A stretch of 64,000 nucleotides of DNA from a virus, in the IMG/VR virus record IMGVR_UViG_3300044797_000101, positions 32,001 through 96,000 of that record; one strand, 5' to 3'. The position numbers were made by a program, and so were the translations under genes. Numbering within the stretch: the stretch's first letter is position 1; each line of letters starts with the position of its first letter. Below, one piece after another: positions 1 through 64,000 of this stretch. The notes below the pieces were generated by a model. It was not told the origin of the DNA and ran no database searches. It saw nothing but the letters and a program-made list of their open reading frames with translations.

Positions 1-760
1 GAATCATATCTCCTGCACCACATTCACCAGAAGCAGTTTTTATAGAAGCTTCTTTGCTTGTACCAGCTACGATATCTTTCTGAAGTACTCCAGCTTCCTG
101 GGTTACTTCTTTACGTTCATCGGCTTCGCGACCATTACCTGGGATTGCTTTCTCAGCATCTTTAGGCAATTTGAATTTATCTTCGGAAGGATGTTCAAAG
201 TCATGCGCCTTCTCAGGAACATCAGTACGGAATAAATCTTTTTCTTTGACTTCTGCTGGTACTGCATCTTTTGTAAATTGTTTGAAAGCCTTCTGCCAGT
301 CAAGCATTGTAGCATCAGGAATGAGCTCAAGCAGAGCCTTCTCTGCTTTCTCGCGTGAGGAAGCTACTTCTGCTTTCGCTTTCTCTTTCAATTCATAGAA
401 CATCTCGCTTGTATTCTGCGCTTTATGACCACGCGCTTCAGCCAACATCTCGGCTAGAGCATAGTCAGAAAGGCTTGATACATCGCGTTTATAATCACGA
501 TTCATAACTTCTTCAGGAGTTACACCATCGGCGATAACATCATCTAGAGCAGCTGTTTTACCAAGAGTCATTGCCTCTTGTTTTAGCTTCTCACGATATT
601 CGGCTTCAACAGTGACAGGATCAAGATCTAATACATCATTAACCCAAGGATGAGCTACGACCTTACGATCAAAATGATCTTGTTTATCAGTTCCCTGACT
701 TTCCATAGCCTCTTTAGAAATTTTATTTCCCATCATATTATCAAGCCATTCTTTTGCCAT
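1..760 (-). CDS. Large acidic hypothetical protein, truncated at window edge (not in ORF track)
   Basis: Manual translation from ATG 760 (AGGAG upstream): MAKEWLDNMMGNKISKEAMESQ..., open to position 1. Confidence 0.8.
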   Translation of the reverse strand, partial: MAKEWLDNMMGNKISKEAMESQGTDKQDHFDRKVVAHPWVNDVLDLDPVTVEAEYREKLKQEAMTLGKTAALDDVIADGVTPEEVMNRDYKRDVSSLSDYALAEMLAEARGHKAQNTSEMFYELKEKAKAEVASSREKAEKALLELIPDATMLDWQKAFKQFTKDAVPAEVKEKDLFRTDVPEKAHDFEHPSEDKFKLPKDAEKAIPGNGREADERKEVTQEAGVLQKDIVAGTSKEASIKTASGECGAGDMI

Positions 761-777
761 TGTAATTCTCCTTAAAT

Positions 778-924
778 TTATTCCTCAGCTGTTAAGCCAA
801 AATCGTTACATTTAGCGCAATTAGTACATGCGTAACCTGTGTACTCAACGTAGTGTAGATGATATTTAACATCACACCCACACCAACAAGTTTTTATCTT
901 TAATTCTTTTGGAGTTTTTTTCAC
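778..924 (-). CDS. Small Cys/His zinc-finger-like protein without tag (48 aa)
   Basis: Manual: VKKTPKELKIKTCWCGCDVKYHLHYVEYTGYACTNCAKCNDFGLTAEE. Confidence 0.6.
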   Translation of the reverse strand: MKKTPKELKIKTCWCGCDVKYHLHYVEYTGYACTNCAKCNDFGLTAEE

Positions 925-1097
925 TTCTTATCCCAGTCAAAAGACAAGTCAGCATCATCCAGTTCAGCTTCTTCCAAAGCTTTCTGAATTTCTTGCTTAT
1001 TGTTTTGTCGTTGGTAGTCTGTTTTGACCTTATGGATTTTTGTGTTTGGATCGAAATCTTTTGGAAACGATTTTCTGATCTTAATCTCATCTTTCAT
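921..1097 (-). CDS. Hypothetical protein (58 aa)
   Basis: Manual: MKDEIKIRKSFPKDFDPNTK...; GTGA overlap with next gene. Confidence 0.6.
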   Translation of the reverse strand: MKDEIKIRKSFPKDFDPNTKIHKVKTDYQRQNNKQEIQKALEEAELDDADLSFDWDKK

Positions 1098-1188
1098 ATT
1101 GTTATCTACTAATAAAGCAAAATTAGAACGTAGAACTCCTATTAATACATCAAAATATTATACTTTTCTACTTGACAATGATTGTTAT

Positions 1189-1815
1189 CTACTTATGTTT
1201 ACGCTTCACAGCAGGTTTTACAATCTCGTGAACAATACCAGCTTTTAAAGCATCTTCAGGAAAATAATAATAGTTTAATCCAGTATTCAACATAACGAAC
1301 CAATCCTTTTTAGGGAGATTAGTTCTAGAGGCATACCAAACAGACCATCTCTCAAAGTAACGTCTATGAAGATCAGATTCTGTCATAATCTGAGGAAGGG
1401 TTTGATATTCGAATCGAGAAGATCCAGAATGCATCATTAGGATTGTATTAGGGTAAACAACACGTTTATCCCCAGCAAGAAAGATATCAAAGGCAGCAGA
1501 CATTGCTTGACCTAGGGCAATTGTAGTAACTTGAGCCTTGCATGTAAGGATAGCGTCTACAACCATTTGACCATCTTCAACTGAACCACCAGGAGAATTA
1601 ATTATAATTTTAATGGGTTTATTAGAATTACCCATACGCCCAAGAGGAAGTACAATACGTTCTATAACGCTCTTGTCAATTACGCCATTATATAGAATTG
1701 TACGATCTTTTAAAAGGGCTTTATATGTCTCGACCTCAAACTCAGAAAACGGATTAAACTGATTAGATGCTTGCTCTTCATCTTCATCATCGTGTGTTTG
1801 GTCTTGAGGTTTCAT
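1189..1815 (-). CDS. clpP: ClpP-family serine protease subunit (divergent paralogue)
   Basis: INSPGGSV, GQAMSAA (catalytic Ser), LMMH (catalytic His). Confidence 0.9.
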   Translation of the reverse strand: MKPQDQTHDDEDEEQASNQFNPFSEFEVETYKALLKDRTILYNGVIDKSVIERIVLPLGRMGNSNKPIKIIINSPGGSVEDGQMVVDAILTCKAQVTTIALGQAMSAAFDIFLAGDKRVVYPNTILMMHSGSSRFEYQTLPQIMTESDLHRRYFERWSVWYASRTNLPKKDWFVMLNTGLNYYYFPEDALKAGIVHEIVKPAVKRKHK

Positions 1816-2306
1816 CGTGTTTCTCCTTTTTGCTTAAGACGAACTCTAAATACTCTAAATTGTCAGACGGTTTGCAATCTTCAATTCCACCCCATTCAGC
1901 AACATGTCGATTATCTGGAAGAAATGGAACACCACATCTACAATAGCTTTTGTACTTTTTCATTTACTTCTGTGATTCAAATAATTACACTCAACACATC
2001 GATATTCTTGCTCACTCACTTGCACTGCAACCCCATTACAAAGCATACAACGTGTATTAGACGATTCCATTTAAACTCCCTCTAAGTCGCATACCGGTTT
2101 ATCTATCTCAATATAACGTGAAGCATTGATAAGCCAAATCTTTTGGCCTCTAGCTTTTTGAAACCTACCGTAAACATCTCCAAGTCCTTCATGACAAACC
2201 ATTTCAGGGTTTCCATGAACTTCAGTGCGCTTGCCGTTCTGATCAACTAAATAATTGCCTTCACTACTCCAGTGAATACTGAGTGGTTGTACTAAGGCAA
2301 CTAAGA

Positions 2307-2579
2307 TTAAGAATTTTCTGTACATTTTTCTTCCATCATTTCTAGATATTTTAAATTATCAACTGGAAAACAAGGTGAACCCACTTCTTTTTCTTCAATC
2401 CTGAATCGACTCTTAAAATCCGCTCTACCTGAAAAGTGTTCTAAATCTGGACCATATTCTTGATCTACAGGATATTTAATGAAGTACTTTCTGTAATTCT
2501 CTGCTTCAGTTTTTGTTTCAAAAATACCTAAGCAATGTCTATCTTCCCACTCAACAAACCAGAGAAGATAGATTTTCAT
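2307..2579 (-). CDS. DNLxYLE-tagged small protein (no zinc finger)
   Basis: ...FPVDNLKYLEMMEEK. Confidence 0.8.
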   Translation of the reverse strand: MKIYLLWFVEWEDRHCLGIFETKTEAENYRKYFIKYPVDQEYGPDLEHFSGRADFKSRFRIEEKEVGSPCFPVDNLKYLEMMEEKCTENS

Positions 2580-2805
2580 TTCTTAACCCAATCCTGTAAC
2601 AATTTACCGCAGTCTTCACAAATACGCCCTGATATAAATATAGCACTATTTTTCACAGCTGTCAAGGTTATTGTTTTATCTGATTGAATCTTTATGTTAC
2701 CACAATGGGAACAAATGAATGTAGGAATACTAGGGGGATTTGGTTGAACATTTTCTTGAGTCACACGACTACGACCGTATTTATTACCTTTACCGTATGG
2801 CATTC

Positions 2806-3276
2806 TTATTTACCTTTAAACAGGCCTGGATTGATCTGTTTAGCTTTATCTATTGATCCGTCAAAATTTTTATAGAAGCTATAATCACCATCTCTAGCAA
2901 TCTGTTCCATACCAAGGCATTCGCGACCTTTTGATGTAATCTGTATGTCGTAATCGCGTGGAGAAATTTGCCATGTTACACAAAGCCTACCATTTGGAGT
3001 AGGATGTTCTTTATGGCCACATTGTTCTAAACGAGCAAGTTCTGTACGTCTATTATCAACCAGCATGAGAAGACCACTGTTAAAACACTCTTTAAGCATG
3101 TTCTCAAATACAGTACTAAAATACATTTTTTTAGAGATTTTCTGACCAGGCCAAATCTCCTTACGATTAACTGGATTAGCAATGTGCAAAGATCCAATCA
3201 TAACAGAATCTGTATAATTATGAGGTTTCATATCCCCAAATACTGATAGCACATGATAACGTTGAATCCTTTTCAT
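2806..3276 (-). CDS. Hypothetical protein
   Basis: 156-aa ORF in packed minus-strand operon. Confidence 0.7.
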   Translation of the reverse strand: MKRIQRYHVLSVFGDMKPHNYTDSVMIGSLHIANPVNRKEIWPGQKISKKMYFSTVFENMLKECFNSGLLMLVDNRRTELARLEQCGHKEHPTPNGRLCVTWQISPRDYDIQITSKGRECLGMEQIARDGDYSFYKNFDGSIDKAKQINPGLFKGK

Positions 3277-3278
3277 AT

Positions 3279-3554
3279 CTACTCCTTTGACATTAATTGC
3301 TTGTATTCTAGATATGTTAGATTATCGAGCATAGCATTAAGGACCATGAATTCAAGATAAACTTCCATATAACGGCGTGTATACTTGCCTGATTGAAACT
3401 CTCTAAATAACTGCTCTAAGTTTTGCTTAGAAAAAGTAACATTATGATTATCAGTATACGATGGAGCCCAAACAAGATTTCCAGCACCATTATATGTCAA
3501 TGATGAACCGGATAAACCTGATGACGTAGTAACACCTGTAATGTTATTAGACAT
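3279..3554 (-). CDS. DNLxYLE-tagged small protein (no zinc finger)
   Basis: ...AMLDNLTYLEYKQ. Confidence 0.75.
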   Translation of the reverse strand: MSNNITGVTTSSGLSGSSLTYNGAGNLVWAPSYTDNHNVTFSKQNLEQLFREFQSGKYTRRYMEVYLEFMVLNAMLDNLTYLEYKQLMSKE

Positions 3555-3556
3555 TT

Positions 3557-4225
3557 TTAGCTATCTAATTCAAGCTGATCTTCACTGAATGTATTACGAA
3601 TAACTTTCTTCTCATAACCGCGTTCAAGCTTACCAGTTTTTTTATTCAAACGAATCTTGGGAATTTTACCACCCTGGAATTCTACGTCAAATACCTTTGC
3701 AGCTTCGTTTCCAATGATACGTGTTACTTTGCCCTTCTTACCAACCCAATTGATTCGGCTAGCAGAAACCATGTAGATGATCTTAACCTTACTGCCTACA
3801 CGAATCTTACCTGACCAGTCATTCTCCTCTTCCTCTTCTTCAAGAGCAAGCTTATTAAGATCTGCTTCAGAAGCATCTTCCAAGGCAACGATCTCAGTAA
3901 CGATGAATTTATCATCACCAGGAACTTCTGCAACTGGAATAACAACCTTCGCGGCTGGTTTAATCTCACCAACTTCCTCAAGGATAGGTTTATCCTCCGA
4001 AACTGCTGTAGGAATTGAACCACCCATAAATGCTAATACTTCTTCTACAGTTTTACCTGTTTGAGCAGCGATCATTTGGGCCATTGCAAACTTTGGATCA
4101 ACTGGTTTAGCTGCTGTAGATACACCAGCCATAGCAGCAAAAATCCTGGCTTGTTCAGCATTCATACCCTGATTGTCTGCAACATACAGCGGATCATGCG
4201 CATCTCTTTGAATAAATTCACCCAT
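3557..4225 (-). CDS. Hypothetical protein, possible C-terminal KOW/SH3-like domain
   Basis: IRVGSKVKII...GKKGKVTRI...FDVEF. Confidence 0.6.
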   Translation of the reverse strand: MGEFIQRDAHDPLYVADNQGMNAEQARIFAAMAGVSTAAKPVDPKFAMAQMIAAQTGKTVEEVLAFMGGSIPTAVSEDKPILEEVGEIKPAAKVVIPVAEVPGDDKFIVTEIVALEDASEADLNKLALEEEEEENDWSGKIRVGSKVKIIYMVSASRINWVGKKGKVTRIIGNEAAKVFDVEFQGGKIPKIRLNKKTGKLERGYEKKVIRNTFSEDQLELDS

Positions 4226-4621
4226 TATAATTTTCCTCCTATGTAAGCTATAAATCTTTTAAACAACTGTTTATTGTCAAATACATGTAGTCTTGTGTTG
4301 CATCTACCACAAATTACACCTCTAAACCTACCAGTATGATGATTATGGTCAACTACTAGTTTTCTAGATACTAAACAAATAAGACATTTATTATCTTGCT
4401 GTTTACGTATTCTATTAAATTGCTCTAACGTAATGCCGTATTTGTATTTCAATTTAATATTTCTAAGTTTATCAGGATTTGCTTTATTCCATAATCTACT
4501 ACGTTTATTTTTATACTGTCTATTTTTTTTCTACACCATGCTCTTTGTGCATCTGCTTTTTTTCTTCTTATTCTTTAAATACCAAAGATGATCAAGATAT
4601 TTTTTTATGACTTCTATTCAT
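4225..4621 (-). pseudogene. Endonuclease VII-type (His-Me) endonuclease with frameshifted 5' part
   Basis: YGITLEQF...CLIC...LVVDHNHHTGRFRGVICGRCN; basic N-terminal part broken at three poly-A runs. Confidence 0.7.
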
Positions 4622-4630
4622 AAATACCTA

Positions 4631-4792
4631 TTAATTCTCCTTGAATTGAAAACATCTCACTTCACCTGAGCACTGTAAACACCAACCTTGGCTCAAGTAA
4701 AGTGCCATTCCTAATCCGACCTCGACTTGCCCAGCTTTACCTGTATGGGCAAGTTGAATATGTTGACATCCACTGCATAACTTCTCACTCAT
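4631..4792 (-). CDS. Zinc-finger family member ending where the tag would begin (53 aa)
   Basis: Manual: MSEKLCSGCQHIQLAH...WCLQCSGEVRCFQFKEN*. Confidence 0.7.
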   Translation of the reverse strand: MSEKLCSGCQHIQLAHTGKAGQVEVGLGMALYLSQGWCLQCSGEVRCFQFKEN

Positions 4793-4793
4793 A

Positions 4794-5153
4794 TTAAGCT
4801 TGAGGAGGAACTACCGCAGCATCAACTGGTGTTGCAGCTACCTGCTGAACCTGTTGTGTTGTTGGAACAATGATTTCAGGAGCTGCAGCTTTCGCGGCTG
4901 CATCTTCAGCTTCTTTCTGCATTTCCTTAATAATCTCACCAGACATCTCTGTCATTTCAGCTTCAGTAATGTTATTCTTTTTGATAAGCAAACGTTGAAT
5001 GGCAAGGAGACGAATTTCTTTCCCGGTTGAATCCAAACGAATGGCCTGTTGAAAGTTCTGAATGAACTGAACAATCTGTTGACCTTGTTGTGCAACCTGA
5101 TTAATTTTAGCTTCTAACTGATGAACTAAACCGTAAACTGTATCATCTCGCAT
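4794..5153 (-). CDS. Hypothetical coiled-coil protein
   Basis: 119 aa, Gln/Ala-rich, AGGAG upstream. Confidence 0.7.
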   Translation of the reverse strand: MRDDTVYGLVHQLEAKINQVAQQGQQIVQFIQNFQQAIRLDSTGKEIRLLAIQRLLIKKNNITEAEMTEMSGEIIKEMQKEAEDAAAKAAAPEIIVPTTQQVQQVAATPVDAAVVPPQA

Positions 5154-5367
5154 GGTGAAACTCCTATTTAGTAAAATTAACTACGTAATCAATGGTTTCT
5201 GTAGGCATTTGAAACAGAACTTTATTATGATCATTATCATCGACCACATTAATCATTCTGCGTTGAGCTGTAACAACCAAGTGCTTGGTTACTACCAATC
5301 CGATGGTTGTAAGAACCAGCAAACAGGTCAGGCTGTAAAAGACATGAAATAACGCCTTCATGTTATT

Positions 5368-5553
5368 TTACTGAGCTGCTGTTTCTAGTGGTGTTTCTGC
5401 TGTGACTGGTTTGAGCTCACGGAGCCAATTGTATATAGTAGGAACTGAAACTCCAAACTGTTTAGCAATCGCTTCATAATGCTTTGGACCCTGTTCTGCT
5501 GCAGCTGCGAGTACTGCTGTGCGTGTTTCTGCGCTGATTGATCGACGTGCCAT
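5368..5553 (-). CDS. Small helix-turn-helix DNA-binding protein
   Basis: EAIAKQFGVSVPTIYNWLR; AGGAG upstream of ATG 5553. Confidence 0.75.
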   Translation of the reverse strand: MARRSISAETRTAVLAAAAEQGPKHYEAIAKQFGVSVPTIYNWLRELKPVTAETPLETAAQ

Positions 5554-6002
5554 TGTATATCTCCTTAGGTTATTTCGTTGTGTTGTCAATTATCTGGGAT
5601 TTTCGTAACTGCAAATAATCATAAATCACCTGCTCATTTAACTCTTCTTTTAGTCTAATGTCTTCTGTTGCCGCGGAAGCTTGTGCAATCCAGCAATTAA
5701 CCAGTCTTGATATATCACCGTCATTTACATCAAATTCCTCTAAAAGAATACGAGCAGCCAATTGCAATTCATCAACAGTTGGTTGACCATTACCTAGCAA
5801 GTACCAGCTCACAAGTTTAGTAGCAGCTTGATGACGTACACGATAGTCTTTGCTGACCATACCTTCTTTAAAAGTATCAAATGATCCATCGGACATTTGA
5901 GTTAAATCAAATATATTAAACTCTGGAACAACTAATTTATTGGCCAATCGTGTCAATTGAGCAGCAAGTTGCAATAGCAAATTAGACAACAATCCTTTAA
6001 AC

Positions 6003-6467
6003 TTATTCATTATTCTTATCCTCGCTTTTATTGTATGCTTCTTCAACGATCTCAAGCCCATCAAGATCTTCTTTTTTCGTATGATCTAAACATGCGGTAT
6101 ACAACCAACCATGTCCGCGTATCGCACCTAGCTTGCCACATTGTTCACAAATAGTAGCTGTTTCCTCTTCCCAAGCTTCAACAAGGTTGTGCATCTCTTC
6201 TGTTCCTGATGATAGATACCAACGACCTGTACCATATTTTTCTTTAAGTTGAGAAGTTCTATAGTATCCATATTCGTGTGCTTCTGGGTCTTTCTCAATA
6301 GCAGCTTTAATAAGCGGTTCAAGCTTCTCTGCGGTCTTTCTAATAGAAGGTTCCCAACCATCGCTACATTCAAATCCAAACATAGACCAAGGTTCTTTAC
6401 CAGTTGGATTGCGCGCAAATGTCAACGGAAAATCTTTTACTAATGCTTCGTCTAATTTATGTTTCAT
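6003..6467 (-). CDS. Phage hypothetical protein with CxxC
   Basis: GFECSDGW...QLKEKYG...TICEQCG...LYTAC. Confidence 0.7.
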   Translation of the reverse strand: MKHKLDEALVKDFPLTFARNPTGKEPWSMFGFECSDGWEPSIRKTAEKLEPLIKAAIEKDPEAHEYGYYRTSQLKEKYGTGRWYLSSGTEEMHNLVEAWEEETATICEQCGKLGAIRGHGWLYTACLDHTKKEDLDGLEIVEEAYNKSEDKNNE

Positions 6468-6913
6468 AATTTCATCAAGTGACTTATAATAAGTTTTCCA
6501 TTGAGGTGATCAGCTTCATGTTGAACAATGCGTGCATCAAATCCTGTAAATTCTAAATTAACTTTTTCACCGTTAAGTCGTTGACACTCAACACGAACAC
6601 CAAGATAACGAGGAACATTCACATTCGTACCTGGGCAACTTAAGCAACCTTCTGTCAATGTGTCCACCTCTTTACTATACCCTGTTATTATAAGATTCGC
6701 AACTACTAAAATTTTAGATTTGTTTTCTATGTATAAAGCTGCAAGATTCTTATTTAGTCCAATTTGATTTGCTGCAAGCCCAATACCTTTATAAGCAAGC
6801 ATTGTTTCAATCATATCACCAGCAATGTTATCTAGTCCAGTAAAATCAGTAACAAGATCAACTTTCTTATTTAAAATTGGTTCTATATATAACCTAACTG
6901 GTTTTACGCTCAC
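6464..6913 (-). CDS. def: Peptide deformylase
   Basis: GIGLAANQIG, EGCLS, QHEADHLNG. Confidence 0.95.
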   Translation of the reverse strand: MSVKPVRLYIEPILNKKVDLVTDFTGLDNIAGDMIETMLAYKGIGLAANQIGLNKNLAALYIENKSKILVVANLIITGYSKEVDTLTEGCLSCPGTNVNVPRYLGVRVECQRLNGEKVNLEFTGFDARIVQHEADHLNGKLIISHLMKL

Positions 6914-7220
6914 TCAATGCCTCCAAGTACTTAAGATTGTCTACCTTAAAAATCTTACACTGACAATCACGACATTTACTGTACTGTGCTCTTAATTTCT
7001 CTGCTTCTTGAAATGCAGCTTCATACGTATAATATTGCTGCTGATCACGATCCATAACATGATAACCAACGACACCCATCTTGTCCGGATGACGGACTAC
7101 AGTTATACCCTTCTGGCTCTCAAGCTTAAGCAATAATTCATGTGATGAAGTATCTTCATGATATCTGTGAAGATATTCTGCATGATTACATGTGCACATC
7201 TTTTTAACAGATTCGTTCAT
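6894..7220 (-). CDS. DNLxYLE-tagged zinc-finger protein
   Basis: CTCNH...CRDCQCKIFKVDNLKYLE; start reassigned to MNESVKK. Confidence 0.8.
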   Translation of the reverse strand: MNESVKKMCTCNHAEYLHRYHEDTSSHELLLKLESQKGITVVRHPDKMGVVGYHVMDRDQQQYYTYEAAFQEAEKLRAQYSKCRDCQCKIFKVDNLKYLEALSERKTS

Positions 7221-7404
7221 TTCTATCAAGCCATTCAATAAATTCAAGATTATCCATTGGTTTAAACTTCTTACACTTACACTTCCCATTATTCTTATCT
7301 AGCATTATACGAACAACAAGATATGTTTCTGCATCAATAGCACCTGATGGATGATCAAGCCAAAGACATCCACAACGACTACAATGCTTGTTGTCCTTTT
7401 TCAT
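7204..7404 (-). CDS. DNLxYLE-tagged zinc-finger protein
   Basis: CSRCGC...CKCKKFKPMDNLEFIEW. Confidence 0.8.
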   Translation of the reverse strand: MKKDNKHCSRCGCLWLDHPSGAIDAETYLVVRIMLDKNNGKCKCKKFKPMDNLEFIEWLDRNERIC

Positions 7405-7582
7405 TTTGACTCTTAATCTCCAACCACTTTAAATTATCTACTGGGGTATAAGTCGTACACCAAAAGCCTGGTTTATGAACATGCTCTCTACAATAATAGA
7501 CATCTTCTTTAGAACCTTTAAAAGAGAGTTTTGCATGATCATCAAAAGAGCATCCACAAATACATGGACGTTCTGTGTTCAT
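7379..7582 (-). CDS. DNLxYLE-tagged zinc-finger protein
   Basis: CICGC...YTPVDNLKWLE. Confidence 0.8.
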   Translation of the reverse strand: MNTERPCICGCSFDDHAKLSFKGSKEDVYYCREHVHKPGFWCTTYTPVDNLKWLEIKSQNEKGQQAL

Positions 7583-7980
7583 ATCTGATGCTCATCCTTG
7601 TATATAATGATATTTTCCATGTATTCTAAATTATCTAAAACATCGAATATAAGTACTAATCCTATCTCTTTAACAATACCATCATCTACAATATCATAAT
7701 CAGTTATCTGACTAAATCTAATAAATTTCTTTTCAGTTCCAAACATCACAGAAGCAACAAGCCCTTGGATTCGTAATGGATGTTCTTTTACAGCCTCAAA
7801 TAGAGGATTATCCCATCCATCAATCAATATAGAACCACTTGCTCGTGTATTCTTTACTTCTTCTTCATCCCAGTCATAATCTAAAAGAATATGAGCAGTC
7901 TCAATTATAAATTTACCTTTTGTTACTGGATCAAATCCAATGATGGGAGATTTAAAAGAATTTTGATCAATGGTTGCCAT
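7579..7980 (-). CDS. DNLxYLE-tagged protein (no zinc finger)
   Basis: ...FDVLDNLEYMEN. Confidence 0.7.
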   Translation of the reverse strand: MATIDQNSFKSPIIGFDPVTKGKFIIETAHILLDYDWDEEEVKNTRASGSILIDGWDNPLFEAVKEHPLRIQGLVASVMFGTEKKFIRFSQITDYDIVDDGIVKEIGLVLIFDVLDNLEYMENIIIYKDEHQI

Positions 7981-7981
7981 G

Positions 7982-8275
7982 TTACTTACCTATGTGAATT
8001 AGCTTCCAACCCTTAGGTTTGAAATGAGCCACAACTGTTAAAGCCATCATGCAGATAATCAAGGCTGCTGACTCCATGCCAAACCCTACCCAGTTTGCAA
8101 ATATAGCTAGATTAATAAGGTTGAAAAAGATCTTAGCCATCTTATATAGGTATGCGGAAGAGGATACTTGGTTTGAATGCTTTGAACGGAGGGTTTTTGT
8201 AATTTGTTTCCAGTAGCTTGAGAACTCAAAAAATAAGGCAATTGAAGCGCAGCATATACCAATTACTTTGATCAT
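7982..8275 (-). CDS. PQ-loop/SemiSWEET-like small membrane protein
   Basis: Three hydrophobic segments; QITKTLRSKHSNQVS loop pattern. Confidence 0.5.
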   Translation of the reverse strand: MIKVIGICCASIALFFEFSSYWKQITKTLRSKHSNQVSSSAYLYKMAKIFFNLINLAIFANWVGFGMESAALIICMMALTVVAHFKPKGWKLIHIGK

Positions 8276-8808
8276 AAACTAAAGTTTTGCCACCTGGTTG
8301 CCTTAAGAGATTTTATCATTTCTGGTGCGTGCTCTTCTAAGTATAACACAAATGTTGAACAATATCCATAGATTTCTGGTGAATCACTATAATGCTGTTC
8401 AATGTATGCAACCAAATCAGTGAGGGTAATTTCCCATAAAAAGTTAAGGAATAGCCCTTGTGGTAGAACAAGTGCAGCTTGCTCTAGACAAAGACCTTCT
8501 TTAAGCAAATTATTATGGAAGTTTAAAGCCGCATTGTAGAAATTAAAAAGCTTCGTACTATAAATATTGCATTGCTTAGAGTCAATCGCAGTGTACCCAG
8601 AATCATCTTTCTTATAGAATTCAGCAGGCACGTAAGCTAAAGGGTGATCTAGCTCGGCTAAATGATTTAAGGTGCCTAGATTTGAATCCCTGAACGCTAG
8701 AAAGGTCAATAAAGGTGCTTTGATCTCAAAAGTGAACGTAATCTCATCTTTTTCAGTGCCCTTAACGTAGGGAAGTTTAATAGTGCCTGAATTCAATACT
8801 CGTTTCAC
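8272..8808 (-). CDS. Degenerate ThyX-like protein
   Basis: TFTFEIKAP, EGLCLEQAALVLPQ, PEIY scaffold; RHR and SxR catalytic motifs absent. Confidence 0.55.
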   Translation of the reverse strand: MKRVLNSGTIKLPYVKGTEKDEITFTFEIKAPLLTFLAFRDSNLGTLNHLAELDHPLAYVPAEFYKKDDSGYTAIDSKQCNIYSTKLFNFYNAALNFHNNLLKEGLCLEQAALVLPQGLFLNFLWEITLTDLVAYIEQHYSDSPEIYGYCSTFVLYLEEHAPEMIKSLKATRWQNFSL

Positions 8809-9230
8809 GATATTACCTCATTCTTCCGTGCTGCGTTAGCCAACTTATCACATCGTTCGTTAAACTCTATACCTTCATGACCTGGTACCCAACGAGTCTT
8901 AGCTTTAAAATCAGCCATTAAATTTCTAAGCTGTTGATACTTGAGGATCTTCTCTTCCTGTCTAAACGCTCTTGTTCCGTCCGCCCAACCTAAGGTAATT
9001 TCGCTATCTGAAACAAGCCAAACGTCTGTTAACTCTTCTCGGTCCAAATTAGCATGAAGCGAATAAAGTCCTTCAATAGCACCTTCAAGCTCGCAATCGT
9101 TATTGGTAGCATAATCTAAATGACCAGACCCTTCATAAGATTTAACTCCATCAACCACAACTACAAAACCATATCCACCTGGTTTATCCTTAGTTGTACC
9201 GCTACCATCAGAATAGACTTCTACTTTCAT
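8805..9230 (-). CDS. rnhA: Ribonuclease HI
   Basis: YSDGS, TNNDCEL, SDS, WVPGH...NERCDKLA. Confidence 0.92.
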   Translation of the reverse strand: MKVEVYSDGSGTTKDKPGGYGFVVVVDGVKSYEGSGHLDYATNNDCELEGAIEGLYSLHANLDREELTDVWLVSDSEITLGWADGTRAFRQEEKILKYQQLRNLMADFKAKTRWVPGHEGIEFNERCDKLANAARKNEVIS

Positions 9231-9481
9231 TAATCAATTACGCAATCGTTATCTTTCAATCTAATGATCTGGGTCTTTTTATCATCATCTCTATAAGCAA
9301 CAAGAGGTTCTTTGCCTTTCAAAACAAACACAATCACATCTCCAGGCACGATCATGTCTATAGTCTTGATCTTGCTGTTGTTTGGATCTACACACAAAAT
9401 CTGATGTGGACGACCACCGTATGTAGACTTTTCACATCCAACTAATCCTAATAACAAACCAAGTAAAAGTATTTTTTTCAT
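9230..9481 (-). CDS. Small lipoprotein
   Basis: MKKILLLGLLLGLVGC lipobox. Confidence 0.65.
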   Translation of the reverse strand: MKKILLLGLLLGLVGCEKSTYGGRPHQILCVDPNNSKIKTIDMIVPGDVIVFVLKGKEPLVAYRDDDKKTQIIRLKDNDCVID

Positions 9482-9867
9482 ATTAATCCTTCATCCTTTA
9501 TATCATCATCTAACTCAATATTATAGCTACCCTGTTCATATGTAGATTCTATTCCAGCAGCTTTAAGAATTCCCATCATTTTCTCTGCACCAAGCGGATT
9601 TGCTGTATGAAACTTAATCACTTGTGGACGTATTGATTCAGGCATAACAGAGAGATAAAAGGCAACTGGTTGGAATGTTTCCTGTCCGATCTGAAGGCGC
9701 CGTTTAACACTGTCCGATAATTCACCTGAAAAGGGAACACAAATATCGTGGTCAATGCTAATCTCTTCTACATAACCCGTAGACAGAAGACGGATAGCTT
9801 CAGTGTTATTACGAGCAAGTGTCCAACCTTCTGGACAACGGCGAAGATCATCAACGTATAGTTTCAT
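9478..9867 (-). CDS. Cyclic-phosphate processing receiver domain protein
   Basis: LYVDDLR, ISIDHDI, HTANP. Confidence 0.8.
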   Translation of the reverse strand: MKLYVDDLRRCPEGWTLARNNTEAIRLLSTGYVEEISIDHDICVPFSGELSDSVKRRLQIGQETFQPVAFYLSVMPESIRPQVIKFHTANPLGAEKMMGILKAAGIESTYEQGSYNIELDDDIKDEGLI

Positions 9868-10033
9868 CTGCTTTTTTCTCCAAGTACTCAAGATTAGTGG
9901 CTGGAACAAATTCAACAGCTGTGTAATATTCACCAGGTGTCTCTGTTGGGCACAGCATCATACTGCCAAGATTAAGATGTTCTTTCTCAAATCGTAGACA
10001 GTTAATACAGTGTCTATTTATGTTTTCTGGCAT
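9851..10033 (-). CDS. DNLxYLE-tagged zinc-finger protein
   Basis: CINC...FVPATNLEYLEKK. Confidence 0.75.
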   Translation of the reverse strand: MPENINRHCINCLRFEKEHLNLGSMMLCPTETPGEYYTAVEFVPATNLEYLEKKADETIR

Positions 10034-10671
10034 AACCTTCAAGACGTCTATCCTTCAACGTCCAAGCCAAGTGCATAAGCTTCTCAACAAGCCACCAGAT
10101 AAACTGCTCTAAACGATACATTAGCAACCCTCGCCTACTAGACCTTCATTCCTTAATGTATTGATCTCACTTTGTAGTTCTAAATTAAGAGCATGTTCCT
10201 TAAGCTTTAAGTGTTCCTCAGCTGTTAAACGGTGGGACAAGTAAAGCCAATCAATGTATTCCCAAACAGTTTTAGGTTCAACGTTTTTTCTTTTTGCCAT
10301 AAAATCCCCTTTTTCTAACACCCTTTAATAAGGCATCAATCTCTTTAAAATACGTTCGTGGTGAAATAGAAGTTAAACTATTATTTGAATACCTGCTCAC
10401 GTAATCTAATTCACCAAATGATACTTCAAGTTTTGTTTCACCTTGAACTTCAAATGTATCTGAAATTACATGCTCACCAGCAGCAGCAACTATACGCTTG
10501 TAGATCCAACCCCTACGACGTCTACCAAAAAAATAACTATTTCGATATTTAAAGCATTTCCCAACTAACGCTTGCGCTTTAGGAACAGATTCGAGGATAC
10601 GAATCTTATCCCTAATTTCTGAAATATGCTTTTCATATGCAATGGAAAGCTCTTTTAGATTCTTGATAACA

Positions 10672-10884
10672 TCATCGCTCATTCAACTGCTCCTTACGTT
10701 TTGCACACCACTCTAAATACTCTAGATTATCAGAGGGACTGCATTCTTCTTTACATGCTGATTCACTCTGAGTACCTGTTGGTCCAACTATATCATTTGG
10801 AATCCAATGATATCCTTGTACTCTATGCGCACCACATACACGGCAAGGACTTTTAAATTCCCTTGCATCCATCCACCAAATCAT
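10672..10884 (-). CDS. DNLxYLE-tagged zinc-finger protein
   Basis: CRVCGAH...SPSDNLEYLEW. Confidence 0.8.
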   Translation of the reverse strand: MIWWMDAREFKSPCRVCGAHRVQGYHWIPNDIVGPTGTQSESACKEECSPSDNLEYLEWCAKRKEQLNER

Positions 10885-11166
10885 CTTAGCGAGGCAAGCG
10901 TGTATGTTTACGACGAGCTACTTCAATTGCGGCAAGCTGACGACGCTGAAGAGCAACAACCACCAACAACAGCAACGTGCTTACTTGTAGTAGTAATGAT
11001 TCCATTTTAAGCTCCTTTTAGTTTATTTAAAACAACTGATTCAGCTGCCAAGCAACTAAACCAGCACTAACCAATCCCCAAACATAAGAACCCTGGTAAA
11101 AATTAATTATAGCGAATGTAATATTTAAAACTAAACATCCGTAAAACAACACTTGGTTCATCATAA

Positions 11167-11415
11167 TTATCCTTTTTTCTCAACACGAGACCAAGCAAAC
11201 GCCTGCTTAAGAATCTTATTGAAATGAACGCCTTTGCTTTTAGCTAATTTAAAATCGTCATAATCAGCTTGGGTTGCACCCTTCGCGTCATATGTTCCAC
11301 CGTTATTAAATCGAACACGCATCGTACCAGATTGAGCATCAAATCCAGCAGCGGAAATGTTTGAGCTAACAACTGGTTCTAGTTGAATCTCTGTTGGTTT
11401 AATTTCATCAGCCAT
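11167..11415 (-). CDS. KTSC domain protein
   Basis: VSSNISAAGFD...VRFNNGGTY...AKSKGVHFN. Confidence 0.85.
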   Translation of the reverse strand: MADEIKPTEIQLEPVVSSNISAAGFDAQSGTMRVRFNNGGTYDAKGATQADYDDFKLAKSKGVHFNKILKQAFAWSRVEKKG

Positions 11416-11439
11416 GTTAATCTCCTTAAAAATACGTAT

Positions 11440-11615
11440 TTAAACTATGCTTAGGATTTGAAGTCCTAACCAGCGGATTCGTCCAACCGCATCTCTCCCT
11501 GATTGTGGGAGTGTTCTCGAATCGTTTAAAAGAGCAAGGTTTCGTTTACCCACGACGAAACAGGCTTCAGCTCCCAAGTGGGATAATGGCTCTATTTCCG
11601 CCTTGCGCCTCTCTA
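11440..11615 (-). ncRNA. Candidate structured RNA or long 5' leader
   Basis: Multi-hairpin segment with no ORF in the track, downstream of a TGnTATAAT box. Confidence 0.45.
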
Positions 11616-11616
11616 T

Positions 11617-11645
11617 TTATTATAACAGATTATCCGTTATAATAA
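11617..11645 (-). promoter_or_regulatory. Extended -10 box inside a 10-bp inverted repeat
   Basis: TTATTATAAC (11617-11626) and GTTATAATAA (11636-11645). Confidence 0.55.
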
Positions 11646-11648
11646 CAC

Positions 11649-12302
11649 TTATTTTTCGTCAAAGTACGTGTTGCCTGTTCCCTTCTTGTGATCTCTAGCT
11701 GGGGATACAATACGATCAACGAAACCATACTCCAGAGCCTGTTGAGAGGAGAAGTAGTTGTTACGTTCACCATCAGCAAGAACCTTATCAAATGGTTGAC
11801 CTGTATGATCAGCCAAAATCTGAGCTAATGAATTCTTATGGTAAACCATTTCACGTGCTTCGATCTCAATATCAGTGGCTTGACCAGAGATACCACCGCC
11901 ATGGATCAAGGGTTGGTGCATCATGATACGAGCATGGGGCATCGCTGAACGCATCCCTTTTGTTCCAGCAGCCAACAAAACTAACCCGAATGACATGGCA
12001 TGACCCATAACTAACGTAGCAACTGGAGACTTCAAATGCTGCATGGTATCATAAATCGCTAATCCTGCTAACACGCTTCCACCTGGGCAGTTGATATACA
12101 TCTGAATGGGTTTATTATTGTCCAAGGATTCTAAATATAGAAGCTGGGCAATCAATAAATTGCTACCTTCCGTTGTAATATCTTCACCGCCAACCATTAC
12201 AATACGATCTGATAACAGTTTGGAAAAGATATCATAGGATATTGTACCGTTAGCGGACTTCTCATAGATACTCGGAACGATTGCCATGTTAGGTTTAATC
12301 AT
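11649..12302 (-). CDS. clpP: ATP-dependent Clp protease proteolytic subunit
   Basis: YDIFSKLLSDRIV, YINCPGGSV, GHAMSFG, RIMMHQP, GQATDIEI. Confidence 0.95.
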   Translation of the reverse strand: MIKPNMAIVPSIYEKSANGTISYDIFSKLLSDRIVMVGGEDITTEGSNLLIAQLLYLESLDNNKPIQMYINCPGGSVLAGLAIYDTMQHLKSPVATLVMGHAMSFGLVLLAAGTKGMRSAMPHARIMMHQPLIHGGGISGQATDIEIEAREMVYHKNSLAQILADHTGQPFDKVLADGERNNYFSSQQALEYGFVDRIVSPARDHKKGTGNTYFDEK

Positions 12303-12311
12303 GATTCTCCT

Positions 12312-12494
12312 TTATTTCACTTGTGCTTCTAGCCATTTTAAATTATCCCTCTTAAACTGCTTACAATGCTTCCTGCATTTTGGTTCCAATAATCCATAAG
12401 CCCAACACTCAGGTCCGTGACGACCTTTTGGATGCTCACACGCAACACACGGCTCATTGTCAAAACTCAGTTGCTTTATAGTCATGATAGGCAT
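12312..12494 (-). CDS. DNLxYLE-tagged zinc-finger protein
   Basis: CVACEH...FKRDNLKWLE. Confidence 0.8.
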   Translation of the reverse strand: MPIMTIKQLSFDNEPCVACEHPKGRHGPECWAYGLLEPKCRKHCKQFKRDNLKWLEAQVK

Positions 12495-12590
12495 TCGCCG
12501 TACACTTTAAGCAAGAATCCTCATAGTCATGAGGGAGCAATCTTTCATGGTCTTCTCTTCGATGACCGCATTCACACAGCAATTCTTTAC

Positions 12591-12800
12591 TCATATTTTT
12601 GACTCCAAATATTTCAAATTATCAATCGGTGTATATTGTTCACACTTTCCAACCCTACATTTCTCGCAATATCCATAAATAGTAACACGTGTGCCTTTTT
12701 CATTAATATCTTTTTTATCCCATATTGAAATATCTTTGCCACTATACTGATAGCGATAATGTTTACTTTTCGTATGTTTACAAGTACAAATTCTACTCAT
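12591..12800 (-). CDS. DNLxYLE-tagged zinc-finger protein
   Basis: CTCKH...YTPIDNLKYLE. Confidence 0.8.
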   Translation of the reverse strand: MSRICTCKHTKSKHYRYQYSGKDISIWDKKDINEKGTRVTIYGYCEKCRVGKCEQYTPIDNLKYLESKI

Positions 12801-13851
12801 TGTATTTTAACAGGAAGTCAGGATTGATACATTTGAAACTCAATCGACCTCGCAGCTCCTCTTCGTATTCATTGATCAATGGACGAAACACCACGCCTTC
12901 ACGGTGGACGTCTTTATTCAATAGGCTTTTACCTTTAGAATACTCAACAAGCTCATCAACCGTTCCAGGCAACACGTAGGAATCAGAGATGAATGGAACG
13001 TGAGTAAGTCCAAGATATTCAACGATCTGGCTAAGATCAGCATAGTTAAAGTGAAGACCCGTATCAATATCATAGGCATTGAAAATGTGATAACCAAGCT
13101 TATCTAGTTTGTACTTATTTCCTTGAACTCCAGGACCAAGCAACTCACCTTGAAGAGCGATGTTACGACGGAAACTACGCAACTTATTCTCAAGATCTAG
13201 CTCACGAGCAACCTTCCAGAATGAATTGCCCTCTGTTTCCTTAAGGTCTAGGTTACGAGAACACACACCAAATTCATCACCTTTAAAATAGGTTGTCATG
13301 CTTGAACCGTCAACCTTCTCAGTGACATAGAACTTCTTAAGCTGATGCTTAAATAGCAACTCGGGAACAGCTTGAATGCGCATCTCATCTGTCTTTGACA
13401 AGAATGAGGGAAAATTTCCCTTAACCGTTCCAGATAATTGAGCTGGAACATAAGGTTCGTATTTCTCAACTTCAAGCATGGCTGTAACATCATCGCCTTC
13501 ACTATAATCAAACTTTAGACTGCAATCAGAAATGATTGAGGCATCTGGGATAGCAGCATGAACCTTTTGAGGAATTGGAAGAATAGACAAAGGAAGACAA
13601 AGACCTTGAGATACCTGACCACGTAGCTTAATCGTTTTAATCCTAAAACTAGATTTACGAAGGAACTCAACCTCAGGACTTTCCTTAAGAATTGAATCAA
13701 TCTCAAAGTATACAACCAGGTCGCCGATATTGAATTCGCCCTTCTTGGCTACAACTTTCCAGCCAAGAACAGTTAAAACCTCGATAGCATCGGCTCCAGG
13801 AATAGGTTGAATATCCAATACCTTTTGAATAGATGCAAGCTTGCGTTCCAT
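12793..13851 (-). CDS. RNA ligase, DRB0094/Rnl2-like family
   Basis: RKLASIQKV...ADAIE N-terminus; TEKVDGSS, QGEL, REGVVFR, FKCIN. Confidence 0.9.
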   Translation of the reverse strand: MERKLASIQKVLDIQPIPGADAIEVLTVLGWKVVAKKGEFNIGDLVVYFEIDSILKESPEVEFLRKSSFRIKTIKLRGQVSQGLCLPLSILPIPQKVHAAIPDASIISDCSLKFDYSEGDDVTAMLEVEKYEPYVPAQLSGTVKGNFPSFLSKTDEMRIQAVPELLFKHQLKKFYVTEKVDGSSMTTYFKGDEFGVCSRNLDLKETEGNSFWKVARELDLENKLRSFRRNIALQGELLGPGVQGNKYKLDKLGYHIFNAYDIDTGLHFNYADLSQIVEYLGLTHVPFISDSYVLPGTVDELVEYSKGKSLLNKDVHREGVVFRPLINEYEEELRGRLSFKCINPDFLLKYNE

Positions 13852-14238
13852 TATTTACCTTTTGAAACGAGTTGATTCTTCTCAGTATCTAAAATATAAA
13901 CAGCTTTTCCCTGAGTCCGTAGCAAATCCATATGAGCAAAAGCTTTCTCAGCAGAAAAATACCTACCATGAACAATCAAACTATGCTTCGCAGTAAATAA
14001 AAGTTTTATTCTTGCCCAAAGGCTATTATCAACACTCACTAATTCAAATCTAAATGTTCTATCACTCATTAAATTGACCAGTCCTTTTCAATCCCTAATA
14101 CCCATTGCAGTGCATACGCTTGAAGATAAAGATCATTGAAACGCTTCTCTTCCTCAGGCGTACGATCAAATCGAGGCAAACTATTGCGTGCTTCAAAAAG
14201 AGCATTGCACTTCTCGCGAACCTCTTCCTCCCAACGCA

Positions 14239-14673
14239 TTAGATCTCTCTCCATTTCACTTTAGCATCATCAAAATAGTATTTAGTTTTAGCTACAGATT
14301 CTTTCCAACGTGCTTCTAATTTCTTTGGAAGCTTAGGAAACACAGCAAGCTTAATACCTGCTTGAATCATATGCACAGCACAGCGATCACACGAAGCAAA
14401 TGGGTATGTATAAAGAGTACATCCTTCAACTGACTGCTTAGAATTCAGAACAGCATTCATCTCACAGTGAACTATCCGTGAATACTTCAATTCACGATTA
14501 GCATAAAGATGAGGTTCATCACTCATGCCTTTAGGAAAACCATTATAACCCACTGCTAAAATAGTACGATCTGGACGCACAATTACAGCGCCAGTTTGAG
14601 TGCTTGGATCTTTTGACCAGCTTGCTACAAGCTTGGCCAATTCCATAAATCGTTTATCCCACTTGTTTACCAT
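14239..14673 (-). CDS. dCMP deaminase
   Basis: SKDPSTQTGA, GYNG, HCEMNA, SCDRC. Confidence 0.9.
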   Translation of the reverse strand: MVNKWDKRFMELAKLVASWSKDPSTQTGAVIVRPDRTILAVGYNGFPKGMSDEPHLYANRELKYSRIVHCEMNAVLNSKQSVEGCTLYTYPFASCDRCAVHMIQAGIKLAVFPKLPKKLEARWKESVAKTKYYFDDAKVKWREI

Positions 14674-14679
14674 AGAGTT

Positions 14680-14708
14680 ATTATAACAGATAAAAGGTGT
14701 TTTGTCAA
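14680..14708 (-). promoter_or_regulatory. Sigma70-type promoter, leaderless
   Basis: TTGACA-17-TATAAT with TG extension; ATG 6 nt after -10. Confidence 0.85.
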
Positions 14709-14715
14709 CCCCCTA

Positions 14716-15462
14716 TTAATCTCCTATATTTACGTGATGATTTATAAATTCCCTATCTTGACTGAAAACAGGTATATTCTTCTCAACATACCAACCATCA
14801 ACACCCTTAATTACGCAAGCACCACGTTTGTTAATTACAGGAAGATCATTCCAATTGATCCCCTTCTCTTTAAACAGCAGTTCTTGCACTTCATCCGTGC
14901 ACAGACCATGTAACTGCTTCGGACTGAATTGAGACTGTCCTACGCTGTTTATGGAGTTTCTAGTGGCATCCTGTTGTCGCCACAGGAAGTAGTTGCACAC
15001 TTCAGCGTGAGGAAGAATAAACGCACGAGAATCAAAGTGAGCCATAGGCTTAAACTTATCTTCTTGACGATACTCGAACATCCGTAAGTTTGCTCTCTCA
15101 GCTTCATAATTAAAAGCTGCAGTGGCAATGCTTGCTGAGATACTAACAAGCTTTTGAAGATTCTTATCATAAGGCGCTTGGGTTGTCAATGTATCATAAT
15201 CTGTAATGAACAAGCTGATCTCATCTGATTGCCAATAAGCAAGCTTCACGCCTTGTATACCTTCACAAAGTGCTTGGGTTGTTTTAAGCATGAGCTCCAT
15301 GAAGTCTGGATCAAATGGACGAATAAACCCACGTGTGTATGTATGGAAAGCCTTACCATCAATCCTAAGAATCAATGGAAGTCTTCCAGACAAATGGAAA
15401 CGATAGGCATTCTCGTAGTTTTTCATACGATCACCAAGGCTATCTTTTTCAGGCTTGCTCAT
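14716..15462 (-). CDS. tRNA(His) guanylyltransferase Thg1-like
   Basis: RIDGKAFH, QSDEISL, FDSR, WRQQDATRN. Confidence 0.93.
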   Translation of the reverse strand: MSKPEKDSLGDRMKNYENAYRFHLSGRLPLILRIDGKAFHTYTRGFIRPFDPDFMELMLKTTQALCEGIQGVKLAYWQSDEISLFITDYDTLTTQAPYDKNLQKLVSISASIATAAFNYEAERANLRMFEYRQEDKFKPMAHFDSRAFILPHAEVCNYFLWRQQDATRNSINSVGQSQFSPKQLHGLCTDEVQELLFKEKGINWNDLPVINKRGACVIKGVDGWYVEKNIPVFSQDREFINHHVNIGD

Positions 15463-15661
15463 TTAGAAGCTCCTGTTTCTTTTTCTTCAATTCCATAAAA
15501 GCTAGGTTGTCCCCATCAAAATCATGAAACCTATCATCTGTATAACCAGGTTCATCAATCTGACATCCAGTACAAACTCCAGTACCTGTTGAAATATTAA
15601 CGTAATGTCGCTCGGCTAAATGCCTACAGACCTTACAAGGAAAATCCTTAGCGACTGCCAT
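15449..15661 (-). CDS. DNLxYLE-tagged zinc-finger protein
   Basis: CKVCRH...FDGDNLAFME; start reassigned to MAVAKDF. Confidence 0.75.
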   Translation of the reverse strand: MAVAKDFPCKVCRHLAERHYVNISTGTGVCTGCQIDEPGYTDDRFHDFDGDNLAFMELKKKKQELLNEQA

Positions 15662-15824
15662 AATATTCCTTATCCATTTGTTCTGCATACAGCTGATCAT
15701 CTAGGATAAACACATTACACGGACAAGCAGCTTTTGGACGGTATATATCCTCACGCTGACAGATAAGCCCGAATTGTCCGTGTTCTTTATCTAAATGACC
15801 ACAGCTACAAATTAATTCTACCAT
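15648..15824 (-). CDS. Zinc-finger family member with degenerate tag (58 aa)
   Basis: Manual: MVELICSCGH...CPCNVFILDDQLYAEQ. Confidence 0.7.
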   Translation of the reverse strand: MVELICSCGHLDKEHGQFGLICQREDIYRPKAACPCNVFILDDQLYAEQMDKEYYGSR

Positions 15825-16099
15825 GAATCTTTATCCTGTTCACGGATTTTTATCTCGGCTTGCTCAGCCTTAAGTTCAAGATATTCTAAATTGTCCATTG
15901 GTTGATAATCAAGGCATCCGCACTTAGTTGAGCTCACACTGAATTGTCCTTGCATATATGAATCACAAGGAACCATCTCAAGGATCTTTATAAATGATTG
16001 AGTAATGCCGCCTTGTTCAATACGAAGATAGATTGCATGATGACTAACCATATGTCCGCATTTACGACACATCGCATCACTTTTAGGATAGTCTAACAT
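15818..16099 (-). CDS. DNLxYLE-tagged zinc-finger protein
   Basis: CRKCGH...CGCLDYQPMDNLEYLE. Confidence 0.8.
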   Translation of the reverse strand: MLDYPKSDAMCRKCGHMVSHHAIYLRIEQGGITQSFIKILEMVPCDSYMQGQFSVSSTKCGCLDYQPMDNLEYLELKAEQAEIKIREQDKDSW

Positions 16100-16365
16100 T
16101 CAGGTCTCTCATTCCATTCTTTTAGAATGGGAAATGTTTCAAATATATCTGCTCCAGCACGAACAGCCTTTACACGATCTAACTCTTCAAGGTATTTTAG
16201 ATTATCAACTGGTACATTCTTTAAAACAAACTTAGCCCTAGCTTCAAGCCTATTTAGAAATTCTTCTTTATCATCTGTAATAATGTATTTTTGTTTAGGA
16301 GGTTTAGGTCCTTTAAGCATTTCAGCAATCTTTTCAATATTCCAGCCCCAATCAGTTGTATCCAT
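16093..16365 (-). CDS. Protein with internal DNLxYLE motif
   Basis: VPVDNLKYLEE about 30 aa from C-terminus. Confidence 0.75.
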   Translation of the reverse strand: MDTTDWGWNIEKIAEMLKGPKPPKQKYIITDDKEEFLNRLEARAKFVLKNVPVDNLKYLEELDRVKAVRAGADIFETFPILKEWNERPEC

Positions 16366-16856
16366 TATTTAGACTTCTTTTCTTTCTCTTTACTCTTAGT
16401 TTCAAGGATACGAAGGTTATCTAGTTTCTTTTTCATATCGTCCCAGACTTCCCTAAAATTCTGTTCCCATTTAAACTCAAACGCTTTAGTATTAGCCCAA
16501 GCTTCGAAAGCATCCATATTTTTAATTATGGGAAAGATGCTTTGCCCAATAGCAAGTGTAATTGCGTTACCACGACGTCGTCCATTGAGACCTGCAAGCT
16601 TTAATTCATTGACACCGTAAACTCCATCGCTCTTAATACCAAAGTTATAATCGCACCAGAGTGTTGTGCCACCACCTAAGTCAAAGACGGCGTAGTCATT
16701 ACCATCATCAAATATGATCTTAAACTTAAACGGTGCATCTTGAAGATCAATCAGCTTAGCATACTCTTTACTATGGAATCTACGATGGTGCCACAAGAAT
16801 CCACCGAGGATTGTTGGAAATGTTACGAAAACTCCGTACAAAAAATGATGGCTCAT
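16365..16856 (-). CDS. Membrane-anchored protein with tag-like motif
   Basis: N-terminal hydrophobic segment; KLDNLRILE. Confidence 0.7.
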   Translation of the reverse strand: MSHHFLYGVFVTFPTILGGFLWHHRRFHSKEYAKLIDLQDAPFKFKIIFDDGNDYAVFDLGGGTTLWCDYNFGIKSDGVYGVNELKLAGLNGRRRGNAITLAIGQSIFPIIKNMDAFEAWANTKAFEFKWEQNFREVWDDMKKKLDNLRILETKSKEKEKKSK

Positions 16857-17491
16857 TGGTTATCGCCTCTCTCTAATACTTCATTAACAAGCTTATCGGG
16901 GTAAATGATATCACGAACATCTTCACCCTTAACCTCGATAAAGTTGAAATTCTCTAATACCTTTGATGCAGCTGTCATACCAAATGTCTTCTCAAACGCT
17001 TGTGGATCAAGGTTGCTTGTGATAATCGTGATATGCTCATCCTCACGACGATGTGACATCAAGAGCGTAAGCTCACGTTTATCATTATGAGGGTTGCTAG
17101 AACAGAATGCAGGAGAAACATCATCAAGCAATAGAATTGGCACAGTCATTGCAAGCCTACGATCTGCAATAGCTTCATCTGTAAACTGGTTGCGACTGAT
17201 TAGGTATTCACCGAACTTAATCTGAGCGATAGGAAGAATGACAACCTTACCCTCTGAATCAAGACGCGGTTGATGCAGCTGCTGTAAGACATAATTAGCG
17301 ATACGAGACTTCCCATTTCCATTCACTGGGGAATAGATATACAGGTTATCTCCATCTTCTACAACGTCTGGATCTGCAAGGTATTTCGCTACCTTGGCTT
17401 GAATATCTTGAACGTTTGAGGCACCAAATAAATCTTTAATGTCCCAATCTCGATGGAGTTTAGGAATTGCAGTTCTTACAACGTGGCTCAT
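16853..17491 (-). CDS. DnaC/IstB-like AAA+ ATPase (helicase loader)
   Basis: SPVNGNGKS, LLLDDV, TIITSNL. Confidence 0.8.
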   Translation of the reverse strand: MSHVVRTAIPKLHRDWDIKDLFGASNVQDIQAKVAKYLADPDVVEDGDNLYIYSPVNGNGKSRIANYVLQQLHQPRLDSEGKVVILPIAQIKFGEYLISRNQFTDEAIADRRLAMTVPILLLDDVSPAFCSSNPHNDKRELTLLMSHRREDEHITIITSNLDPQAFEKTFGMTAASKVLENFNFIEVKGEDVRDIIYPDKLVNEVLERGDNQ

Positions 17492-17807
17492 TGTCTCGCT
17501 CCTCTTTCTCAATCGATCTAATTTCTAATAATTCTAAATTCGTAAAGATACCACCATTTTTTCGTTTGTAATCTTGATATTGTGTTATCGCTGCAGACAA
17601 TGGTAAGATCTCTAAATGTGCGTCAGAATAATCGTAACAAGAACACCCAGACTCATACACTACGACATAACGTCCGTCGCTTAATTGAAAGACGTGCATC
17701 TCATCGACGCCATCTGAGTTAGGATTTGAAAAGCAACCAAGCTCCAACGTTGCTTTAGCACCGTCAACGTTACCAGCCCACTGATCATGCCAACAATCAA
17801 GCGACAT
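17460..17807 (-). CDS. Tagged protein with unrelated N-terminal domain
   Basis: ESGCSCY domain followed by IFTNLELLE. Confidence 0.7.
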   Translation of the reverse strand: MSLDCWHDQWAGNVDGAKATLELGCFSNPNSDGVDEMHVFQLSDGRYVVVYESGCSCYDYSDAHLEILPLSAAITQYQDYKRKNGGIFTNLELLEIRSIEKEERDNEPRCKNCNS

Positions 17808-17988
17808 TCTTTTTCTCCAATGACTTCTTTTCTAAATACTCTAAATTACCAACATATGGATGCTTAAAAAAACTATTTTTTCTCTTATTCACACCAAACC
17901 TATAACACTCAGAACACCACACTGTCGTAGGATCATGATGCGCTACTGAGTGCTCTTCTCGTTTATGACCACAGGTAAAACAAATCAT
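17797..17988 (-). CDS. DNLxYLE-tagged zinc-finger protein
   Basis: CFTCGH...HPYVGNLEYLE. Confidence 0.8.
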   Translation of the reverse strand: MICFTCGHKREEHSVAHHDPTTVWCSECYRFGVNKRKNSFFKHPYVGNLEYLEKKSLEKKNVA

Positions 17989-18557
17989 TGCTTCTTAGCT
18001 TTCAGCTTTGCTTTCCATTCATCACGAAGCTTTTTACGGAATTCTTTATTTGACTTGTTCTTAGCCTTCTGAATCTCATTAAGGTCAAATTCAACCTCTT
18101 TGAATACCTTACTATCCTCATTCCACCAACTATAATTGTTCTTGACATCCCAATCCAAATTCGAAGGAACGTATCCATCTTTCTTAACCTTACGCATTAC
18201 GACTGGGGACAAGTTTTCATTGTGACCTGACTCAACCCAAGCATCATAGAGCTGCTGATACTTAGGATCATCAACGGTCCAATTAGCATAGAACTCATCA
18301 AAGTTGCACATAGGAAGTTTCCAGCGTTTAGCATACTTCCTTACTGCAGACCAAATAGAATGAGCATGACCTCTAAAGGCTAATGATTTCACTTTTTTGT
18401 TCCCCAAAATAATCTCTCTATTATCTTTATAATAATTTCGCTTATTTGACAAGCGTTTTTTTCTATTCTTCTTGTAATCTTTTCTACTCTGTTTGATGAT
18501 CTTCTTTTGATTATCCAAATAATATTGTCGCTTGTATTCTTTCCTACTCATTTCCAT
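17985..18557 (-). CDS. Hypothetical protein with basic homing-endonuclease-like N-terminus
   Basis: KRQYYLDNQKK...YYKDNRE repeats; nuclease motif not clear. Confidence 0.55.
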   Translation of the reverse strand: MEMSRKEYKRQYYLDNQKKIIKQSRKDYKKNRKKRLSNKRNYYKDNREIILGNKKVKSLAFRGHAHSIWSAVRKYAKRWKLPMCNFDEFYANWTVDDPKYQQLYDAWVESGHNENLSPVVMRKVKKDGYVPSNLDWDVKNNYSWWNEDSKVFKEVEFDLNEIQKAKNKSNKEFRKKLRDEWKAKLKAKKQ

Positions 18558-18575
18558 ATGATTCTTTCCTTCTGC

Positions 18576-18645
18576 CAAATGAAGAAGTATCTATTCTCTC
18601 TATAGATCTATATAATATAAGGGTCTAAAGATACTTCTTCATTTG
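18576..18645. repeat. 17-bp perfect inverted repeat enclosing a 12-bp palindrome
   Basis: CAAATGAAGAAGTATCT (18576-18592) / AGATACTTCTTCATTTG (18629-18645); TATAGATCTATA at 18601-18612. Confidence 0.85.
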
Positions 18646-18824
18646 ACACTAACTAAGTATTGTGCTTTCTACGGTGTCCCTGAAGCTCTCATGTATTAGG
18701 ATCGTATCACAGTCCAAACATAATTCGATCCCGTTATGAGGTTGCTTCGTTGGATTTGGGAAGCTGTAAAAGAATAATCGGTTTTCTAATTTAGCCTGCT
18801 TGAGTATTGCTAGGGTTTTCTCGT

Positions 18825-19397
18825 TCATATTAGTCTTCCAACACTGTATTTAATTAAATGACAGTTCATGCAAACGACGTTGCATTTCTGAAGCTCAGTA
18901 AGTAAGGTTGATGTTTCGCCAAGGATCATCTTAGAGAGCGTTTTATGTCTCGAAGGTGTTTGCCTATAGGAAAACGTCATAGCCACTCTAGGAAATGATC
19001 CCTTACATTCTAGGCACGCTTGAGAGATAGCTTCAGTGACAATCTTCGTATTAATCTCACGAAGAGCATCCTCAACCTGTTTCTGTTCAATGCGACGCTT
19101 CGTGCGTTCCTTACGTGAAACAACCATCTCTAAATATTTTAGGCGATCACCCTTCTTGAGCATGTACATCTCAGTTGTCGATGTACCTTCAGGAATTTTA
19201 GATGAGACCTCATATTTCCCACGACCAGCAGGACGTAAGAATCCACCGATCAACATCATGCTACGATGACCATCAACGGTTCCAGGGGAAATACCTTTGA
19301 CCCTAGCAAATTGTTGAAGATCAGACCGTTTGATAACGTGTCCGATCTCGTGCTTATTTATAAAATCAACGACTTGTTTCCAATAGCTATCGCTCAT
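18825..19397 (-). CDS. Protein with C-terminal HNH-like Cys domain
   Basis: CLECK...KCNVVCMNCH; internal GDRLKYLE. Confidence 0.6.
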   Translation of the reverse strand: MSDSYWKQVVDFINKHEIGHVIKRSDLQQFARVKGISPGTVDGHRSMMLIGGFLRPAGRGKYEVSSKIPEGTSTTEMYMLKKGDRLKYLEMVVSRKERTKRRIEQKQVEDALREINTKIVTEAISQACLECKGSFPRVAMTFSYRQTPSRHKTLSKMILGETSTLLTELQKCNVVCMNCHLIKYSVGRLI

Positions 19398-19593
19398 CGG
19401 CTTTCATCTCCAAGTACTTAAGATTATCCACTGGTGCATAACCTGGACACTTGCGACACGAGCATTCTCCAAAGCCTATCTTCTGATTGTCCATGCCAAA
19501 ATCCCTAACGTTAATATGGAACTTAGCATTATGCGGACAATAGCGACAAGGCTCTTCCGCTAAATACTTAGGATAATCATACCAGCGTTTCAT
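19387..19593 (-). CDS. DNLxYLE-tagged zinc-finger protein
   Basis: CRYCPH...YAPVDNLKYLE. Confidence 0.8.
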   Translation of the reverse strand: MKRWYDYPKYLAEEPCRYCPHNAKFHINVRDFGMDNQKIGFGECSCRKCPGYAPVDNLKYLEMKADER

Positions 19594-19778
19594 TGATTTG
19601 TAAACCCCCCGTCTGAAAGTTTTTCAATAAATAAAAGATTATCAGGTCTAAAGACCTGACATGGACAAATGCTACCATTCTTCTCAACAAAGCCAGCACA
19701 CTGAAACAACCAATCACCATTAAAATTATGTATCTTTTGAGCATGCCCACACTTGCATGGGTACTCTCTACTTAACAT
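19590..19778 (-). CDS. DNLxYLE-tagged zinc-finger protein
   Basis: CKCGH...CPCQVFRPDNLLFIE. Confidence 0.8.
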   Translation of the reverse strand: MLSREYPCKCGHAQKIHNFNGDWLFQCAGFVEKNGSICPCQVFRPDNLLFIEKLSDGGFTNQ

Positions 19779-19977
19779 TGTTTAACAACTCCAACGTCTT
19801 TAGGTTGTCTGGTTCAAAATTTGGGCACATGCAAATCTTTTCATTTGTAGTGGGATTTGGATAATCCTTATACTCAAAACAGATACGACCATTGATCCCA
19901 TATCCCTTGATAGCATCCTCAACGGTTGAGTGCATCTTGTTTCGATGACCACACTTACATATGAAGTTATCGTTCAC
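19768..19977 (-). CDS. DNLxYLE-tagged zinc-finger protein
   Basis: CKCGH...CMCPNFEPDNLKTLE; GTG start reassigned. Confidence 0.75.
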   Translation of the reverse strand: MNDNFICKCGHRNKMHSTVEDAIKGYGINGRICFEYKDYPNPTTNEKICMCPNFEPDNLKTLELLNNVK

Positions 19978-20125
19978 TCTGCATCTCCAGGTATCTAAGA
20001 TTGTCTTGCACATAATCATTACACCTGCAAATTGGTTTACCACAGAACTTAAATACGTTAGTTTCCTCCATAGCATGACATCCTCTCGGATGACCACAGC
20101 TACAGGGATAATCGTTATCTATCAT
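19967..20125 (-). CDS. DNLxYLE-tagged zinc-finger protein (52 aa, below track cutoff)
   Basis: Manual: MIDNDYPCSCGH...CRCNDYVQDNLRYLEMQSER. Confidence 0.8.
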   Translation of the reverse strand: MIDNDYPCSCGHPRGCHAMEETNVFKFCGKPICRCNDYVQDNLRYLEMQSER

Positions 20126-20312
20126 TATTAAGCCTATCCTCTAAGTATCTTAGGTTGTCACCTTTAAATTTAGTACAAATGCTTGCAGCCACCATAAATC
20201 CATTCATGCTTGCGTAAAATCCTTTGTCAGCCCAACAGATTGCGCAATGAAGACCAATGATATGATCTTCGTAATTATGATTGCAGTTTTTGCACGGATA
20301 CAGTAGGTCCAA
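20115..20312 (-). CDS. DNLxYLE-tagged zinc-finger protein
   Basis: CKNCNH...FKGDNLRYLE. Confidence 0.8.
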   Translation of the reverse strand: MDLLYPCKNCNHNYEDHIIGLHCAICWADKGFYASMNGFMVAASICTKFKGDNLRYLEDRLNNDR

Positions 20313-20457
20313 TTGCCTTCTCCAGTGTCAACAGATTGTCTGGTTTAAACTCATCACAAAGGCACATGAAGCATCCAGCATATTGCCACGCTATGCTCTC
20401 TTTAAAGTTATGATTGAACTCCTCGTGCGAGCACTTACAAATGCGTACGATCTGCAC
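20275..20457 (-). CDS. DNLxYLE-tagged zinc-finger protein
   Basis: CKCSH...CLCDEFKPDNLLTLE. Confidence 0.8.
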   Translation of the reverse strand: MQIVRICKCSHEEFNHNFKESIAWQYAGCFMCLCDEFKPDNLLTLEKAIGPTVSVQKLQS

Positions 20458-20596
20458 TTGAATACTCCAATGATTTGAGGTTGTTCATAAAGAACTTAGT
20501 GCAAGTACAAAAGCCACATTCTAATACTAGATCTTGTCTATAATAATGATGCATCCAATCAGGATGGTTGCAATCACACACTCTTGTTATTAACAC
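20435..20596 (-). CDS. DNLxYLE-tagged zinc-finger protein (53 aa, below track cutoff)
   Basis: Manual: VLITRVCDCNH...CTCTKFFMNNLKSLEY. Confidence 0.75.
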   Translation of the reverse strand: MLITRVCDCNHPDWMHHYYRQDLVLECGFCTCTKFFMNNLKSLEYSSADRTHL

Positions 20597-20768
20597 TTAA
20601 TGCCTCAAGGTATTTAAGATTGTCTAATTTAAAATTATGAGAGGAAGCTTTAAATCGTAACGAGAATCGAGGATACTTACCAGCATTCCAACAGGCAAGA
20701 CAACCACTTGCTCCGTGGCGATCGTGTTCATGACCGCAAATACAGATATTAGATTCGGAGTGACTCAA
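20574..20768 (-). CDS. DNLxYLE-tagged zinc-finger protein
   Basis: CICGH...HNFKLDNLKYLE. Confidence 0.8.
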   Translation of the reverse strand: MSHSESNICICGHEHDRHGASGCLACWNAGKYPRFSLRFKASSHNFKLDNLKYLEALSVNNKSV

Positions 20769-21189
20769 GGCTATTCACCATAGGAACACCGTAGCGTTTA
20801 CAAACAATATCTACGTTGCCCTTACGCCAAAAGCCATCAGGACAACAAACGGTGAGTTTACCTGATCGTGCATGAAGTCCCAATTCCATTAAGGATATTG
20901 GGGATTTTGTGGTAGGATCGAAATACATTACAATATTGGTGGCATCTTCCATAGCAGTTAGTTCCCAATCAACCTGCTGTCTAAATTGGGGATTCTCAAT
21001 AGTCTGCACCCAGCATGAATCCCAATCATCCCTACGAGGATTAAGGATCAATCCTTCTCTGTCCTCAAGCGCTTTAGATAGACGAGATTGCCAGTTGTCA
21101 GCCTTACCCATCTCTATTGAACCTGCAAGAAAGATGCGCTGCTGCTTCGGGATTAGCAGATAAGTATTAGGTGCTTTGATCTCAATCAT
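20749..21189 (-). CDS. Nucleoside 2-deoxyribosyltransferase-like protein
   Basis: IFLAGSI, NPRRDDW, QVDWE, SPISLMELG. Confidence 0.85.
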   Translation of the reverse strand: MIEIKAPNTYLLIPKQQRIFLAGSIEMGKADNWQSRLSKALEDREGLILNPRRDDWDSCWVQTIENPQFRQQVDWELTAMEDATNIVMYFDPTTKSPISLMELGLHARSGKLTVCCPDGFWRKGNVDIVCKRYGVPMVNSLESLRI

Positions 21190-21300
21190 ATATTACCCAT
21201 TTATGACTTCCACAAACTTTACACGCACCTGATGAAGACGTTGGATCTTCAGAGACAGGATCAAATGGTATTTTCATTCCGCACTCTTTACAGAAGAATG

Positions 21301-21543
21301 TCATTTAAGCAAGCCAGCCTCACGAAGACGTTCGTCTTCTTTAAGCTTTGTAAGATCATCATGCTGAGCTGTAATAGCATCATCATGATCTCCAACCCAA
21401 GATTGAAGTGTAGCTAAAGCTGCTTCACCTTTTTCAATGCGTCCCACGAAATACCAAGCTTCTGTAACAGCCGTACTAGCTAACGTGCCAATCAGTGAGA
21501 TTAGAAACCAATACTTACTTATAAGCTTAAAGATCTTTTCCAT
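21301..21543 (-). CDS. Small TM plus coiled-coil protein
   Basis: N-terminal hydrophobic helix followed by heptads. Confidence 0.55.
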   Translation of the reverse strand: MEKIFKLISKYWFLISLIGTLASTAVTEAWYFVGRIEKGEAALATLQSWVGDHDDAITAQHDDLTKLKEDERLREAGLLK

Positions 21544-22124
21544 TAAAAGAAATCTCCTGCATGATCTCCACCAAAGAACCCATCATCTTCCATATCCTCA
21601 TCTTCATAATCATAACGATCTGGATAGCTAACAACAGGAGCTGGATTCGATCCACCACGTTTAGTGTACTTACACTCTGGAAACTCAGAGCAACCAAGGA
21701 ATGTATTACCAGTTAAGCTATTAACTCGTTCTACTAGAAACCCACCATCTTTATCTTCTGGACATCTTTCAGCCCTATCACATTCTTGAATAGGTGGATC
21801 AATTTCATCGTGTGAAGGATCTCCACATGGACCATCTGAAATATCTACAACATCACATGAGTGATCGTAGACCTGAGGAGCAACAGGTTCTTCAACTGCC
21901 CTAAGTCTACGTGCATTCTCTAGATGATGAGACAAGATCTCAACTGAATCAGGCCAAGATCCATCAAGCACTGCTGCTTTATAACTAAGCTCTTCCTCTG
22001 CATTCCAACGGCTATCGAAGACGGACTCGAACCATTCACGATGCTCTAATGGAATTAGGGGAAGGACATGCTTAAATCGTTTATAATCGATACAGAATTT
22101 ACATTGACATGGTTTATCGCTCAT
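21543..22124 (-). CDS. Protein with topoisomerase C4 zinc ribbon
   Basis: CPED...LVER...GNTFLGCSEFPECKYT. Confidence 0.7.
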   Translation of the reverse strand: MSDKPCQCKFCIDYKRFKHVLPLIPLEHREWFESVFDSRWNAEEELSYKAAVLDGSWPDSVEILSHHLENARRLRAVEEPVAPQVYDHSCDVVDISDGPCGDPSHDEIDPPIQECDRAERCPEDKDGGFLVERVNSLTGNTFLGCSEFPECKYTKRGGSNPAPVVSYPDRYDYEDEDMEDDGFFGGDHAGDFF

Positions 22125-23802
22125 TGGATTATCCCTTGTTTTCGTTGTTCAGTTAAGATATTAGCGTATTGCCAACCAAGCTTACTGAGTGCTGCGTCAA
22201 TGGCATGAAACGACGTATACAGCTCTAGCTTCATCGCTCGTTGCTTAAGAGCTGATAGATCATAGATAAGCTCATTAATAGCGAGGTTGCGAGCTGCTAA
22301 TGCTTTCTTTTCTTTAGCTGTCCACTTTTTCATTTGCTTATCGTTCTCCCAATTAACCAAGATCCACCAATAACTATGGCAAGCAGTGGAAACCACAATG
22401 TTTTTATCATCAGTAAAAAGGCTACCACGTAAAGTGTGAAGAAAGCTAAGCCCTTTAAAATGTATTTAAGATCTTTCATTGCGTGCCTTCTCTCTTGCAA
22501 GTTGAGTTGCTTTACGTACCCGTTCCTTCTCTTCTTCTAAAGCAAGTTCATGTAAGCAATTCTCAATTTGATTATAAACTATTCTTTGAGTCTCACCTGA
22601 AAAGTGCATTCCTTCATTAACTCTAAGATCATGTGCAACAAATCGTGAACCATCGTGTTCAAGGTAAAACCCATCCCACATATAAAGATGATATGCTGGA
22701 ATCTCTTCTACTATCACAGACTTGTATTCACCACTCAGCATCATCTTTGATACATCTATATTATATAACGCATATTCTCTAATAACAACAGAACTCTTTT
22801 CACCATTCTTATCTACTGTAATCAAATGAAGAGGTTTATAGGTATTCATTTATCAAACAGGATATGCAAGCCAACATACACTGCTCCTCCGATTAGTACT
22901 ACTGCAGCAATTGCTGTTGTGCTATCCATTAATCACGATCTAATGAGACCTTAAAAAAGGGAAAGCCATGAAGTGAATCAATCATCCAATGTCTATCACA
23001 GGGACAAACAGCTTCAAAGACAGTTGCACCGCTCACGATATCAATGAACAAGCTATGCAATATCTTCATTCGCCAATGAAAATTCATCCTACAAAGTAGT
23101 GGTGTTTTCATTTACCGATGTTCTTTGTTGCTTCTTTAATATATAACACCGTCATTTCATTGTAATCTTTAAGCAGCTTCATATAGCTCTCAAACCAATA
23201 ATCAGTATGTTTCTTATCCATATCCATCAATGGTTTGTACAAGCGTTCAATTTTAGATGATCCAAGTGCAATACCAATCAGCAACCCAATGTACAATCCA
23301 ACAAGAAGCCATATGAAGATAATCATCGCACGTATTCCTCAAAGCTTAACTTGCACTTGTGGCATTCATTTCGTAGGTAAGTATTCTTAAGGTATACGAA
23401 GTGATGGATACAAAATACCTCTCGGAAAAACTGCTTCCAGGTCTTAGTTACCTTGGGTTTACATGCTTCACAATCATAATTACTCATTAGTATCTCCTAC
23501 CTTATGTTCGTTGATCATTGTCCACTTGCCATCGATCTTCGTATATGTTTGAGCTGTCAATCCTAAAATAAACCTTGTGTTATCAGGTACACCGTTTTCT
23601 AAATCATAAGCATGGTTATAAGGTTTAAGATTAGCGACAAACTGGATCGCTTTCTTTTCATCATCAATCTCAACGAAGTGACTCTGACCTTGTGTCTCAA
23701 AGCAATGGAACGTAACATTGGGACTTCCGTGGATATTAGATCCGCACACAACTGGAGTGCGAATAGCTACAGTATACAAGATCGCATAGATGAATACAGG
23801 TG

Positions 23803-24327
23803 TCATATTAGTATCAAGGGTTGATGATACTCTGGATTGAAGTGTTTGATGATCTTAAAGGCATCCTGCATGTTTAACCCGATCCAGGAATCCGTTAGGT
23901 ATTGGTTGGCAAAATTCTTTTTATCCTCAAGATAGAAGATGGGATGATCATCGACAGCTATCCAAGCTTCTACATCTTTCTGATCTTCAAGCCACCACAT
24001 GATCTCCATGTTACGCGAACTAGAAAATTTACGAGGCGTAATACCAATGAGCCTTGAACTCGGAAGACGGAAGATCTTAAATAGCTCTTTAAACTGAGGA
24101 AGACTAAATTGAGCTCCCCAAGCTGAAGAGATAACGATCTTCAAATCTGGTACCTGCTTAAGGATATACCCGAGCACCCACATATTATTATAATTAACAC
24201 TCTGTTTCATATGAAATAGATCTGCATCACTTAACGTATCAGCAGCTGGTTTTTTCTTATCCATGATAGATAAGAAATGCTGTTTGCTGTTTAGTACGCC
24301 ATCAAAATCTAGGAATAATACTTTCAT
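23803..24327 (-). CDS. HAD-family protein (Swiss-army-knife RNA-repair-like)
   Basis: LFLDFDGVLN, IVISSAW, IAVDD. Confidence 0.85.
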   Translation of the reverse strand: MKVLFLDFDGVLNSKQHFLSIMDKKKPAADTLSDADLFHMKQSVNYNNMWVLGYILKQVPDLKIVISSAWGAQFSLPQFKELFKIFRLPSSRLIGITPRKFSSSRNMEIMWWLEDQKDVEAWIAVDDHPIFYLEDKKNFANQYLTDSWIGLNMQDAFKIIKHFNPEYHQPLILI

Positions 24328-27271
24328 TGGACCCTCGTCGTAGATTTGTAATTAGGATCGTCATACATCCTCATATTACAATCAATCAATGCAATTAAAC
24401 GATCAGGTGTGATAGCACATCCGTACGTCATAAATGTAATCATTCTATCCCCTTAAACCAGAATGCGTCAATCCAATCTGGTGTCATATCTGTCTTAATC
24501 CATTGTCCTGATGAACCCTCTTCGAATACTCTCTTGATCTCTGTCACTGTCATTGTTTGAGTAACCATGAAAGCATACAGTATCATCTGATCAGCTATTT
24601 GCTCATCAAATGGATTATCCTTAAGTTTTACCTTGTCGCCAATTTTAAACATATTAGTGAGTGAGCCTCGCGCCTAGAATGCCTAGGAACATTACAATAA
24701 TTATAACTAAGACCTTTACTGGATCTGGTAAATCTTTAAAGTCTTTCATACCACTTCCGATGCGTAATATTCAGGTCGACTTTCAGACGTTACTACAAAT
24801 TTCTTAATTAAACCATCGGGACATTTGATAGTGACATCCACTTCAGACCCGCCTGCGCATGTGTAATCACCTTCTGCATCCCATTCTTCTACAGCTTTTT
24901 GGGCTGCATCCTCAGCGTCATGAGCATTGATTTTCATGGCATCCTCTTCAAAATCATCACCATGATAATCCTTAATCAAGACTAAATAAATTGGAGGGCA
25001 TTTATGATGTTCAGGGAATGACATGTAAGCGTGGCATGTATTACAGAATGATGAACTCATTTGAACCACGCTGTCCAATACATGAACAACCCTGTTTCAG
25101 GATCAGTCATTTCATGTAGTGTTGCCAACGCAATCTTGTTATCAACTGGATGAGTAGCACCAGTGTTCTTATCAACTGCAACCAATTTCTTGTTAGCTTT
25201 CAATGCTTTGGCTTGACGATCAGTCAATGACATTGAACCACGTTGAAAGTAGAATGAATTCTTGATATTGATCTTCATTTCAATTCTCCTAATAATTTAT
25301 TAACCTTCGCTTCAAGTTTGTCCAGCTTCTTCGTGTGATCTTCTGAGTAATAATCAATCTTATTGGTCAGACTTCTATACTTCCCCCCGAAGCCAAATAA
25401 CCCTTGGAATCTAAATTCCCAACATAGGTTCTGATCTTCATCATCCGTATGAACAAAGACAAAGTTGTTACGTAATGATTCAGGAGCACCAGCGTGAGTC
25501 ACTAAGATATCATATACCATATTTGCTGTAATAAGTGAAAGTCTTTTTCCTCTCATTTGAGCACCACAACAGCCATGTATTTACAATCGGTGCAAATCTT
25601 CTTTTGGCGAGATTCGATCTCTGAATATATCGGATCACCGCCATAGGTATGTGTTACATTCATATAGTAAACATCTCCGACATCCTTAAAGACATGCCAA
25701 CCTTCAAAGCGCTCTTCTTTTCCACAGGTTTTACAGGTATGATAACGATAGCAAGGACGATGCTTCATCTCTTCAATCTTACGAGTATTCCAGTTGTGGA
25801 AACCTAATATACAGAACAATTTCATTATTCTATCCCCACAAATTCATTGTTATCTACTTCAACCTCGGTAAGATCTTCTTCGTTCTTAACGCCTGCTTCT
25901 TTAGCTTTCTCAACGGAGGAGAAGATCTTTACAGATGGATATGGAAAAGGACCACCGCAACACTCTGGATCACTGCAGCTATTATCATCATCCATATAGC
26001 AGACGTATACCTTCATTGTTTTTCCTCGGCTGGAGCGAATCCGATATTCAGGCCATCATCACCATCACGAGTAACTGTAAGCTCACCTTCTGTATACGAT
26101 TTGATCAAGGCTAACACATGGGAATAATCGGCATACACAATGCCATTGATCTTTGTTTTAGCCATACCAAACAAAGCGATTTGAATCTGATCGAACTCTC
26201 TCGGTGTTAGCATTTTACCATCCCCACTTTTTAGTAGTGTCATAAAAAGCTTGTTCAGGATCAATAGGCTCAATCGTATCTTGATCTACTTCTCCAGTAG
26301 CATCACAGCGATCACAAGGCAATGTCGCTGGATGACCTAATGCACTATGTCCAAAAATACCCTTGTGTCCATCACAACGAGGACATTTCACAAAGATCTT
26401 TCGTTTACGTAGGATAGAATCATTCATCGTAATGCCTCCAATAGATTTACGAGATAATGCCGTTTAAGTTTAAGATTGACTGCAGTCAAAAGCTCTTTGA
26501 CATACTTGTTCTTTAAATCCTTCTTGACAAGTTTAAGCGCCTTGGTTAATGATAATGCTGTATCAGTAAAGAATACCACGCGATCACCAATCCCACCACG
26601 ACGATCAGGTACCCAACTAAAATTATAGGAATCAATACGACCTGGAACACAGTATCGACTTATTGAAGCTCCATGATCTGTTATATGGATGGATAGATAT
26701 TGATGACCCCATTTTGTTCTAGCTACAAGGGTATTGTCAGAGTATAGCGTTTTATCTTCGTGATTGTAATCGATAGTTAAGCTCATAAGAAGTTCTCCAA
26801 TATAGTACCGAGGACAAAGAACAGACCAAGTGTTTCAAAGCCTACATTTGTACCATAGACAATGCCAACAGCTAATGACAAGTCCACTGTTCCTGATGGA
26901 CATGTGATAGTAAACTTATGTTCTTTTTTCATAATCCTAACCTATCACATAATTGCAAGATATAATAAGCCTCAATGAATAAGAAGCATACAAAGCTCGC
27001 AAGCTTCTCAAAGATATTAACCTTTTGTGAGCTAACAATCAAAGCTTCAGCATATAAGAAGAAGCACATCGCTGCCACAACGAATAAGGTTAGCATTAAC
27101 GTTTGACCTCTCTAAGAAATTGTAGATGCGCCTCATCGTACTTCATCATACCTTTTGGATATGGGAACTTAATGAACACACGAGTCTTAAGGATGTTATC
27201 CACGACTCCGACACCCCAATCAGGGTACCAAGTGTCTTCGACTTTCGTTCCAAAATCTAGCTCTTCAATGT

Positions 27272-27451
27272 TCATTGGTTAATGTGAACCGTATCAATGC
27301 TATTGATATTAATATAATAGTTTGAGCCTGCATCAGCAAACACCAAGATCGAATTAGGAACATCAATGCTGATGATGGTTCCAGTAAACAGTCTACCGTG
27401 AATCAATAGATCCAACGATTTACCGACTAATGTTTGTAATAGGTTAAGCAT
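27272..27451 (-). CDS. Small protein, possible Sm/LSm-like fold (59 aa)
   Basis: Manual: MLNLLQTLVGKSLDLLIHGRLFTGTIISID...YYININSIDTV. Confidence 0.55.
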   Translation of the reverse strand: MLNLLQTLVGKSLDLLIHGRLFTGTIISIDVPNSILVFADAGSNYYININSIDTVHINQ

Positions 27452-27462
27452 ATATCCTCTTT

Positions 27463-27491
27463 ATTATAACAGGTATTTGGGGTTTTGTAAA
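27463..27491 (-). promoter_or_regulatory. Sigma70-type promoter
   Basis: TTTACA-17-TATAAT with TG extension. Confidence 0.8.
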
Positions 27492-27725
27492 CCCCCTATT
27501 TTAATGTTTATTTGGAGAGACAGGTTCAACCTTTACAGTTGTCACTGTCTTTAAAGCATCAGCAAAGGCTGACTCTTCATCTGCTCCATAACCTGCTACG
27601 ATGCGACCATTGCTATGTCTTACACCAACAAACCACTTTCCCCATGATACAACTGGGGAAGCAGTGGAATGCTGGACTTCGAAACCTAGAGCAACCAATT
27701 CTTCTTTGCTTGCCATAATATCTCC

Positions 27726-28232
27726 TTACTGCGCTGCGTATTCGCCTGCAGCTCGTAATTTAAAAGGACTCACAATAACGCGTGGCTCAACATAGAGAGG
27801 AGCGATATTGCCTTTCTGAGTAGGATCGATGCATGTAACCCATGTTCCCTCAGCATTAGCTGGCATAAACAATCCGTTTGGTTCTGCTTGTGGGATTGTA
27901 ACGTTCGTTCCCCAATTAGCTTCTTTCATTGGGTTAGAGAATTGCGTTGCGTAAGGAACTCCATACCCAATGCTATCGCACAAGTGCCAAAGCTTTCCAT
28001 TCATGTCAGGGATATATGAGTAGGTAGCAATGTTCTGATCACGAAGCTCATACAGCTTACGGACAAGCTTAAGCTCAGTGTAGTTGGTGATACCAGGCAA
28101 TCCTACTTGAGCGACCGCTTGCTGCTGCATTCCTTCTTGCTGCTGTTGAACCTTCTGATCAGCTGATTGATCACAACCAGTGACAATAATAACTCCAACC
28201 AATCCCATCATCATTAATAGTATACGATTCAT
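27726..28232 (-). CDS. Phage lipoprotein
   Basis: IIVTGC lipobox; SIGYGVPYATQFSNP...QAEPNGLF. Confidence 0.75.
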   Translation of the reverse strand: MNRILLMMMGLVGVIIVTGCDQSADQKVQQQQEGMQQQAVAQVGLPGITNYTELKLVRKLYELRDQNIATYSYIPDMNGKLWHLCDSIGYGVPYATQFSNPMKEANWGTNVTIPQAEPNGLFMPANAEGTWVTCIDPTQKGNIAPLYVEPRVIVSPFKLRAAGEYAAQ

Positions 28233-28558
28233 TGTAAGCTCCTTATGAATACTTGAAGATCGATAGGCAATAAAGAATTATCAATCGTGGAAGCTTCAGA
28301 CAAGATCAAGGTACGAAGTGCAGCGCGTTGATTCGTATCCGATGATTCTTGATATTGAAAACGCAAGTGACAGAGGTACTCTACTTTTCCTTCAACATAA
28401 CTCTGTGTATGTTCAAACACGTTACGTTGTGCATTCGCATACTTGGGTGCCCAGAATTTAAAGCTATTGTAATCATAGCCTGTAAAGATAAAGCCCAGTA
28501 CAAAGATCCCAACCAATGCTACCAATCCTAACAACACTGCTTTAAGTTCATCCATCAT
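28229..28558 (-). CDS. Membrane protein adjacent to the lipoprotein
   Basis: N-terminal TM; RNVFEHTQSYVEG; ATGA overlap. Confidence 0.7.
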   Translation of the reverse strand: MMDELKAVLLGLVALVGIFVLGFIFTGYDYNSFKFWAPKYANAQRNVFEHTQSYVEGKVEYLCHLRFQYQESSDTNQRAALRTLILSEASTIDNSLLPIDLQVFIRSLQ

Positions 28559-30113
28559 AATCTCCTTATCGTTTATTATCCTAAATCCTGCATAGTTATT
28601 TTAGTAAGTGCTGCCGCCAAATATGTAGGCGATATCTGTAAGTATTCAGCTAATCGTTTAATGATCTCTTCACCTTCAAGCTTTGTTGTCCCACAAGCGT
28701 CAAATGCCATATTAGAATCCTACCTGAATTCGAGTAGGTCCACCTGGTCCAAGCTCTCTTAAGATCTCTTGAATCTCCTGCTCTTCTTTTGCTTTCTTAG
28801 CAATATATGCCTTACGTTGCTTTGGAGTCATAGCCTCGAACTTAGCTTTTTCAGCTGCAGCTTTGTCCAGTAAACCATTTAGTACTTGATCAAATGTCAT
28901 AGCTGGAACAGAAATAGGAATTGCTTTATTTACTACTTTCTTTTTAGCCATTTAAAATCTCCTTAGTAAATGTATCTAGAGTAAATCCAACGCATTGACA
29001 TTCAATACAATTAAAGTTCTCATCATTGCCATGAGATAAGTTTGAATGACCACACCAACAATTACCTGCATCATTAGTATAAGGCCAACCCGTTAAGGTA
29101 AGCAATGCTGCAGCTTCTGAAATCTCTTGGAGCGTATCTTCGTTCACGTTAGAATCCATACTTATCCTTCCCATTATAGATAGGCACAAATGGAACGCCT
29201 AGGTTAGGTTTCTTATCATCTGGCAATAGCATATACTCGTGAAAGCATTTGTCACAACGACCTAAAAAGTCTAGGTCCTTCGCTTCGAATTCACCTTTAC
29301 ACATTACACAAGGTTTCATCTTAATCACAATGCTTTCTTTCTCAAGATAGCAAGCTCACACACGAGCTCTTGAATTTGCTCAGGAGTAAGCTTATTATAT
29401 TCTACCACATGTTCCGCTAATTGTTGAATAGTCATTTCTTGCCTCGTTTAAAGACCAAGAGCAGTCCAGGTTGTCTTACCATTCCCTTCTTGCACCGTTT
29501 ACGTTTAGGCGCGTTACAAATCTTATGAGCACCATTCAAGCAATTATAGCATTGCGTTCCATTATAATTAGTACACAAGCAAGGATGAATCATTGTAGTT
29601 CCTTAACTCCTGATAGATCCTCGTTCACATCGCCTCGACCAATGTTTCTATTCCAAATCAAGTACGTAAGCATGTCAGCAATTTGAGCCTCTGCTTCTTC
29701 TTCAGTTTTAGTAGACCATACTTGAGGTTCGCCATCCTTCATCTTATCCCCTCGAGCGTAGCTTAAAACCTCATTATCTTGTGTAATCTCATATCTATTA
29801 TTAGCCCATTCTAACCAAACATTGAGCTCTTCTAAAGAAATTCCGAGTTTATTTTCAGTATATTGTAAGCAACCTTGTAGACGTTCCTCAATGCTTTTGC
29901 GTTGCGCTGTTGTCCAGGGTTTAACAATACGTGAAGGTGAAGCAAACGTCCATTCACGTTTGAACTCAGCTTCCCATTGTTTCGTAAACGCTTCAATGTG
30001 CGCAGCACGAATAGCTGCTGTTGCTTCTTGTCGAGGTTTAAGCTCCACACCGCTATAAACATAGACCTTTGCCTCTTGATACAGGTTGCGTTCTAATGGG
30101 GTTGCAAATTCCG

Positions 30114-30389
30114 TTACCATGACTCCACCAAATCCTTTGCTTCCTTCAATCCCAAACCAGTCCTCTCACGAACTGATCTGATTGTTGGAATGAATTGCTG
30201 ACTGCTACGTCCACCTGCTTGCTTAAAGTATTCTCTTAGATCATGCAAAGGATCGTCAACCTTCTCGCCAAGCTTCACATGCTCTTCATTCAGCATACCA
30301 AGTAGAATATCACGATTGCGTTTACTAATCAACCTGAATTCTCTTAATGCAACCTGCATACTCTCAAGATCTTTTAATGAATCAGCCAT
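30114..30389 (-). CDS. Ribosomal protein L7/L12 C-terminal-like domain protein
   Basis: IRSVRERTGLGLKEAKDLVES. Confidence 0.8.
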   Translation of the reverse strand: MADSLKDLESMQVALREFRLISKRNRDILLGMLNEEHVKLGEKVDDPLHDLREYFKQAGGRSSQQFIPTIRSVRERTGLGLKEAKDLVESW

Positions 30390-30611
30390 TGGATAATACC
30401 TCCTTGCGATAGAGTGAACGTAGCAACGGATCAGGAGCAGACGTCACAACCTCACGGATGAATCGACCTTGTACTGTATCTTTAAGCCGTTCCCAATTAA
30501 AGGAATCCCAAAGATAACCGGCAGCTTCATGGATGCACTCACGATTATTAGCCGACTCATTGGCTATGTTACGAACCAAATTATTAAAGTCTTGATCGTC
30601 ACGAACCATTG

Positions 30612-31097
30612 TTATTCTCCCCACGTTTCGGTATCAGCTTCAACCTTATCAGCAGTCTTTTCAGCCATATTAACAATCACACATTTATCTTCTGTGCCAT
30701 CCCATTCAAAGGAAAGTCCAACCTTAGCAAGCGTTCCAGCGAGAAGCTTACCTACATCTAATGTTGAGACGGGTTTTTTATCAGGGTATTTATTGGTGGA
30801 AGCATCAGCGAAAGAGATATAGAGTTTACCGGAGGGAAGACGACCGCGATGATCTGTAACAAGATCTTCAGCGCTTTGACGATTGTAGAAAACATAACCT
30901 GTTACTGGTTTATTCTTATCATGCAATCCTTCAATATGAGTACCAATCTCATATGATCCACAAGAACCACAGCACCCAAAACTCTGTCTCGCAATGAGTT
31001 TAGCTTCACGGAGGAGTTTGAAAACCTTATTAAGCTTTACTTTGTTCTCAGCGATCGTGTCTTCAAATCTGTCAATCTCTTGATATGTAGGTCGCAT
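30612..31097 (-). CDS. DUF6891-like protein
   Basis: ARQSFGCCGSCG, GYVFYNRQ, FEWDG. Confidence 0.55.
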   Translation of the reverse strand: MRPTYQEIDRFEDTIAENKVKLNKVFKLLREAKLIARQSFGCCGSCGSYEIGTHIEGLHDKNKPVTGYVFYNRQSAEDLVTDHRGRLPSGKLYISFADASTNKYPDKKPVSTLDVGKLLAGTLAKVGLSFEWDGTEDKCVIVNMAEKTADKVEADTETWGE

Positions 31098-31206
31098 TAG
31101 ATTCTCCCTTATGCTGTGATTTAATAGCTTCTAATAAAATCTCAAGCATACCACTGCTTTCGTAAAGCTGTTCCATGTCAGACTTAAGAAGCGTTTTCAT
31201 ATCCTA

Positions 31207-31235
31207 ATTATAACAGAAGTAAGTAAGAATGTACA
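31207..31235 (-). promoter_or_regulatory. Sigma70-type promoter, leaderless
   Basis: TGTACA-17-TATAAT; ATG 6 nt after -10. Confidence 0.75.
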
Positions 31236-32416
31236 TAGGCCCTTTGAACTATATTTAATGGTGTGGATGAGGATGAACCTCTTCCTCCATTTTGACATCG
31301 TGCAAGCCATGAACTCCAGAACAGAAGAATGCACATCCAGATAGGTGCATAATTCCACCTAAAAGTGTAGCCTCTCCAACGTGGAAGCTTAGGAAGAATA
31401 GAGCAGCTCCAATAAGCATCCAGATGAAATTAGGGAGATTGCTTCTAACAATCCTTTTGACCATTAGGCTTGTCTCCCGAATACTGCCTGAAGTTCATCC
31501 CGCTTCATTTTAACTGGGCTTTCGATCGTTTGGGTAGTAGTTGTCACCTTAGGCAAATTAAGTGCCTTAAAGTGAAATACAGCCAAATGAGACATTAAGG
31601 ACAAGGTAAGTATCATAGGATCTCCTTAGTTGTCACAAGCTTTACCAATTCTGTATCAAGCTTGTCGTTGATCTCTGCGCTGAATCTCTCATCACGTTCG
31701 TCTGATGATCCACTATCGAATATGTCTGACAAGTGATCAGTCAACCAATCCGCTTGCTGCTTTGTCAATGTGATCTTAACCAATCCACTGTTTGACATTA
31801 TAATCCCTCCGAAGGAAACGTACCTTGAACAAGCTCAGCAACCTCTTTTGCAAGGTTCTTTTGGTTGTCAAGAAATTTAGCTAAGTCAGCGCTATTCGTG
31901 TATCCATAGCCTTTGCTAGAACCATCAGCTGACCATCGTGTCCATTTGGAACGGATGATCGCTTCAATCTGTCGATCATCATATCCACGTTTGCGAAGCA
32001 TTCGGATGGAAGAACTCCAACCACCTTTATAGTTAGCAGTCGAGTAAGCGTCGGACAATTGCTCAGCGAATTCTTTAACGTTCAATTTGGTATTCATTAG
32101 TATGCTCCCACTTTGTGATTAGGAAACAGTTTCTGCACGACAGTTAAAGCTAATTCTCCATGTCCACCAATATGCCAATCGTACAAACCTTTAGGTGTAA
32201 CATCTTCTTTATAGTCGTAGATCGTGAAGACAACGCCTTCAACTGTCTTGAAATTCCACTCAGCTGTAATCTTATCTCCGTCTGTATAATGAGGAACGTC
32301 AAGCTTGTCCATCAATTCTTTAAATGTGATAGTGATTGATCCTTGTAAGTGAGTACCATTAATCTCGTGACACGGTTTGATATTCATGTTGGTCTCCTTT
32401 GTTTTGATCATAATAT

Positions 32417-32445
32417 ATTATACCATGAGTAGGTAAGTTTGTCAA
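32417..32445 (-). promoter_or_regulatory. Sigma70-type promoter, leaderless
   Basis: TTGACA-17-TATAAT; ATG 5 nt after -10. Confidence 0.85.
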
Positions 32446-32460
32446 CCCCCCTGCCTATAT

Positions 32461-33024
32461 TTATTTCTGCAAACTATCGTGGTAGGCTATCAAATCAGCT
32501 TCAGAAATAGGCATGAAATTCCACTGATCCATACCCACGTTAATCATATGGTTCTTATACTTTCCTGGCATCGTCTTCCAAGCAGTATGCACGTGTCCAT
32601 TGATTAATAGTCTACCATCATCTGGGATGTTCTTATGATCAAACTTTGTTCTATGATGAGGATCGTCTGTACCTCTATAAGGATAATGACTGAGATTAGC
32701 TTCTGTTCCATCTGAGAGAGTAATCCTGAGACTCTGATGAACCTCTTGAAATCCGCGTTCAAGCATCTTCTCTTCTGCTCGGTCGTGGTTGCCAAGGATT
32801 AGGATCTTATGTCCATTTAGGTTCTCTACGATGTGCTTGCACCATTCAGGACTCGTGAAAGCGACATCACCCATATGATAAACTGTATCCTCAGGTTTAA
32901 CTAGTTTGTTCCATTCTGATACGATATGCCGATCCATCTCACCTGCATCCTTAAATGGACGAAGGCAATACTTAATGATGTTCGCATGACCAAAATGGGT
33001 ATCGCTTGTGAAGTATCTCGTCAT
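32461..33024 (-). CDS. Calcineurin-like metallophosphoesterase
   Basis: SDTHFGH, GD, GNHD, HYP, GHVH. Confidence 0.92.
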   Translation of the reverse strand: MTRYFTSDTHFGHANIIKYCLRPFKDAGEMDRHIVSEWNKLVKPEDTVYHMGDVAFTSPEWCKHIVENLNGHKILILGNHDRAEEKMLERGFQEVHQSLRITLSDGTEANLSHYPYRGTDDPHHRTKFDHKNIPDDGRLLINGHVHTAWKTMPGKYKNHMINVGMDQWNFMPISEADLIAYHDSLQK

Positions 33025-33283
33025 GTCTATTCTCCTTTTCAGCAACCTTAAACTCCAGGTATTCTAAATTTGTTAATGGTTCAAATGGGTGGAAGTCATA
33101 ACCTGCACGACGACAATCCGCCTTCATCTCTTCCATGTAATTCGTTATATAGCGAGAATGCTCATAACTTCCGTTTCTATAATGGGTCTCAGCATTCTCT
33201 CTATACCTATTAACGGCATCTTCCATTGAATGGAACATCTCTACTTTAAACTGTCCACAATGTCTACAAGGAATCATGTTCAT
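32972..33283 (-). CDS. DNLxYLE-tagged zinc-finger protein
   Basis: CRHCG...FEPLTNLEYLE. Confidence 0.8.
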   Translation of the reverse strand: MNMIPCRHCGQFKVEMFHSMEDAVNRYRENAETHYRNGSYEHSRYITNYMEEMKADCRRAGYDFHPFEPLTNLEYLEFKVAEKENRHDEILHKRYPFWSCEHH

Positions 33284-33488
33284 TTGCTTTGTTCTCTAAG
33301 TATTCTAGGTTGTCACAAAGCTCTGACATATGATCATATTGAGGCACAAGCGCGATACCATCTGCTCTTGGGAATTGAGCCTCATAAGATGTAAACTTAG
33401 GATCTTTTATAATAACGAATAGCTCATGATACATGTTCTTTCTTCCACATATCTTACAAGGCCAATCCATTAGCAATGGTGTCTTCAT
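33264..33488 (-). CDS. DNLxYLE-tagged zinc-finger protein
   Basis: CKICG...LCDNLEYLE. Confidence 0.8.
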   Translation of the reverse strand: MKTPLLMDWPCKICGRKNMYHELFVIIKDPKFTSYEAQFPRADGIALVPQYDHMSELCDNLEYLENKANEHDSL

Positions 33489-33697
33489 TTGCTCAGCTCT
33501 TCTAAATACCTAAGGTTATCTCGTTGATATCTCTCACATCTACAATCAAACATATAATCACTTGAATGCCTGCAAAGATAAGAATTACTTGTTAAATGAA
33601 GTTTTTCTAAATGTCCACAGGTACACGGAAATTTATTACTCAAAACTTCAGGGGTCCAAAGATTATGATATCTTGGCCATGTATTAGCTTTAAACAT
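33485..33697 (-). CDS. DNLxYLE-tagged zinc-finger protein
   Basis: CTCGH...CRCERYQRDNLRYLE. Confidence 0.8.
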   Translation of the reverse strand: MFKANTWPRYHNLWTPEVLSNKFPCTCGHLEKLHLTSNSYLCRHSSDYMFDCRCERYQRDNLRYLEELSK

Positions 33698-33872
33698 TTT
33701 TAGTTAAACTCTCTAAATACTTTAGATTGTCCGGAACAAATACATGTTGCCATGTTGTACTGTTTGCATAATCATAAAAACATTTTTCACATAATTTAGG
33801 AGCATTACCAATATTATAGTGTTCAGATTCGAAATGACTACAAATCTTACAAGGGAAATTAACTTCATTCAT
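33690..33872 (-). CDS. DNLxYLE-tagged zinc-finger protein
   Basis: CKICSH...HVFVPDNLKYLE. Confidence 0.8.
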   Translation of the reverse strand: MNEVNFPCKICSHFESEHYNIGNAPKLCEKCFYDYANSTTWQHVFVPDNLKYLESLTKNV

Positions 33873-34036
33873 ACTAAGCTCTCCAAGTATCTTAGATTGT
33901 CACCGTTGAAATCATGATAACAATCTATTCTTTTTAACTCAATACAGTCCCAACAGACTTGCCCATCATGAAATGAGGAATGCGTAGTATGTCTATCTTT
34001 GTCATGTGCGCACATACAGATATTAACTTCTAGCAT
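33869..34036 (-). CDS. DNLxYLE-tagged zinc-finger protein (55 aa, below track cutoff)
   Basis: Manual: MLEVNICMCAH...HDFNGDNLRYLESLV. Confidence 0.8.
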   Translation of the reverse strand: MLEVNICMCAHDKDRHTTHSSFHDGQVCWDCIELKRIDCYHDFNGDNLRYLESLV

Positions 34037-34889
34037 GCTTATGAAACTCCTTTGCGATACTCAAGACAACGTTACGACCTGTATCTGTTCCCAAGACATA
34101 TCCATCTAATTCTACTACAGGTGTAACCTCTGCATAGGTTCCACATATGAATACACCATCTGCTGTAATTATATCAGGTGCAGTTAGCTTTCTTTCAATA
34201 ACTTTATAGCCAGAACGCTTAGCTACACAAGACATGATGAACTCTCTCGTGAGACCTGGCAAGATGTTCCCATCGCTTGGTGGAGTGTATAACGTTATAC
34301 CTGTATTATCAATCTTAACCATGAAAAGGTTAGCTGTCAATGCTTCCGTGTAATACCCATTCCGATCTGTAAGGAACACAGTATCTGTACCAGTTTCTTT
34401 AGATAGATGCTCAAGGGACCTGAAGAATCCATAGTTGTTTGTGCTCTTGCATTGCATCCAATAATCGGGATACGAACGCTGCTTGGGTGAAGTGATTGCC
34501 TTAATCCCTAGGCGATCTTGGTTGGATGGGAGTAGAAAAGAATGTACCTCAACATTGACATCAGGACTACTTGTCTTCGCTCCTTCAGCCTTCCCAGAAT
34601 AGTAGATGACCGGACGGATATACTGTTCTCCGCCACCATTCGCAACTAAGACATCAATGCAAGCATTCATGAGAGTTAGCTTATCAAAGGGCATTGGAAC
34701 TCTTAATAGCTTGGCAGAGTTGAAGAGGCGAGTGATATGATCATCTAGTAAAAAAATAGTATTTTTACCATTCTTATCTACATAGGATCGAATCCCTTCC
34801 CACACAGCTGATCCATAGTGTAAGGACCAATTGAAGGAATCTATTTGAATCGGTGAGTCGACGACCTTTCCGTTAAGCCAAGCTTTCAT
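34023..34889 (-). CDS. ilvE: Branched-chain amino acid aminotransferase (class IV PLP)
   Basis: LHYGSAVWEGIR, HITRL, YIRP, CKSTNNY, ILPGLTR, GTYAEVTPV. Confidence 0.88.
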   Translation of the reverse strand: MKAWLNGKVVDSPIQIDSFNWSLHYGSAVWEGIRSYVDKNGKNTIFLLDDHITRLFNSAKLLRVPMPFDKLTLMNACIDVLVANGGGEQYIRPVIYYSGKAEGAKTSSPDVNVEVHSFLLPSNQDRLGIKAITSPKQRSYPDYWMQCKSTNNYGFFRSLEHLSKETGTDTVFLTDRNGYYTEALTANLFMVKIDNTGITLYTPPSDGNILPGLTREFIMSCVAKRSGYKVIERKLTAPDIITADGVFICGTYAEVTPVVELDGYVLGTDTGRNVVLSIAKEFHKHARS

Positions 34890-34890
34890 A

Positions 34891-35103
34891 TCATTCCTTT
34901 TGCTTACTTTTATATTCCAGATACTCAAGGTTCGACATCGGTCCAAAGAAGCAAAGGTTCAAGACTCTGCCATGCTCATCCTCTGCGGTTGGACAAACAA
35001 CCCTCTCAGCATACTCACCAGTTGCAGACCAATCATCATGCACATCCTTAAGCTCATGACAATACCTACAAAGCTGCTCGTTGGAACTAAGATCGTTGTT
35101 CAT
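34891..35103 (-). CDS. DNLxYLE-tagged zinc-finger protein
   Basis: CRYCH...FGPMSNLEYLE. Confidence 0.8.
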   Translation of the reverse strand: MNNDLSSNEQLCRYCHELKDVHDDWSATGEYAERVVCPTAEDEHGRVLNLCFFGPMSNLEYLEYKSKQKE

Positions 35104-35299
35104 CTTTATATTCCAAGTATTCCAGATTATCTATGATAGCACGATGACTAGTTACCAATGGTTCACCATACCAATCTACATCAAGACCTTGTTTCACATA
35201 ATAATTACGATCTGCACAGAAGAATACCTTATGGAATCTATTGCGCTGTCCACAAATGATGCAACGCTTATTTAGAACTTCTATGTGTTGATTCGACAT
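35087..35299 (-). CDS. DNLxYLE-tagged zinc-finger protein
   Basis: CIICG...AIIDNLEYLE. Confidence 0.8.
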   Translation of the reverse strand: MSNQHIEVLNKRCIICGQRNRFHKVFFCADRNYYVKQGLDVDWYGEPLVTSHRAIIDNLEYLEYKDEQRS

Positions 35300-35603
35300 A
35301 TTTCCATTCTATATATTCTAAGTTGTTTACTTTACGAAATATATCACCATGAATCCTATGTTGGTACATCTCACCTTGTTTCACCACAGCAACAAGCTCC
35401 ATCATCTTCAGTGGCATCTCACCATGAGTTAAAAGTATTGGATAGCATTTGGCATATTGATACATAACATGATCAGGTCCATAATTAATCAATACAACTT
35501 GAGTTTGTATAATCTTTGAGTCACTGATTATAACAGTAACACTACCCTCTACCGCTGGACACTCTATATTATAAAGAGGACTTATTATTGAGCGTTCGTT
35601 CAC
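35268..35603 (-). CDS. Tagged protein (no zinc finger)
   Basis: FRKVNNLEYIEW. Confidence 0.75.
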   Translation of the reverse strand: MNERSIISPLYNIECPAVEGSVTVIISDSKIIQTQVVLINYGPDHVMYQYAKCYPILLTHGEMPLKMMELVAVVKQGEMYQHRIHGDIFRKVNNLEYIEWKYVESTHRSSK

Positions 35604-35757
35604 TTTTTTCCTCTAAGTACTTAAGGTTATCTAGGATAAAGTTATGAAGCATAACCCATCCCATACAATTGTGGCATTTGCCTACTGTATTAGGATACAA
35701 TCGATGGTTCCGCTTTGGATGACCACAAACCTTACAGTTTCGATCTAGTCGCTTCAT
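35569..35757 (-). CDS. DNLxYLE-tagged zinc-finger protein
   Basis: CKVCGH...HNFILDNLKYLE. Confidence 0.8.
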   Translation of the reverse strand: MKRLDRNCKVCGHPKRNHRLYPNTVGKCHNCMGWVMLHNFILDNLKYLEEKSERTLNNKSSL

Positions 35758-35926
35758 ATTCTAGGTACGTTAAATTATCCATGGGTCTAAACATTGTGCA
35801 GCTCTCACAGATAAGACATTCACTATAAACCTTTGGTTGCGGCTGTAACGTTGCACACGTAGAGCACGAGTGAGGCAAATGCTCGAAGTCCCAACATCCA
35901 CACTCACAAGGTATCTTGCTGCTCAT
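35732..35926 (-). CDS. DNLxYLE-tagged zinc-finger protein
   Basis: CECGC...FRPMDNLTYLE. Confidence 0.8.
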   Translation of the reverse strand: MSSKIPCECGCWDFEHLPHSCSTCATLQPQPKVYSECLICESCTMFRPMDNLTYLEYEATRSKL

Positions 35927-36089
35927 TCTTATATTCCAAATACTCTAAATTATCCATCCATTCAATCTGATGTGATGAACCAATTGGCTTACTCTTCCTG
36001 CATTCTGAACAAACATAAATAAGTCTAGCTACCCATGCTAATGTATGATAGGTAAAGAAATGCCCGCACTTACAAGGTCTTTTGATCAT
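35904..36089 (-). CDS. DNLxYLE-tagged zinc-finger protein
   Basis: CKCGH...EWMDNLEYLE. Confidence 0.8.
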   Translation of the reverse strand: MIKRPCKCGHFFTYHTLAWVARLIYVCSECRKSKPIGSSHQIEWMDNLEYLEYKNEQQDTL

Positions 36090-36291
36090 TTAGAAACTCT
36101 AGATATTCTAAGTTACCAGCTGGCTGATAGGAAATCCATTCCCAATCCGAATCAGGTATGATGTTCCCGTTCTCTATCTCATGCTGCATCACTACAGATA
36201 GGTGATCGAACTGACAAAGCCCTTCATAGGTTCCTTCTGTTCTATGATCCTTCTCAAGCATCCCGCAATTCTTACAGGGTCTTTCTGCCAC
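36070..36291 (-). CDS. DNLxYLE-tagged zinc-finger protein
   Basis: CKNCG...YQPAGNLEYLE. Confidence 0.8.
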   Translation of the reverse strand: MAERPCKNCGMLEKDHRTEGTYEGLCQFDHLSVVMQHEIENGNIIPDSDWEWISYQPAGNLEYLEFLNDQKTL

Positions 36292-36490
36292 AATGATCCT
36301 CTAAATACTTTAGGTTATCAGGTCGAAACTCACGACATCGACATGTTGTCGTCGTCTTATGAGTACCCGACCTTAATTGTTCTAATGTAATCACGCTATA
36401 CAAGCAGCCGAACATAACGGAGTCCGGATCAAAGTTGTGGGTCTTCTCTTCATGCCCGCAAAGGCAATTAAATTTTATCTTTCTTTTCAC
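36272..36490 (-). CDS. DNLxYLE-tagged zinc-finger protein
   Basis: CLCGH...CRCREFRPDNLKYLE. Confidence 0.8.
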   Translation of the reverse strand: MKRKIKFNCLCGHEEKTHNFDPDSVMFGCLYSVITLEQLRSGTHKTTTTCRCREFRPDNLKYLEDHCGRKTL

Positions 36491-36671
36491 TCAACTGCTC
36501 CAGATACTTCAGGTTATCGCTGCTCACCCATTCATTACACTTGCATCCATAAGATGAATGACTTGGTGATACAAACTCATTTGAGCACTGGTTTTCAGGA
36601 CGTGAAATCCCAACATACATTGTATGCCAATGCTTACAATTCCTACATTGCCACCCTTTAAAGTCTACCAT
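36468..36671 (-). CDS. DNLxYLE-tagged zinc-finger protein
   Basis: CRNCKH...CKCNEWVSSDNLKYLE; start reassigned to MVDFKG. Confidence 0.8.
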   Translation of the reverse strand: MVDFKGWQCRNCKHWHTMYVGISRPENQCSNEFVSPSHSSYGCKCNEWVSSDNLKYLEQLSEKKDKI

Positions 36672-36834
36672 ATGTTGCCAGATATTCCAAGTAAATAAGA
36701 TTCGTGAAGTATTCACGCTCAAACCATATCTTTAATAGATTACCTTTTGTTGTATATATGGCAGAGTTATCTAGATAAAAATAAAGTTCTTTAGCTGTAT
36801 GAATCGTAAACTGCTCATCACAACGGCTACACAT
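36658..36834 (-). CDS. Tagged small protein (58 aa, below track cutoff)
   Basis: Manual: MCSRCDEQFTIH...EYFTNLIYLEY. Confidence 0.75.
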   Translation of the reverse strand: MCSRCDEQFTIHTAKELYFYLDNSAIYTTKGNLLKIWFEREYFTNLIYLEYLATYGRL

Positions 36835-37201
36835 GACGATTTTGTTCCCATTCTAGGTATTCGAGGTTAGACATGATGGTCCAATCCTCATTGTAATCTT
36901 TAAGGAATACTCCCTTTCCAAACTTAGCCTCAGGCTTTAATACTGGAATGGTCTTGAACTCCCACCACTCAGAACCATCATACTCATGACGTTCCATCCA
37001 CCAATCATCACCTACAACAACTAGTGAACCATTAACCTCTTGTCCGCCATACCCAGCATCGTATTCCTTATCCGCTATCTCTAGGAAGTAGTCAGGATGG
37101 ATCTTAACGTTCCCATCTGAATGTCCTATCCATCGGACATCAGCCATGGTTTTATTATGGTGCGACATAAAGATGATCGTTTCTTCTTTAAGATTGCTCA
37201 T
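36827..37201 (-). CDS. Phage domain protein with appended tag
   Basis: YDAGYGGQE...WWMERHEYDGSEWWEF then IMSNLEYLEW. Confidence 0.8.
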   Translation of the reverse strand: MSNLKEETIIFMSHHNKTMADVRWIGHSDGNVKIHPDYFLEIADKEYDAGYGGQEVNGSLVVVGDDWWMERHEYDGSEWWEFKTIPVLKPEAKFGKGVFLKDYNEDWTIMSNLEYLEWEQNRHV

Positions 37202-37496
37202 GTGCTTTCCATTCGAGGTACTCAAGATTGTTTGTAAAGAATGGGTGATTCATAATCGTACGATTTGCGCCATCCTTATGCTGATGCTCACTTACCTTAC
37301 AGAATGAACAGATACGTTCCTCAAACTTTAATGTAACAACTCCAGCTGGATAATATACCGCCATCCCAATATCCTCATAGACAGAGAAGGTATCAGTTGC
37401 AACGCCAATGATAGGATCTGTTTCATTAATAGCTTTAATAACCTGTCCTTGCTGATTGACAGTTATCAAATCACCTTTATTTATTCGATCGTTCAT
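37188..37496 (-). CDS. Tagged protein: beta-rich N-domain plus zinc finger
   Basis: KGDLITVN...IIGVA; CSFC...HPFFTNNLEYLEW. Confidence 0.8.
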   Translation of the reverse strand: MNDRINKGDLITVNQQGQVIKAINETDPIIGVATDTFSVYEDIGMAVYYPAGVVTLKFEERICSFCKVSEHQHKDGANRTIMNHPFFTNNLEYLEWKAHEQS

Positions 37497-37728
37497 ATTC
37501 CCACTCAAGCATCTCTAGATTGTTCCTAAAGAATGGATGTTGCTCTTCTCCCTCGTGACCATGCTCATAGTTTGTTACACCACATTTAGCGCATGTGATA
37601 GAACTTACAAAAAGACTATTTGTATTCATGAATCTATTTAACTCAGCGATTATCTTCTCTTGTTCAGCTGTCCACTTAGCAACTTCGTCAGACAGATAGA
37701 TGAGAGGTTTAAGATCGTTGTCGAACAT
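37477..37728 (-). CDS. DNLxYLE-tagged zinc-finger protein
   Basis: CAKCG...HPFFRNNLEMLEW. Confidence 0.8.
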   Translation of the reverse strand: MFDNDLKPLIYLSDEVAKWTAEQEKIIAELNRFMNTNSLFVSSITCAKCGVTNYEHGHEGEEQHPFFRNNLEMLEWEYERSNK

Positions 37729-37897
37729 ACATCCTCTCTAAATACTCTAAGTTATTAAAGATACCATCTAAACACTTACAGCGCTTGGTCGCACACTGTT
37801 GATGCTCATACTTAAAGCTACCATCAGCACAATACTCCAAGATGCTCATGAAGTGAACGTGCTTACAAATCAAGCAAGGCTTATTCTCTGGTAGCAC
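37709..37897 (-). CDS. DNLxYLE-tagged zinc-finger protein
   Basis: CLICKH...CKCLDGIFNNLEYLE. Confidence 0.8.
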   Translation of the reverse strand: MLPENKPCLICKHVHFMSILEYCADGSFKYEHQQCATKRCKCLDGIFNNLEYLERMYVRQRS

Positions 37898-38096
37898 TTT
37901 TCCACTCCAGAAACTCTAAGTTATTAGAGATAAACGGATGAGCCGTGAATCCCTCATTGTGAGACCATTCAGCTGCTTTACAATACTGACAATAGGCAAT
38001 CTGATTATCATGAGGTATCGGTGCCCAACCATGTCCTGTATAAACCATCGTGACATTAGCTTCAATGTCATAGATGAGCTCACCGATCTGACTCAC
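37881..38096 (-). CDS. DNLxYLE-tagged zinc-finger protein
   Basis: CQYC...HPFISNNLEFLEW. Confidence 0.8.
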   Translation of the reverse strand: MSQIGELIYDIEANVTMVYTGHGWAPIPHDNQIAYCQYCKAAEWSHNEGFTAHPFISNNLEFLEWKSATRE

Positions 38097-38622
38097 TTGT
38101 GCTCACCAACTGATAGCGTACAATTACAAATAGCTTTATGCTGCTCAAGCTCTTTATTAACCTTCTTGAGCTCTGCTTCTAGAAAACCTATGTTATGCCA
38201 AAGCTCAGCAGGACAAGGTTCTTTACAATTATCCCCGTGTGTTCTTATCATATTCTTTCCTTTTCAAATAGTCTTTGATATAGCTTTTCAGTGTACATAG
38301 ATGATCAAGATAACTGAGACCGTCAATCTTACCTTCTTTGCCCAGCTTACGTATCATAGCGATAGCATTGTCACAATGCTTCTTCTCTGGGAAATCAATC
38401 TGCTCAACCATGAATACCCAGTTGCCACTCACCGTCTCATCTGTCTTATACGCATCACAAAGTGTAAGGTGATTGTGGTGCTCAACGAATAGAAGACCTG
38501 GCAACCAAGTCTGGTTATCCTTAACATGAGGTGTAATCCTGTAAACGATATGACCATTGACACTTCCAAACTTACCTACTGGAAGCTCATGAATCCTAAT
38601 GAGACCTGGTTTATTAACCCAC

Positions 38623-38814
38623 TTAGGCTTTAGCGTTGCCACTTAGTTCCTTTATAGCATGTAAGCATTCTAGATACAAGAGGTTATCTCCATTTGAACT
38701 TCGTATGGTCCACGCAGTGAATTCTAATAGCCTAAGCTTCTCAGGTATAGGCATTTCAAGCTTGTTGATGACCATGCTTACAAAACTAGCGGAGATTATT
38801 TCTTGTTGGGACAT
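38623..38814 (-). CDS. Tagged protein (no zinc finger)
   Basis: NGDNLLYLE. Confidence 0.75.
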   Translation of the reverse strand: MSQQEIISASFVSMVINKLEMPIPEKLRLLEFTAWTIRSSNGDNLLYLECLHAIKELSGNAKA

Positions 38815-38977
38815 TGATCAAGCTCATCTGGTATTCCCATTCTAATAGCTCAAGGTTATTCATAGGGATAAACCTATTACATCCTGTTGTATCAGGCATA
38901 TTCTCCCAATCCAATAGGATATATAGATGAGCCTCGTAAGTATCCTTACATGTCATGCATCGTTTATCTTTGTTCAT
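38786..38977 (-). CDS. DNLxYLE-tagged zinc-finger protein
   Basis: CMTC...FIPMNNLELLEW. Confidence 0.8.
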   Translation of the reverse strand: MNKDKRCMTCKDTYEAHLYILLDWENMPDTTGCNRFIPMNNLELLEWEYQMSLINVPTRNNLR

Positions 38978-39116
38978 TTAAATACTCCAGATACTCTAGA
39001 TTATCCATCGCTTCAAAGTGTATCATCTCACCATTACAATAATAATCTCCTGCCCAACCATCATCGTAATCGTGTTCATCCTTCAGCTTCTTACAATGCT
39101 TACAGACGTTGAGCAT
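38964..39116 (-). CDS. DNLxYLE-tagged zinc-finger protein (50 aa, below track cutoff)
   Basis: Manual: MLNVCKHCKK...FEAMDNLEYLEYLNEQR. Confidence 0.8.
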   Translation of the reverse strand: MLNVCKHCKKLKDEHDYDDGWAGDYYCNGEMIHFEAMDNLEYLEYLNEQR

Positions 39117-39294
39117 CGCTCTTCCATTCTAAGAATTCTAAGTTGTCCATTGGCATATACTGATCACAAGGACATTGCCCATATTCGCTATACACACACC
39201 AACCACGAAAATCCTCATCAAGTTCCATATCATCGTTACAGAAGATCTTATGATCTTCTTTCTTGTGGAAGCAATTACAAGGAAGCTCGGCCAT
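39100..39294 (-). CDS. DNLxYLE-tagged zinc-finger protein
   Basis: CNCFH...CPCDQYMPMDNLEFLEW. Confidence 0.8.
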   Translation of the reverse strand: MAELPCNCFHKKEDHKIFCNDDMELDEDFRGWCVYSEYGQCPCDQYMPMDNLEFLEWKSDAQRL

Positions 39295-39487
39295 TCTTCT
39301 TTGCCTCTAAGATCTCTAATAACCTAAGGTTATCCTTTATAAATATACCACATACGATGTTAACTCCATAGGTATTTAAATGACTGCGTGTTTTATAGCA
39401 TTCCCAACAGACACCACCATTAAGATCACCATACCCTACAAGGTGATTTGTCTTTACATGGCCACACTTACAGATGCTCTTACTCAC
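39275..39487 (-). CDS. DNLxYLE-tagged zinc-finger protein
   Basis: CKCGH...FIKDNLRLLE. Confidence 0.8.
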   Translation of the reverse strand: MSKSICKCGHVKTNHLVGYGDLNGGVCWECYKTRSHLNTYGVNIVCGIFIKDNLRLLEILEAKKNGRASL

Positions 39488-39719
39488 TAGCTTTCTGCTC
39501 TAAGAACTGAAGGTTATCTACTGATTGAAACGCCTCAATGTGATTAGGCACGATCCACACATCTCCATACTTCTTATCATGAAAGCTATAATGAGGAGAA
39601 TTAGAATTTTGATCTGTCCAATTAAATGTTCCTTCAAAGATATTACCAGACTTCATAAACAACCGGAAAAACACGTTAGGTTTCCCATCCATCTTTTGTC
39701 TTAATTCATAGAGATACAT
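39480..39719 (-). CDS. Tagged protein, possible Sm-like fold
   Basis: RLFMKSGNIFEGTF...VWIVPNHIEAFQSVDNLQFLE. Confidence 0.75.
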   Translation of the reverse strand: MYLYELRQKMDGKPNVFFRLFMKSGNIFEGTFNWTDQNSNSPHYSFHDKKYGDVWIVPNHIEAFQSVDNLQFLEQKASE

Positions 39720-39961
39720 TACTTGCTTTTCTCCTCTAAATACCTCAAGTTGTCTAGCTTAAACAATAGACAAGGACATTCATTATAATCTATCTTATAG
39801 TTCTCGGCCACGTTCTTATACCAGCTACACTTTGTAAAGACCTTCACCTTGATGATCGTTACAACCTCTTGCTTAAAGCGAAGATCATACTCTGTTTGCT
39901 CATTCTCATGGAATGAAGCAGTGTGTCCACACGTACAAGGATCTTCAAGCTCTGTCTTCAT
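39719..39961 (-). CDS. DNLxYLE-tagged zinc-finger protein
   Basis: CTCGH...CPCLLFKLDNLRYLE. Confidence 0.8.
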   Translation of the reverse strand: MKTELEDPCTCGHTASFHENEQTEYDLRFKQEVVTIIKVKVFTKCSWYKNVAENYKIDYNECPCLLFKLDNLRYLEEKSK

Positions 39962-40146
39962 TTGCTCAATCTCTCTAGGTGCCTCAGGTTATTAGGCTTA
40001 AACTTATGCCATGGATAATAGCAACTGCTATCTGGTTCATTCCTGCTTATATAACAATCCCCACAATAATCCGTATACTTAGGATGTGCTGCTTGTACAT
40101 GACGTTTCCTTGTATGACCGCAATCACACGTAAAGCTATTGGACAT
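39958..40146 (-). CDS. DNLxYLE-tagged zinc-finger protein
   Basis: CDCGH...HKFKPNNLRHLE; start reassigned to MSNSF. Confidence 0.8.
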   Translation of the reverse strand: MSNSFTCDCGHTRKRHVQAAHPKYTDYCGDCYISRNEPDSSCYYPWHKFKPNNLRHLERLSK

Positions 40147-40301
40147 GCTCTGCTCTACCTTCCAATACACAGATAAATCCTTCTGTCCACCACCAAAGTA
40201 TAAACAACCAGACAACTGGCAGCAGAACAACTGCTAGTAGGATTATACCAGATACGAATGCTAAAGTAAAGAACAATGTTCCAATGGCTATCAAGATCTT
40301 C

Positions 40302-40628
40302 TTAAACATAATACTCAGGCTCCCTTTCACTCTTTTCTAATAACTCTAGGTATTCTAGGTTGTTCATCCTATAAACTGTACATGGACATCTACTACTGAA
40401 ATCAGCTGTAAAATCATGGCATCTTTGCGGGTAGTCTGGATTGCTTCCAATACGTGAAGTATGATACCAACGTCTATGACCACACAGACACGAAACCTTA
40501 TCTAGTAAAAGATCATGCTTACGTTTCTCATGCTTCTTGAAATCCTTATACAGCATTATACTACTGATTATAAGATACCCAATAGCAAACGCAACTGCAC
40601 CACCAAGTATATAGATATTCTTATCCAT
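40302..40628 (-). CDS. Membrane-anchored tagged zinc-finger protein
   Basis: N-terminal TM; CLCGH...CPCTVYRMNNLEYLE. Confidence 0.8.
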   Translation of the reverse strand: MDKNIYILGGAVAFAIGYLIISSIMLYKDFKKHEKRKHDLLLDKVSCLCGHRRWYHTSRIGSNPDYPQRCHDFTADFSSRCPCTVYRMNNLEYLELLEKSEREPEYYV

Positions 40629-40878
40629 GAAGTAAACTCTCTAACCACTTTAGGTTATCCTGCTTGAACATTCTACACTTACAAAACACTGCATTGCAAT
40701 CTGTAAAGATGAACTCCTTAGTGAGTGTCATGAGATTCTCTTGCATATATCTGTGATGTTTATAAGCAGAGTGTTCGCACACACAATGCTTCCTCAAGAT
40801 CTCAAAGATAAGCTCTTTTACATTAGAAGCTCTTACCAACTTCTCCCATGGAATACAATAAGTCTCAGGGGTTAGCAT
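40621..40878 (-). CDS. DNLxYLE-tagged zinc-finger protein
   Basis: CVCEH...CKCRMFKQDNLKWLE. Confidence 0.8.
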   Translation of the reverse strand: MLTPETYCIPWEKLVRASNVKELIFEILRKHCVCEHSAYKHHRYMQENLMTLTKEFIFTDCNAVFCKCRMFKQDNLKWLESLLHG

Positions 40879-41050
40879 GGGCTTTCTTCTCTAAATAATC
40901 CAGGTTGTCTTGCTTGTAGGCAAGGCATTGACACACAGAGATTCGCATCAGGTGTGTCATGCAATGGTCTTGATAGTCGTCACCATCGTGCTGACGCTTC
41001 AGATGACCACAGATGCAGAGATAGTTAAGGTCTTCGCGCAGTCTTCTCAT
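40865..41050 (-). CDS. DNLxYLE-tagged zinc-finger protein
   Basis: CICGH...CQCLAYKQDNLDYLE. Confidence 0.8.
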   Translation of the reverse strand: MRRLREDLNYLCICGHLKRQHDGDDYQDHCMTHLMRISVCQCLAYKQDNLDYLEKKAHANP

Positions 41051-41219
41051 CAGCTAAGTCCTCTAATAGACGTAGATTATCTTGACTATATCCAGAACAG
41101 TTGCAATGGTTTCCTTCTCTCTCAAACCTGAAATAACAATCCTGATACCAATTGCCATCAGCTGCAATGTGGTGGTAAGCGATATGTCCGCAGACACATT
41201 TGGTATATGGATTAGGCAT
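41025..41219 (-). CDS. DNLxYLE-tagged zinc-finger protein
   Basis: CVCGH...CNCSGYSQDNLRLLE. Confidence 0.8.
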   Translation of the reverse strand: MPNPYTKCVCGHIAYHHIAADGNWYQDCYFRFEREGNHCNCSGYSQDNLRLLEDLADEKTARRP

Positions 41220-42117
41220 TTGGTGGAGGAACTGGCGGGGTTGGATTCTTCCTCAAGATCTTGCTATGCCTAAAGAACCGTTCGATATGGTACTTAGCAT
41301 AGTTGTAACTATCCTTGAAGACCGATTTAGCGAGTGCACGGTTGGGATTGAATATGTCCACAGGTTGAGTAAGACCTGGAGCTAAGTAGATAAGCTTTGT
41401 CTTGCCAACCTTCTTGGGCCATATCTCCTTCTCAGTGATACTCATACTGCGACGTACGATCTCTAGGATAGGAAAGATATCATCCTCTAGATAACTATTA
41501 TCATCCGTTGTCTGCTCGTAGCTTAGGTTGGACACGATAATATAATCTAGATCAGGATGAACGTTAAGCAATGCTTTAGGGAGCTCATCCTTAAGCATTG
41601 CGCCATCGATATAGTATTGCCCATCAATTAGCTTAGGCATGAACATTACAGGGATTGCCGCTGAAGCTCTGCACTTCTCTGAAATCTTACCTGTATTGAA
41701 TAGACGAAGCTTATAGGTTTTGAGGTCGGTTGCTGATACATAGAAGGGAATCTCTGTCTTACTGAAATCGTCCTTATCCGCAAGACGATCAGCGACATAC
41801 TGCTCAAGCTTCTCACCCTTAATAAACCCCTTGAAATTCTTAGCCTTATTTACAATGAACTCTTTTAAGATATCGAAGCGTGAAACCTTATCGAGGAATT
41901 GGTCCGCTGTTAATGTGAGCATGTGGTGAAGCATAACCTGATCGTTAAGTCCTGCTGCCATGAATGAACCAATGATTGAACCCGCTGAAGCTCCTAAGAT
42001 AACCTTCGGCTTGATACCTAAATCCCTAATAGCCTTAACAACACCCGTGTGCGCGTAAATCCCCTTAAGACTTCCACCAATTAAGATCAATCCAATCTTT
42101 GGCTGGTTCTCTTCCAT
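41212..42117 (-). CDS. Patatin-like phospholipase
   Basis: GGSLKG, GASAG, ASAAIP, IDGA. Confidence 0.9.
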   Translation of the reverse strand: MEENQPKIGLILIGGSLKGIYAHTGVVKAIRDLGIKPKVILGASAGSIIGSFMAAGLNDQVMLHHMLTLTADQFLDKVSRFDILKEFIVNKAKNFKGFIKGEKLEQYVADRLADKDDFSKTEIPFYVSATDLKTYKLRLFNTGKISEKCRASAAIPVMFMPKLIDGQYYIDGAMLKDELPKALLNVHPDLDYIIVSNLSYEQTTDDNSYLEDDIFPILEIVRRSMSITEKEIWPKKVGKTKLIYLAPGLTQPVDIFNPNRALAKSVFKDSYNYAKYHIERFFRHSKILRKNPTPPVPPPNA

Positions 42118-42132
42118 ATTTATTTCCCTTTA

Positions 42133-42141
42133 ATTATAACA
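42133..42141 (-). promoter_or_regulatory. Extended -10 promoter upstream of patatin and the main tagged array
   Basis: TGtTATAAT in intergenic gap; no clear -35. Confidence 0.5.
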
Positions 42142-42600
42142 TGTAAAAAAACTATTTTTTATCTAAAGAATCCAAGACGATCCAAATGACTGTAAGTTAA
42201 GATCGCAGCTGTTACCCCTGAAACTGCAGATAGAGCGAAATAGAAGATCTCTAATGCTGTCTGGTTGTGATCAATGGCAGCTTGCCATCGCACTGCAGCA
42301 TACCAAGACAATAAGCCACAAGCTACTGGAACAACGATAGCCAAGTGAAGCTTCGCCCAACTCGTAACCTCTTTAGTATCTATTACCATAATATCTCCTA
42401 TCCTTCTGTATTAAACGGCCGACGCCAAGATGATAGCGCATCTTCTGCGATAATTCCCATTGCTTTGTTTATTACACTTCTTACCCACCAAAATTTAGCC
42501 TTCCCCTGCGCTTTCCTATTTATAGACTTCCACGGTTTAACTACTTCATAAATTATATCATGATTCTCATAGCATTGACCAACCTTAATTTTAGGTTTCT

Positions 42601-42897
42601 TCATCGTGATAGACGCTCCAAGTATTTAAGATTATCTCGTTTAAATCCTTTACACATACAGTCATCTAGTACACATTCGACTCTATTCTGAATGTTCCAC
42701 ATAGCTGTCATTAACGCTTGACTGCGACTAAAAAAAGATCCATCATAAAATGTATAACCAATGACTCGTTTAGAAGCATTCCGCACTATCTTACAATTGT
42801 TAGCTCTTACCCTAATAACACGAGCTAATAACTCATTGGGAGTCTCATACATTGCATGGTATTTATTTAAATGCCCACAAATACACGGTATATTCAT
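42601..42897 (-). CDS. DNLxYLE-tagged zinc-finger protein
   Basis: CICGH...CMCKGFKRDNLKYLE. Confidence 0.8.
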   Translation of the reverse strand: MNIPCICGHLNKYHAMYETPNELLARVIRVRANNCKIVRNASKRVIGYTFYDGSFFSRSQALMTAMWNIQNRVECVLDDCMCKGFKRDNLKYLERLSR

Positions 42898-43064
42898 GCT
42901 CGTTCCTTTACTTTACTCTTATACTCTAAATATAACAGATTATCCTCTGGAATGAAGAGGTAACATCCACACGCTAGATTATGCATCCAACATGTATCCA
43001 TGATCTTCAAGGATAACATCAGATGATGGTGCTTACAATTCCGACATTTATTAATCTCACTCAT
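42894..43064 (-). CDS. DNLxYLE-tagged zinc-finger protein
   Basis: CRNCKH...CGCYLFIPEDNLLYLE. Confidence 0.8.
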   Translation of the reverse strand: MSEINKCRNCKHHHLMLSLKIMDTCWMHNLACGCYLFIPEDNLLYLEYKSKVKERA

Positions 43065-43357
43065 ATAATCTCTATCCAAATCTCCAAGTGCATTCTGTAA
43101 GTCATATCGATCTGTTAGGCTCTATCTAATTCTACCATGTTAGGAGTGATATAACAAGTAATTAACAATCCCTAATAGTAGGTAAGTATCATGATAGCCT
43201 GGCATACGCTTATCTACTAGTCTAGCACGTAGCTGCACCAATCCTAGATAAGTATCATCCACAGCTGTCCAGCTTCTCTACAAATTCTCGGCCACAACAC
43301 TCACAGACGAAGACATCCTCTCTATCTATCGTATGAGAGTAGGTGATCTTCTCGTGC

Positions 43358-43591
43358 TTAGTCTTGGTGATGCACACGTGCTTTGTCCTCTAAGAATCTT
43401 AGGTTGTCTTGTCTATAATTGGTACAGATGTTTCCATACACGGTAAGCATATTAAACATTGCTGCTTGAAGGCGAGCCTTCTCATTATAAATCCCATCCA
43501 TTGCTTCATCTACGGATTGTCCTACAAACTTATCTAGCATAGCAATGTAGTGATCATCCTTAGGAATCCCACAGAGGCAATACTCAGTCAT
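43358..43591 (-). CDS. DNLxYLE-tagged zinc-finger protein
   Basis: CLCG...YRQDNLRFLE. Confidence 0.8.
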   Translation of the reverse strand: MTEYCLCGIPKDDHYIAMLDKFVGQSVDEAMDGIYNEKARLQAAMFNMLTVYGNICTNYRQDNLRFLEDKARVHHQD

Positions 43592-43763
43592 TTATAATCT
43601 CTTCTAAATACCTTAAGGTATCTGGCACGTATTCAAAACATAAGCAAGAGCCATCAGTTGAATAGGTAGCTATGCAACCATTGGGATGTGCTTCACGATG
43701 AAGATCCCAAAAGCCAGTATGCAACTGTTTAAGATGACCACACCTGCATTTGAATTCACTCAC
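43584..43763 (-). CDS. Tagged zinc-finger protein (59 aa, below track cutoff)
   Basis: Manual: VSEFKCRCGH...CLCFEYVPDTLRYLEE. Confidence 0.8.
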   Translation of the reverse strand: MSEFKCRCGHLKQLHTGFWDLHREAHPNGCIATYSTDGSCLCFEYVPDTLRYLEEIIND

Positions 43764-43944
43764 GGCTTAGGTTCTCTAAATACCTGAGGTTGTCGTTCTT
43801 AAATGGATGCATCCAAGACACAACCGTACTGTTATGCTCTTGAAAGCAAATCCTACAATAGATGAATGTATTATGGAGCTCTTCTCCAAGGACATGCTCA
43901 TAGTTGTCATGCCCGCATTCGCAAGTCCTGATCTTAAGAGCCAC
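43756..43944 (-). CDS. DNLxYLE-tagged zinc-finger protein
   Basis: CECGH...HPFKNDNLRYLE; GTG start inferred. Confidence 0.75.
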   Translation of the reverse strand: MALKIRTCECGHDNYEHVLGEELHNTFIYCRICFQEHNSTVVSWMHPFKNDNLRYLENLSRE

Positions 43945-44081
43945 GAGATATTCGCCTATGCACCTTGATATACCTACGAGCTGCTTCACGTGTAAAGAAC
44001 TCCCCTAATTGTCCACCCTTTGGACCACGTACGATCCACACCGTAAACTGTCCATTACGAATTGGTCCGCAAATGCTTGGC

Positions 44082-44696
44082 TTAGTGATCTTCCTGTTTG
44101 ACATGTTTATATACCTCTCCCAGTAAAACCTTAGATTCTTTTAGTGAAATTGTACCCTGCTTTATCCAACCGTACACCAGCTTAAATGGGTCTTCCGCTG
44201 TCTTTAATTGCTGCTTCTTCTCTGTTAGCTCTTGCTTCGCCACATACTTATCTTCTACTAGATCGAGGTTGGTCTTCTCTTTGTAGGCATCCTTCGAAAC
44301 CTTAATCGCAAGCTTCAAAGCTTCTTTGTATTGGTTGCCTGGGAAGATCTCATACTCTACATCCCATTTGCCTGGTTTACGTCCTGGTCCAACAAGCTCA
44401 CGGCCAAAGGCATCAGACAAAGGGATAAGCTCACCAACCTCGAATACGTAGTCCTTGAAGTGTACGATCCCTTCAGCGTTCTCAAAGAAATTATAGAACT
44501 GTCCTGTTTTGGTATCCATGACATCAACGACGTCTTTAAAATCAATCGTGGCGTCATACTTCCCAAACTCTTCATTACCCTCGGAATTCGTTATCCTAGT
44601 GATGACACACCACTTAAACTTACCTACTGCTACATCGCAGGTGTAGCAACGATACTCAGAAGATACGGCAGGATCACCACAACGTTTACAGGCCAT
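44082..44696 (-). CDS. Hypothetical protein with N-terminal C4 zinc finger
   Basis: CKRCG...CYTC. Confidence 0.7.
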   Translation of the reverse strand: MACKRCGDPAVSSEYRCYTCDVAVGKFKWCVITRITNSEGNEEFGKYDATIDFKDVVDVMDTKTGQFYNFFENAEGIVHFKDYVFEVGELIPLSDAFGRELVGPGRKPGKWDVEYEIFPGNQYKEALKLAIKVSKDAYKEKTNLDLVEDKYVAKQELTEKKQQLKTAEDPFKLVYGWIKQGTISLKESKVLLGEVYKHVKQEDH

Positions 44697-46384
44697 CCTG
44701 ATCCCCTTCGAGATTCTTCTTGTTCTCCTCTTCTAATAGCTCAATAGCAACCTCTCCAACAATCTCTAATGATCTGGAAAGCTCACCCATGATCATATAA
44801 AGTCCAGGCCAACCCTCGTGAGCGAAGGCAGCCTTGACGCTACGACGGAGCATGATCTCGTCTTCTAGTTTGATGAATTTATATGGATCAGACATTGTTC
44901 ACTCTATTCTATCAGATTTGGAGCGAAAGCTTAAGGCTTATTTCTTATTGCGGCGACGACCTGAAATCATCTCGTCAATCCGTCGAGAATTCTCTTCCCG
45001 CCAGCGTTTAGAGTCTTCCTCAGACTTAACCAAATACTCTCGGAAATCCTCACTATTGCGACCATCAGTGACGCCCTTCTTAACTGCATCCTTCAAGAGG
45101 AATTCCAAGCTACTCGCAGCTCGATAAGGATACTCAACGTAGTTGCTATCGGAGTCTTGTTTGTTATAGAATCCGCCAAGGCGTTCAGCAAGCACTGTAA
45201 AGATCTGATCTGATTTACCACCTGCTCCAAGACTCAGCAATGTTCCTTTGAATCCACCCACTTCATATCCAGTAAACACGCTCATTGAACGCTGATCATC
45301 TAATGCCGTGAAGTGAAGCATCACATAATCCTCTTGACTCGTAGCATCATATTTAACCTTGATACCAAAGAGGCTTTCCAATGCGTCCTTCACATCTCTT
45401 ACCTGCCAACGATCACTGATGAAAAGCTTTCGATCAAGTCCCATGTTATTTGTCCTCCGGATAAGGTAGCCAACCAACAGATTGAGTGTTATTCCAGTGA
45501 ATCTTCTGAGTGCTTGGAACTACAGACCAAGCAATTTCTTGAATAGCTTCACGTAAAGCATTGTTCGGATAGATCACTGCATTGCCACGATCATAGATCC
45601 CACTGTCGATGAACTCATCATGAATCCGACAGTGAACCTGAAATGCGGTTCTATCTTCACCGGTGATATGGAGATACACAAGACTATGATTATAGAGATT
45701 ATTAAATCTATAAACAATCATCGCTGTATTAGCCTGACGATCTAGATGTTCTTTAATCCGAGCATCTCGTACAGCAGGATCTATTGTCACGATCTTTGAT
45801 TTTTTAGCCATGTTATTCTCCTTTAAAGTGATAGACAATCTCATCATATTTCTCTGAACCAACGCGAAGCTCTAAGCGGCGAAGATCATCAGCATATCGA
45901 ACAGCAAGCATCTTATGAACCTTTGGGATGCTATGCGTCTTCGTGAACTTAACGATATGCGGAACAATATCAAAGTTATAGTCAACAAGATCACTCAATA
46001 CTTTACCAGGCATAACAACAACCAACATACATGCACTGATATGATCTGCACTGAAGAGAAACTTATGCAAACGTTTTAACAAGATCTTCTTTTTGCGATG
46101 CTGTGGTTTATGTGTCAACGCGATCAAGTCAAACAATTCTACATCTAACTTCGCAGCATATTCATTGAGAGTGCTCATTAGATTTTCTCCTTTTTATCGC
46201 TAAATACTCCACAGTTTTTACATTCATAATAATTTCTATTATATTTACCTTGAGGAGGAATTGCTTGACCTTTTTCATTACAAATTGGACAGATAGCATT
46301 AATGGTACCATAGGATGCTAAGAGTTTCGCCATTCCCTTGTAATACGACTGCTTCGATTGATCCAGTTTGTTTTCCATATTCTA

Positions 46385-46413
46385 ATTATACCATGAGAAG
46401 ATAGGAATGTAAA
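46385..46413 (-). promoter_or_regulatory. Sigma70-type promoter, leaderless
   Basis: TTTACA-17-TATAAT; ATG 6 nt after -10. Confidence 0.8.
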
Positions 46414-46482
46414 CCCCCGCCCCCTAAAATGTTACAAGTATTAAAGGGAGAAGGGGTATTAAAAACAGCTTGATTTATATGC

Positions 46483-47685
46483 CTATTTATCTACTATCTG
46501 GATTAGATCAGCCTCGTATGCCGTAACACTCTGTAAACTGTAATAGAATCGCTCTACGACATCATCTGGGACTCTCTTTTCTCTTGCCCTATTCCGTTCA
46601 TGCAATGTGGTAAGGGGAATGTCAAAATAGATAGCAGAGCAGAGTGCCCCGTTTCGTCTACCGATCTCCCAAAGCATCTTCCTAAGCTTTCGGGTGGCAT
46701 TTGTCCCATCTACGATGACGTTCTCTCGGTTCTCCATCGCTTCAGTAAGCGTTCGTTGTTGCCAAGCAAATACTTCAGAGTTTCTAGATTGATCATTAAT
46801 ATCTCCAGTAAGCTCTTTGCGGCGATCATCCATGCTGATGACCCGAATTCCTGGATACTGGGCGACAAGCTTCTCTCTTATCGTAGACTTGCCTGATCCT
46901 GGCGCGCCGATGAGGAGCATAAGCTGAAAGTTCTGCTTTCCTGGTTGGACCATAAGCTCTTGAGCTGCTTCATAGGTATTGTAATCTTCTGGTGCTCCAT
47001 TCATCAGGATATTCCAGCGAGCAAGAGAATAGGAAGCATCATCTAAGCTTGTAGCAAGAGGCACACGATAAGGACGATCCCATACCCCAATGTCCTCACA
47101 ATTCTGCTTAAACAATTCAAGCAAGAACATGCTCGAAGCCATATCATTACATGTACGACCAAGCGTATCGGCTTGAGATAGAACGTATAGATGCTTTACG
47201 TTCAGTGAGAGCGAGAGCATCTTAAGCTTCGTCACTGAACAGGTTTCATCCTTCATCCAAATTCGTGGTTGCATGTGCCATTCGATTAAGCGACAAACAA
47301 CCTCGCGTTGCTTGTAGCTAAACTCTGGGAAGTATTTACGCATAAATTCATTAGCAAGTGGAACACCTGCTTCATCGTGTCCATATGCTGTGATCTTATT
47401 CTTCTTAGCATTGAAGACACTCGTCTTCGGCTTCCCGATATCATGGAGAAGCGTAGCAAGATAGATCAAAGGCTTATACTGCGCAGCGATGTTCTCAGCT
47501 TCCATGAGTTGCAGCACGATGCGTCCTGCCATATTTACATGGATAAGAACGTTCCCCTCAGCATGATGTGTTGCTGTTTGATTGCAAGCCTCAAGACTAT
47601 TCAATTCAGGAATCACATCTCTGAACTGGAATAGATCTAAAGACTTTACATTAATAACAGCATCATGGAATTCTTGAACACTCAT
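46483..47685 (-). CDS. HD-domain plus P-loop kinase fusion (polynucleotide kinase/phosphatase-like)
   Basis: HHAEGNV, LLHDIGK, GHD; GAPGSGKST, IVDGTN, RNRAR. Confidence 0.88.
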   Translation of the reverse strand: MSVQEFHDAVINVKSLDLFQFRDVIPELNSLEACNQTATHHAEGNVLIHVNMAGRIVLQLMEAENIAAQYKPLIYLATLLHDIGKPKTSVFNAKKNKITAYGHDEAGVPLANEFMRKYFPEFSYKQREVVCRLIEWHMQPRIWMKDETCSVTKLKMLSLSLNVKHLYVLSQADTLGRTCNDMASSMFLLELFKQNCEDIGVWDRPYRVPLATSLDDASYSLARWNILMNGAPEDYNTYEAAQELMVQPGKQNFQLMLLIGAPGSGKSTIREKLVAQYPGIRVISMDDRRKELTGDINDQSRNSEVFAWQQRTLTEAMENRENVIVDGTNATRKLRKMLWEIGRRNGALCSAIYFDIPLTTLHERNRAREKRVPDDVVERFYYSLQSVTAYEADLIQIVDK

Positions 47686-48288
47686 TTTGATATCTCGCTG
47701 ATCTCTTTTAATAGTTTCTCAATCTTCTTACCGATCTTCTCATACTCAAGCCTAAACGGTATCATGCTCTTATGATGCTGCATAAAATGATACACATGAG
47801 TTAAACCATATCCTATTCCCACAATAGCAGGAACATAAAAAGATTTGAGCCATACAGTAGCTGGATGAAGCTGATGAAATCCTAACATCATCACTGAGAA
47901 ACATAATCCACCAATCACACAAACACATATGTTTACTGCTTCTGCTCGTTGTTGACCATGATACTCATCAAATACTGTATCTATCAAATCAGGTGCGACA
48001 AGCGTCTGGAGGTACTTAAGTTCAGATAGCTTTGATGCTAATAAGAATTCCTTACGTTCTTTCGAACCTTCAGGATAACTGATGTACAACTTCCTCTTAA
48101 TTCGGAGTATATCTACCCGAACTTGGTCAGGATTAAATGGCATAATTTACCTCTAGTTTTAGCTTCTAAGTTCTAACGCAATAAGTGCACCAAGTCCAAG
48201 GACGGCCAATCCAACTAGGACATAAGATGCGACCGTGCACAACTGAAGAGCAGCATTCAATTCGTTCATGATAGTTTCTCCTTATCTA

Positions 48289-48317
48289 GTTATACCAGAT
48301 AACAACTGCTTTGTCAA
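48289..48317 (-). promoter_or_regulatory. Sigma70-type promoter
   Basis: TTGACA-17-TATAAC followed by AAGGAG. Confidence 0.8.
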
Positions 48318-48321
48318 CCCT

Positions 48322-48843
48322 CTATTTTTTGGTTGATTTTACAGTACGATTCTTAACAGCTGCAGCAAAGTACTCATGATGCTCAGCGTATTCTTTAGCA
48401 TACTTCTGGTTGATGAATCGTACCGCTGATTTAAGATCAGGGAACATATGATCTTGAGGAATCAGGATATTAACCCATCCCATAAAGTTACCCTTAATAC
48501 GTTCTGGTGCGATCATCACTACAGGAATACCGATGTTCTGAGCGTAACGCCACTCAAGTAAGGTTCCTTCAGATACCACATCGCCTGTAAGTACAAGCAT
48601 AACGTCGCAACGGCGAATCAGCCAAAGATCATGCCATACCATAATCTCCATGATCTTACGTTTAAATGTAGAGGAAATCTTGGCATTCTTCTTATTAGGC
48701 CAAAGCTTTTCCTCTGCAGCTGCAGGATCTACAGCTCTCATCTTAAACTTAGCTAACTCTTCCGTTGCACGTCTGCGTTCAGATTTTACGTCTTCTACAT
48801 AGCGGTTCGACATCTTTCCGCTTAAGTATACTCTGCAAGACAT
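48322..48843 (-). CDS. Nucleoside deoxyribosyltransferase/hydrolase-like protein
   Basis: VYLSGKM, DLWLIRRCDVMLV, SEGTLLE. Confidence 0.75.
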   Translation of the reverse strand: MSCRVYLSGKMSNRYVEDVKSERRRATEELAKFKMRAVDPAAAEEKLWPNKKNAKISSTFKRKIMEIMVWHDLWLIRRCDVMLVLTGDVVSEGTLLEWRYAQNIGIPVVMIAPERIKGNFMGWVNILIPQDHMFPDLKSAVRFINQKYAKEYAEHHEYFAAAVKNRTVKSTKK

Positions 48844-48871
48844 CCTATGAGTCTCCTTAACTACCTCCTAA

Positions 48872-49213
48872 CTACTTCGCGACTGGTGGAGGTGTTGCAG
48901 TAGATGTTGGTGCAGCTTCAGTTGGAGTAGGCGCATCTGCTACATCGCCTGCAGGAACTTGAGCTGGAGCAGCTACTGGTTTGTTTACTACTGGTGTAAC
49001 TGGAGCAGCTGCATCAACCAATGGTGGAACTGGTGCACCGAGTGGAGCAGGATTTACACCCGCTGGTGTTGGCAAAGGTGTTTTCAAATCCGTTGGCGTC
49101 GCACCTGGAACTGTAGGTTTGGGAGCCAAAGGATTATCTTTCACCAAATCGCGTACCCAATTTGAGGGACCGAGAGGCTTTTCGTCACGTTGTGGCAATG
49201 GATTTTCAGGCAT
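48872..49213 (-). CDS. Pro/Ala/Thr-rich low-complexity protein
   Basis: Composition; AAGGAG upstream. Confidence 0.7.
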   Translation of the reverse strand: MPENPLPQRDEKPLGPSNWVRDLVKDNPLAPKPTVPGATPTDLKTPLPTPAGVNPAPLGAPVPPLVDAAAPVTPVVNKPVAAPAQVPAGDVADAPTPTEAAPTSTATPPPVAK

Positions 49214-49992
49214 TTTGAGTCTCCTTTATTTAATTACTTTACTTTTATAGTTACCATCGATGAATCGGCCTTGTACATCATACGTCGACCAATACCCACC
49301 GATTGCTTTCGATTCTGTACTACCTTGAAGCCACAACTGATCGTAATCTGTACCTGTAAAGATTCGTTCTATCTTACCGTCTTCAGACTGTAAGCAAAGA
49401 ACGTATAGCTTATTTTTTGTCTTCGGTATCGTCTGTATCTCGTTCTCGGGTGTTTTCATTTTGTTCCTCTCGCGCTCTATTGTGTTCAGCAACATACCAA
49501 TTAAGCATCCCGCACAAGAAATTTATAACCATGAACCAGAAATCATGAGCTGCAGCGCAAACAACCGCAGCAAATAGTGAAAAGAAACAGCAGAAATAAC
49601 TAACTTTAGATGGGATTGGTTTCATCGGTGATAAGCTCCTTCGGTAACATGCTTTATTTCATGATGCAGTACAAGCGGATCATACACGCACCAAATCGTA
49701 TTTGTCCCAACATTATAGAATCCCTCAACAGGAGTTGTATCATTAAACTCCTTTTGATATTCTAGGTTGACTGCATACTCTGAGGCGATAAAGATCTTAA
49801 GTGTATCTCCACCTAGATGATAACTGTTATGAAGATGTTTGATCTCTAAAGGAATGATCTGATTATGATTATAATAACGATCAGAGATTGTTAACGCTTC
49901 AATACGAGGTGTATTGACTAAATGCCTGATATATGGAAGCATTAAGATCTGACCAATTAAAATACCAAGCAGCAATGATTTTCTATCCATTA

Positions 49993-51123
49993 TTAAATCC
50001 TTGTACGTCCATCAATATTATCAATCTCTTCCAACACCTTGAACATCTGCTTACGGTTCACACACTTACTATCTAGTAGATGGAACATGAATCCCTTAAA
50101 ATGATGAGGGACATTCTGCTGTACCCATAATGCAAAGTCTTTGCGTGCTACTTCCCTCGGAGCACTGCTATATAGATTATAACACATGTGCTCTAATTCA
50201 GTTACCCTTTTATTAAAGTGATCAATCTTATCTAGTACATCCTGGCGATACTCTTCAGGAGCTAGAACGGCTAGATTTGACGCTGTTCCATCCGCTACAG
50301 CCTCGAGGATGTTACGATCGCTAAGATGACTTATAAAGCGATGAGCTGCAAGGTAAGCACTTCCTTTGACCTTGACCATTAAATCATCCTCAAACCTGAG
50401 TACGAAGCCTTCCTCAAGCACGGGAAGATCCTTCGCAGTGGTAAGCAGGGAATCTAAAGAGCTAAATGAATACCTCTTAAACGTAGGAACTCCAAGCATT
50501 CCCGCAATCTTATCTACTTCATCAAAGGTAGCGAGCTGTCCAGAGATATGATCGCGATACCCGATCAGGTATAAACCCTCTTCATAACCCTTCTTTTTAT
50601 AATCAACCACGATCTGAAATCGTTTAGAGATAAGCTCGAACACAAGCGTTCCACGGTTCATGTATCGTTCTGCATTAATAAGGAACTGCTTAGACACCGG
50701 CAACGCATTCGTGTATTGTCCATGCTCAGAATCTAAAGAACCTTTAGTAGTGAACGTAAGCTTGTTAGTATTAGGATCTTTGAACGCGATGACCATTGAA
50801 CCATCTAGCTTCTCGCTTGTATCAAAAGTACCCAAAGCTTCAAGGTTCTCATATTTTGTCTCAGGCATTTGATCTAGGTTGAAAAATTTATTGAATGGCC
50901 AAGCCAAGACACGTTGATTCTTGAGGTCTAGGATCAATCCACGACACATTCTATTAAATGTATTCCACAGATTATCGTATTGAACTGCATCCATATAATG
51001 CAGCATCACGACATCAGGGAACTTAGGGGATTGAATAACATAGACGTTGTTATGTTGAGCGTGTTGCTTCAACCGTTCAATGTCCCAAAGATCATTGATC
51101 TTTATGTACTGTGAAGGATTCAT
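49993..51123 (-). CDS. RNA ligase, T4 Rnl1-like
   Basis: CRGLILD, PFNKFFN, EKLDGS, FELI, EGFVLR, VKVK. Confidence 0.9.
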   Translation of the reverse strand: MNPSQYIKINDLWDIERLKQHAQHNNVYVIQSPKFPDVVMLHYMDAVQYDNLWNTFNRMCRGLILDLKNQRVLAWPFNKFFNLDQMPETKYENLEALGTFDTSEKLDGSMVIAFKDPNTNKLTFTTKGSLDSEHGQYTNALPVSKQFLINAERYMNRGTLVFELISKRFQIVVDYKKKGYEEGLYLIGYRDHISGQLATFDEVDKIAGMLGVPTFKRYSFSSLDSLLTTAKDLPVLEEGFVLRFEDDLMVKVKGSAYLAAHRFISHLSDRNILEAVADGTASNLAVLAPEEYRQDVLDKIDHFNKRVTELEHMCYNLYSSAPREVARKDFALWVQQNVPHHFKGFMFHLLDSKCVNRKQMFKVLEEIDNIDGRTRI

Positions 51124-51595
51124 TTCTTTCCTTTATTCGCTAGCAATTCTTTCTTTGCACTCAAGATAGAGAGATAATCAATGTTCTCAGTCGTTTCCAG
51201 TTGGATCTTAATCGTTGTGATACCCTTACGAGTGACACGATCTTGCACTCGTTTAATAAGATAAGGTGCTTTATAATTGCCTACCTGAATGATGATAGGA
51301 TAATCGATGAAATCCGTATCATCTAGTTTGAACCATACCGACTTCTTCTTAAGGATAACGTCCGTGAACTCAGCACGAACATTACGCAGCTTAAGCCACT
51401 TCTTAAATTTAGCCTTGGATTGATCTGTTGTGTTACCACTTGTCTTTGTACCATTTACAGCGTCAATAACTGTAACCTTAATCTTCGTAACAGCGTCAGG
51501 TTTCTTGCGACGCTTATTAATGTAGCGATTATATTGTTGAGGCATCCATCGTGCCGCAGCTAGTCGCACAAAGGTCCGTTGAATCTTATTCAAAC

Positions 51596-52132
51596 TCATG
51601 AATTGTTCTCCTGATTAAGTGCTTCATCTACTTTATCTGAGATTGTCTGAGACACATTCTCGACTACTTGTGCCTTGATCTCATCCTTCAAATCTTCTGT
51701 TTCTACTGAGTCAAACAAGTGTCCTACCTCTACAGAATGCCGTCCCTTCTTAAGCTTACGTTTACCTCGTTTCTTTTTAGCCTTATTAGAGGTATCAAGG
51801 ATCGCTACAGCTTTTGCCTTATCATGCTGCTTCTTCTTTCTGGCATACCACCAAGTAGCTAAAGCTGTACCTACGATCTTACCGATCGTGTATAGAATGT
51901 ATGGGATAAGCTTATAGTAATCATGCACTCCGTTGTGCCATGTTTCCCAGAACTGAATCAACACACCGAATAGGAAAACGTACATAAAGAAGTCGATGAT
52001 CTGATTTAAAGAACTATAGACAACAGTGGCTAAAAACTTAAGCCGTGATGATACTAGGGTTTCCCACGTATCTATGTAGAATTCTAATACGCCGATTAAA
52101 AAGAATCCTATGGATAAACCTAATGTTGACAT
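51596..52132 (-). CDS. Three-TM membrane protein
   Basis: Hydrophobic segments followed by a charged tail. Confidence 0.6.
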   Translation of the reverse strand: MSTLGLSIGFFLIGVLEFYIDTWETLVSSRLKFLATVVYSSLNQIIDFFMYVFLFGVLIQFWETWHNGVHDYYKLIPYILYTIGKIVGTALATWWYARKKKQHDKAKAVAILDTSNKAKKKRGKRKLKKGRHSVEVGHLFDSVETEDLKDEIKAQVVENVSQTISDKVDEALNQENNS

Positions 52133-52140
52133 GTTATCCT

Positions 52141-52731
52141 TTACTGCGCTCCTAACACCAAGTCAATCGCGATACGACGTTTCTCAAAGGCTTTCCAATA
52201 CTTCTCTGAATACTTACCATTATGGAAATGAACCAATCCATTGTAGGCCATGATCGACTTCTTATAATCGCCATGCTTCTTAAACTTGCCATCTAAAACT
52301 CTGAACATAATATCTGTATTCAAATCAATATCATAGTAGTTCTTATGCACATTGTAATCCTTAAACTCACAAGGCATGATTTGAAACACGCCTCGTTCAC
52401 CGTGCGTACCGACTTCGAACTGACGAAATTCTGACTCAAGCCAAGCCATCGCAATGATATCGTTACGGCGGAATGGTCCATTAGGATACCAAACAGGAAG
52501 CTGCTTATCGATCTGCTTTAGAAGCTCTACCACTACAGTGGAACGGACAGGCGTTCCTTCTTTAAATAGAACATCGTTCAATTTCGCTGCTTGCTGATAG
52601 TAAGCTAATTCAATCTCAGCTTCAGTTTTCACATGAACCTTAGGCTCGTCAAGTTTTTGCTGCAAGCGACAGATACCGAAATACAATCCAAAACCAGCCA
52701 CTAATAGAACAGTCTTATGAATGTTGTTCAT
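52141..52731 (-). CDS. Lytic transglycosylase (SLT-like)
   Basis: N-terminal anchor; LESEF, GVFQI, AYNG. Confidence 0.8.
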   Translation of the reverse strand: MNNIHKTVLLVAGFGLYFGICRLQQKLDEPKVHVKTEAEIELAYYQQAAKLNDVLFKEGTPVRSTVVVELLKQIDKQLPVWYPNGPFRRNDIIAMAWLESEFRQFEVGTHGERGVFQIMPCEFKDYNVHKNYYDIDLNTDIMFRVLDGKFKKHGDYKKSIMAYNGLVHFHNGKYSEKYWKAFEKRRIAIDLVLGAQ

Positions 52732-52951
52732 AACGTCCTCCTTTTACTTCGTGAGTGGCGGTGGCGTACATTTCATGTGTCTTACATATTGTCCCACTGA
52801 TCTATAACTTTCTTTTCCAATCTTGAGAAAATTGATCTGCTTGTTACAAATAAAGCATTGTTGATACCACTTTACTCCGTCTGCTGTAAACCCTGGTTTT
52901 GACTGTCCAGGCGTAAAATTGTATTCACCCATTATTATTCCCTCCTAATTG

Positions 52952-52980
52952 ATTATACCAGGCATTTGCTGATTTGTACA
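52952..52980 (-). promoter_or_regulatory. Sigma70-type promoter
   Basis: TGTACA-17-TATAAT followed by AGGAGG. Confidence 0.8.
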
Positions 52981-53000
52981 CCCCCTAAAATCAGCTTGAT

Positions 53001-53582
53001 TTAAAGAGCCGTTTCTAACATTACAAGCTGCTTAAGTTTCCTTAAAACCTCAATAACCATCCAAGTATCTCCCTTGGCTGTGTGAGGGACATTTGTGATA
53101 GTAGATATACCAAAATGAATGGCAATCTCAGATAAAGATCCTGCTAAGTCTCGTGAAACCAATCCAGTGAGTTTCATGAACTGAATGATGCTTCCAGTAT
53201 CCAACATCCGATAGGATACATACTGATTAAATGCCTTGTTAACTAGGTGCTTTTTAACAAACTGGACATCGAAAGCAATATTATGGCCTAATGGAGTAAG
53301 CTTCGTCGTTCCATCTGGTGCATGTGTCTTAAGGAAATTATAGAGAAGCTGTCCAGCTTTGCTCTCTGTAATGGCAACCTTGTCATGCTCGATCAAATTA
53401 ATCTTATTTACTTCTAAGCCTTGAGCTGTCACACTGTAATTACCATCATCTGGCTTTACCAATAGATCAAGCTCGCCATAGATAGTTTTAAGATCCTCAT
53501 CTATCACTACGAAATACGCAGACAAGAGAGAATTATCATCATTCACTCCGCCTGATTCTGTATCAAATGCAAGATATTTCAA
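53001..53582 (-). CDS. DEDDh 3'-5' exonuclease
   Basis: FDTES, GHNIAFD, LDT, HTAKGD. Confidence 0.9.
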   Translation of the reverse strand: MKYLAFDTESGGVNDDNSLLSAYFVVIDEDLKTIYGELDLLVKPDDGNYSVTAQGLEVNKINLIEHDKVAITESKAGQLLYNFLKTHAPDGTTKLTPLGHNIAFDVQFVKKHLVNKAFNQYVSYRMLDTGSIIQFMKLTGLVSRDLAGSLSEIAIHFGISTITNVPHTAKGDTWMVIEVLRKLKQLVMLETAL

Positions 53583-53679
53583 GGTCTATAAACCTCTTTA
53601 TCCTCTAATAGTTCTTTAAGCTCTTCAAGTAGCCAATCTTGTGGTGGTTCCGGAATAACAACGGCTGGTTTTTTCGGGT

Positions 53680-54012
53680 CTACCATACATCCTCCTCTTC
53701 CGATTGTTGGAATGTTTTAAGCCATGAGTGAATCTGAAGCTCTAACAATGTAAATCCGTCTTGATCAAAATTGGCGATAAACTCTCTCTTGAATGCTTGA
53801 TGATATATCTTAGCAACATGTGCACTACCAACAGCATCGTAAAGGATCGCCGCAGCAGTTTGGCTTGGTCCTGACCCAAAGTATCCCCATTCTGTATCTG
53901 CTCCGTAATCGTACACATCCTTCTTTGATGGACCTAGATCTAAAAGCTTTCCATCCACATAGACGTTAGCCGTATATCCTGGAACAGCACGAATGCCTAC
54001 GTAGATCTTCAT
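53680..54012 (-). CDS. DUF6166-like protein
   Basis: EWGYFGSGPSQTAAAIL...YHQAFK. Confidence 0.65.
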   Translation of the reverse strand: MKIYVGIRAVPGYTANVYVDGKLLDLGPSKKDVYDYGADTEWGYFGSGPSQTAAAILYDAVGSAHVAKIYHQAFKREFIANFDQDGFTLLELQIHSWLKTFQQSEEEDVW

Positions 54013-54253
54013 CCTACAAGCTCCCAAACTGCTTTTTCAGACATCGTATGGTTACATGAGATACAGATATAAAGCTTACCTATCTTCTCTAAATGAACTA
54101 GCTTACAGCTTGGGCATAAGACATTCTCTAAATCTGGGTTATGTCCTGCTGCATCATAGCCAAAGCATAAACAATCCAAACAGATATTTGTTGGACCACA
54201 TCTATGCCTCTCTTCTATATGCTTACAGACACAAGGTAATTTCTTATATAAGC

Positions 54254-54499
54254 TCACTTATCTTTGTCCTTATTCTTAGCTGCCCACTCCAAAAATTCTA
54301 GGTTGTCCTTAGGTATAAACTGGTTACAAGGACATTTCTTATAATCTCCAAGCTCATTAACAAACGCATCAACACAATACTTAATCTTCTTTTGATCAAT
54401 AAATAGATGAGACATTAAGACATGGCTGCAAGTTCTGCACACGCTTAATGCTCTAGTAAGTCGATCTACAATCTCGCCGTCAGCGTTATTGTCCATCAT
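54254..54499 (-). CDS. DNLxYLE-tagged zinc-finger protein (isolated copy)
   Basis: CRTCSH...CPCNQFIPKDNLEFLEW. Confidence 0.8.
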   Translation of the reverse strand: MMDNNADGEIVDRLTRALSVCRTCSHVLMSHLFIDQKKIKYCVDAFVNELGDYKKCPCNQFIPKDNLEFLEWAAKNKDKDK

Positions 54500-54955
54500 A
54501 GTACAGAGTTATATTAAATTCGCTTCCATCAGAACCATCATAGATTGTCACATGCACGTTTAAAGCTTCATCCAGTACAAGATTAGAATAACGACGAAGG
54601 ACGTTATCCTTAATCATCCTACCAAGGACACGTGTCATAGCACTCTTAATATTTCTTTCAGTAGCTGATTCAGAAGAAAAGCATAACTCTGCCGATAATA
54701 GCTGATCTAGCATTAGTTTATAAGTCTCGTGACTGAAGTGGCTCATTTATTTTGCACCCATATGTTCGCGAATAGCTCGCGTATTGTCCGCTGTTTGCGC
54801 CGAAGTAACCTGGATCTGACTAACTATATCAATCATCTTATGAAGCAATGCTCTATACGTATTATCTGATTCTGCATTTAGGGATGGAACTGTAATCCAT
54901 CCGATAAAGATCCCAGCAATTATAAATAAAACATTTGTCTTATTCATAAAAGGAT

Positions 54956-55165
54956 CTATCCGTTTGCTTCTGGTGTTTCAGGTAATTTAGCCACTTGAGC
55001 AGCTTTGATACCAGCACTGATCGCAGCCTTATGAGCCGCAGTTTTCTTGCGTCCCTTTAAAGCTTCGCTAATAGCTTTGGCGTGCTCATCGGTAAAAAGC
55101 TTGCCAGCTTTAGCAGCCGCAATCTTAGCCTTTGTCTCAGGTGAATGTGCTTGACCTTTACGCAT
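54956..55165 (-). CDS. Stand-alone NUMOD3-repeat protein
   Basis: HSPETKAKIA, TDEHAKAISEALKG, AAHKAAIS. Confidence 0.75.
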   Translation of the reverse strand: MRKGQAHSPETKAKIAAAKAGKLFTDEHAKAISEALKGRKKTAAHKAAISAGIKAAQVAKLPETPEANG

Positions 55166-55818
55166 TTTTGTTTATCTCCTTTAACCTACTGAGCGCTTCG
55201 ACATACTCAATATTCGTTATGCACTTTGTTCTTACGTGCTCTTTAGCATCCTCTTCATTTCTTATGTTGCAAATTCCTCTACTACACTGATCACGCTTGT
55301 AGATAGTCAAACCACGTGAGAACGCAAACCAACGTGTGAGATTAGTCCTCATGCTTTAGTGTGCAAATCACATTGCCGCGTAGTCGAATGACATCTCGAC
55401 CATAATCATCTAGCACGATTGTTCCGTTATCTTCTACATACATAAAATAGCCTGAGAATACCTCATCTGATCCTGGATAGCTACAATCCACGGGAGGATT
55501 GCCTATGATATTTACAGGAGCGTGAGCGTCAGTAACAAGATGACCCTTCTCAACCGTTACATATCGAATGCTAGTGCAGCTGGACAGTAACAATGGAACA
55601 GCTAGCCATAGGTATCTCATTCTGTATCTCCCTCTAGTTTTAGACGTTTACGTTCAAAACAAAGTGAACTTCTATGATCAGCATAAGTATCTCTACAATC
55701 TTTTAGGGTCTTATATTCGCATGAGACAGTTTTCTTCGCGTAATCAACGAGACAGTAATCTTGTTTACCAGATTTTGTGTAATGTTTAAACGCTTGATGT
55801 GGTTCCAGCGTGAAAAGA

Positions 55819-56211
55819 CTAAATAGGAATAGTAACATATCCCACTCCAGTTTTATGAGGGAAAATGGCTTGCTTCACGCCACGTTCCTTTAAAAGACGT
55901 TGGCAAAGATCACACGGACCAGAAAAGCAGAGGTTGCCAGTAGATACATTCTGACCCCAAATATAAACTGCCGCTCCACGTACAGAGAAGTCACACTTCA
56001 GTAATGCGTCGCACTCAGCATGCAACCCAAAATAACGTCGTTCACCATTCTGACTCGTTATCTTAGGCATCTTAGGATGCGACTTACGATTGCGTCCTGT
56101 TGCTAAAACCTTATTCCCATCCACAATGACGACCCCGAATTGACGCTTCATCTCTGTACTCTTCAGAGCCATTTCGCGTGCAACCTTCAGGAATCGATTG
56201 TGATTAGCCAC
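55819..56211 (-). CDS. Cytidine/dCMP-type deaminase
   Basis: HAECDA, PCDLC. Confidence 0.85.
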   Translation of the reverse strand: MANHNRFLKVAREMALKSTEMKRQFGVVIVDGNKVLATGRNRKSHPKMPKITSQNGERRYFGLHAECDALLKCDFSVRGAAVYIWGQNVSTGNLCFSGPCDLCQRLLKERGVKQAIFPHKTGVGYVTIPI

Positions 56212-56539
56212 GCGGATGGTTCCTTCGATACTCTTCTGTCAATCGCATATTCTCAAGATCAACATCATCATATGTAGAATCAGCCCAAAGACGAGCAAAG
56301 AATTTCGCTTCTTGTGGAGTGTATCCATGCGTTAATGCATGTTGTTCAGTCGTGAGAATGCCTTCTAATTGAGTCTCACATTCCGGACAAGTTACAGGCA
56401 CATTTGCATCTGAATATTCAGCGGCCATTTGTATTCTCCTCAGGTTTTCTAATCCAGCCTTTATATTCCTGGAATAGGAAATCACATTCATCACAGCATT
56501 GAGATTCTTGAGTTTGCTCTAGTATAGGGTCCATAATCT

Positions 56540-56568
56540 ATTCTACCATAAGTAGGTAAAAATGTACA
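56540..56568 (-). promoter_or_regulatory. Sigma70-type promoter, leaderless
   Basis: TGTACA-17-TAGAAT; ATG 5 nt after -10. Confidence 0.7.
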
Positions 56569-56940
56569 TAGTTATTTACTTTTCTTTTGTTTGCTTTCCT
56601 TAACAATCTTAACATCAGAAGTGGTTGCTTTTTCAACCAGTTTTCTAAACTTCTCTAAAAGATTATCATCGGCAACTACATTTAACTTCTCAGGTGTACC
56701 CTTCTTTTTTAATGCCATTTTAAGCTCCTTAATTCCACCTATAGGAATCACTGTCATACTGTACTTCTATCTCATCCCCGTCTGTTCCTGATGCTCTCTT
56801 ACGCTCAAACATGTTACAATCACAACCATCTACAGAATCACAGTACCAAAGCCCGAATGTAGATTGTTCATGCAATCTAAATGTGTGATCACAATTTCTA
56901 CATAGAAAGCTCATCTCGTCCATGTTTCTATATACTCCTT

Positions 56941-56982
56941 AAAAAGATGCTCCGTTCCGAAGGGAGGGTCGGAAACGGAGCG
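56941..56982 (-). terminator. Intrinsic terminator
   Basis: Minus strand GCTCCGTTTCCGA...TCGGAACGGAGC stem then ATCTTTTT, right after the stop at 56986. Confidence 0.7.
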
Positions 56983-57874
56983 AAATCAAGACTTCTTGGT
57001 CTTCTTAGTCTTTGCTTTGGCTTTTTTCTTTTTAGGTACTTCCTGCTTCTTTTCAGCTTCTTTAAGCATCTTCGCAAGATCTTCTATCGTCATTCCTGAA
57101 CCAGCTGCTTCTGCTTGTTTCTTCTGACACGCTTCACAGTAGCATTGAACCTTAAGTGCTGATCCGTCTTCGTTAAAGACATGAGCGCATTCAGAACACT
57201 TCCAATGGTTCCCTAATAAGGTCTTAGAGGAAGGTGATTTACAGGTAACACAAGGAATAGATCCTTCATGTCCTGAGAAATCATTAAGCTCTGCCCATAT
57301 ATCGCTCATGTTATTCTGTTACAGTGCCTTCGCGTTCCGCACGTGCAAGAGCAATCTCATCACGTTTCTCTTTACGAGCCTTACGTTGAAGACGACCAGC
57401 AAGCTTGTTCTTGATAAAGGATGTGCTGCGACCACCTTTACGAGATTTGCGGCTAGGAGTATCTGCTGCTTTTGGTTGCGGTGTATATTTTGGCATGTTA
57501 TTTGCCCTCCCTAATTTTAGTAACAAGTTTTGGATTCGCTTTAATGATCTTAGAAACCTTCTTGACTAGCAACTGAAAGTTCACGCTGTCCTGATTGAAC
57601 CAAGTGAGTAGTTGCTGAGGATCAAGAGTATGGACTCCTTCTAGCAGTTTCACCTTACTCTTTTCAAGCAGCAGCTCGTCTAACTTCGATCCCTTGCTCA
57701 TGACTTTCGAACTCCTTTAGTTTTAAAGGGCACGATATAAAGTAGATACGGTCGACCCTTTTTACCAAGCTTGTTGACCTTTACGCCTGAAGCAAGCCCA
57801 ATCTTTACGATATCATCACCTGCTGCTACAGCTGCCTTCTTAGTCTTGAAGCTATCGTGGAATACCCAAGCCAT

Positions 57875-58987
57875 CTACTTATCCTCGCGAGCCGCACGAG
57901 AAGCTTTACCAACCTTGAGGATACGATCATCAAGCTCAACCAATGCACTCACGACTTCAGACGGAAGCTCATGGATCAACATCGCAGCAATGTCTGCGCT
58001 AATGTCATCGATGAAATCAATCAGGTTCTTCATCTGAGGTTTAGTCAGCTTCTTGTTAGAGGTCTCAGCGATACCAACGATCTGCTTAATCGTGACGTGC
58101 ATCTCATCGGTTTTCTTTAATTGTTTTTTGATCTTGTCTTTCACCTTGTCGTACTCATTCAAGACCTCTTCACCGTTCACAGGACGTTCATAGTTCTTGT
58201 CCATGAATTTGATGAAAGCAACCGCCGCATCTTTACCGAGAATACCAGCGATGATCTCGAACTCAAGATCCTGAGGAATTGCTTTGGCTTTGAAGAGCAA
58301 CGCCAACGTATCACCCCAACCAGCAGGTGTTCGTTTGACTGGGAAGTCAAACTCTTCGTTCTCATACAACATCTCTTTGTGCGTACCAATAAAGCCAGTA
58401 ATTTCAGGTGGCACATTGCCAATCGTGGTTGCCCAATCAAGCCAAGCATTGACATTGGGTTTCACGACGACAACCGAGCAGCGACGAATCAAGGCTTTAT
58501 CAAGTGTTTCAACCTGATAGTCACCAGAATCTGTTTCAGGATTCATCGCAAGCACGATCGTCCAACCATCAGGAAGAACAGAGGTATGAAGAACGCGATC
58601 CCAAATGAACTGGAAGATACACTGGCGGACATCGTTCGGAGCGCGATTAAGCTCTTCCAAACAAATGATCCCACGCGTACCTTCTTTCGGAAACCATGAA
58701 GGACGAGCCCAATGTGTCTCATGTTGACCATGCACAATCGAAGCATTACCGTTCTTATCCGTGACGGTTTTGCAGTCGTCCGTGCAACGCTGATAAGGAA
58801 TACCGATAAGATCTGATGGTTCTTGCGTAGCTAAACGCAAGTCAATAAACCCACAATTCAACTCTTTCGCTAATTGTTTTTCAATAGCAGATTTACCAAT
58901 ACCTGATGGTCCAACCATCGCAATGGTTACTGGTACCTGTTTCTCAGCGATATTTTTGATGTAGCGTTTAGCGTCATTAATGTGCAT
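57875..58987 (-). CDS. MoxR/dynein-related AAA+ ATPase
   Basis: GPSGIGKS, FIDLRL, CLEELNR, LAMNP, DKALIRR. Confidence 0.88.
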   Translation of the reverse strand: MHINDAKRYIKNIAEKQVPVTIAMVGPSGIGKSAIEKQLAKELNCGFIDLRLATQEPSDLIGIPYQRCTDDCKTVTDKNGNASIVHGQHETHWARPSWFPKEGTRGIICLEELNRAPNDVRQCIFQFIWDRVLHTSVLPDGWTIVLAMNPETDSGDYQVETLDKALIRRCSVVVVKPNVNAWLDWATTIGNVPPEITGFIGTHKEMLYENEEFDFPVKRTPAGWGDTLALLFKAKAIPQDLEFEIIAGILGKDAAVAFIKFMDKNYERPVNGEEVLNEYDKVKDKIKKQLKKTDEMHVTIKQIVGIAETSNKKLTKPQMKNLIDFIDDISADIAAMLIHELPSEVVSALVELDDRILKVGKASRAAREDK

Positions 58988-59021
58988 TGTTATCTCCCAT
59001 TATTATTTTCTAACCTGCTTT

Positions 59022-59050
59022 ATTATAACAGATATTTACCTACTTGTCAA
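59022..59050 (-). promoter_or_regulatory. Sigma70-type promoter
   Basis: TTGACA-17-TATAAT. Confidence 0.85.
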
Positions 59051-59054
59051 CCCC

Positions 59055-60353
59055 CTACTTCTGTCTTTTTTTATCTGGGTTGTCAATCAACGATATAACG
59101 TGTCCAAACGGCATCTTCTGTTTCGGTCCTGTTAATACCCAAAGAACTGGATAAGGTGGACGTTTGCACTGTTCTTGATCTCCATATCCGTCTGTAAAGA
59201 AGATCAAAAGATCAGTCTTAATCTTCTTTTCTTTGACATGCTTAAAGACAGGAAGGAAGCTTGTGCCGCCTCGTCCTTTAAAGTTTGTCTGGGCACGTTT
59301 GTACTTGTTGAGCGTATAGGTCTTCTGAATGTCAGCGTCACACTCCATGACAGTCATTGTTCCTTTATAGCAAGATTGAATGGCTCGCAGCTCAGACAAG
59401 AAGTCTTTCAAATCCTCACTGCCTACAGAACCGCTTGTGTCGATTGCAATGCTCACTGATACCATGCGATCGCTTAGCTTACCCTTCTGTGTGTCACCGA
59501 ATCGACGGTTGGGACGTTTCCAAGATCGTTTAGAACCAGCTTTAATAGACGCAGCCAAGAACTTCTTGAGAAGCGTACGCCAGGAAATCACTGGAGGTTT
59601 AAGCCATTCCCCAATCGCTTCTTCTAATCCATAAGGCATCGTTCCACGCGCTTTCTGAGTTGCTTCAACCGCTTCCTTTACTGCTTGACGAATAACCTCT
59701 TTGGCAAGCTCTGGAACATCTCCAGCTTCATTGCCTTCAGACTGCTTATCCTTATTGTTACAGATATTCTTAATCTTAACTTTCCCGATTGTATTCCCTT
59801 GTCCATCTTTTAAGGTGATCTCTGTATTCCCTTGTCCATCGTCAGAAATCTCCATCTTTCCGCCTTTGCCATCTTTACCCTTCGCGGTCTTTTTCAATTC
59901 TTTATAGTAGTTCTCTGACGTATCATCGTCTTTCAAATTAACCTTAACGCCTTGCTTCGCAAACTGTTCAGTGATCGACGCAGGAGTACATGCTCCTTTA
60001 GGAAGCTTCTGAATGTTCTTGTTGGCATTCATGTCTTGTGCGATATTGGCAAGTGAGGAATTCTCTTTATACTCGTCACGCATACGAGTTAAGTGACCAA
60101 GCACGACGTGATTGCACTCATGAGTAAGAACAGCGACAGCTTCTTCAACTGTCAGCGTCTCAAGGAATTCAGGATTAAAGTAGAAGTTGATGCGACCATT
60201 CTCAATAGCAACAGCTTCAGTGGGAATCTGTTTGGCCAATTCACCAACGCACTCAATCTTACGCATCTGAGACAAAAGGCTAGCATAGAACGGACTCGTT
60301 TGGATGAGTCGAATGCTCAGCTTTTCCATCATTGTCATTGATTCACTTGACAT
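59055..60353 (-). CDS. Metallopeptidase-like plus VWA protein (DUF2201-type)
   Basis: HECNH, SWKRPNRR, IDTSGS, GRGGT, FTDG. Confidence 0.88.
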   Translation of the reverse strand: MSSESMTMMEKLSIRLIQTSPFYASLLSQMRKIECVGELAKQIPTEAVAIENGRINFYFNPEFLETLTVEEAVAVLTHECNHVVLGHLTRMRDEYKENSSLANIAQDMNANKNIQKLPKGACTPASITEQFAKQGVKVNLKDDDTSENYYKELKKTAKGKDGKGGKMEISDDGQGNTEITLKDGQGNTIGKVKIKNICNNKDKQSEGNEAGDVPELAKEVIRQAVKEAVEATQKARGTMPYGLEEAIGEWLKPPVISWRTLLKKFLAASIKAGSKRSWKRPNRRFGDTQKGKLSDRMVSVSIAIDTSGSVGSEDLKDFLSELRAIQSCYKGTMTVMECDADIQKTYTLNKYKRAQTNFKGRGGTSFLPVFKHVKEKKIKTDLLIFFTDGYGDQEQCKRPPYPVLWVLTGPKQKMPFGHVISLIDNPDKKRQK

Positions 60354-60459
60354 AGTTATTCCTCATCCTCTTCGATCGAAATTTCTTCCTCAACCTCTTC
60401 TGGTTCAGGAAAATTCATATAGTACAGCTGCAGCTTGCTATCACTAGGCATCATATCTT

Positions 60460-60488
60460 ATTCTACCAGATAATTCTTATCTTGTCAA
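60460..60488 (-). promoter_or_regulatory. Sigma70-type promoter, leaderless
   Basis: TTGACA-17-TAGAAT; ATG 5 nt after -10. Confidence 0.8.
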
Positions 60489-60491
60489 GCT

Positions 60492-60857
60492 TTATTTTAC
60501 CTCAGCGAACCACTTGACAATGACGTTCTTGCTAACCTTCGTCTCATCAAAAATAACACCATCTCTCACTGCAAACGCATGACCAGCTTTAATGATATAG
60601 AATGAACCTTTTGGATGCGCAATTAGAAATGAAGATAAAGAGATTCTGCAACGTGTTCCTTTAAGACCCAATTCTGTGAGTGTAGGAATAGTATGATAGG
60701 AAGCGCAACGATTGCGTCTTCCACCCCATTTGAACACTTCATGTGCTTGATAATAAGGAATATCAGCAGCGTTCGCTAAAGCTCGAACTGCGCAATCGCG
60801 ACGTTCTTTCACATAACCTGCTGCTAAACGACCGCCATCAGTTAGTTGGATATTCAT
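60492..60857 (-). CDS. Phage hypothetical protein, possible papain-like fold
   Basis: DCAVRALA...GHAFAV...D. Confidence 0.6.
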   Translation of the reverse strand: MNIQLTDGGRLAAGYVKERRDCAVRALANAADIPYYQAHEVFKWGGRRNRCASYHTIPTLTELGLKGTRCRISLSSFLIAHPKGSFYIIKAGHAFAVRDGVIFDETKVSKNVIVKWFAEVK

Positions 60858-60863
60858 ATCCTA

Positions 60864-60892
60864 TTTATACCAGGAGAAGGTAAGTATGTAAA
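60864..60892 (-). promoter_or_regulatory. Sigma70-type promoter, leaderless
   Basis: TTTACA-17-TATAAA; ATG 6 nt after -10. Confidence 0.7.
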
Positions 60893-60912
60893 TGGGTCTT
60901 TAGGCCCAAAGA

Positions 60913-61647
60913 TTAATTTATTTTGATGGGGGCTTGTTTTACAGCTTCTTTAGTGGTACGGTAGGTTTTCGTTGATTCTTTTAAACGAGCTAACAAATCA
61001 GCCATAAATTGAGAGTATAATGACTGATCTTGGTGGACAACTTTGTAGGAATTAACAACGGCAGCAAGACACACCTGAATGACTTCTTCAAATGCCTCAG
61101 TAAGGTTGCGGCTAGAATCTTGATCTAGTTGATTCTTTAGGACTGCAATCTTCTCAATGATCGTAACCATCTGCTTACGGTTCTGAAGGATAACCATCTG
61201 CATCTGAGGATCAAGGAAATTCTGCTGACTAAGCTCTAAACGTTTGCTCGTATCACTACAATCTTTAAAGAGGGATACAAGCGCAGCTTTCTTATCAACT
61301 AAACTAACGTTTGCGTCTGTAAAATTTTCAATGACAGCTAATAGCTCTGGCGGAGTATTCATGACCTGAGTTTTGAGTGCAAGATCAATCTCCTTAATCT
61401 TGAACTTCTTTTCATAGTTGTAGAATGCAACCTTCGTGAGTGCAGCAAGCTGTGGGAAATCTTTTGTATATTTCTCAATCATGTACTTGCGGGTTGCCGA
61501 GGGATTCTTGGCTCGCATGTGTGTATCCATATCCTCACGCACTTCTTTGGGAAGACGTTCAAGGAATCCACGATTGGTTGATCTATCAACCTTTGCTGGC
61601 TCTGCTGCTGGTTGTTCTGGAAGTGGTTCTGTATTTTCTTCGTTCAT
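60913..61647 (-). CDS. Hypothetical helical protein
   Basis: 244-aa ORF coupled to the upstream gene. Confidence 0.7.
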   Translation of the reverse strand: MNEENTEPLPEQPAAEPAKVDRSTNRGFLERLPKEVREDMDTHMRAKNPSATRKYMIEKYTKDFPQLAALTKVAFYNYEKKFKIKEIDLALKTQVMNTPPELLAVIENFTDANVSLVDKKAALVSLFKDCSDTSKRLELSQQNFLDPQMQMVILQNRKQMVTIIEKIAVLKNQLDQDSSRNLTEAFEEVIQVCLAAVVNSYKVVHQDQSLYSQFMADLLARLKESTKTYRTTKEAVKQAPIKIN

Positions 61648-62216
61648 AATGTTACCTCTAAAAACTTTAGTGTTTGAGTTAATTGTGTGTATATGATCTT
61701 GACTTCTCGATAAGTCATAACACCACGTGTACCAAATCGCTTACAAACCTCTACATAGGTTAAGGCTGGATTCTTATAAACAGCTGTAAGGATCTTCTGC
61801 TGTCGTCCATTGATAAGCTCGTTCGTTTCCCAAAAGATCTCTGTAATTAAGGAACGTTTCAACTTCTTGATCTTCTTAAGCATCTCAATTAGCTTGTCAA
61901 AAGGCTTGTTCTCGATCAAATCTGGCCATATAATCTTCAAGGCCATATCAGGATACCTTTTTGCTGTTTCGGTGCGTAGATCAGTCATTACCTGCGTCCT
62001 AACCAGCAATCCTAGGCTCACTCCTGATCCAAACTTATAAGTAATTAGGATTCGTTCTACTGCATTCTTAACTAGTTCCTCAATCTCAGGTTTCTGAAAT
62101 GGGAACTTCTTAATCTTACCTACCTCATTGCACGAGTGCTCAATCAAATCAGCCTTGAGTAGTTCCATCTCTTTTTCAGATAACTTATTCTCTAAATAGA
62201 TTCTACTTCGACGCAT
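61644..62216 (-). CDS. Putative divergent sigma-factor-like protein
   Basis: Weak region-2-like segment (LITYKFGSGVSL) and C-terminal HTH-like segment (RQQKIL...LTYVEVC). Confidence 0.35.
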   Translation of the reverse strand: MRRSRIYLENKLSEKEMELLKADLIEHSCNEVGKIKKFPFQKPEIEELVKNAVERILITYKFGSGVSLGLLVRTQVMTDLRTETAKRYPDMALKIIWPDLIENKPFDKLIEMLKKIKKLKRSLITEIFWETNELINGRQQKILTAVYKNPALTYVEVCKRFGTRGVMTYREVKIIYTQLTQTLKFLEVTL

Positions 62217-62635
62217 TAGTCTTCCTTATTTTTACGGTCTTTGGCAAAGCCTTTCAAATTAATAGGTACACGCAATCGTTTCTGGATCTTCTTGATTGAG
62301 GCTTTCAAAGCACGTGAAACATAATTCTGTACACAACCAACCTGCTGCGCGATCTCACTCTCTGGCATCTGGTAGATGTATCGCATTGAGAAGATCTGAA
62401 ACTGTGCATCCGTAAGAACCTGCGATGAAGCTTTAAAGATCTTTTTCAATAGCTTCTCTTGCTTACGTACAATATGCCTACGCTTGTCATAATCCTGTTT
62501 CTGTTCTAGCAACAGCGATTGTTGCTTTGCTGCCTTTTCCAAATCTTCATGAGACATACTAATCTCAATGTAGTTGGGATTTTCGTAATCTAGTGCTGAT
62601 TCAGTCGGTTTTGGTTTTGATTTGGTTCGTTTCAT
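62216..62635 (-). CDS. Sigma70 region 4-like HTH protein
   Basis: LTDAQFQIFSMRY...ESEIAQQVGCVQNYVSRAL...IKKI. Confidence 0.8.
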   Translation of the reverse strand: MKRTKSKPKPTESALDYENPNYIEISMSHEDLEKAAKQQSLLLEQKQDYDKRRHIVRKQEKLLKKIFKASSQVLTDAQFQIFSMRYIYQMPESEIAQQVGCVQNYVSRALKASIKKIQKRLRVPINLKGFAKDRKNKED

Positions 62636-63183
62636 TGAGGTGCACTATCGGATATTTTTGTAAGATGTGATAAGTTCACAGTTACAGGCGTTGATCGTCC
62701 AAAGATCAATGTATCGATAGATGCACTATGACCCGATATTTTCATTACAATACCTTTAAATCCAATCAATGGTCCAACGCAAATCTCAACTAGGTTCCCC
62801 ACTACAATATCAATTATCTCTTCTGGTGTAGGTGCTGCATTTGCCATTTCTAATTCTTTAATATGATCAATCTCTTCTTGTTTAATAGGAGTAGGAAGAT
62901 CGTGCTCATCATTATGAGGCAGCTTTAAAAACTTACCTACTTTAGCTTCCATCAAGGCTTGCTCAAGCTTGCTATCATCAATAACAGCTTGAAGGAAGAC
63001 ATATCCTGGAAACAAGAGTTTTTCACTATCCTTAATTCGTCCTGTTATGGTACCAGCGACTCGTACCATTGGTGTCCAAAGTTCACCCTCATAATCCAAA
63101 ACATCTAGGATACCTTGAATTTTAATGATCGCTCTTGGACCCATTCCTTGGGTTGAAATTATGTACCATGCTTTTTCAGTCAT
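62632..63183 (-). CDS. nusG: NusG-family transcription (anti)termination factor
   Basis: WYII, LFPGYVFL, KOW segment GNLVEICVGPLIGFKG, IFGRSTPV. Confidence 0.88.
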   Translation of the reverse strand: MTEKAWYIISTQGMGPRAIIKIQGILDVLDYEGELWTPMVRVAGTITGRIKDSEKLLFPGYVFLQAVIDDSKLEQALMEAKVGKFLKLPHNDEHDLPTPIKQEEIDHIKELEMANAAPTPEEIIDIVVGNLVEICVGPLIGFKGIVMKISGHSASIDTLIFGRSTPVTVNLSHLTKISDSAPQ

Positions 63184-63839
63184 ATTAACTCCTGTTCGCC
63201 CAGACTTAAGAAATCTTCTTTAGTATGAGATTTAAAATAGTCGTCCGGGTCGTTTCCATTTGGTAATTCAATGTAAGTAAATTTTATATCTGAATCATAC
63301 AACTTGGTCGGTATAATCTCATCTTGCATCTTCTCTATAAATTTACGTCCAGCCTTATCTGAATCGGGAACCATAACAATCTTCTTTACAAACCTATTAA
63401 GAAGACAAACTTGAATCTGTGAAAGCCTCGATCCTAACATCCCAACGCAATTATTAATCCCAGCCTGATACATCTGCAACAAGCTAATATTACCTTCTAC
63501 TACGTAAACGGTTTGTGTCTTCAAGCATTCAGGCCATGTTACAGATAACCCATATAGATGCTCTTTCTTCTCGTATTCAGTATTAATGTATTTGGTCTTA
63601 CTAGGTCCAAGCGGACGAACGCTTGCTGCTATACATTTACCATATAAATCAAAAATTGGAAACAAAGAAGAATTATAGAACCTTTTATCAAGCAATGGAA
63701 TCTTATCTGTGAACTCAGCTCCAACATAAATATCACCATTAGGGGCGACGTAACCCAAATTAAACGCCCTAATTGTTTCCTCGGTAAGCTTACGCTCATC
63801 GATGAGATATTTGAATGCAGGTATTACTTTTGAAATCAT
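63180..63839 (-). CDS. dnaG: DNA primase catalytic core (Toprim), no zinc-binding domain
   Basis: FNLGY, FPI, KYINT, LYGL, VVEG, DSDKAG, DPDDY. Confidence 0.88.
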   Translation of the reverse strand: MISKVIPAFKYLIDERKLTEETIRAFNLGYVAPNGDIYVGAEFTDKIPLLDKRFYNSSLFPIFDLYGKCIAASVRPLGPSKTKYINTEYEKKEHLYGLSVTWPECLKTQTVYVVEGNISLLQMYQAGINNCVGMLGSRLSQIQVCLLNRFVKKIVMVPDSDKAGRKFIEKMQDEIIPTKLYDSDIKFTYIELPNGNDPDDYFKSHTKEDFLSLGEQELI

Positions 63840-64000
63840 AATTTGAATGAGACTTCAGAAGCAAGTGGTCCAAAGCGTTCGTTAATCAGTTTCGCTTCTC
63901 GTTCTAGATCTGCAAAGTTGATGTTACGCTCTGCAGGAATAACATGATCAAAATTATAATTATCAAGACTTGTTTCAGTATAATCATTGATAATCGTCTT

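Follow-up and report, generated by a model that had tools for sequence, protein, structure and literature searches.

The window (the whole 64-kb stretch of DNA that was analysed) belongs to a 119,809-bp contig of an uncultured large peat phage, in which a family of genes sharing one short tag takes about a fifth of the genes. Between a patatin-like phospholipase gene and a metallophosphoesterase (MPE) gene lies an 8-kb array of 36 ORFs, all on the minus strand. The strict tag was defined as N-L-x-[YFWLMH]-L-E, and a wider form, N-L-x-[YFWLMH]-[LI]-E, admits the variant NLEYIE. In the list below, percentages are identities of orthologs, and "zinc mini-protein" stands for a tagged ORF with a putative zinc knuckle:

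42133..42141, minus, promoter-like site of the extended -10 type, TGTTATAAT, in the 41-nt gap ahead of patatin; -35 poor (3/6)
41212..42117, minus, patatin-like phospholipase (PF01734, E 1.4e-23), untagged, first gene upstream of the array
41025..41219, minus, zinc mini-protein, NLRLLE (AlphaFold2 pLDDT 63.9, helix 48-61)
40865..41050, minus, zinc mini-protein, NLDYLE, reciprocal best paralog of 41025
40621..40878, minus, zinc mini-protein, NLKWLE
40302..40628, minus, zinc mini-protein, NLEYLE, N-terminal hydrophobic segment (L088 37%)
40242..40270, minus, candidate internal promoter TTTACT-17-(TG)TATAAT, inside the 57-aa two-TM ORF
40136..40309, minus, untagged 57-aa two-TM ORF, overlapping the stop codon before it with its ATG and the ATG after it with its stop codon
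39958..40146, minus, zinc mini-protein, NLRHLE, starting at the ATG of MSNSF (L083 55%)
39719..39961, minus, zinc mini-protein, NLRYLE
39480..39719, minus, tagged protein without Cys, NLQFLE
39275..39487, minus, zinc mini-protein, NLRLLE
39100..39294, minus, zinc mini-protein, NLEFLE (L088 61%, L083 57%)
38964..39116, minus, zinc mini-protein, NLEYLE
38786..38977, minus, zinc mini-protein, NLELLE
38623..38814, minus, tagged protein without Cys or His, NLLYLE
38229..38642, minus, untagged 137-aa ORF, no family match
38093..38251, minus, untagged 52-aa ORF
37881..38096, minus, tagged, HPF-x-x-NNLExLEW subgroup
37709..37897, minus, zinc mini-protein, NLEYLE
37477..37728, minus, tagged, HPF subgroup, NLEMLE
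37188..37508, minus, tagged, HPF subgroup, NLEYLE
36827..37225, minus, phrog_3972-type domain (E 3.3e-31, no Cys) plus tag (L082 70%, tag kept)
36658..36834, minus, tagged small protein, NLIYLE, N-terminal CxxC...H (L082 53%)
36468..36722, minus, zinc mini-protein, NLKYLE; true start probably an internal ATG
36272..36490, minus, zinc mini-protein, NLKYLE
36070..36291, minus, zinc mini-protein, NLEYLE
35904..36089, minus, zinc mini-protein, NLEYLE
35732..35926, minus, zinc mini-protein, NLTYLE
35569..35757, minus, zinc mini-protein, NLKYLE (P0004 71%, L081 53%)
35268..35603, minus, 111-aa ORF with variant tag NLEYIE, without zinc knuckle
35087..35299, minus, zinc mini-protein, NLEYLE (46-50% in L082, L083, L088 and L102)
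34891..35103, minus, zinc mini-protein, NLEYLE (L087 60%)
34023..34946, minus, class IV aminotransferase (PF01063, E 9.6e-44), untagged, inside the array; probable start ATG at 34889
33869..34036, minus, zinc mini-protein, NLRYLE
33690..33872, minus, zinc mini-protein, NLKYLE, best-modelled member
33485..33697, minus, zinc mini-protein, NLRYLE
33264..33488, minus, zinc mini-protein, NLEYLE
32972..33283, minus, tagged, long helical insert, NLEYLE, last member of the array (L083 and L088 39-40%, tag kept)
32461..33045, minus, MPE (phrog_547, E 5.8e-47), last gene before the next promoter
32417..32445, minus, perfect TTGACA-17-(TG)TATAAT promoter in the 49-nt gap after MPE, where the next unit starts

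The tag is present in 32 of the 36 array ORFs, in its strict form in 31, where 3-26 residues remain after it, and as the variant in 35268-35603 alone; the four ORFs without it are the aminotransferase, 38229-38642, 38093-38251 and the two-TM ORF. If the longest possible ORFs are used, neighbouring genes overlap all the way from patatin to MPE, by 1-74 nt each. The dense array of about 32 overlapping tagged genes described in the initial annotation is therefore real, and the smaller arrays that it placed at 6.9-8.0, 15.4-18.0, 19.4-20.8 and 42.6-43.9 kb were recovered with two, four, four and four tagged ORFs (at 6.9-7.6, 15.8-18.0, 19.4-20.8 and 42.6-44.0 kb). The window holds 53 tags, whereas shuffled sequence had 0.06 on average and never more than 1 (200 shuffles); unrelated phage DNA (80 loci, 1,487,427 bases) holds one. 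The whole contig has 58 strict tags, all on the minus strand. Orthologs of MPE were found in L082 (74%) and L095 (68%), and for the patatin gene tblastn of related loci L081-L108 gave no match.

The coding strand carries 22 copies of the motif TG[GT]TA[TG]AA[TC] and the opposite strand 2; the motif is often preceded by GGGG-TTGACA and often lies in one of the few intergenic gaps. The site at 42133..42141 is a candidate start of the array transcription unit. The array had been described as free of internal consensus promoters, which holds for generic sigma-70-like matches (52 vs 47.6 ± 7.0, chance level) but not for the site at 40270-40242, which matches the phage's own early-promoter signature TATCTGGTATAAT. 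The array would be a translationally coupled polycistron transcribed from sigma-70-like extended -10 promoters, a picture that is partly inferred, and the promoter-like motifs suggest early or middle expression; a late-promoter-like motif occurs near the structural genes, distant from the array.

A new feature of the junctions is that the end of the tag appears to double as the Shine-Dalgarno site of the next gene. Among 206 tags with a downstream ORF, the next start codon lies at +7 from the Glu codon in 65 and at +10 in 22 (14/56 and 11/56 tags in this genome). The Leu-Glu codons supply GGAG in 29/68 tags at spacing 7-8 and 10/28 at spacing 10-11, compared with 6/77 at spacing 12-40 and 6/57 without a start within 40 nt. 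Because of this start position and this GGAG bias, the tag end can be read as the Shine-Dalgarno site of the next cistron, which adds a further constraint on the final two codons of the tag. The commonest Leu-Glu codon pair is TTAGAA (58/206 tags), unlike a Shine-Dalgarno site, and the motif is also kept in 57 of 238 tags that are not followed by a start codon in the next 40 nt. The overlap accounts for most of the 3-13 residues that follow the tag, and part of the conservation directly behind the motif (K/L at +2, Y/S at +3) is probably due to the overlapping start region of the next gene rather than to protein function. Such a repeated junction design would be expected if one unit had been duplicated in tandem.

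Most tag carriers are members of a single unnamed family, 50-130 aa long, that follows the pattern C-x(1-2)-C-G-H-x4-H...C-x2-C...[C/H]-x-[FY]-x2-DNLxYLE. From N- to C-terminus, each unit has a short variable N-terminus, a Cys/His scaffold with loops free in length and sequence, and an invariant helix that begins D-N-L-x-Y-L-E. Among 149 relatives, C8, C11, H18, N49, L50 and E54 are 100% conserved, followed by F/Y45 (99%), H13 and C28 (97%), D48 and L53 (96%) and C31 (87%), and the conserved Cys and His residues point to zinc binding. The motif lies 3-24 residues from the C-terminus in 147 of the 149 cluster representatives listed. The family profile gave 64 matches in this 120-kb partial genome, 15-52 per record in five of five related phage records (52 in a complete genome of 192,085 bp), and 1526 metagenomic cluster representatives at E<=1e-3; no match was found in Pfam, PHROGs, NCBIfam, 50,697 phage records or 185,579 species genomes. 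P0021, P0022 and P0027 are in-frame two-unit fusions, with two matched stretches each; a search for fusions to known domains gave none, a weak negative. The home of the family is uncultured phages of ~190 kb from peat and soil metagenomes, and within its old expansion, which spans this lineage, the 8-kb array forms the largest block.

The motif is selected as protein, because synonymous sites vary freely. In the 58 tags, codon positions 1 and 2 are fixed and synonymous sites variable (AAT/AAC 33/25, GAA/GAG 22/36, Leu TTR/CTN mixed), and the Asn codon is AAT in 68% of 238 tags against a genome background of 69%. The AlphaFold2 model of 33690-33872 shows a compact fold (pLDDT 85.6, pTM 0.64) in which helix 49-58 is the tag, with block-mean pLDDT 83-90; in the zinc members the tag is confidently modelled as an integral helix of the fold and would be no loose appendage. 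Tag position x covaries with the residue four further on (chi2 152, n = 373, uncorrected for kinship), E/D going with an aromatic residue in 60/91 and K/R with a non-aromatic one in 228/239, as would be expected on one helix face.

The Cys/His knuckle is present in 51 of the 58 strict-tagged ORFs and absent by regular expression from seven, among which 1787-1963 does contain C-x-C-G. The motif is also present on at least six unrelated proteins without the zinc knuckle. For the phrog_3972 domain of 36827-37225, 258 cultured-phage records match residues ~8-101 alone, ending before the tag, and none of them covers at least 80% of the protein. N-L-x-[YFL]-L-E is kept in 7/7 orthologs examined, which belong to five tagged proteins (four without a zinc knuckle and one divergent member with a long insert). 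In one of these, 16093-16365, the motif is followed by 30 further conserved residues, with no coupled downstream start.

We favour, with a probability of about one half, a polycistronic repertoire of small binders with a shared docking helix, built on an old expansion of the zinc family. The binders would be early and host-directed, acting on proteins of the host or of competitors; each would owe its target specificity to the variable loops, and the invariant helix would form a common surface docking all members onto one shared partner. This docking role is favoured over a purely structural one because at least six unrelated non-zinc proteins carry the motif and their orthologs retain it. No partner of the tag helix was found. 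The points that might favour an anti-defence role are limited to small size, probable early expression and gene turnover.

A tentative alternative, which we consider rather unlikely, is that the helix is a structural keystone of the small zinc domain without a shared partner, in a plain lineage-specific expansion of, for example, transcription factors (TFs) or DNA-binding proteins. In the zinc members its invariance could be purely structural, given the compact model, the well-modelled helix and the invariant D, N and E, as expected for capping or ligand residues. The few non-zinc carriers could then be chimeras from recombination at the junctions, retaining a member's 3' end and junction, and the two-unit fusions mark the junctions as rearrangement sites. 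However, retention in all seven orthologs and the conserved stretch past the motif in 16093-16365 argue against this, and the Shine-Dalgarno constraint, limited to the Leu-Glu codons, leaves the retention of D, N, L and Y in chimeras unexplained. Furthermore, searches for DNA-binding family matches to these proteins found none.

The initial annotation proposed accordion-like tandem duplication in an arms race; taken as a recent event that left local sub-lineages of fresh duplicates, this now seems improbable, and it is only partly supported. The members are indeed mostly tandem paralogs, judging by the shared knuckle, the profile matches and the one repeated junction design, and the regions before the tag are hypervariable, in line with the N-terminal diversification proposed there. 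Array content also differs strongly among relatives: L082 has ~2 ORFs at the place of ~18 in the window, and in L083 and L088 the interval bounded by the same flanks holds 15 tagged ORFs, of which just 5-6 are orthologs. The tag variants HPF, xQDNL and LEY(K/E) were all located at the genes to which they had been assigned. Whole-protein similarity backs the HPF trio (37188/37477/37881) and the pair 40865/41025 but not the LEY(K/E) group, and the HPF subgroup is already found in L081, L083 and L095. Local clustering is weak overall; tag flanks of neighbours are slightly more alike (6.27 vs 4.31 ± 1.05, p 0.035), runs tests are not significant (p 0.08-0.24), and head similarity of neighbours gave p 0.26. 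Neighbours proved no more alike than distant members (Mantel rho +0.04, p 0.73; best paralog within 2 ranks for 3/59 members vs 4.0 expected), which is part of what the initial annotation had named as a refutation of its model. The best paralogs share ~30-47% identity over at least 45 aa, whereas many array members have orthologs in other phages at 45-70%; because orthologs are closer than paralogs, the duplications predate the divergence of these phages. The array is also present in a second peat metagenome from another study, where 25 of 27 pieces are at least 99% identical and no joint is listed inside the array, a weak negative that covers contigs only. On the recent time scale the model is largely refuted.

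More doubtful still is that the helix serves as an address label, either a degron or adaptor tail that the phage's ClpP pair or AAA+ protein would recognise, or a capsid-targeting peptide by which the proteins would be packed into the head for injection. The phage does encode two ClpP paralogs (PF00574, E 1.7e-66 and 9.1e-26), a PF00004 AAA protein is conserved at 58-73% identity in 5/5 related records, and in three phages the divergent ClpP immediately follows tagged genes. However, the tails after the tag are variable (3-30 residues), so the extreme C-terminus lacks the conservation of classical C-terminal degrons; ClpP2 turned up in 2/5 related records (three of the five being fragments), the AAA gene is situated in the replication module, and the tagged genes stand under sigma-70-like promoters, away from the late-promoter-like motif. 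Least probable of all is a nucleic-acid signal (ribosome-binding or coupling element, promoter or recombination site) merely translating as DNLxYLE: the motif ends exactly at the expected Shine-Dalgarno position, with start peaks and a spacing-dependent GGAG bias, but as sole cause it is refuted by synonymous, codon-periodic variation, and Asn codon choice at background, tags without a nearby start, tags internal to longer conserved C-termini and the prevalence of TTAGAA speak against it as well.

Among known systems, the internal proteins of phage T4 carry a capsid-targeting sequence (CTS), and the tag, as a common short peptide on unrelated small proteins, resembles it, a point for the address label. 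Bacillus phage G also has an expanded zinc protein, a zinc ribbon of ~35 copies, and the TF or DNA-binding role suggested in the account of that expansion by Iyer et al. (2021, PMC7824862) lends some support to the structural alternative, whereas the 0 matches of our family profile in phage G at E<=1 count against that alternative.

The window encodes a large family of small Cys/His proteins, which combine hypervariable loops with an invariant, portable C-terminal helix, coupled gene junctions and host-type promoter motifs. The initial annotation had described about 32 overlapping tagged genes between the patatin and the metallophosphoesterase. This block was found to hold 36 minus-strand ORFs, of which 31 end in the strict tag N-L-x-[YFWLMH]-L-E with 3-26 residues after it and one (35268-35603) in the variant NLEYIE, and every junction between them is overlapping. 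Four ORFs lack the tag, namely a class IV aminotransferase, a 57-aa ORF with two transmembrane (TM) stretches and two ORFs without family match. The smaller arrays listed by the same annotation are also present.

Genes flanking or interrupting the array (window positions)
41212-42117, minus strand, patatin-like phospholipase at the head of the array
40136-40309, minus strand, 57-aa ORF with two predicted TM stretches
34023-34946, minus strand, class IV aminotransferase within the array
32461-33045, minus strand, metallophosphoesterase

The 57-aa ORF fills the sole apparent gap of the array, is coupled to its neighbours on both sides and contains a promoter-like site. The aminotransferase and the patatin look like recent auxiliary acquisitions, because neither has a tblastn match in the related loci compared. 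Strict tags are far more frequent than expected by chance (53 in the window, while 200 shuffles gave 0.06 on average and 1 at most). The 58 tags of the whole contig are confined to the coding strand, and only one occurs in 1.49 Mb from 80 unrelated phage loci.

The window covers bases 32001-96000 of a single virus record of 119,809 bp. This record is 62% complete by CheckV, has a GC content of 35-44% and carries all its long ORFs on the minus strand. Along the direction of transcription, a replication and nucleotide module (DnaB-like helicase, primase, UvsX-like recombinase, SSB, family A-like DNA polymerase, NAMPT and PRPP synthetase) is followed by about 65 kb of mostly small genes and then by packaging genes (terminase, portal and protease). 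No close cultured phage was found, a megablast search with the array against the phage collection gave no match, and core proteins are less than 35% identical to those of database phages. No tRNA genes were found in the window, and there were 0 matches to Rfam families.

Several other genes were noticed in the same record. A set of RNA-repair genes (window 9478-9933, 12793-13851, 14716-15462, 23803-24327, 46483-47685 and 49993-51123; positions 2285-6259 of L110) comprises cREC_REC, an Rnl2-like ligase with OB domain, Thg1, HAD_SAK_2 and an HD+AAA_33 kinase/phosphatase-like protein, and further a T4 Rnl1-like ligase and a 1324-aa protein with a 2',5'-ligase-like domain; judged by these domains, the set suggests a defence of tRNA or RNA against host nucleases. 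There are two ClpP paralogs (window 1189-1815 and 11649-12302), one canonical (E 1.7e-66) and one divergent (E 9.1e-26), and the divergent one has tagged genes directly upstream here and in two related loci (L102 and L105). A PF00004 AAA gene (own copy L111:12752-14149) is conserved at 58-73% identity in 5/5 relatives, and in one related virus record (G003, C1:36231-38642) it is split into two matches that lie about 1 kb from each other in one continuous open frame of 826 aa, which looks like an intein-type insertion. A MoxR-like AAA_5 ATPase adjoins a DUF2201 metallopeptidase/VWA protein (window 57875-58987 and 59055-60353), each with its own consensus promoter. NAMPT (phrog_448, E 2.6e-195) adjoins ribose-phosphate pyrophosphokinase in an NAD salvage module (L112:12534-14801, contig 116533-118800), next to a gene similar to MFS/BT1-type transporters.

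Analysis of codons revealed that the tag is a protein feature and not a DNA signal. In the 58 tags, codon positions 1 and 2 are fixed while position 3 varies like synonymous sites (AAT/AAC 33/25, GAA/GAG 22/36, Leu codons mixed), and in 238 tags of the own and related phages Asn is encoded by AAT in 68%, with a genomic background of 69%. Tag position x covaries with the residue four further on (E/D with an aromatic residue in 60/91, K/R with a non-aromatic residue in 228/239; chi2 152, n 373, not corrected for relatedness), which fits a helix, and two flavours of the tag, NL-E-YLE-[WYF]-K and NL-[KR]-YLE-x-[KL]-S, occur in the window and the related loci L081-L108. An arrest peptide was set aside given the variable distance from motif to stop, and an HNH-like motif given the different order of knuckle and N-L residues and the lack of a Pfam match; a clamp-binding tail, a resemblance only, was dropped.

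An N-terminal C-x(1-2)-C...H knuckle is present in 51/58 tagged ORFs. Alignment of 149 relatives gave the signature M-x(3-5)-[ND]-[FY]-P-C-x-C-G-H-x4-H ... C-x2-C ... [C/arom]-[H]-x-[FY]-K-x-D-N-L-[KR]-Y-L-E, in which C8, C11, H18, N49, L50 and E54 are invariant and the Cys of the second knuckle are conserved in 97% (C28) and 87% (C31). Two Cys-x(1-2)-Cys knuckles at conserved positions are what is expected of a zinc ribbon, and neither the length nor the sequence of the two loops between the knuckles is constant among these relatives. With this alignment, AlphaFold2 predicted a compact model for 33690-33872 (pLDDT 85.6, pTM 0.64), whose C-terminal helix (residues 49-58) is the tag; the first model, of 41025-41219, was poor (pLDDT 63.9), yet also had a helix on the tag. 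Foldseek returned nothing usable for the latter model and no match at E<=0.001, zinc ribbons included, for the former. In a wider structure search 10/10 matches listed were RING, U-box or SP-RING domains with alignments spanning the whole model (Z only 2.0-2.4, rmsd 3.9-5.3 A, not significant), which at most hints at a metal-binding fold of cross-brace-like type. A mimic of the ClpX zinc-binding domain, which 2ds5_A presumably represents, was dropped (Foldseek E 8.0 only). Prediction of a complex of two copies of 33690-33872 with four zinc ions (score 0.00, mark 0.42) points neither way on self-association.

The family is not named by Pfam (38 window proteins), PHROGs or NCBIfam (0/35). Among 141 relatives, no curated zinc-ribbon profile matched above its cut-off; sporadic sub-threshold Pfam matches were to Ribosomal_L32p, Zn_ribbon_8 and A2L_zn_ribbon (3/141 relatives each). 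A profile search of PDB sequences gave only a weak zinc-ribbon likeness (bL32/bL31, E 0.4-0.8, not significant), and the ESM Atlas solely 'hypothetical protein' clusters labelled Viruses/Uroviricota.

The tag is portable. No zinc knuckle at all is present in at least six tagged ORFs (2307-2579, 3279-3554, 16093-16365, 36827-37225, 38623-38814 and 39480-39719), nor in the variant-tagged 35268-35603. One of them, 36827-37225, is a phrog_3972 domain (E 3.3e-31), and its 258 homologue records from cultured phages align to residues ~8-101 only (0/258 cover >=80%); since these homologues end before the tag, it was added in the present lineage. Orthologs were checked for five tagged proteins, four without zinc knuckle and a divergent member with a long insert (32972-33283), and N-L-x-[YFL]-L-E was kept in 7/7. 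We read the tagged proteins as early, host-directed small binders, whose common helix would dock onto one shared partner; to this statement as a whole we assign a probability of about 0.5, and to the docking step alone a lower one. The main rival is that the helix serves only as the structural keystone of the fold, as the last element of the compact model, and that the non-zinc carriers, in spite of the tags retained by their orthologs, are junction chimeras; we hold this to be rather unlikely. If the helix does dock onto one partner, the family would amount to a natural collection of small binders on zinc scaffolds that share one handle, and this would matter for phage-host biology and as a protein-engineering scaffold.

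A new finding here is that the gene junction is dual-coded. Among 238 tags, 206 are followed by a downstream ORF with its first start codon within 120 nt, and the spacing between Glu codon and start has sharp peaks at 7 nt (65 tags) and 10 nt (22 tags; in the own genome 14/56 and 11/56, respectively). At these spacings the Leu-Glu codons fall on the Shine-Dalgarno position. They read GGAG in 29/68 cases at spacing 7-8 and 10/28 at 10-11, while the values are 6/77 at spacing 12-40 and 6/57 without a start within 40 nt (background share of GAG 0.39), so the synonymous choice of Leu-Glu codons responds to the Shine-Dalgarno position. From the fixed spacing and the GGAG bias it follows that the variable tail after the tag is largely the initiation region of the next gene in another frame, and the apparent conservation at +2/+3 after the tag (K/L, Y/S) probably belongs to this layer. 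Such junctions would imply translational coupling along the array, and a helix end that doubles as a Shine-Dalgarno site at a set distance from the start would be an economical way to express dozens of mini-genes in a coupled, equimolar fashion. Three metagenome proteins (P0021, P0022 and P0027) are in-frame fusions of two units, each with its own tag, which indicates that junctions do undergo rearrangement. The dual-coded junction offers a concrete place for gain, loss or fusion of whole genes.

The rare intergenic gaps carry a G-rich motif with TTGACA or TTTACA, 16-17 nt and (TATC)TG[GT]TA[TG]AAT. Its extended -10 core has 22 copies on the coding strand versus 2 on the other. The early-type promoter sites lie mostly in these gaps, and only 2-3 promoter-like sites fall in the 9.8 kb from 32.4 to 42.2 kb. 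A second repeated intergenic motif, GTAGAAAAGTATAATATTTT...TATTAATAGGAG, has three copies close to structural and ClpP-like genes, and could represent a late promoter with a Shine-Dalgarno site after it.

Promoter-like sites (window positions)
60468, 59030, 56548, 52960, 48297, 46393, 43137, 42141, 40250, 32425, 31215, 29407, 27471, 14688 and 11627, minus strand, TG positions of early-type promoter sites
42141, minus strand, promoter-like site upstream of the patatin
40270-40242, minus strand, promoter-like site inside the 57-aa TM ORF
32445-32417, minus strand, perfect-consensus site after the metallophosphoesterase
1091-1188 and the contig equivalents of window -14809..-14717 and -27986..-27930, copies of GTAGAAAAGTATAATATTTT...TATTAATAGGAG

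The positions of these sites indicate that the array is probably one or two units dependent on host RNA polymerase, and motifs of this type would give it early or middle timing. Terminator-like sites are at chance level (9, versus 8.4±3.3 in shuffles).

A profile of 30 window members, searched against 1.84 billion proteins, matched 1526 representatives of 50% identity clusters at E<=1e-3, and the motif lies 3-24 residues from the C-terminus in 147/149 of the matches listed. A word-index search found 15 unnamed metagenome proteins, and scans based on DNLKYLE confirmed 28 loci in metagenome contigs, with 2-16 tagged ORFs each on one strand, and found 9 loci in IMG/VR. Profile matches number 17, 27, 41, 52 and 15 in five related virus records, one of which is a 192,085-bp genome with terminal repeats that is rated complete, and 64 in the own contig, including variant tags (DNLLFIE, DNLKTLE, DTLRYLE and others) and one match without tag. 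Many further genes are common to the related loci and the window, with 40-88% identity and conserved order. Elsewhere no member was found: tblastn of a typical relative gave no match at E<=1 in 50,697 phage records, and a scan of 185,579 species genomes gave 125 pattern matches, 0 of which were confirmed as relatives. Nothing was found in viral contigs with the patatin query or a further query (A2), and a search for longer, fused forms, weak as evidence, found none. Full-text searches of the literature by motif and keyword found no description of the family and only one analogue, in phage G. A fifth of the genes in an entire clade of large phages from soil and peat belong to one family; with at least 1526 protein clusters in public metagenomes, no name in curated libraries and no occurrence found in cultured phages, it forms a substantial and coherent part of viral dark matter, for which a searchable sequence signature now exists.

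The initial annotation had explained the array by accordion-like tandem duplication and arms-race diversification, so that neighbours should be closer than distant members. This was not observed: the similarity of tag-removed sequences is not related to distance (Spearman +0.04, Mantel p 0.73), 3/59 members have their best paralog within two ranks versus 4.0 expected, and the similarity of neighbouring heads is at the null (p 0.26). Only the flanks of the tags are slightly more similar between neighbours (6.27 vs 4.31±1.05, p 0.035), and runs tests on tag type were not significant. Of the local sub-lineages proposed from tag variants, only the HPF trio (37188, 37477 and 37881) and the pair 40865/41025 hold; the HPF type is present in other phages too. 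Nor are there the near-identical copies of a recent accordion, for paralog pairs are at most about 47% identical (best paralog ~30-47%), and many members have orthologs 45-70% identical in other phages, in partly conserved order.

Array content does differ among relatives, as the accordion model had predicted. One related locus (L082) reaches the metallophosphoesterase from its ortholog of 36658 in about 2 ORFs, where the window has about 18; two others (L083 and L088) have 15 tagged ORFs between the orthologs of the flanking genes, with only 5-6 shared orthologs and no match to the patatin or the aminotransferase. In contigs from a second peat metagenome of another study, 25/27 pieces match the array at >=99%, and in the contigs of two runs aligned to the array none of the joints listed lies inside it (3/30 bins without cover in run X2). 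Overall, the array looks like a tandem family of long standing, whose genes turn over steadily and whose sequences drift fast, and not like a recent accordion.

Early binders docking onto a shared partner can be extended to a more specific proposal, which we consider improbable. The DNLxYLE helix would be a portable address label for one conserved machine, and the ~60-100 mini-proteins per genome would form an adaptor library delivered early. The variable zinc-scaffold heads would each capture a different host protein (e.g., a defence or housekeeping factor), and the common helix would hand the captured protein to a single phage or host effector (e.g., the ClpP pair with an AAA+ unfoldase), while the dual-coded junctions, by coupled equimolar translation, would supply the whole library at once early in infection. 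Such a library would be the bacterial-virus counterpart of the poxvirus Ank/PRANC and F-box families. That the tag acts as a degron, adaptor or packaging label in general is possible but unsupported: two phage ClpP genes and a conserved phage AAA protein would suit it, but conservation is lacking at the very C-terminus of the tagged proteins.

Several known systems resemble the family in part. RING, U-box and SP-RING domains are likewise small Cys/His metal-binding domains with a terminal helix, but the ligand spacing here is not the canonical C3HC4, and no ubiquitin-type machinery was seen in the contig. The zf-DNL zinc finger of Tim15/Zim17/Hep1 (PF05180) is also small and has D-N-L and then an aromatic residue shortly past the last Cys knuckle. 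No PF05180 match was obtained in 141 relatives (E<=1) or 38 window proteins (E<=0.1), and with its different spacing the family was rejected as zf-DNL. The capsid-targeting sequence (CTS) on internal proteins of T-even phages is similarly a short peptide common to otherwise unrelated, fast-evolving small phage proteins. It sits at the N-terminus of a few late or packaged proteins and is removed by cleavage, whereas the present motif is C-terminal, helical and found in ~60 genes with early-type promoters. Among eukaryotic viruses, poxviruses have genomic accordions and Ank/PRANC multigene families, in which tandem members with variable heads share a conserved C-terminal motif by which they connect to one host machine. 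The present array is likewise a tandem viral multigene family with variable heads, but differs from the poxvirus accordion in having no near-identical copies and, in the contigs only, no joint listed inside.

Hyperplastic regions and PeSL cassettes of T4-type phages were reportedly treated by Comeau et al. in 2014. In the passages cited here, hyperplastic regions consist of small, non-essential-looking genes under sigma-70-like promoters, gene content is gained, lost and shuffled among relatives at repeated junction sequences, and PeSL is a non-coding promoter and terminator cassette between unrelated ORFs (Arbiol et al. 2010, PMC2839356). The likeness lies in blocks of small genes under sigma-70-like promoters with turnover of content at repeated junctions. 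Compared with PeSL as characterized there, the present genes overlap without intergenic DNA and do not form promoter plus terminator cassettes; the repeated junction is a coding motif with a Shine-Dalgarno site, and most of the genes are homologous.

Going by the section cited here, the only comparable published case is Bacillus phage G, with a zinc ribbon in ~35 copies, suggested to be specific transcription factors or DNA-binding proteins (Iyer et al. 2021, PMC7824862, section 3.4.3). As described there, this is likewise a large phage with one small zinc-ribbon-type protein in dozens of copies and no assigned role. By profile comparison the two families do not appear detectably related, for the family profile (A5) gave 0 matches at E<=1 in the phage G genome (NC_023719, 497,513 bp) versus 15-64 in the present clade. 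Furthermore, the present phage has at least 64 copies in 62% of a genome, and its family carries the DNLxYLE helix, found also on non-zinc proteins, and the dual-coded gene junction.
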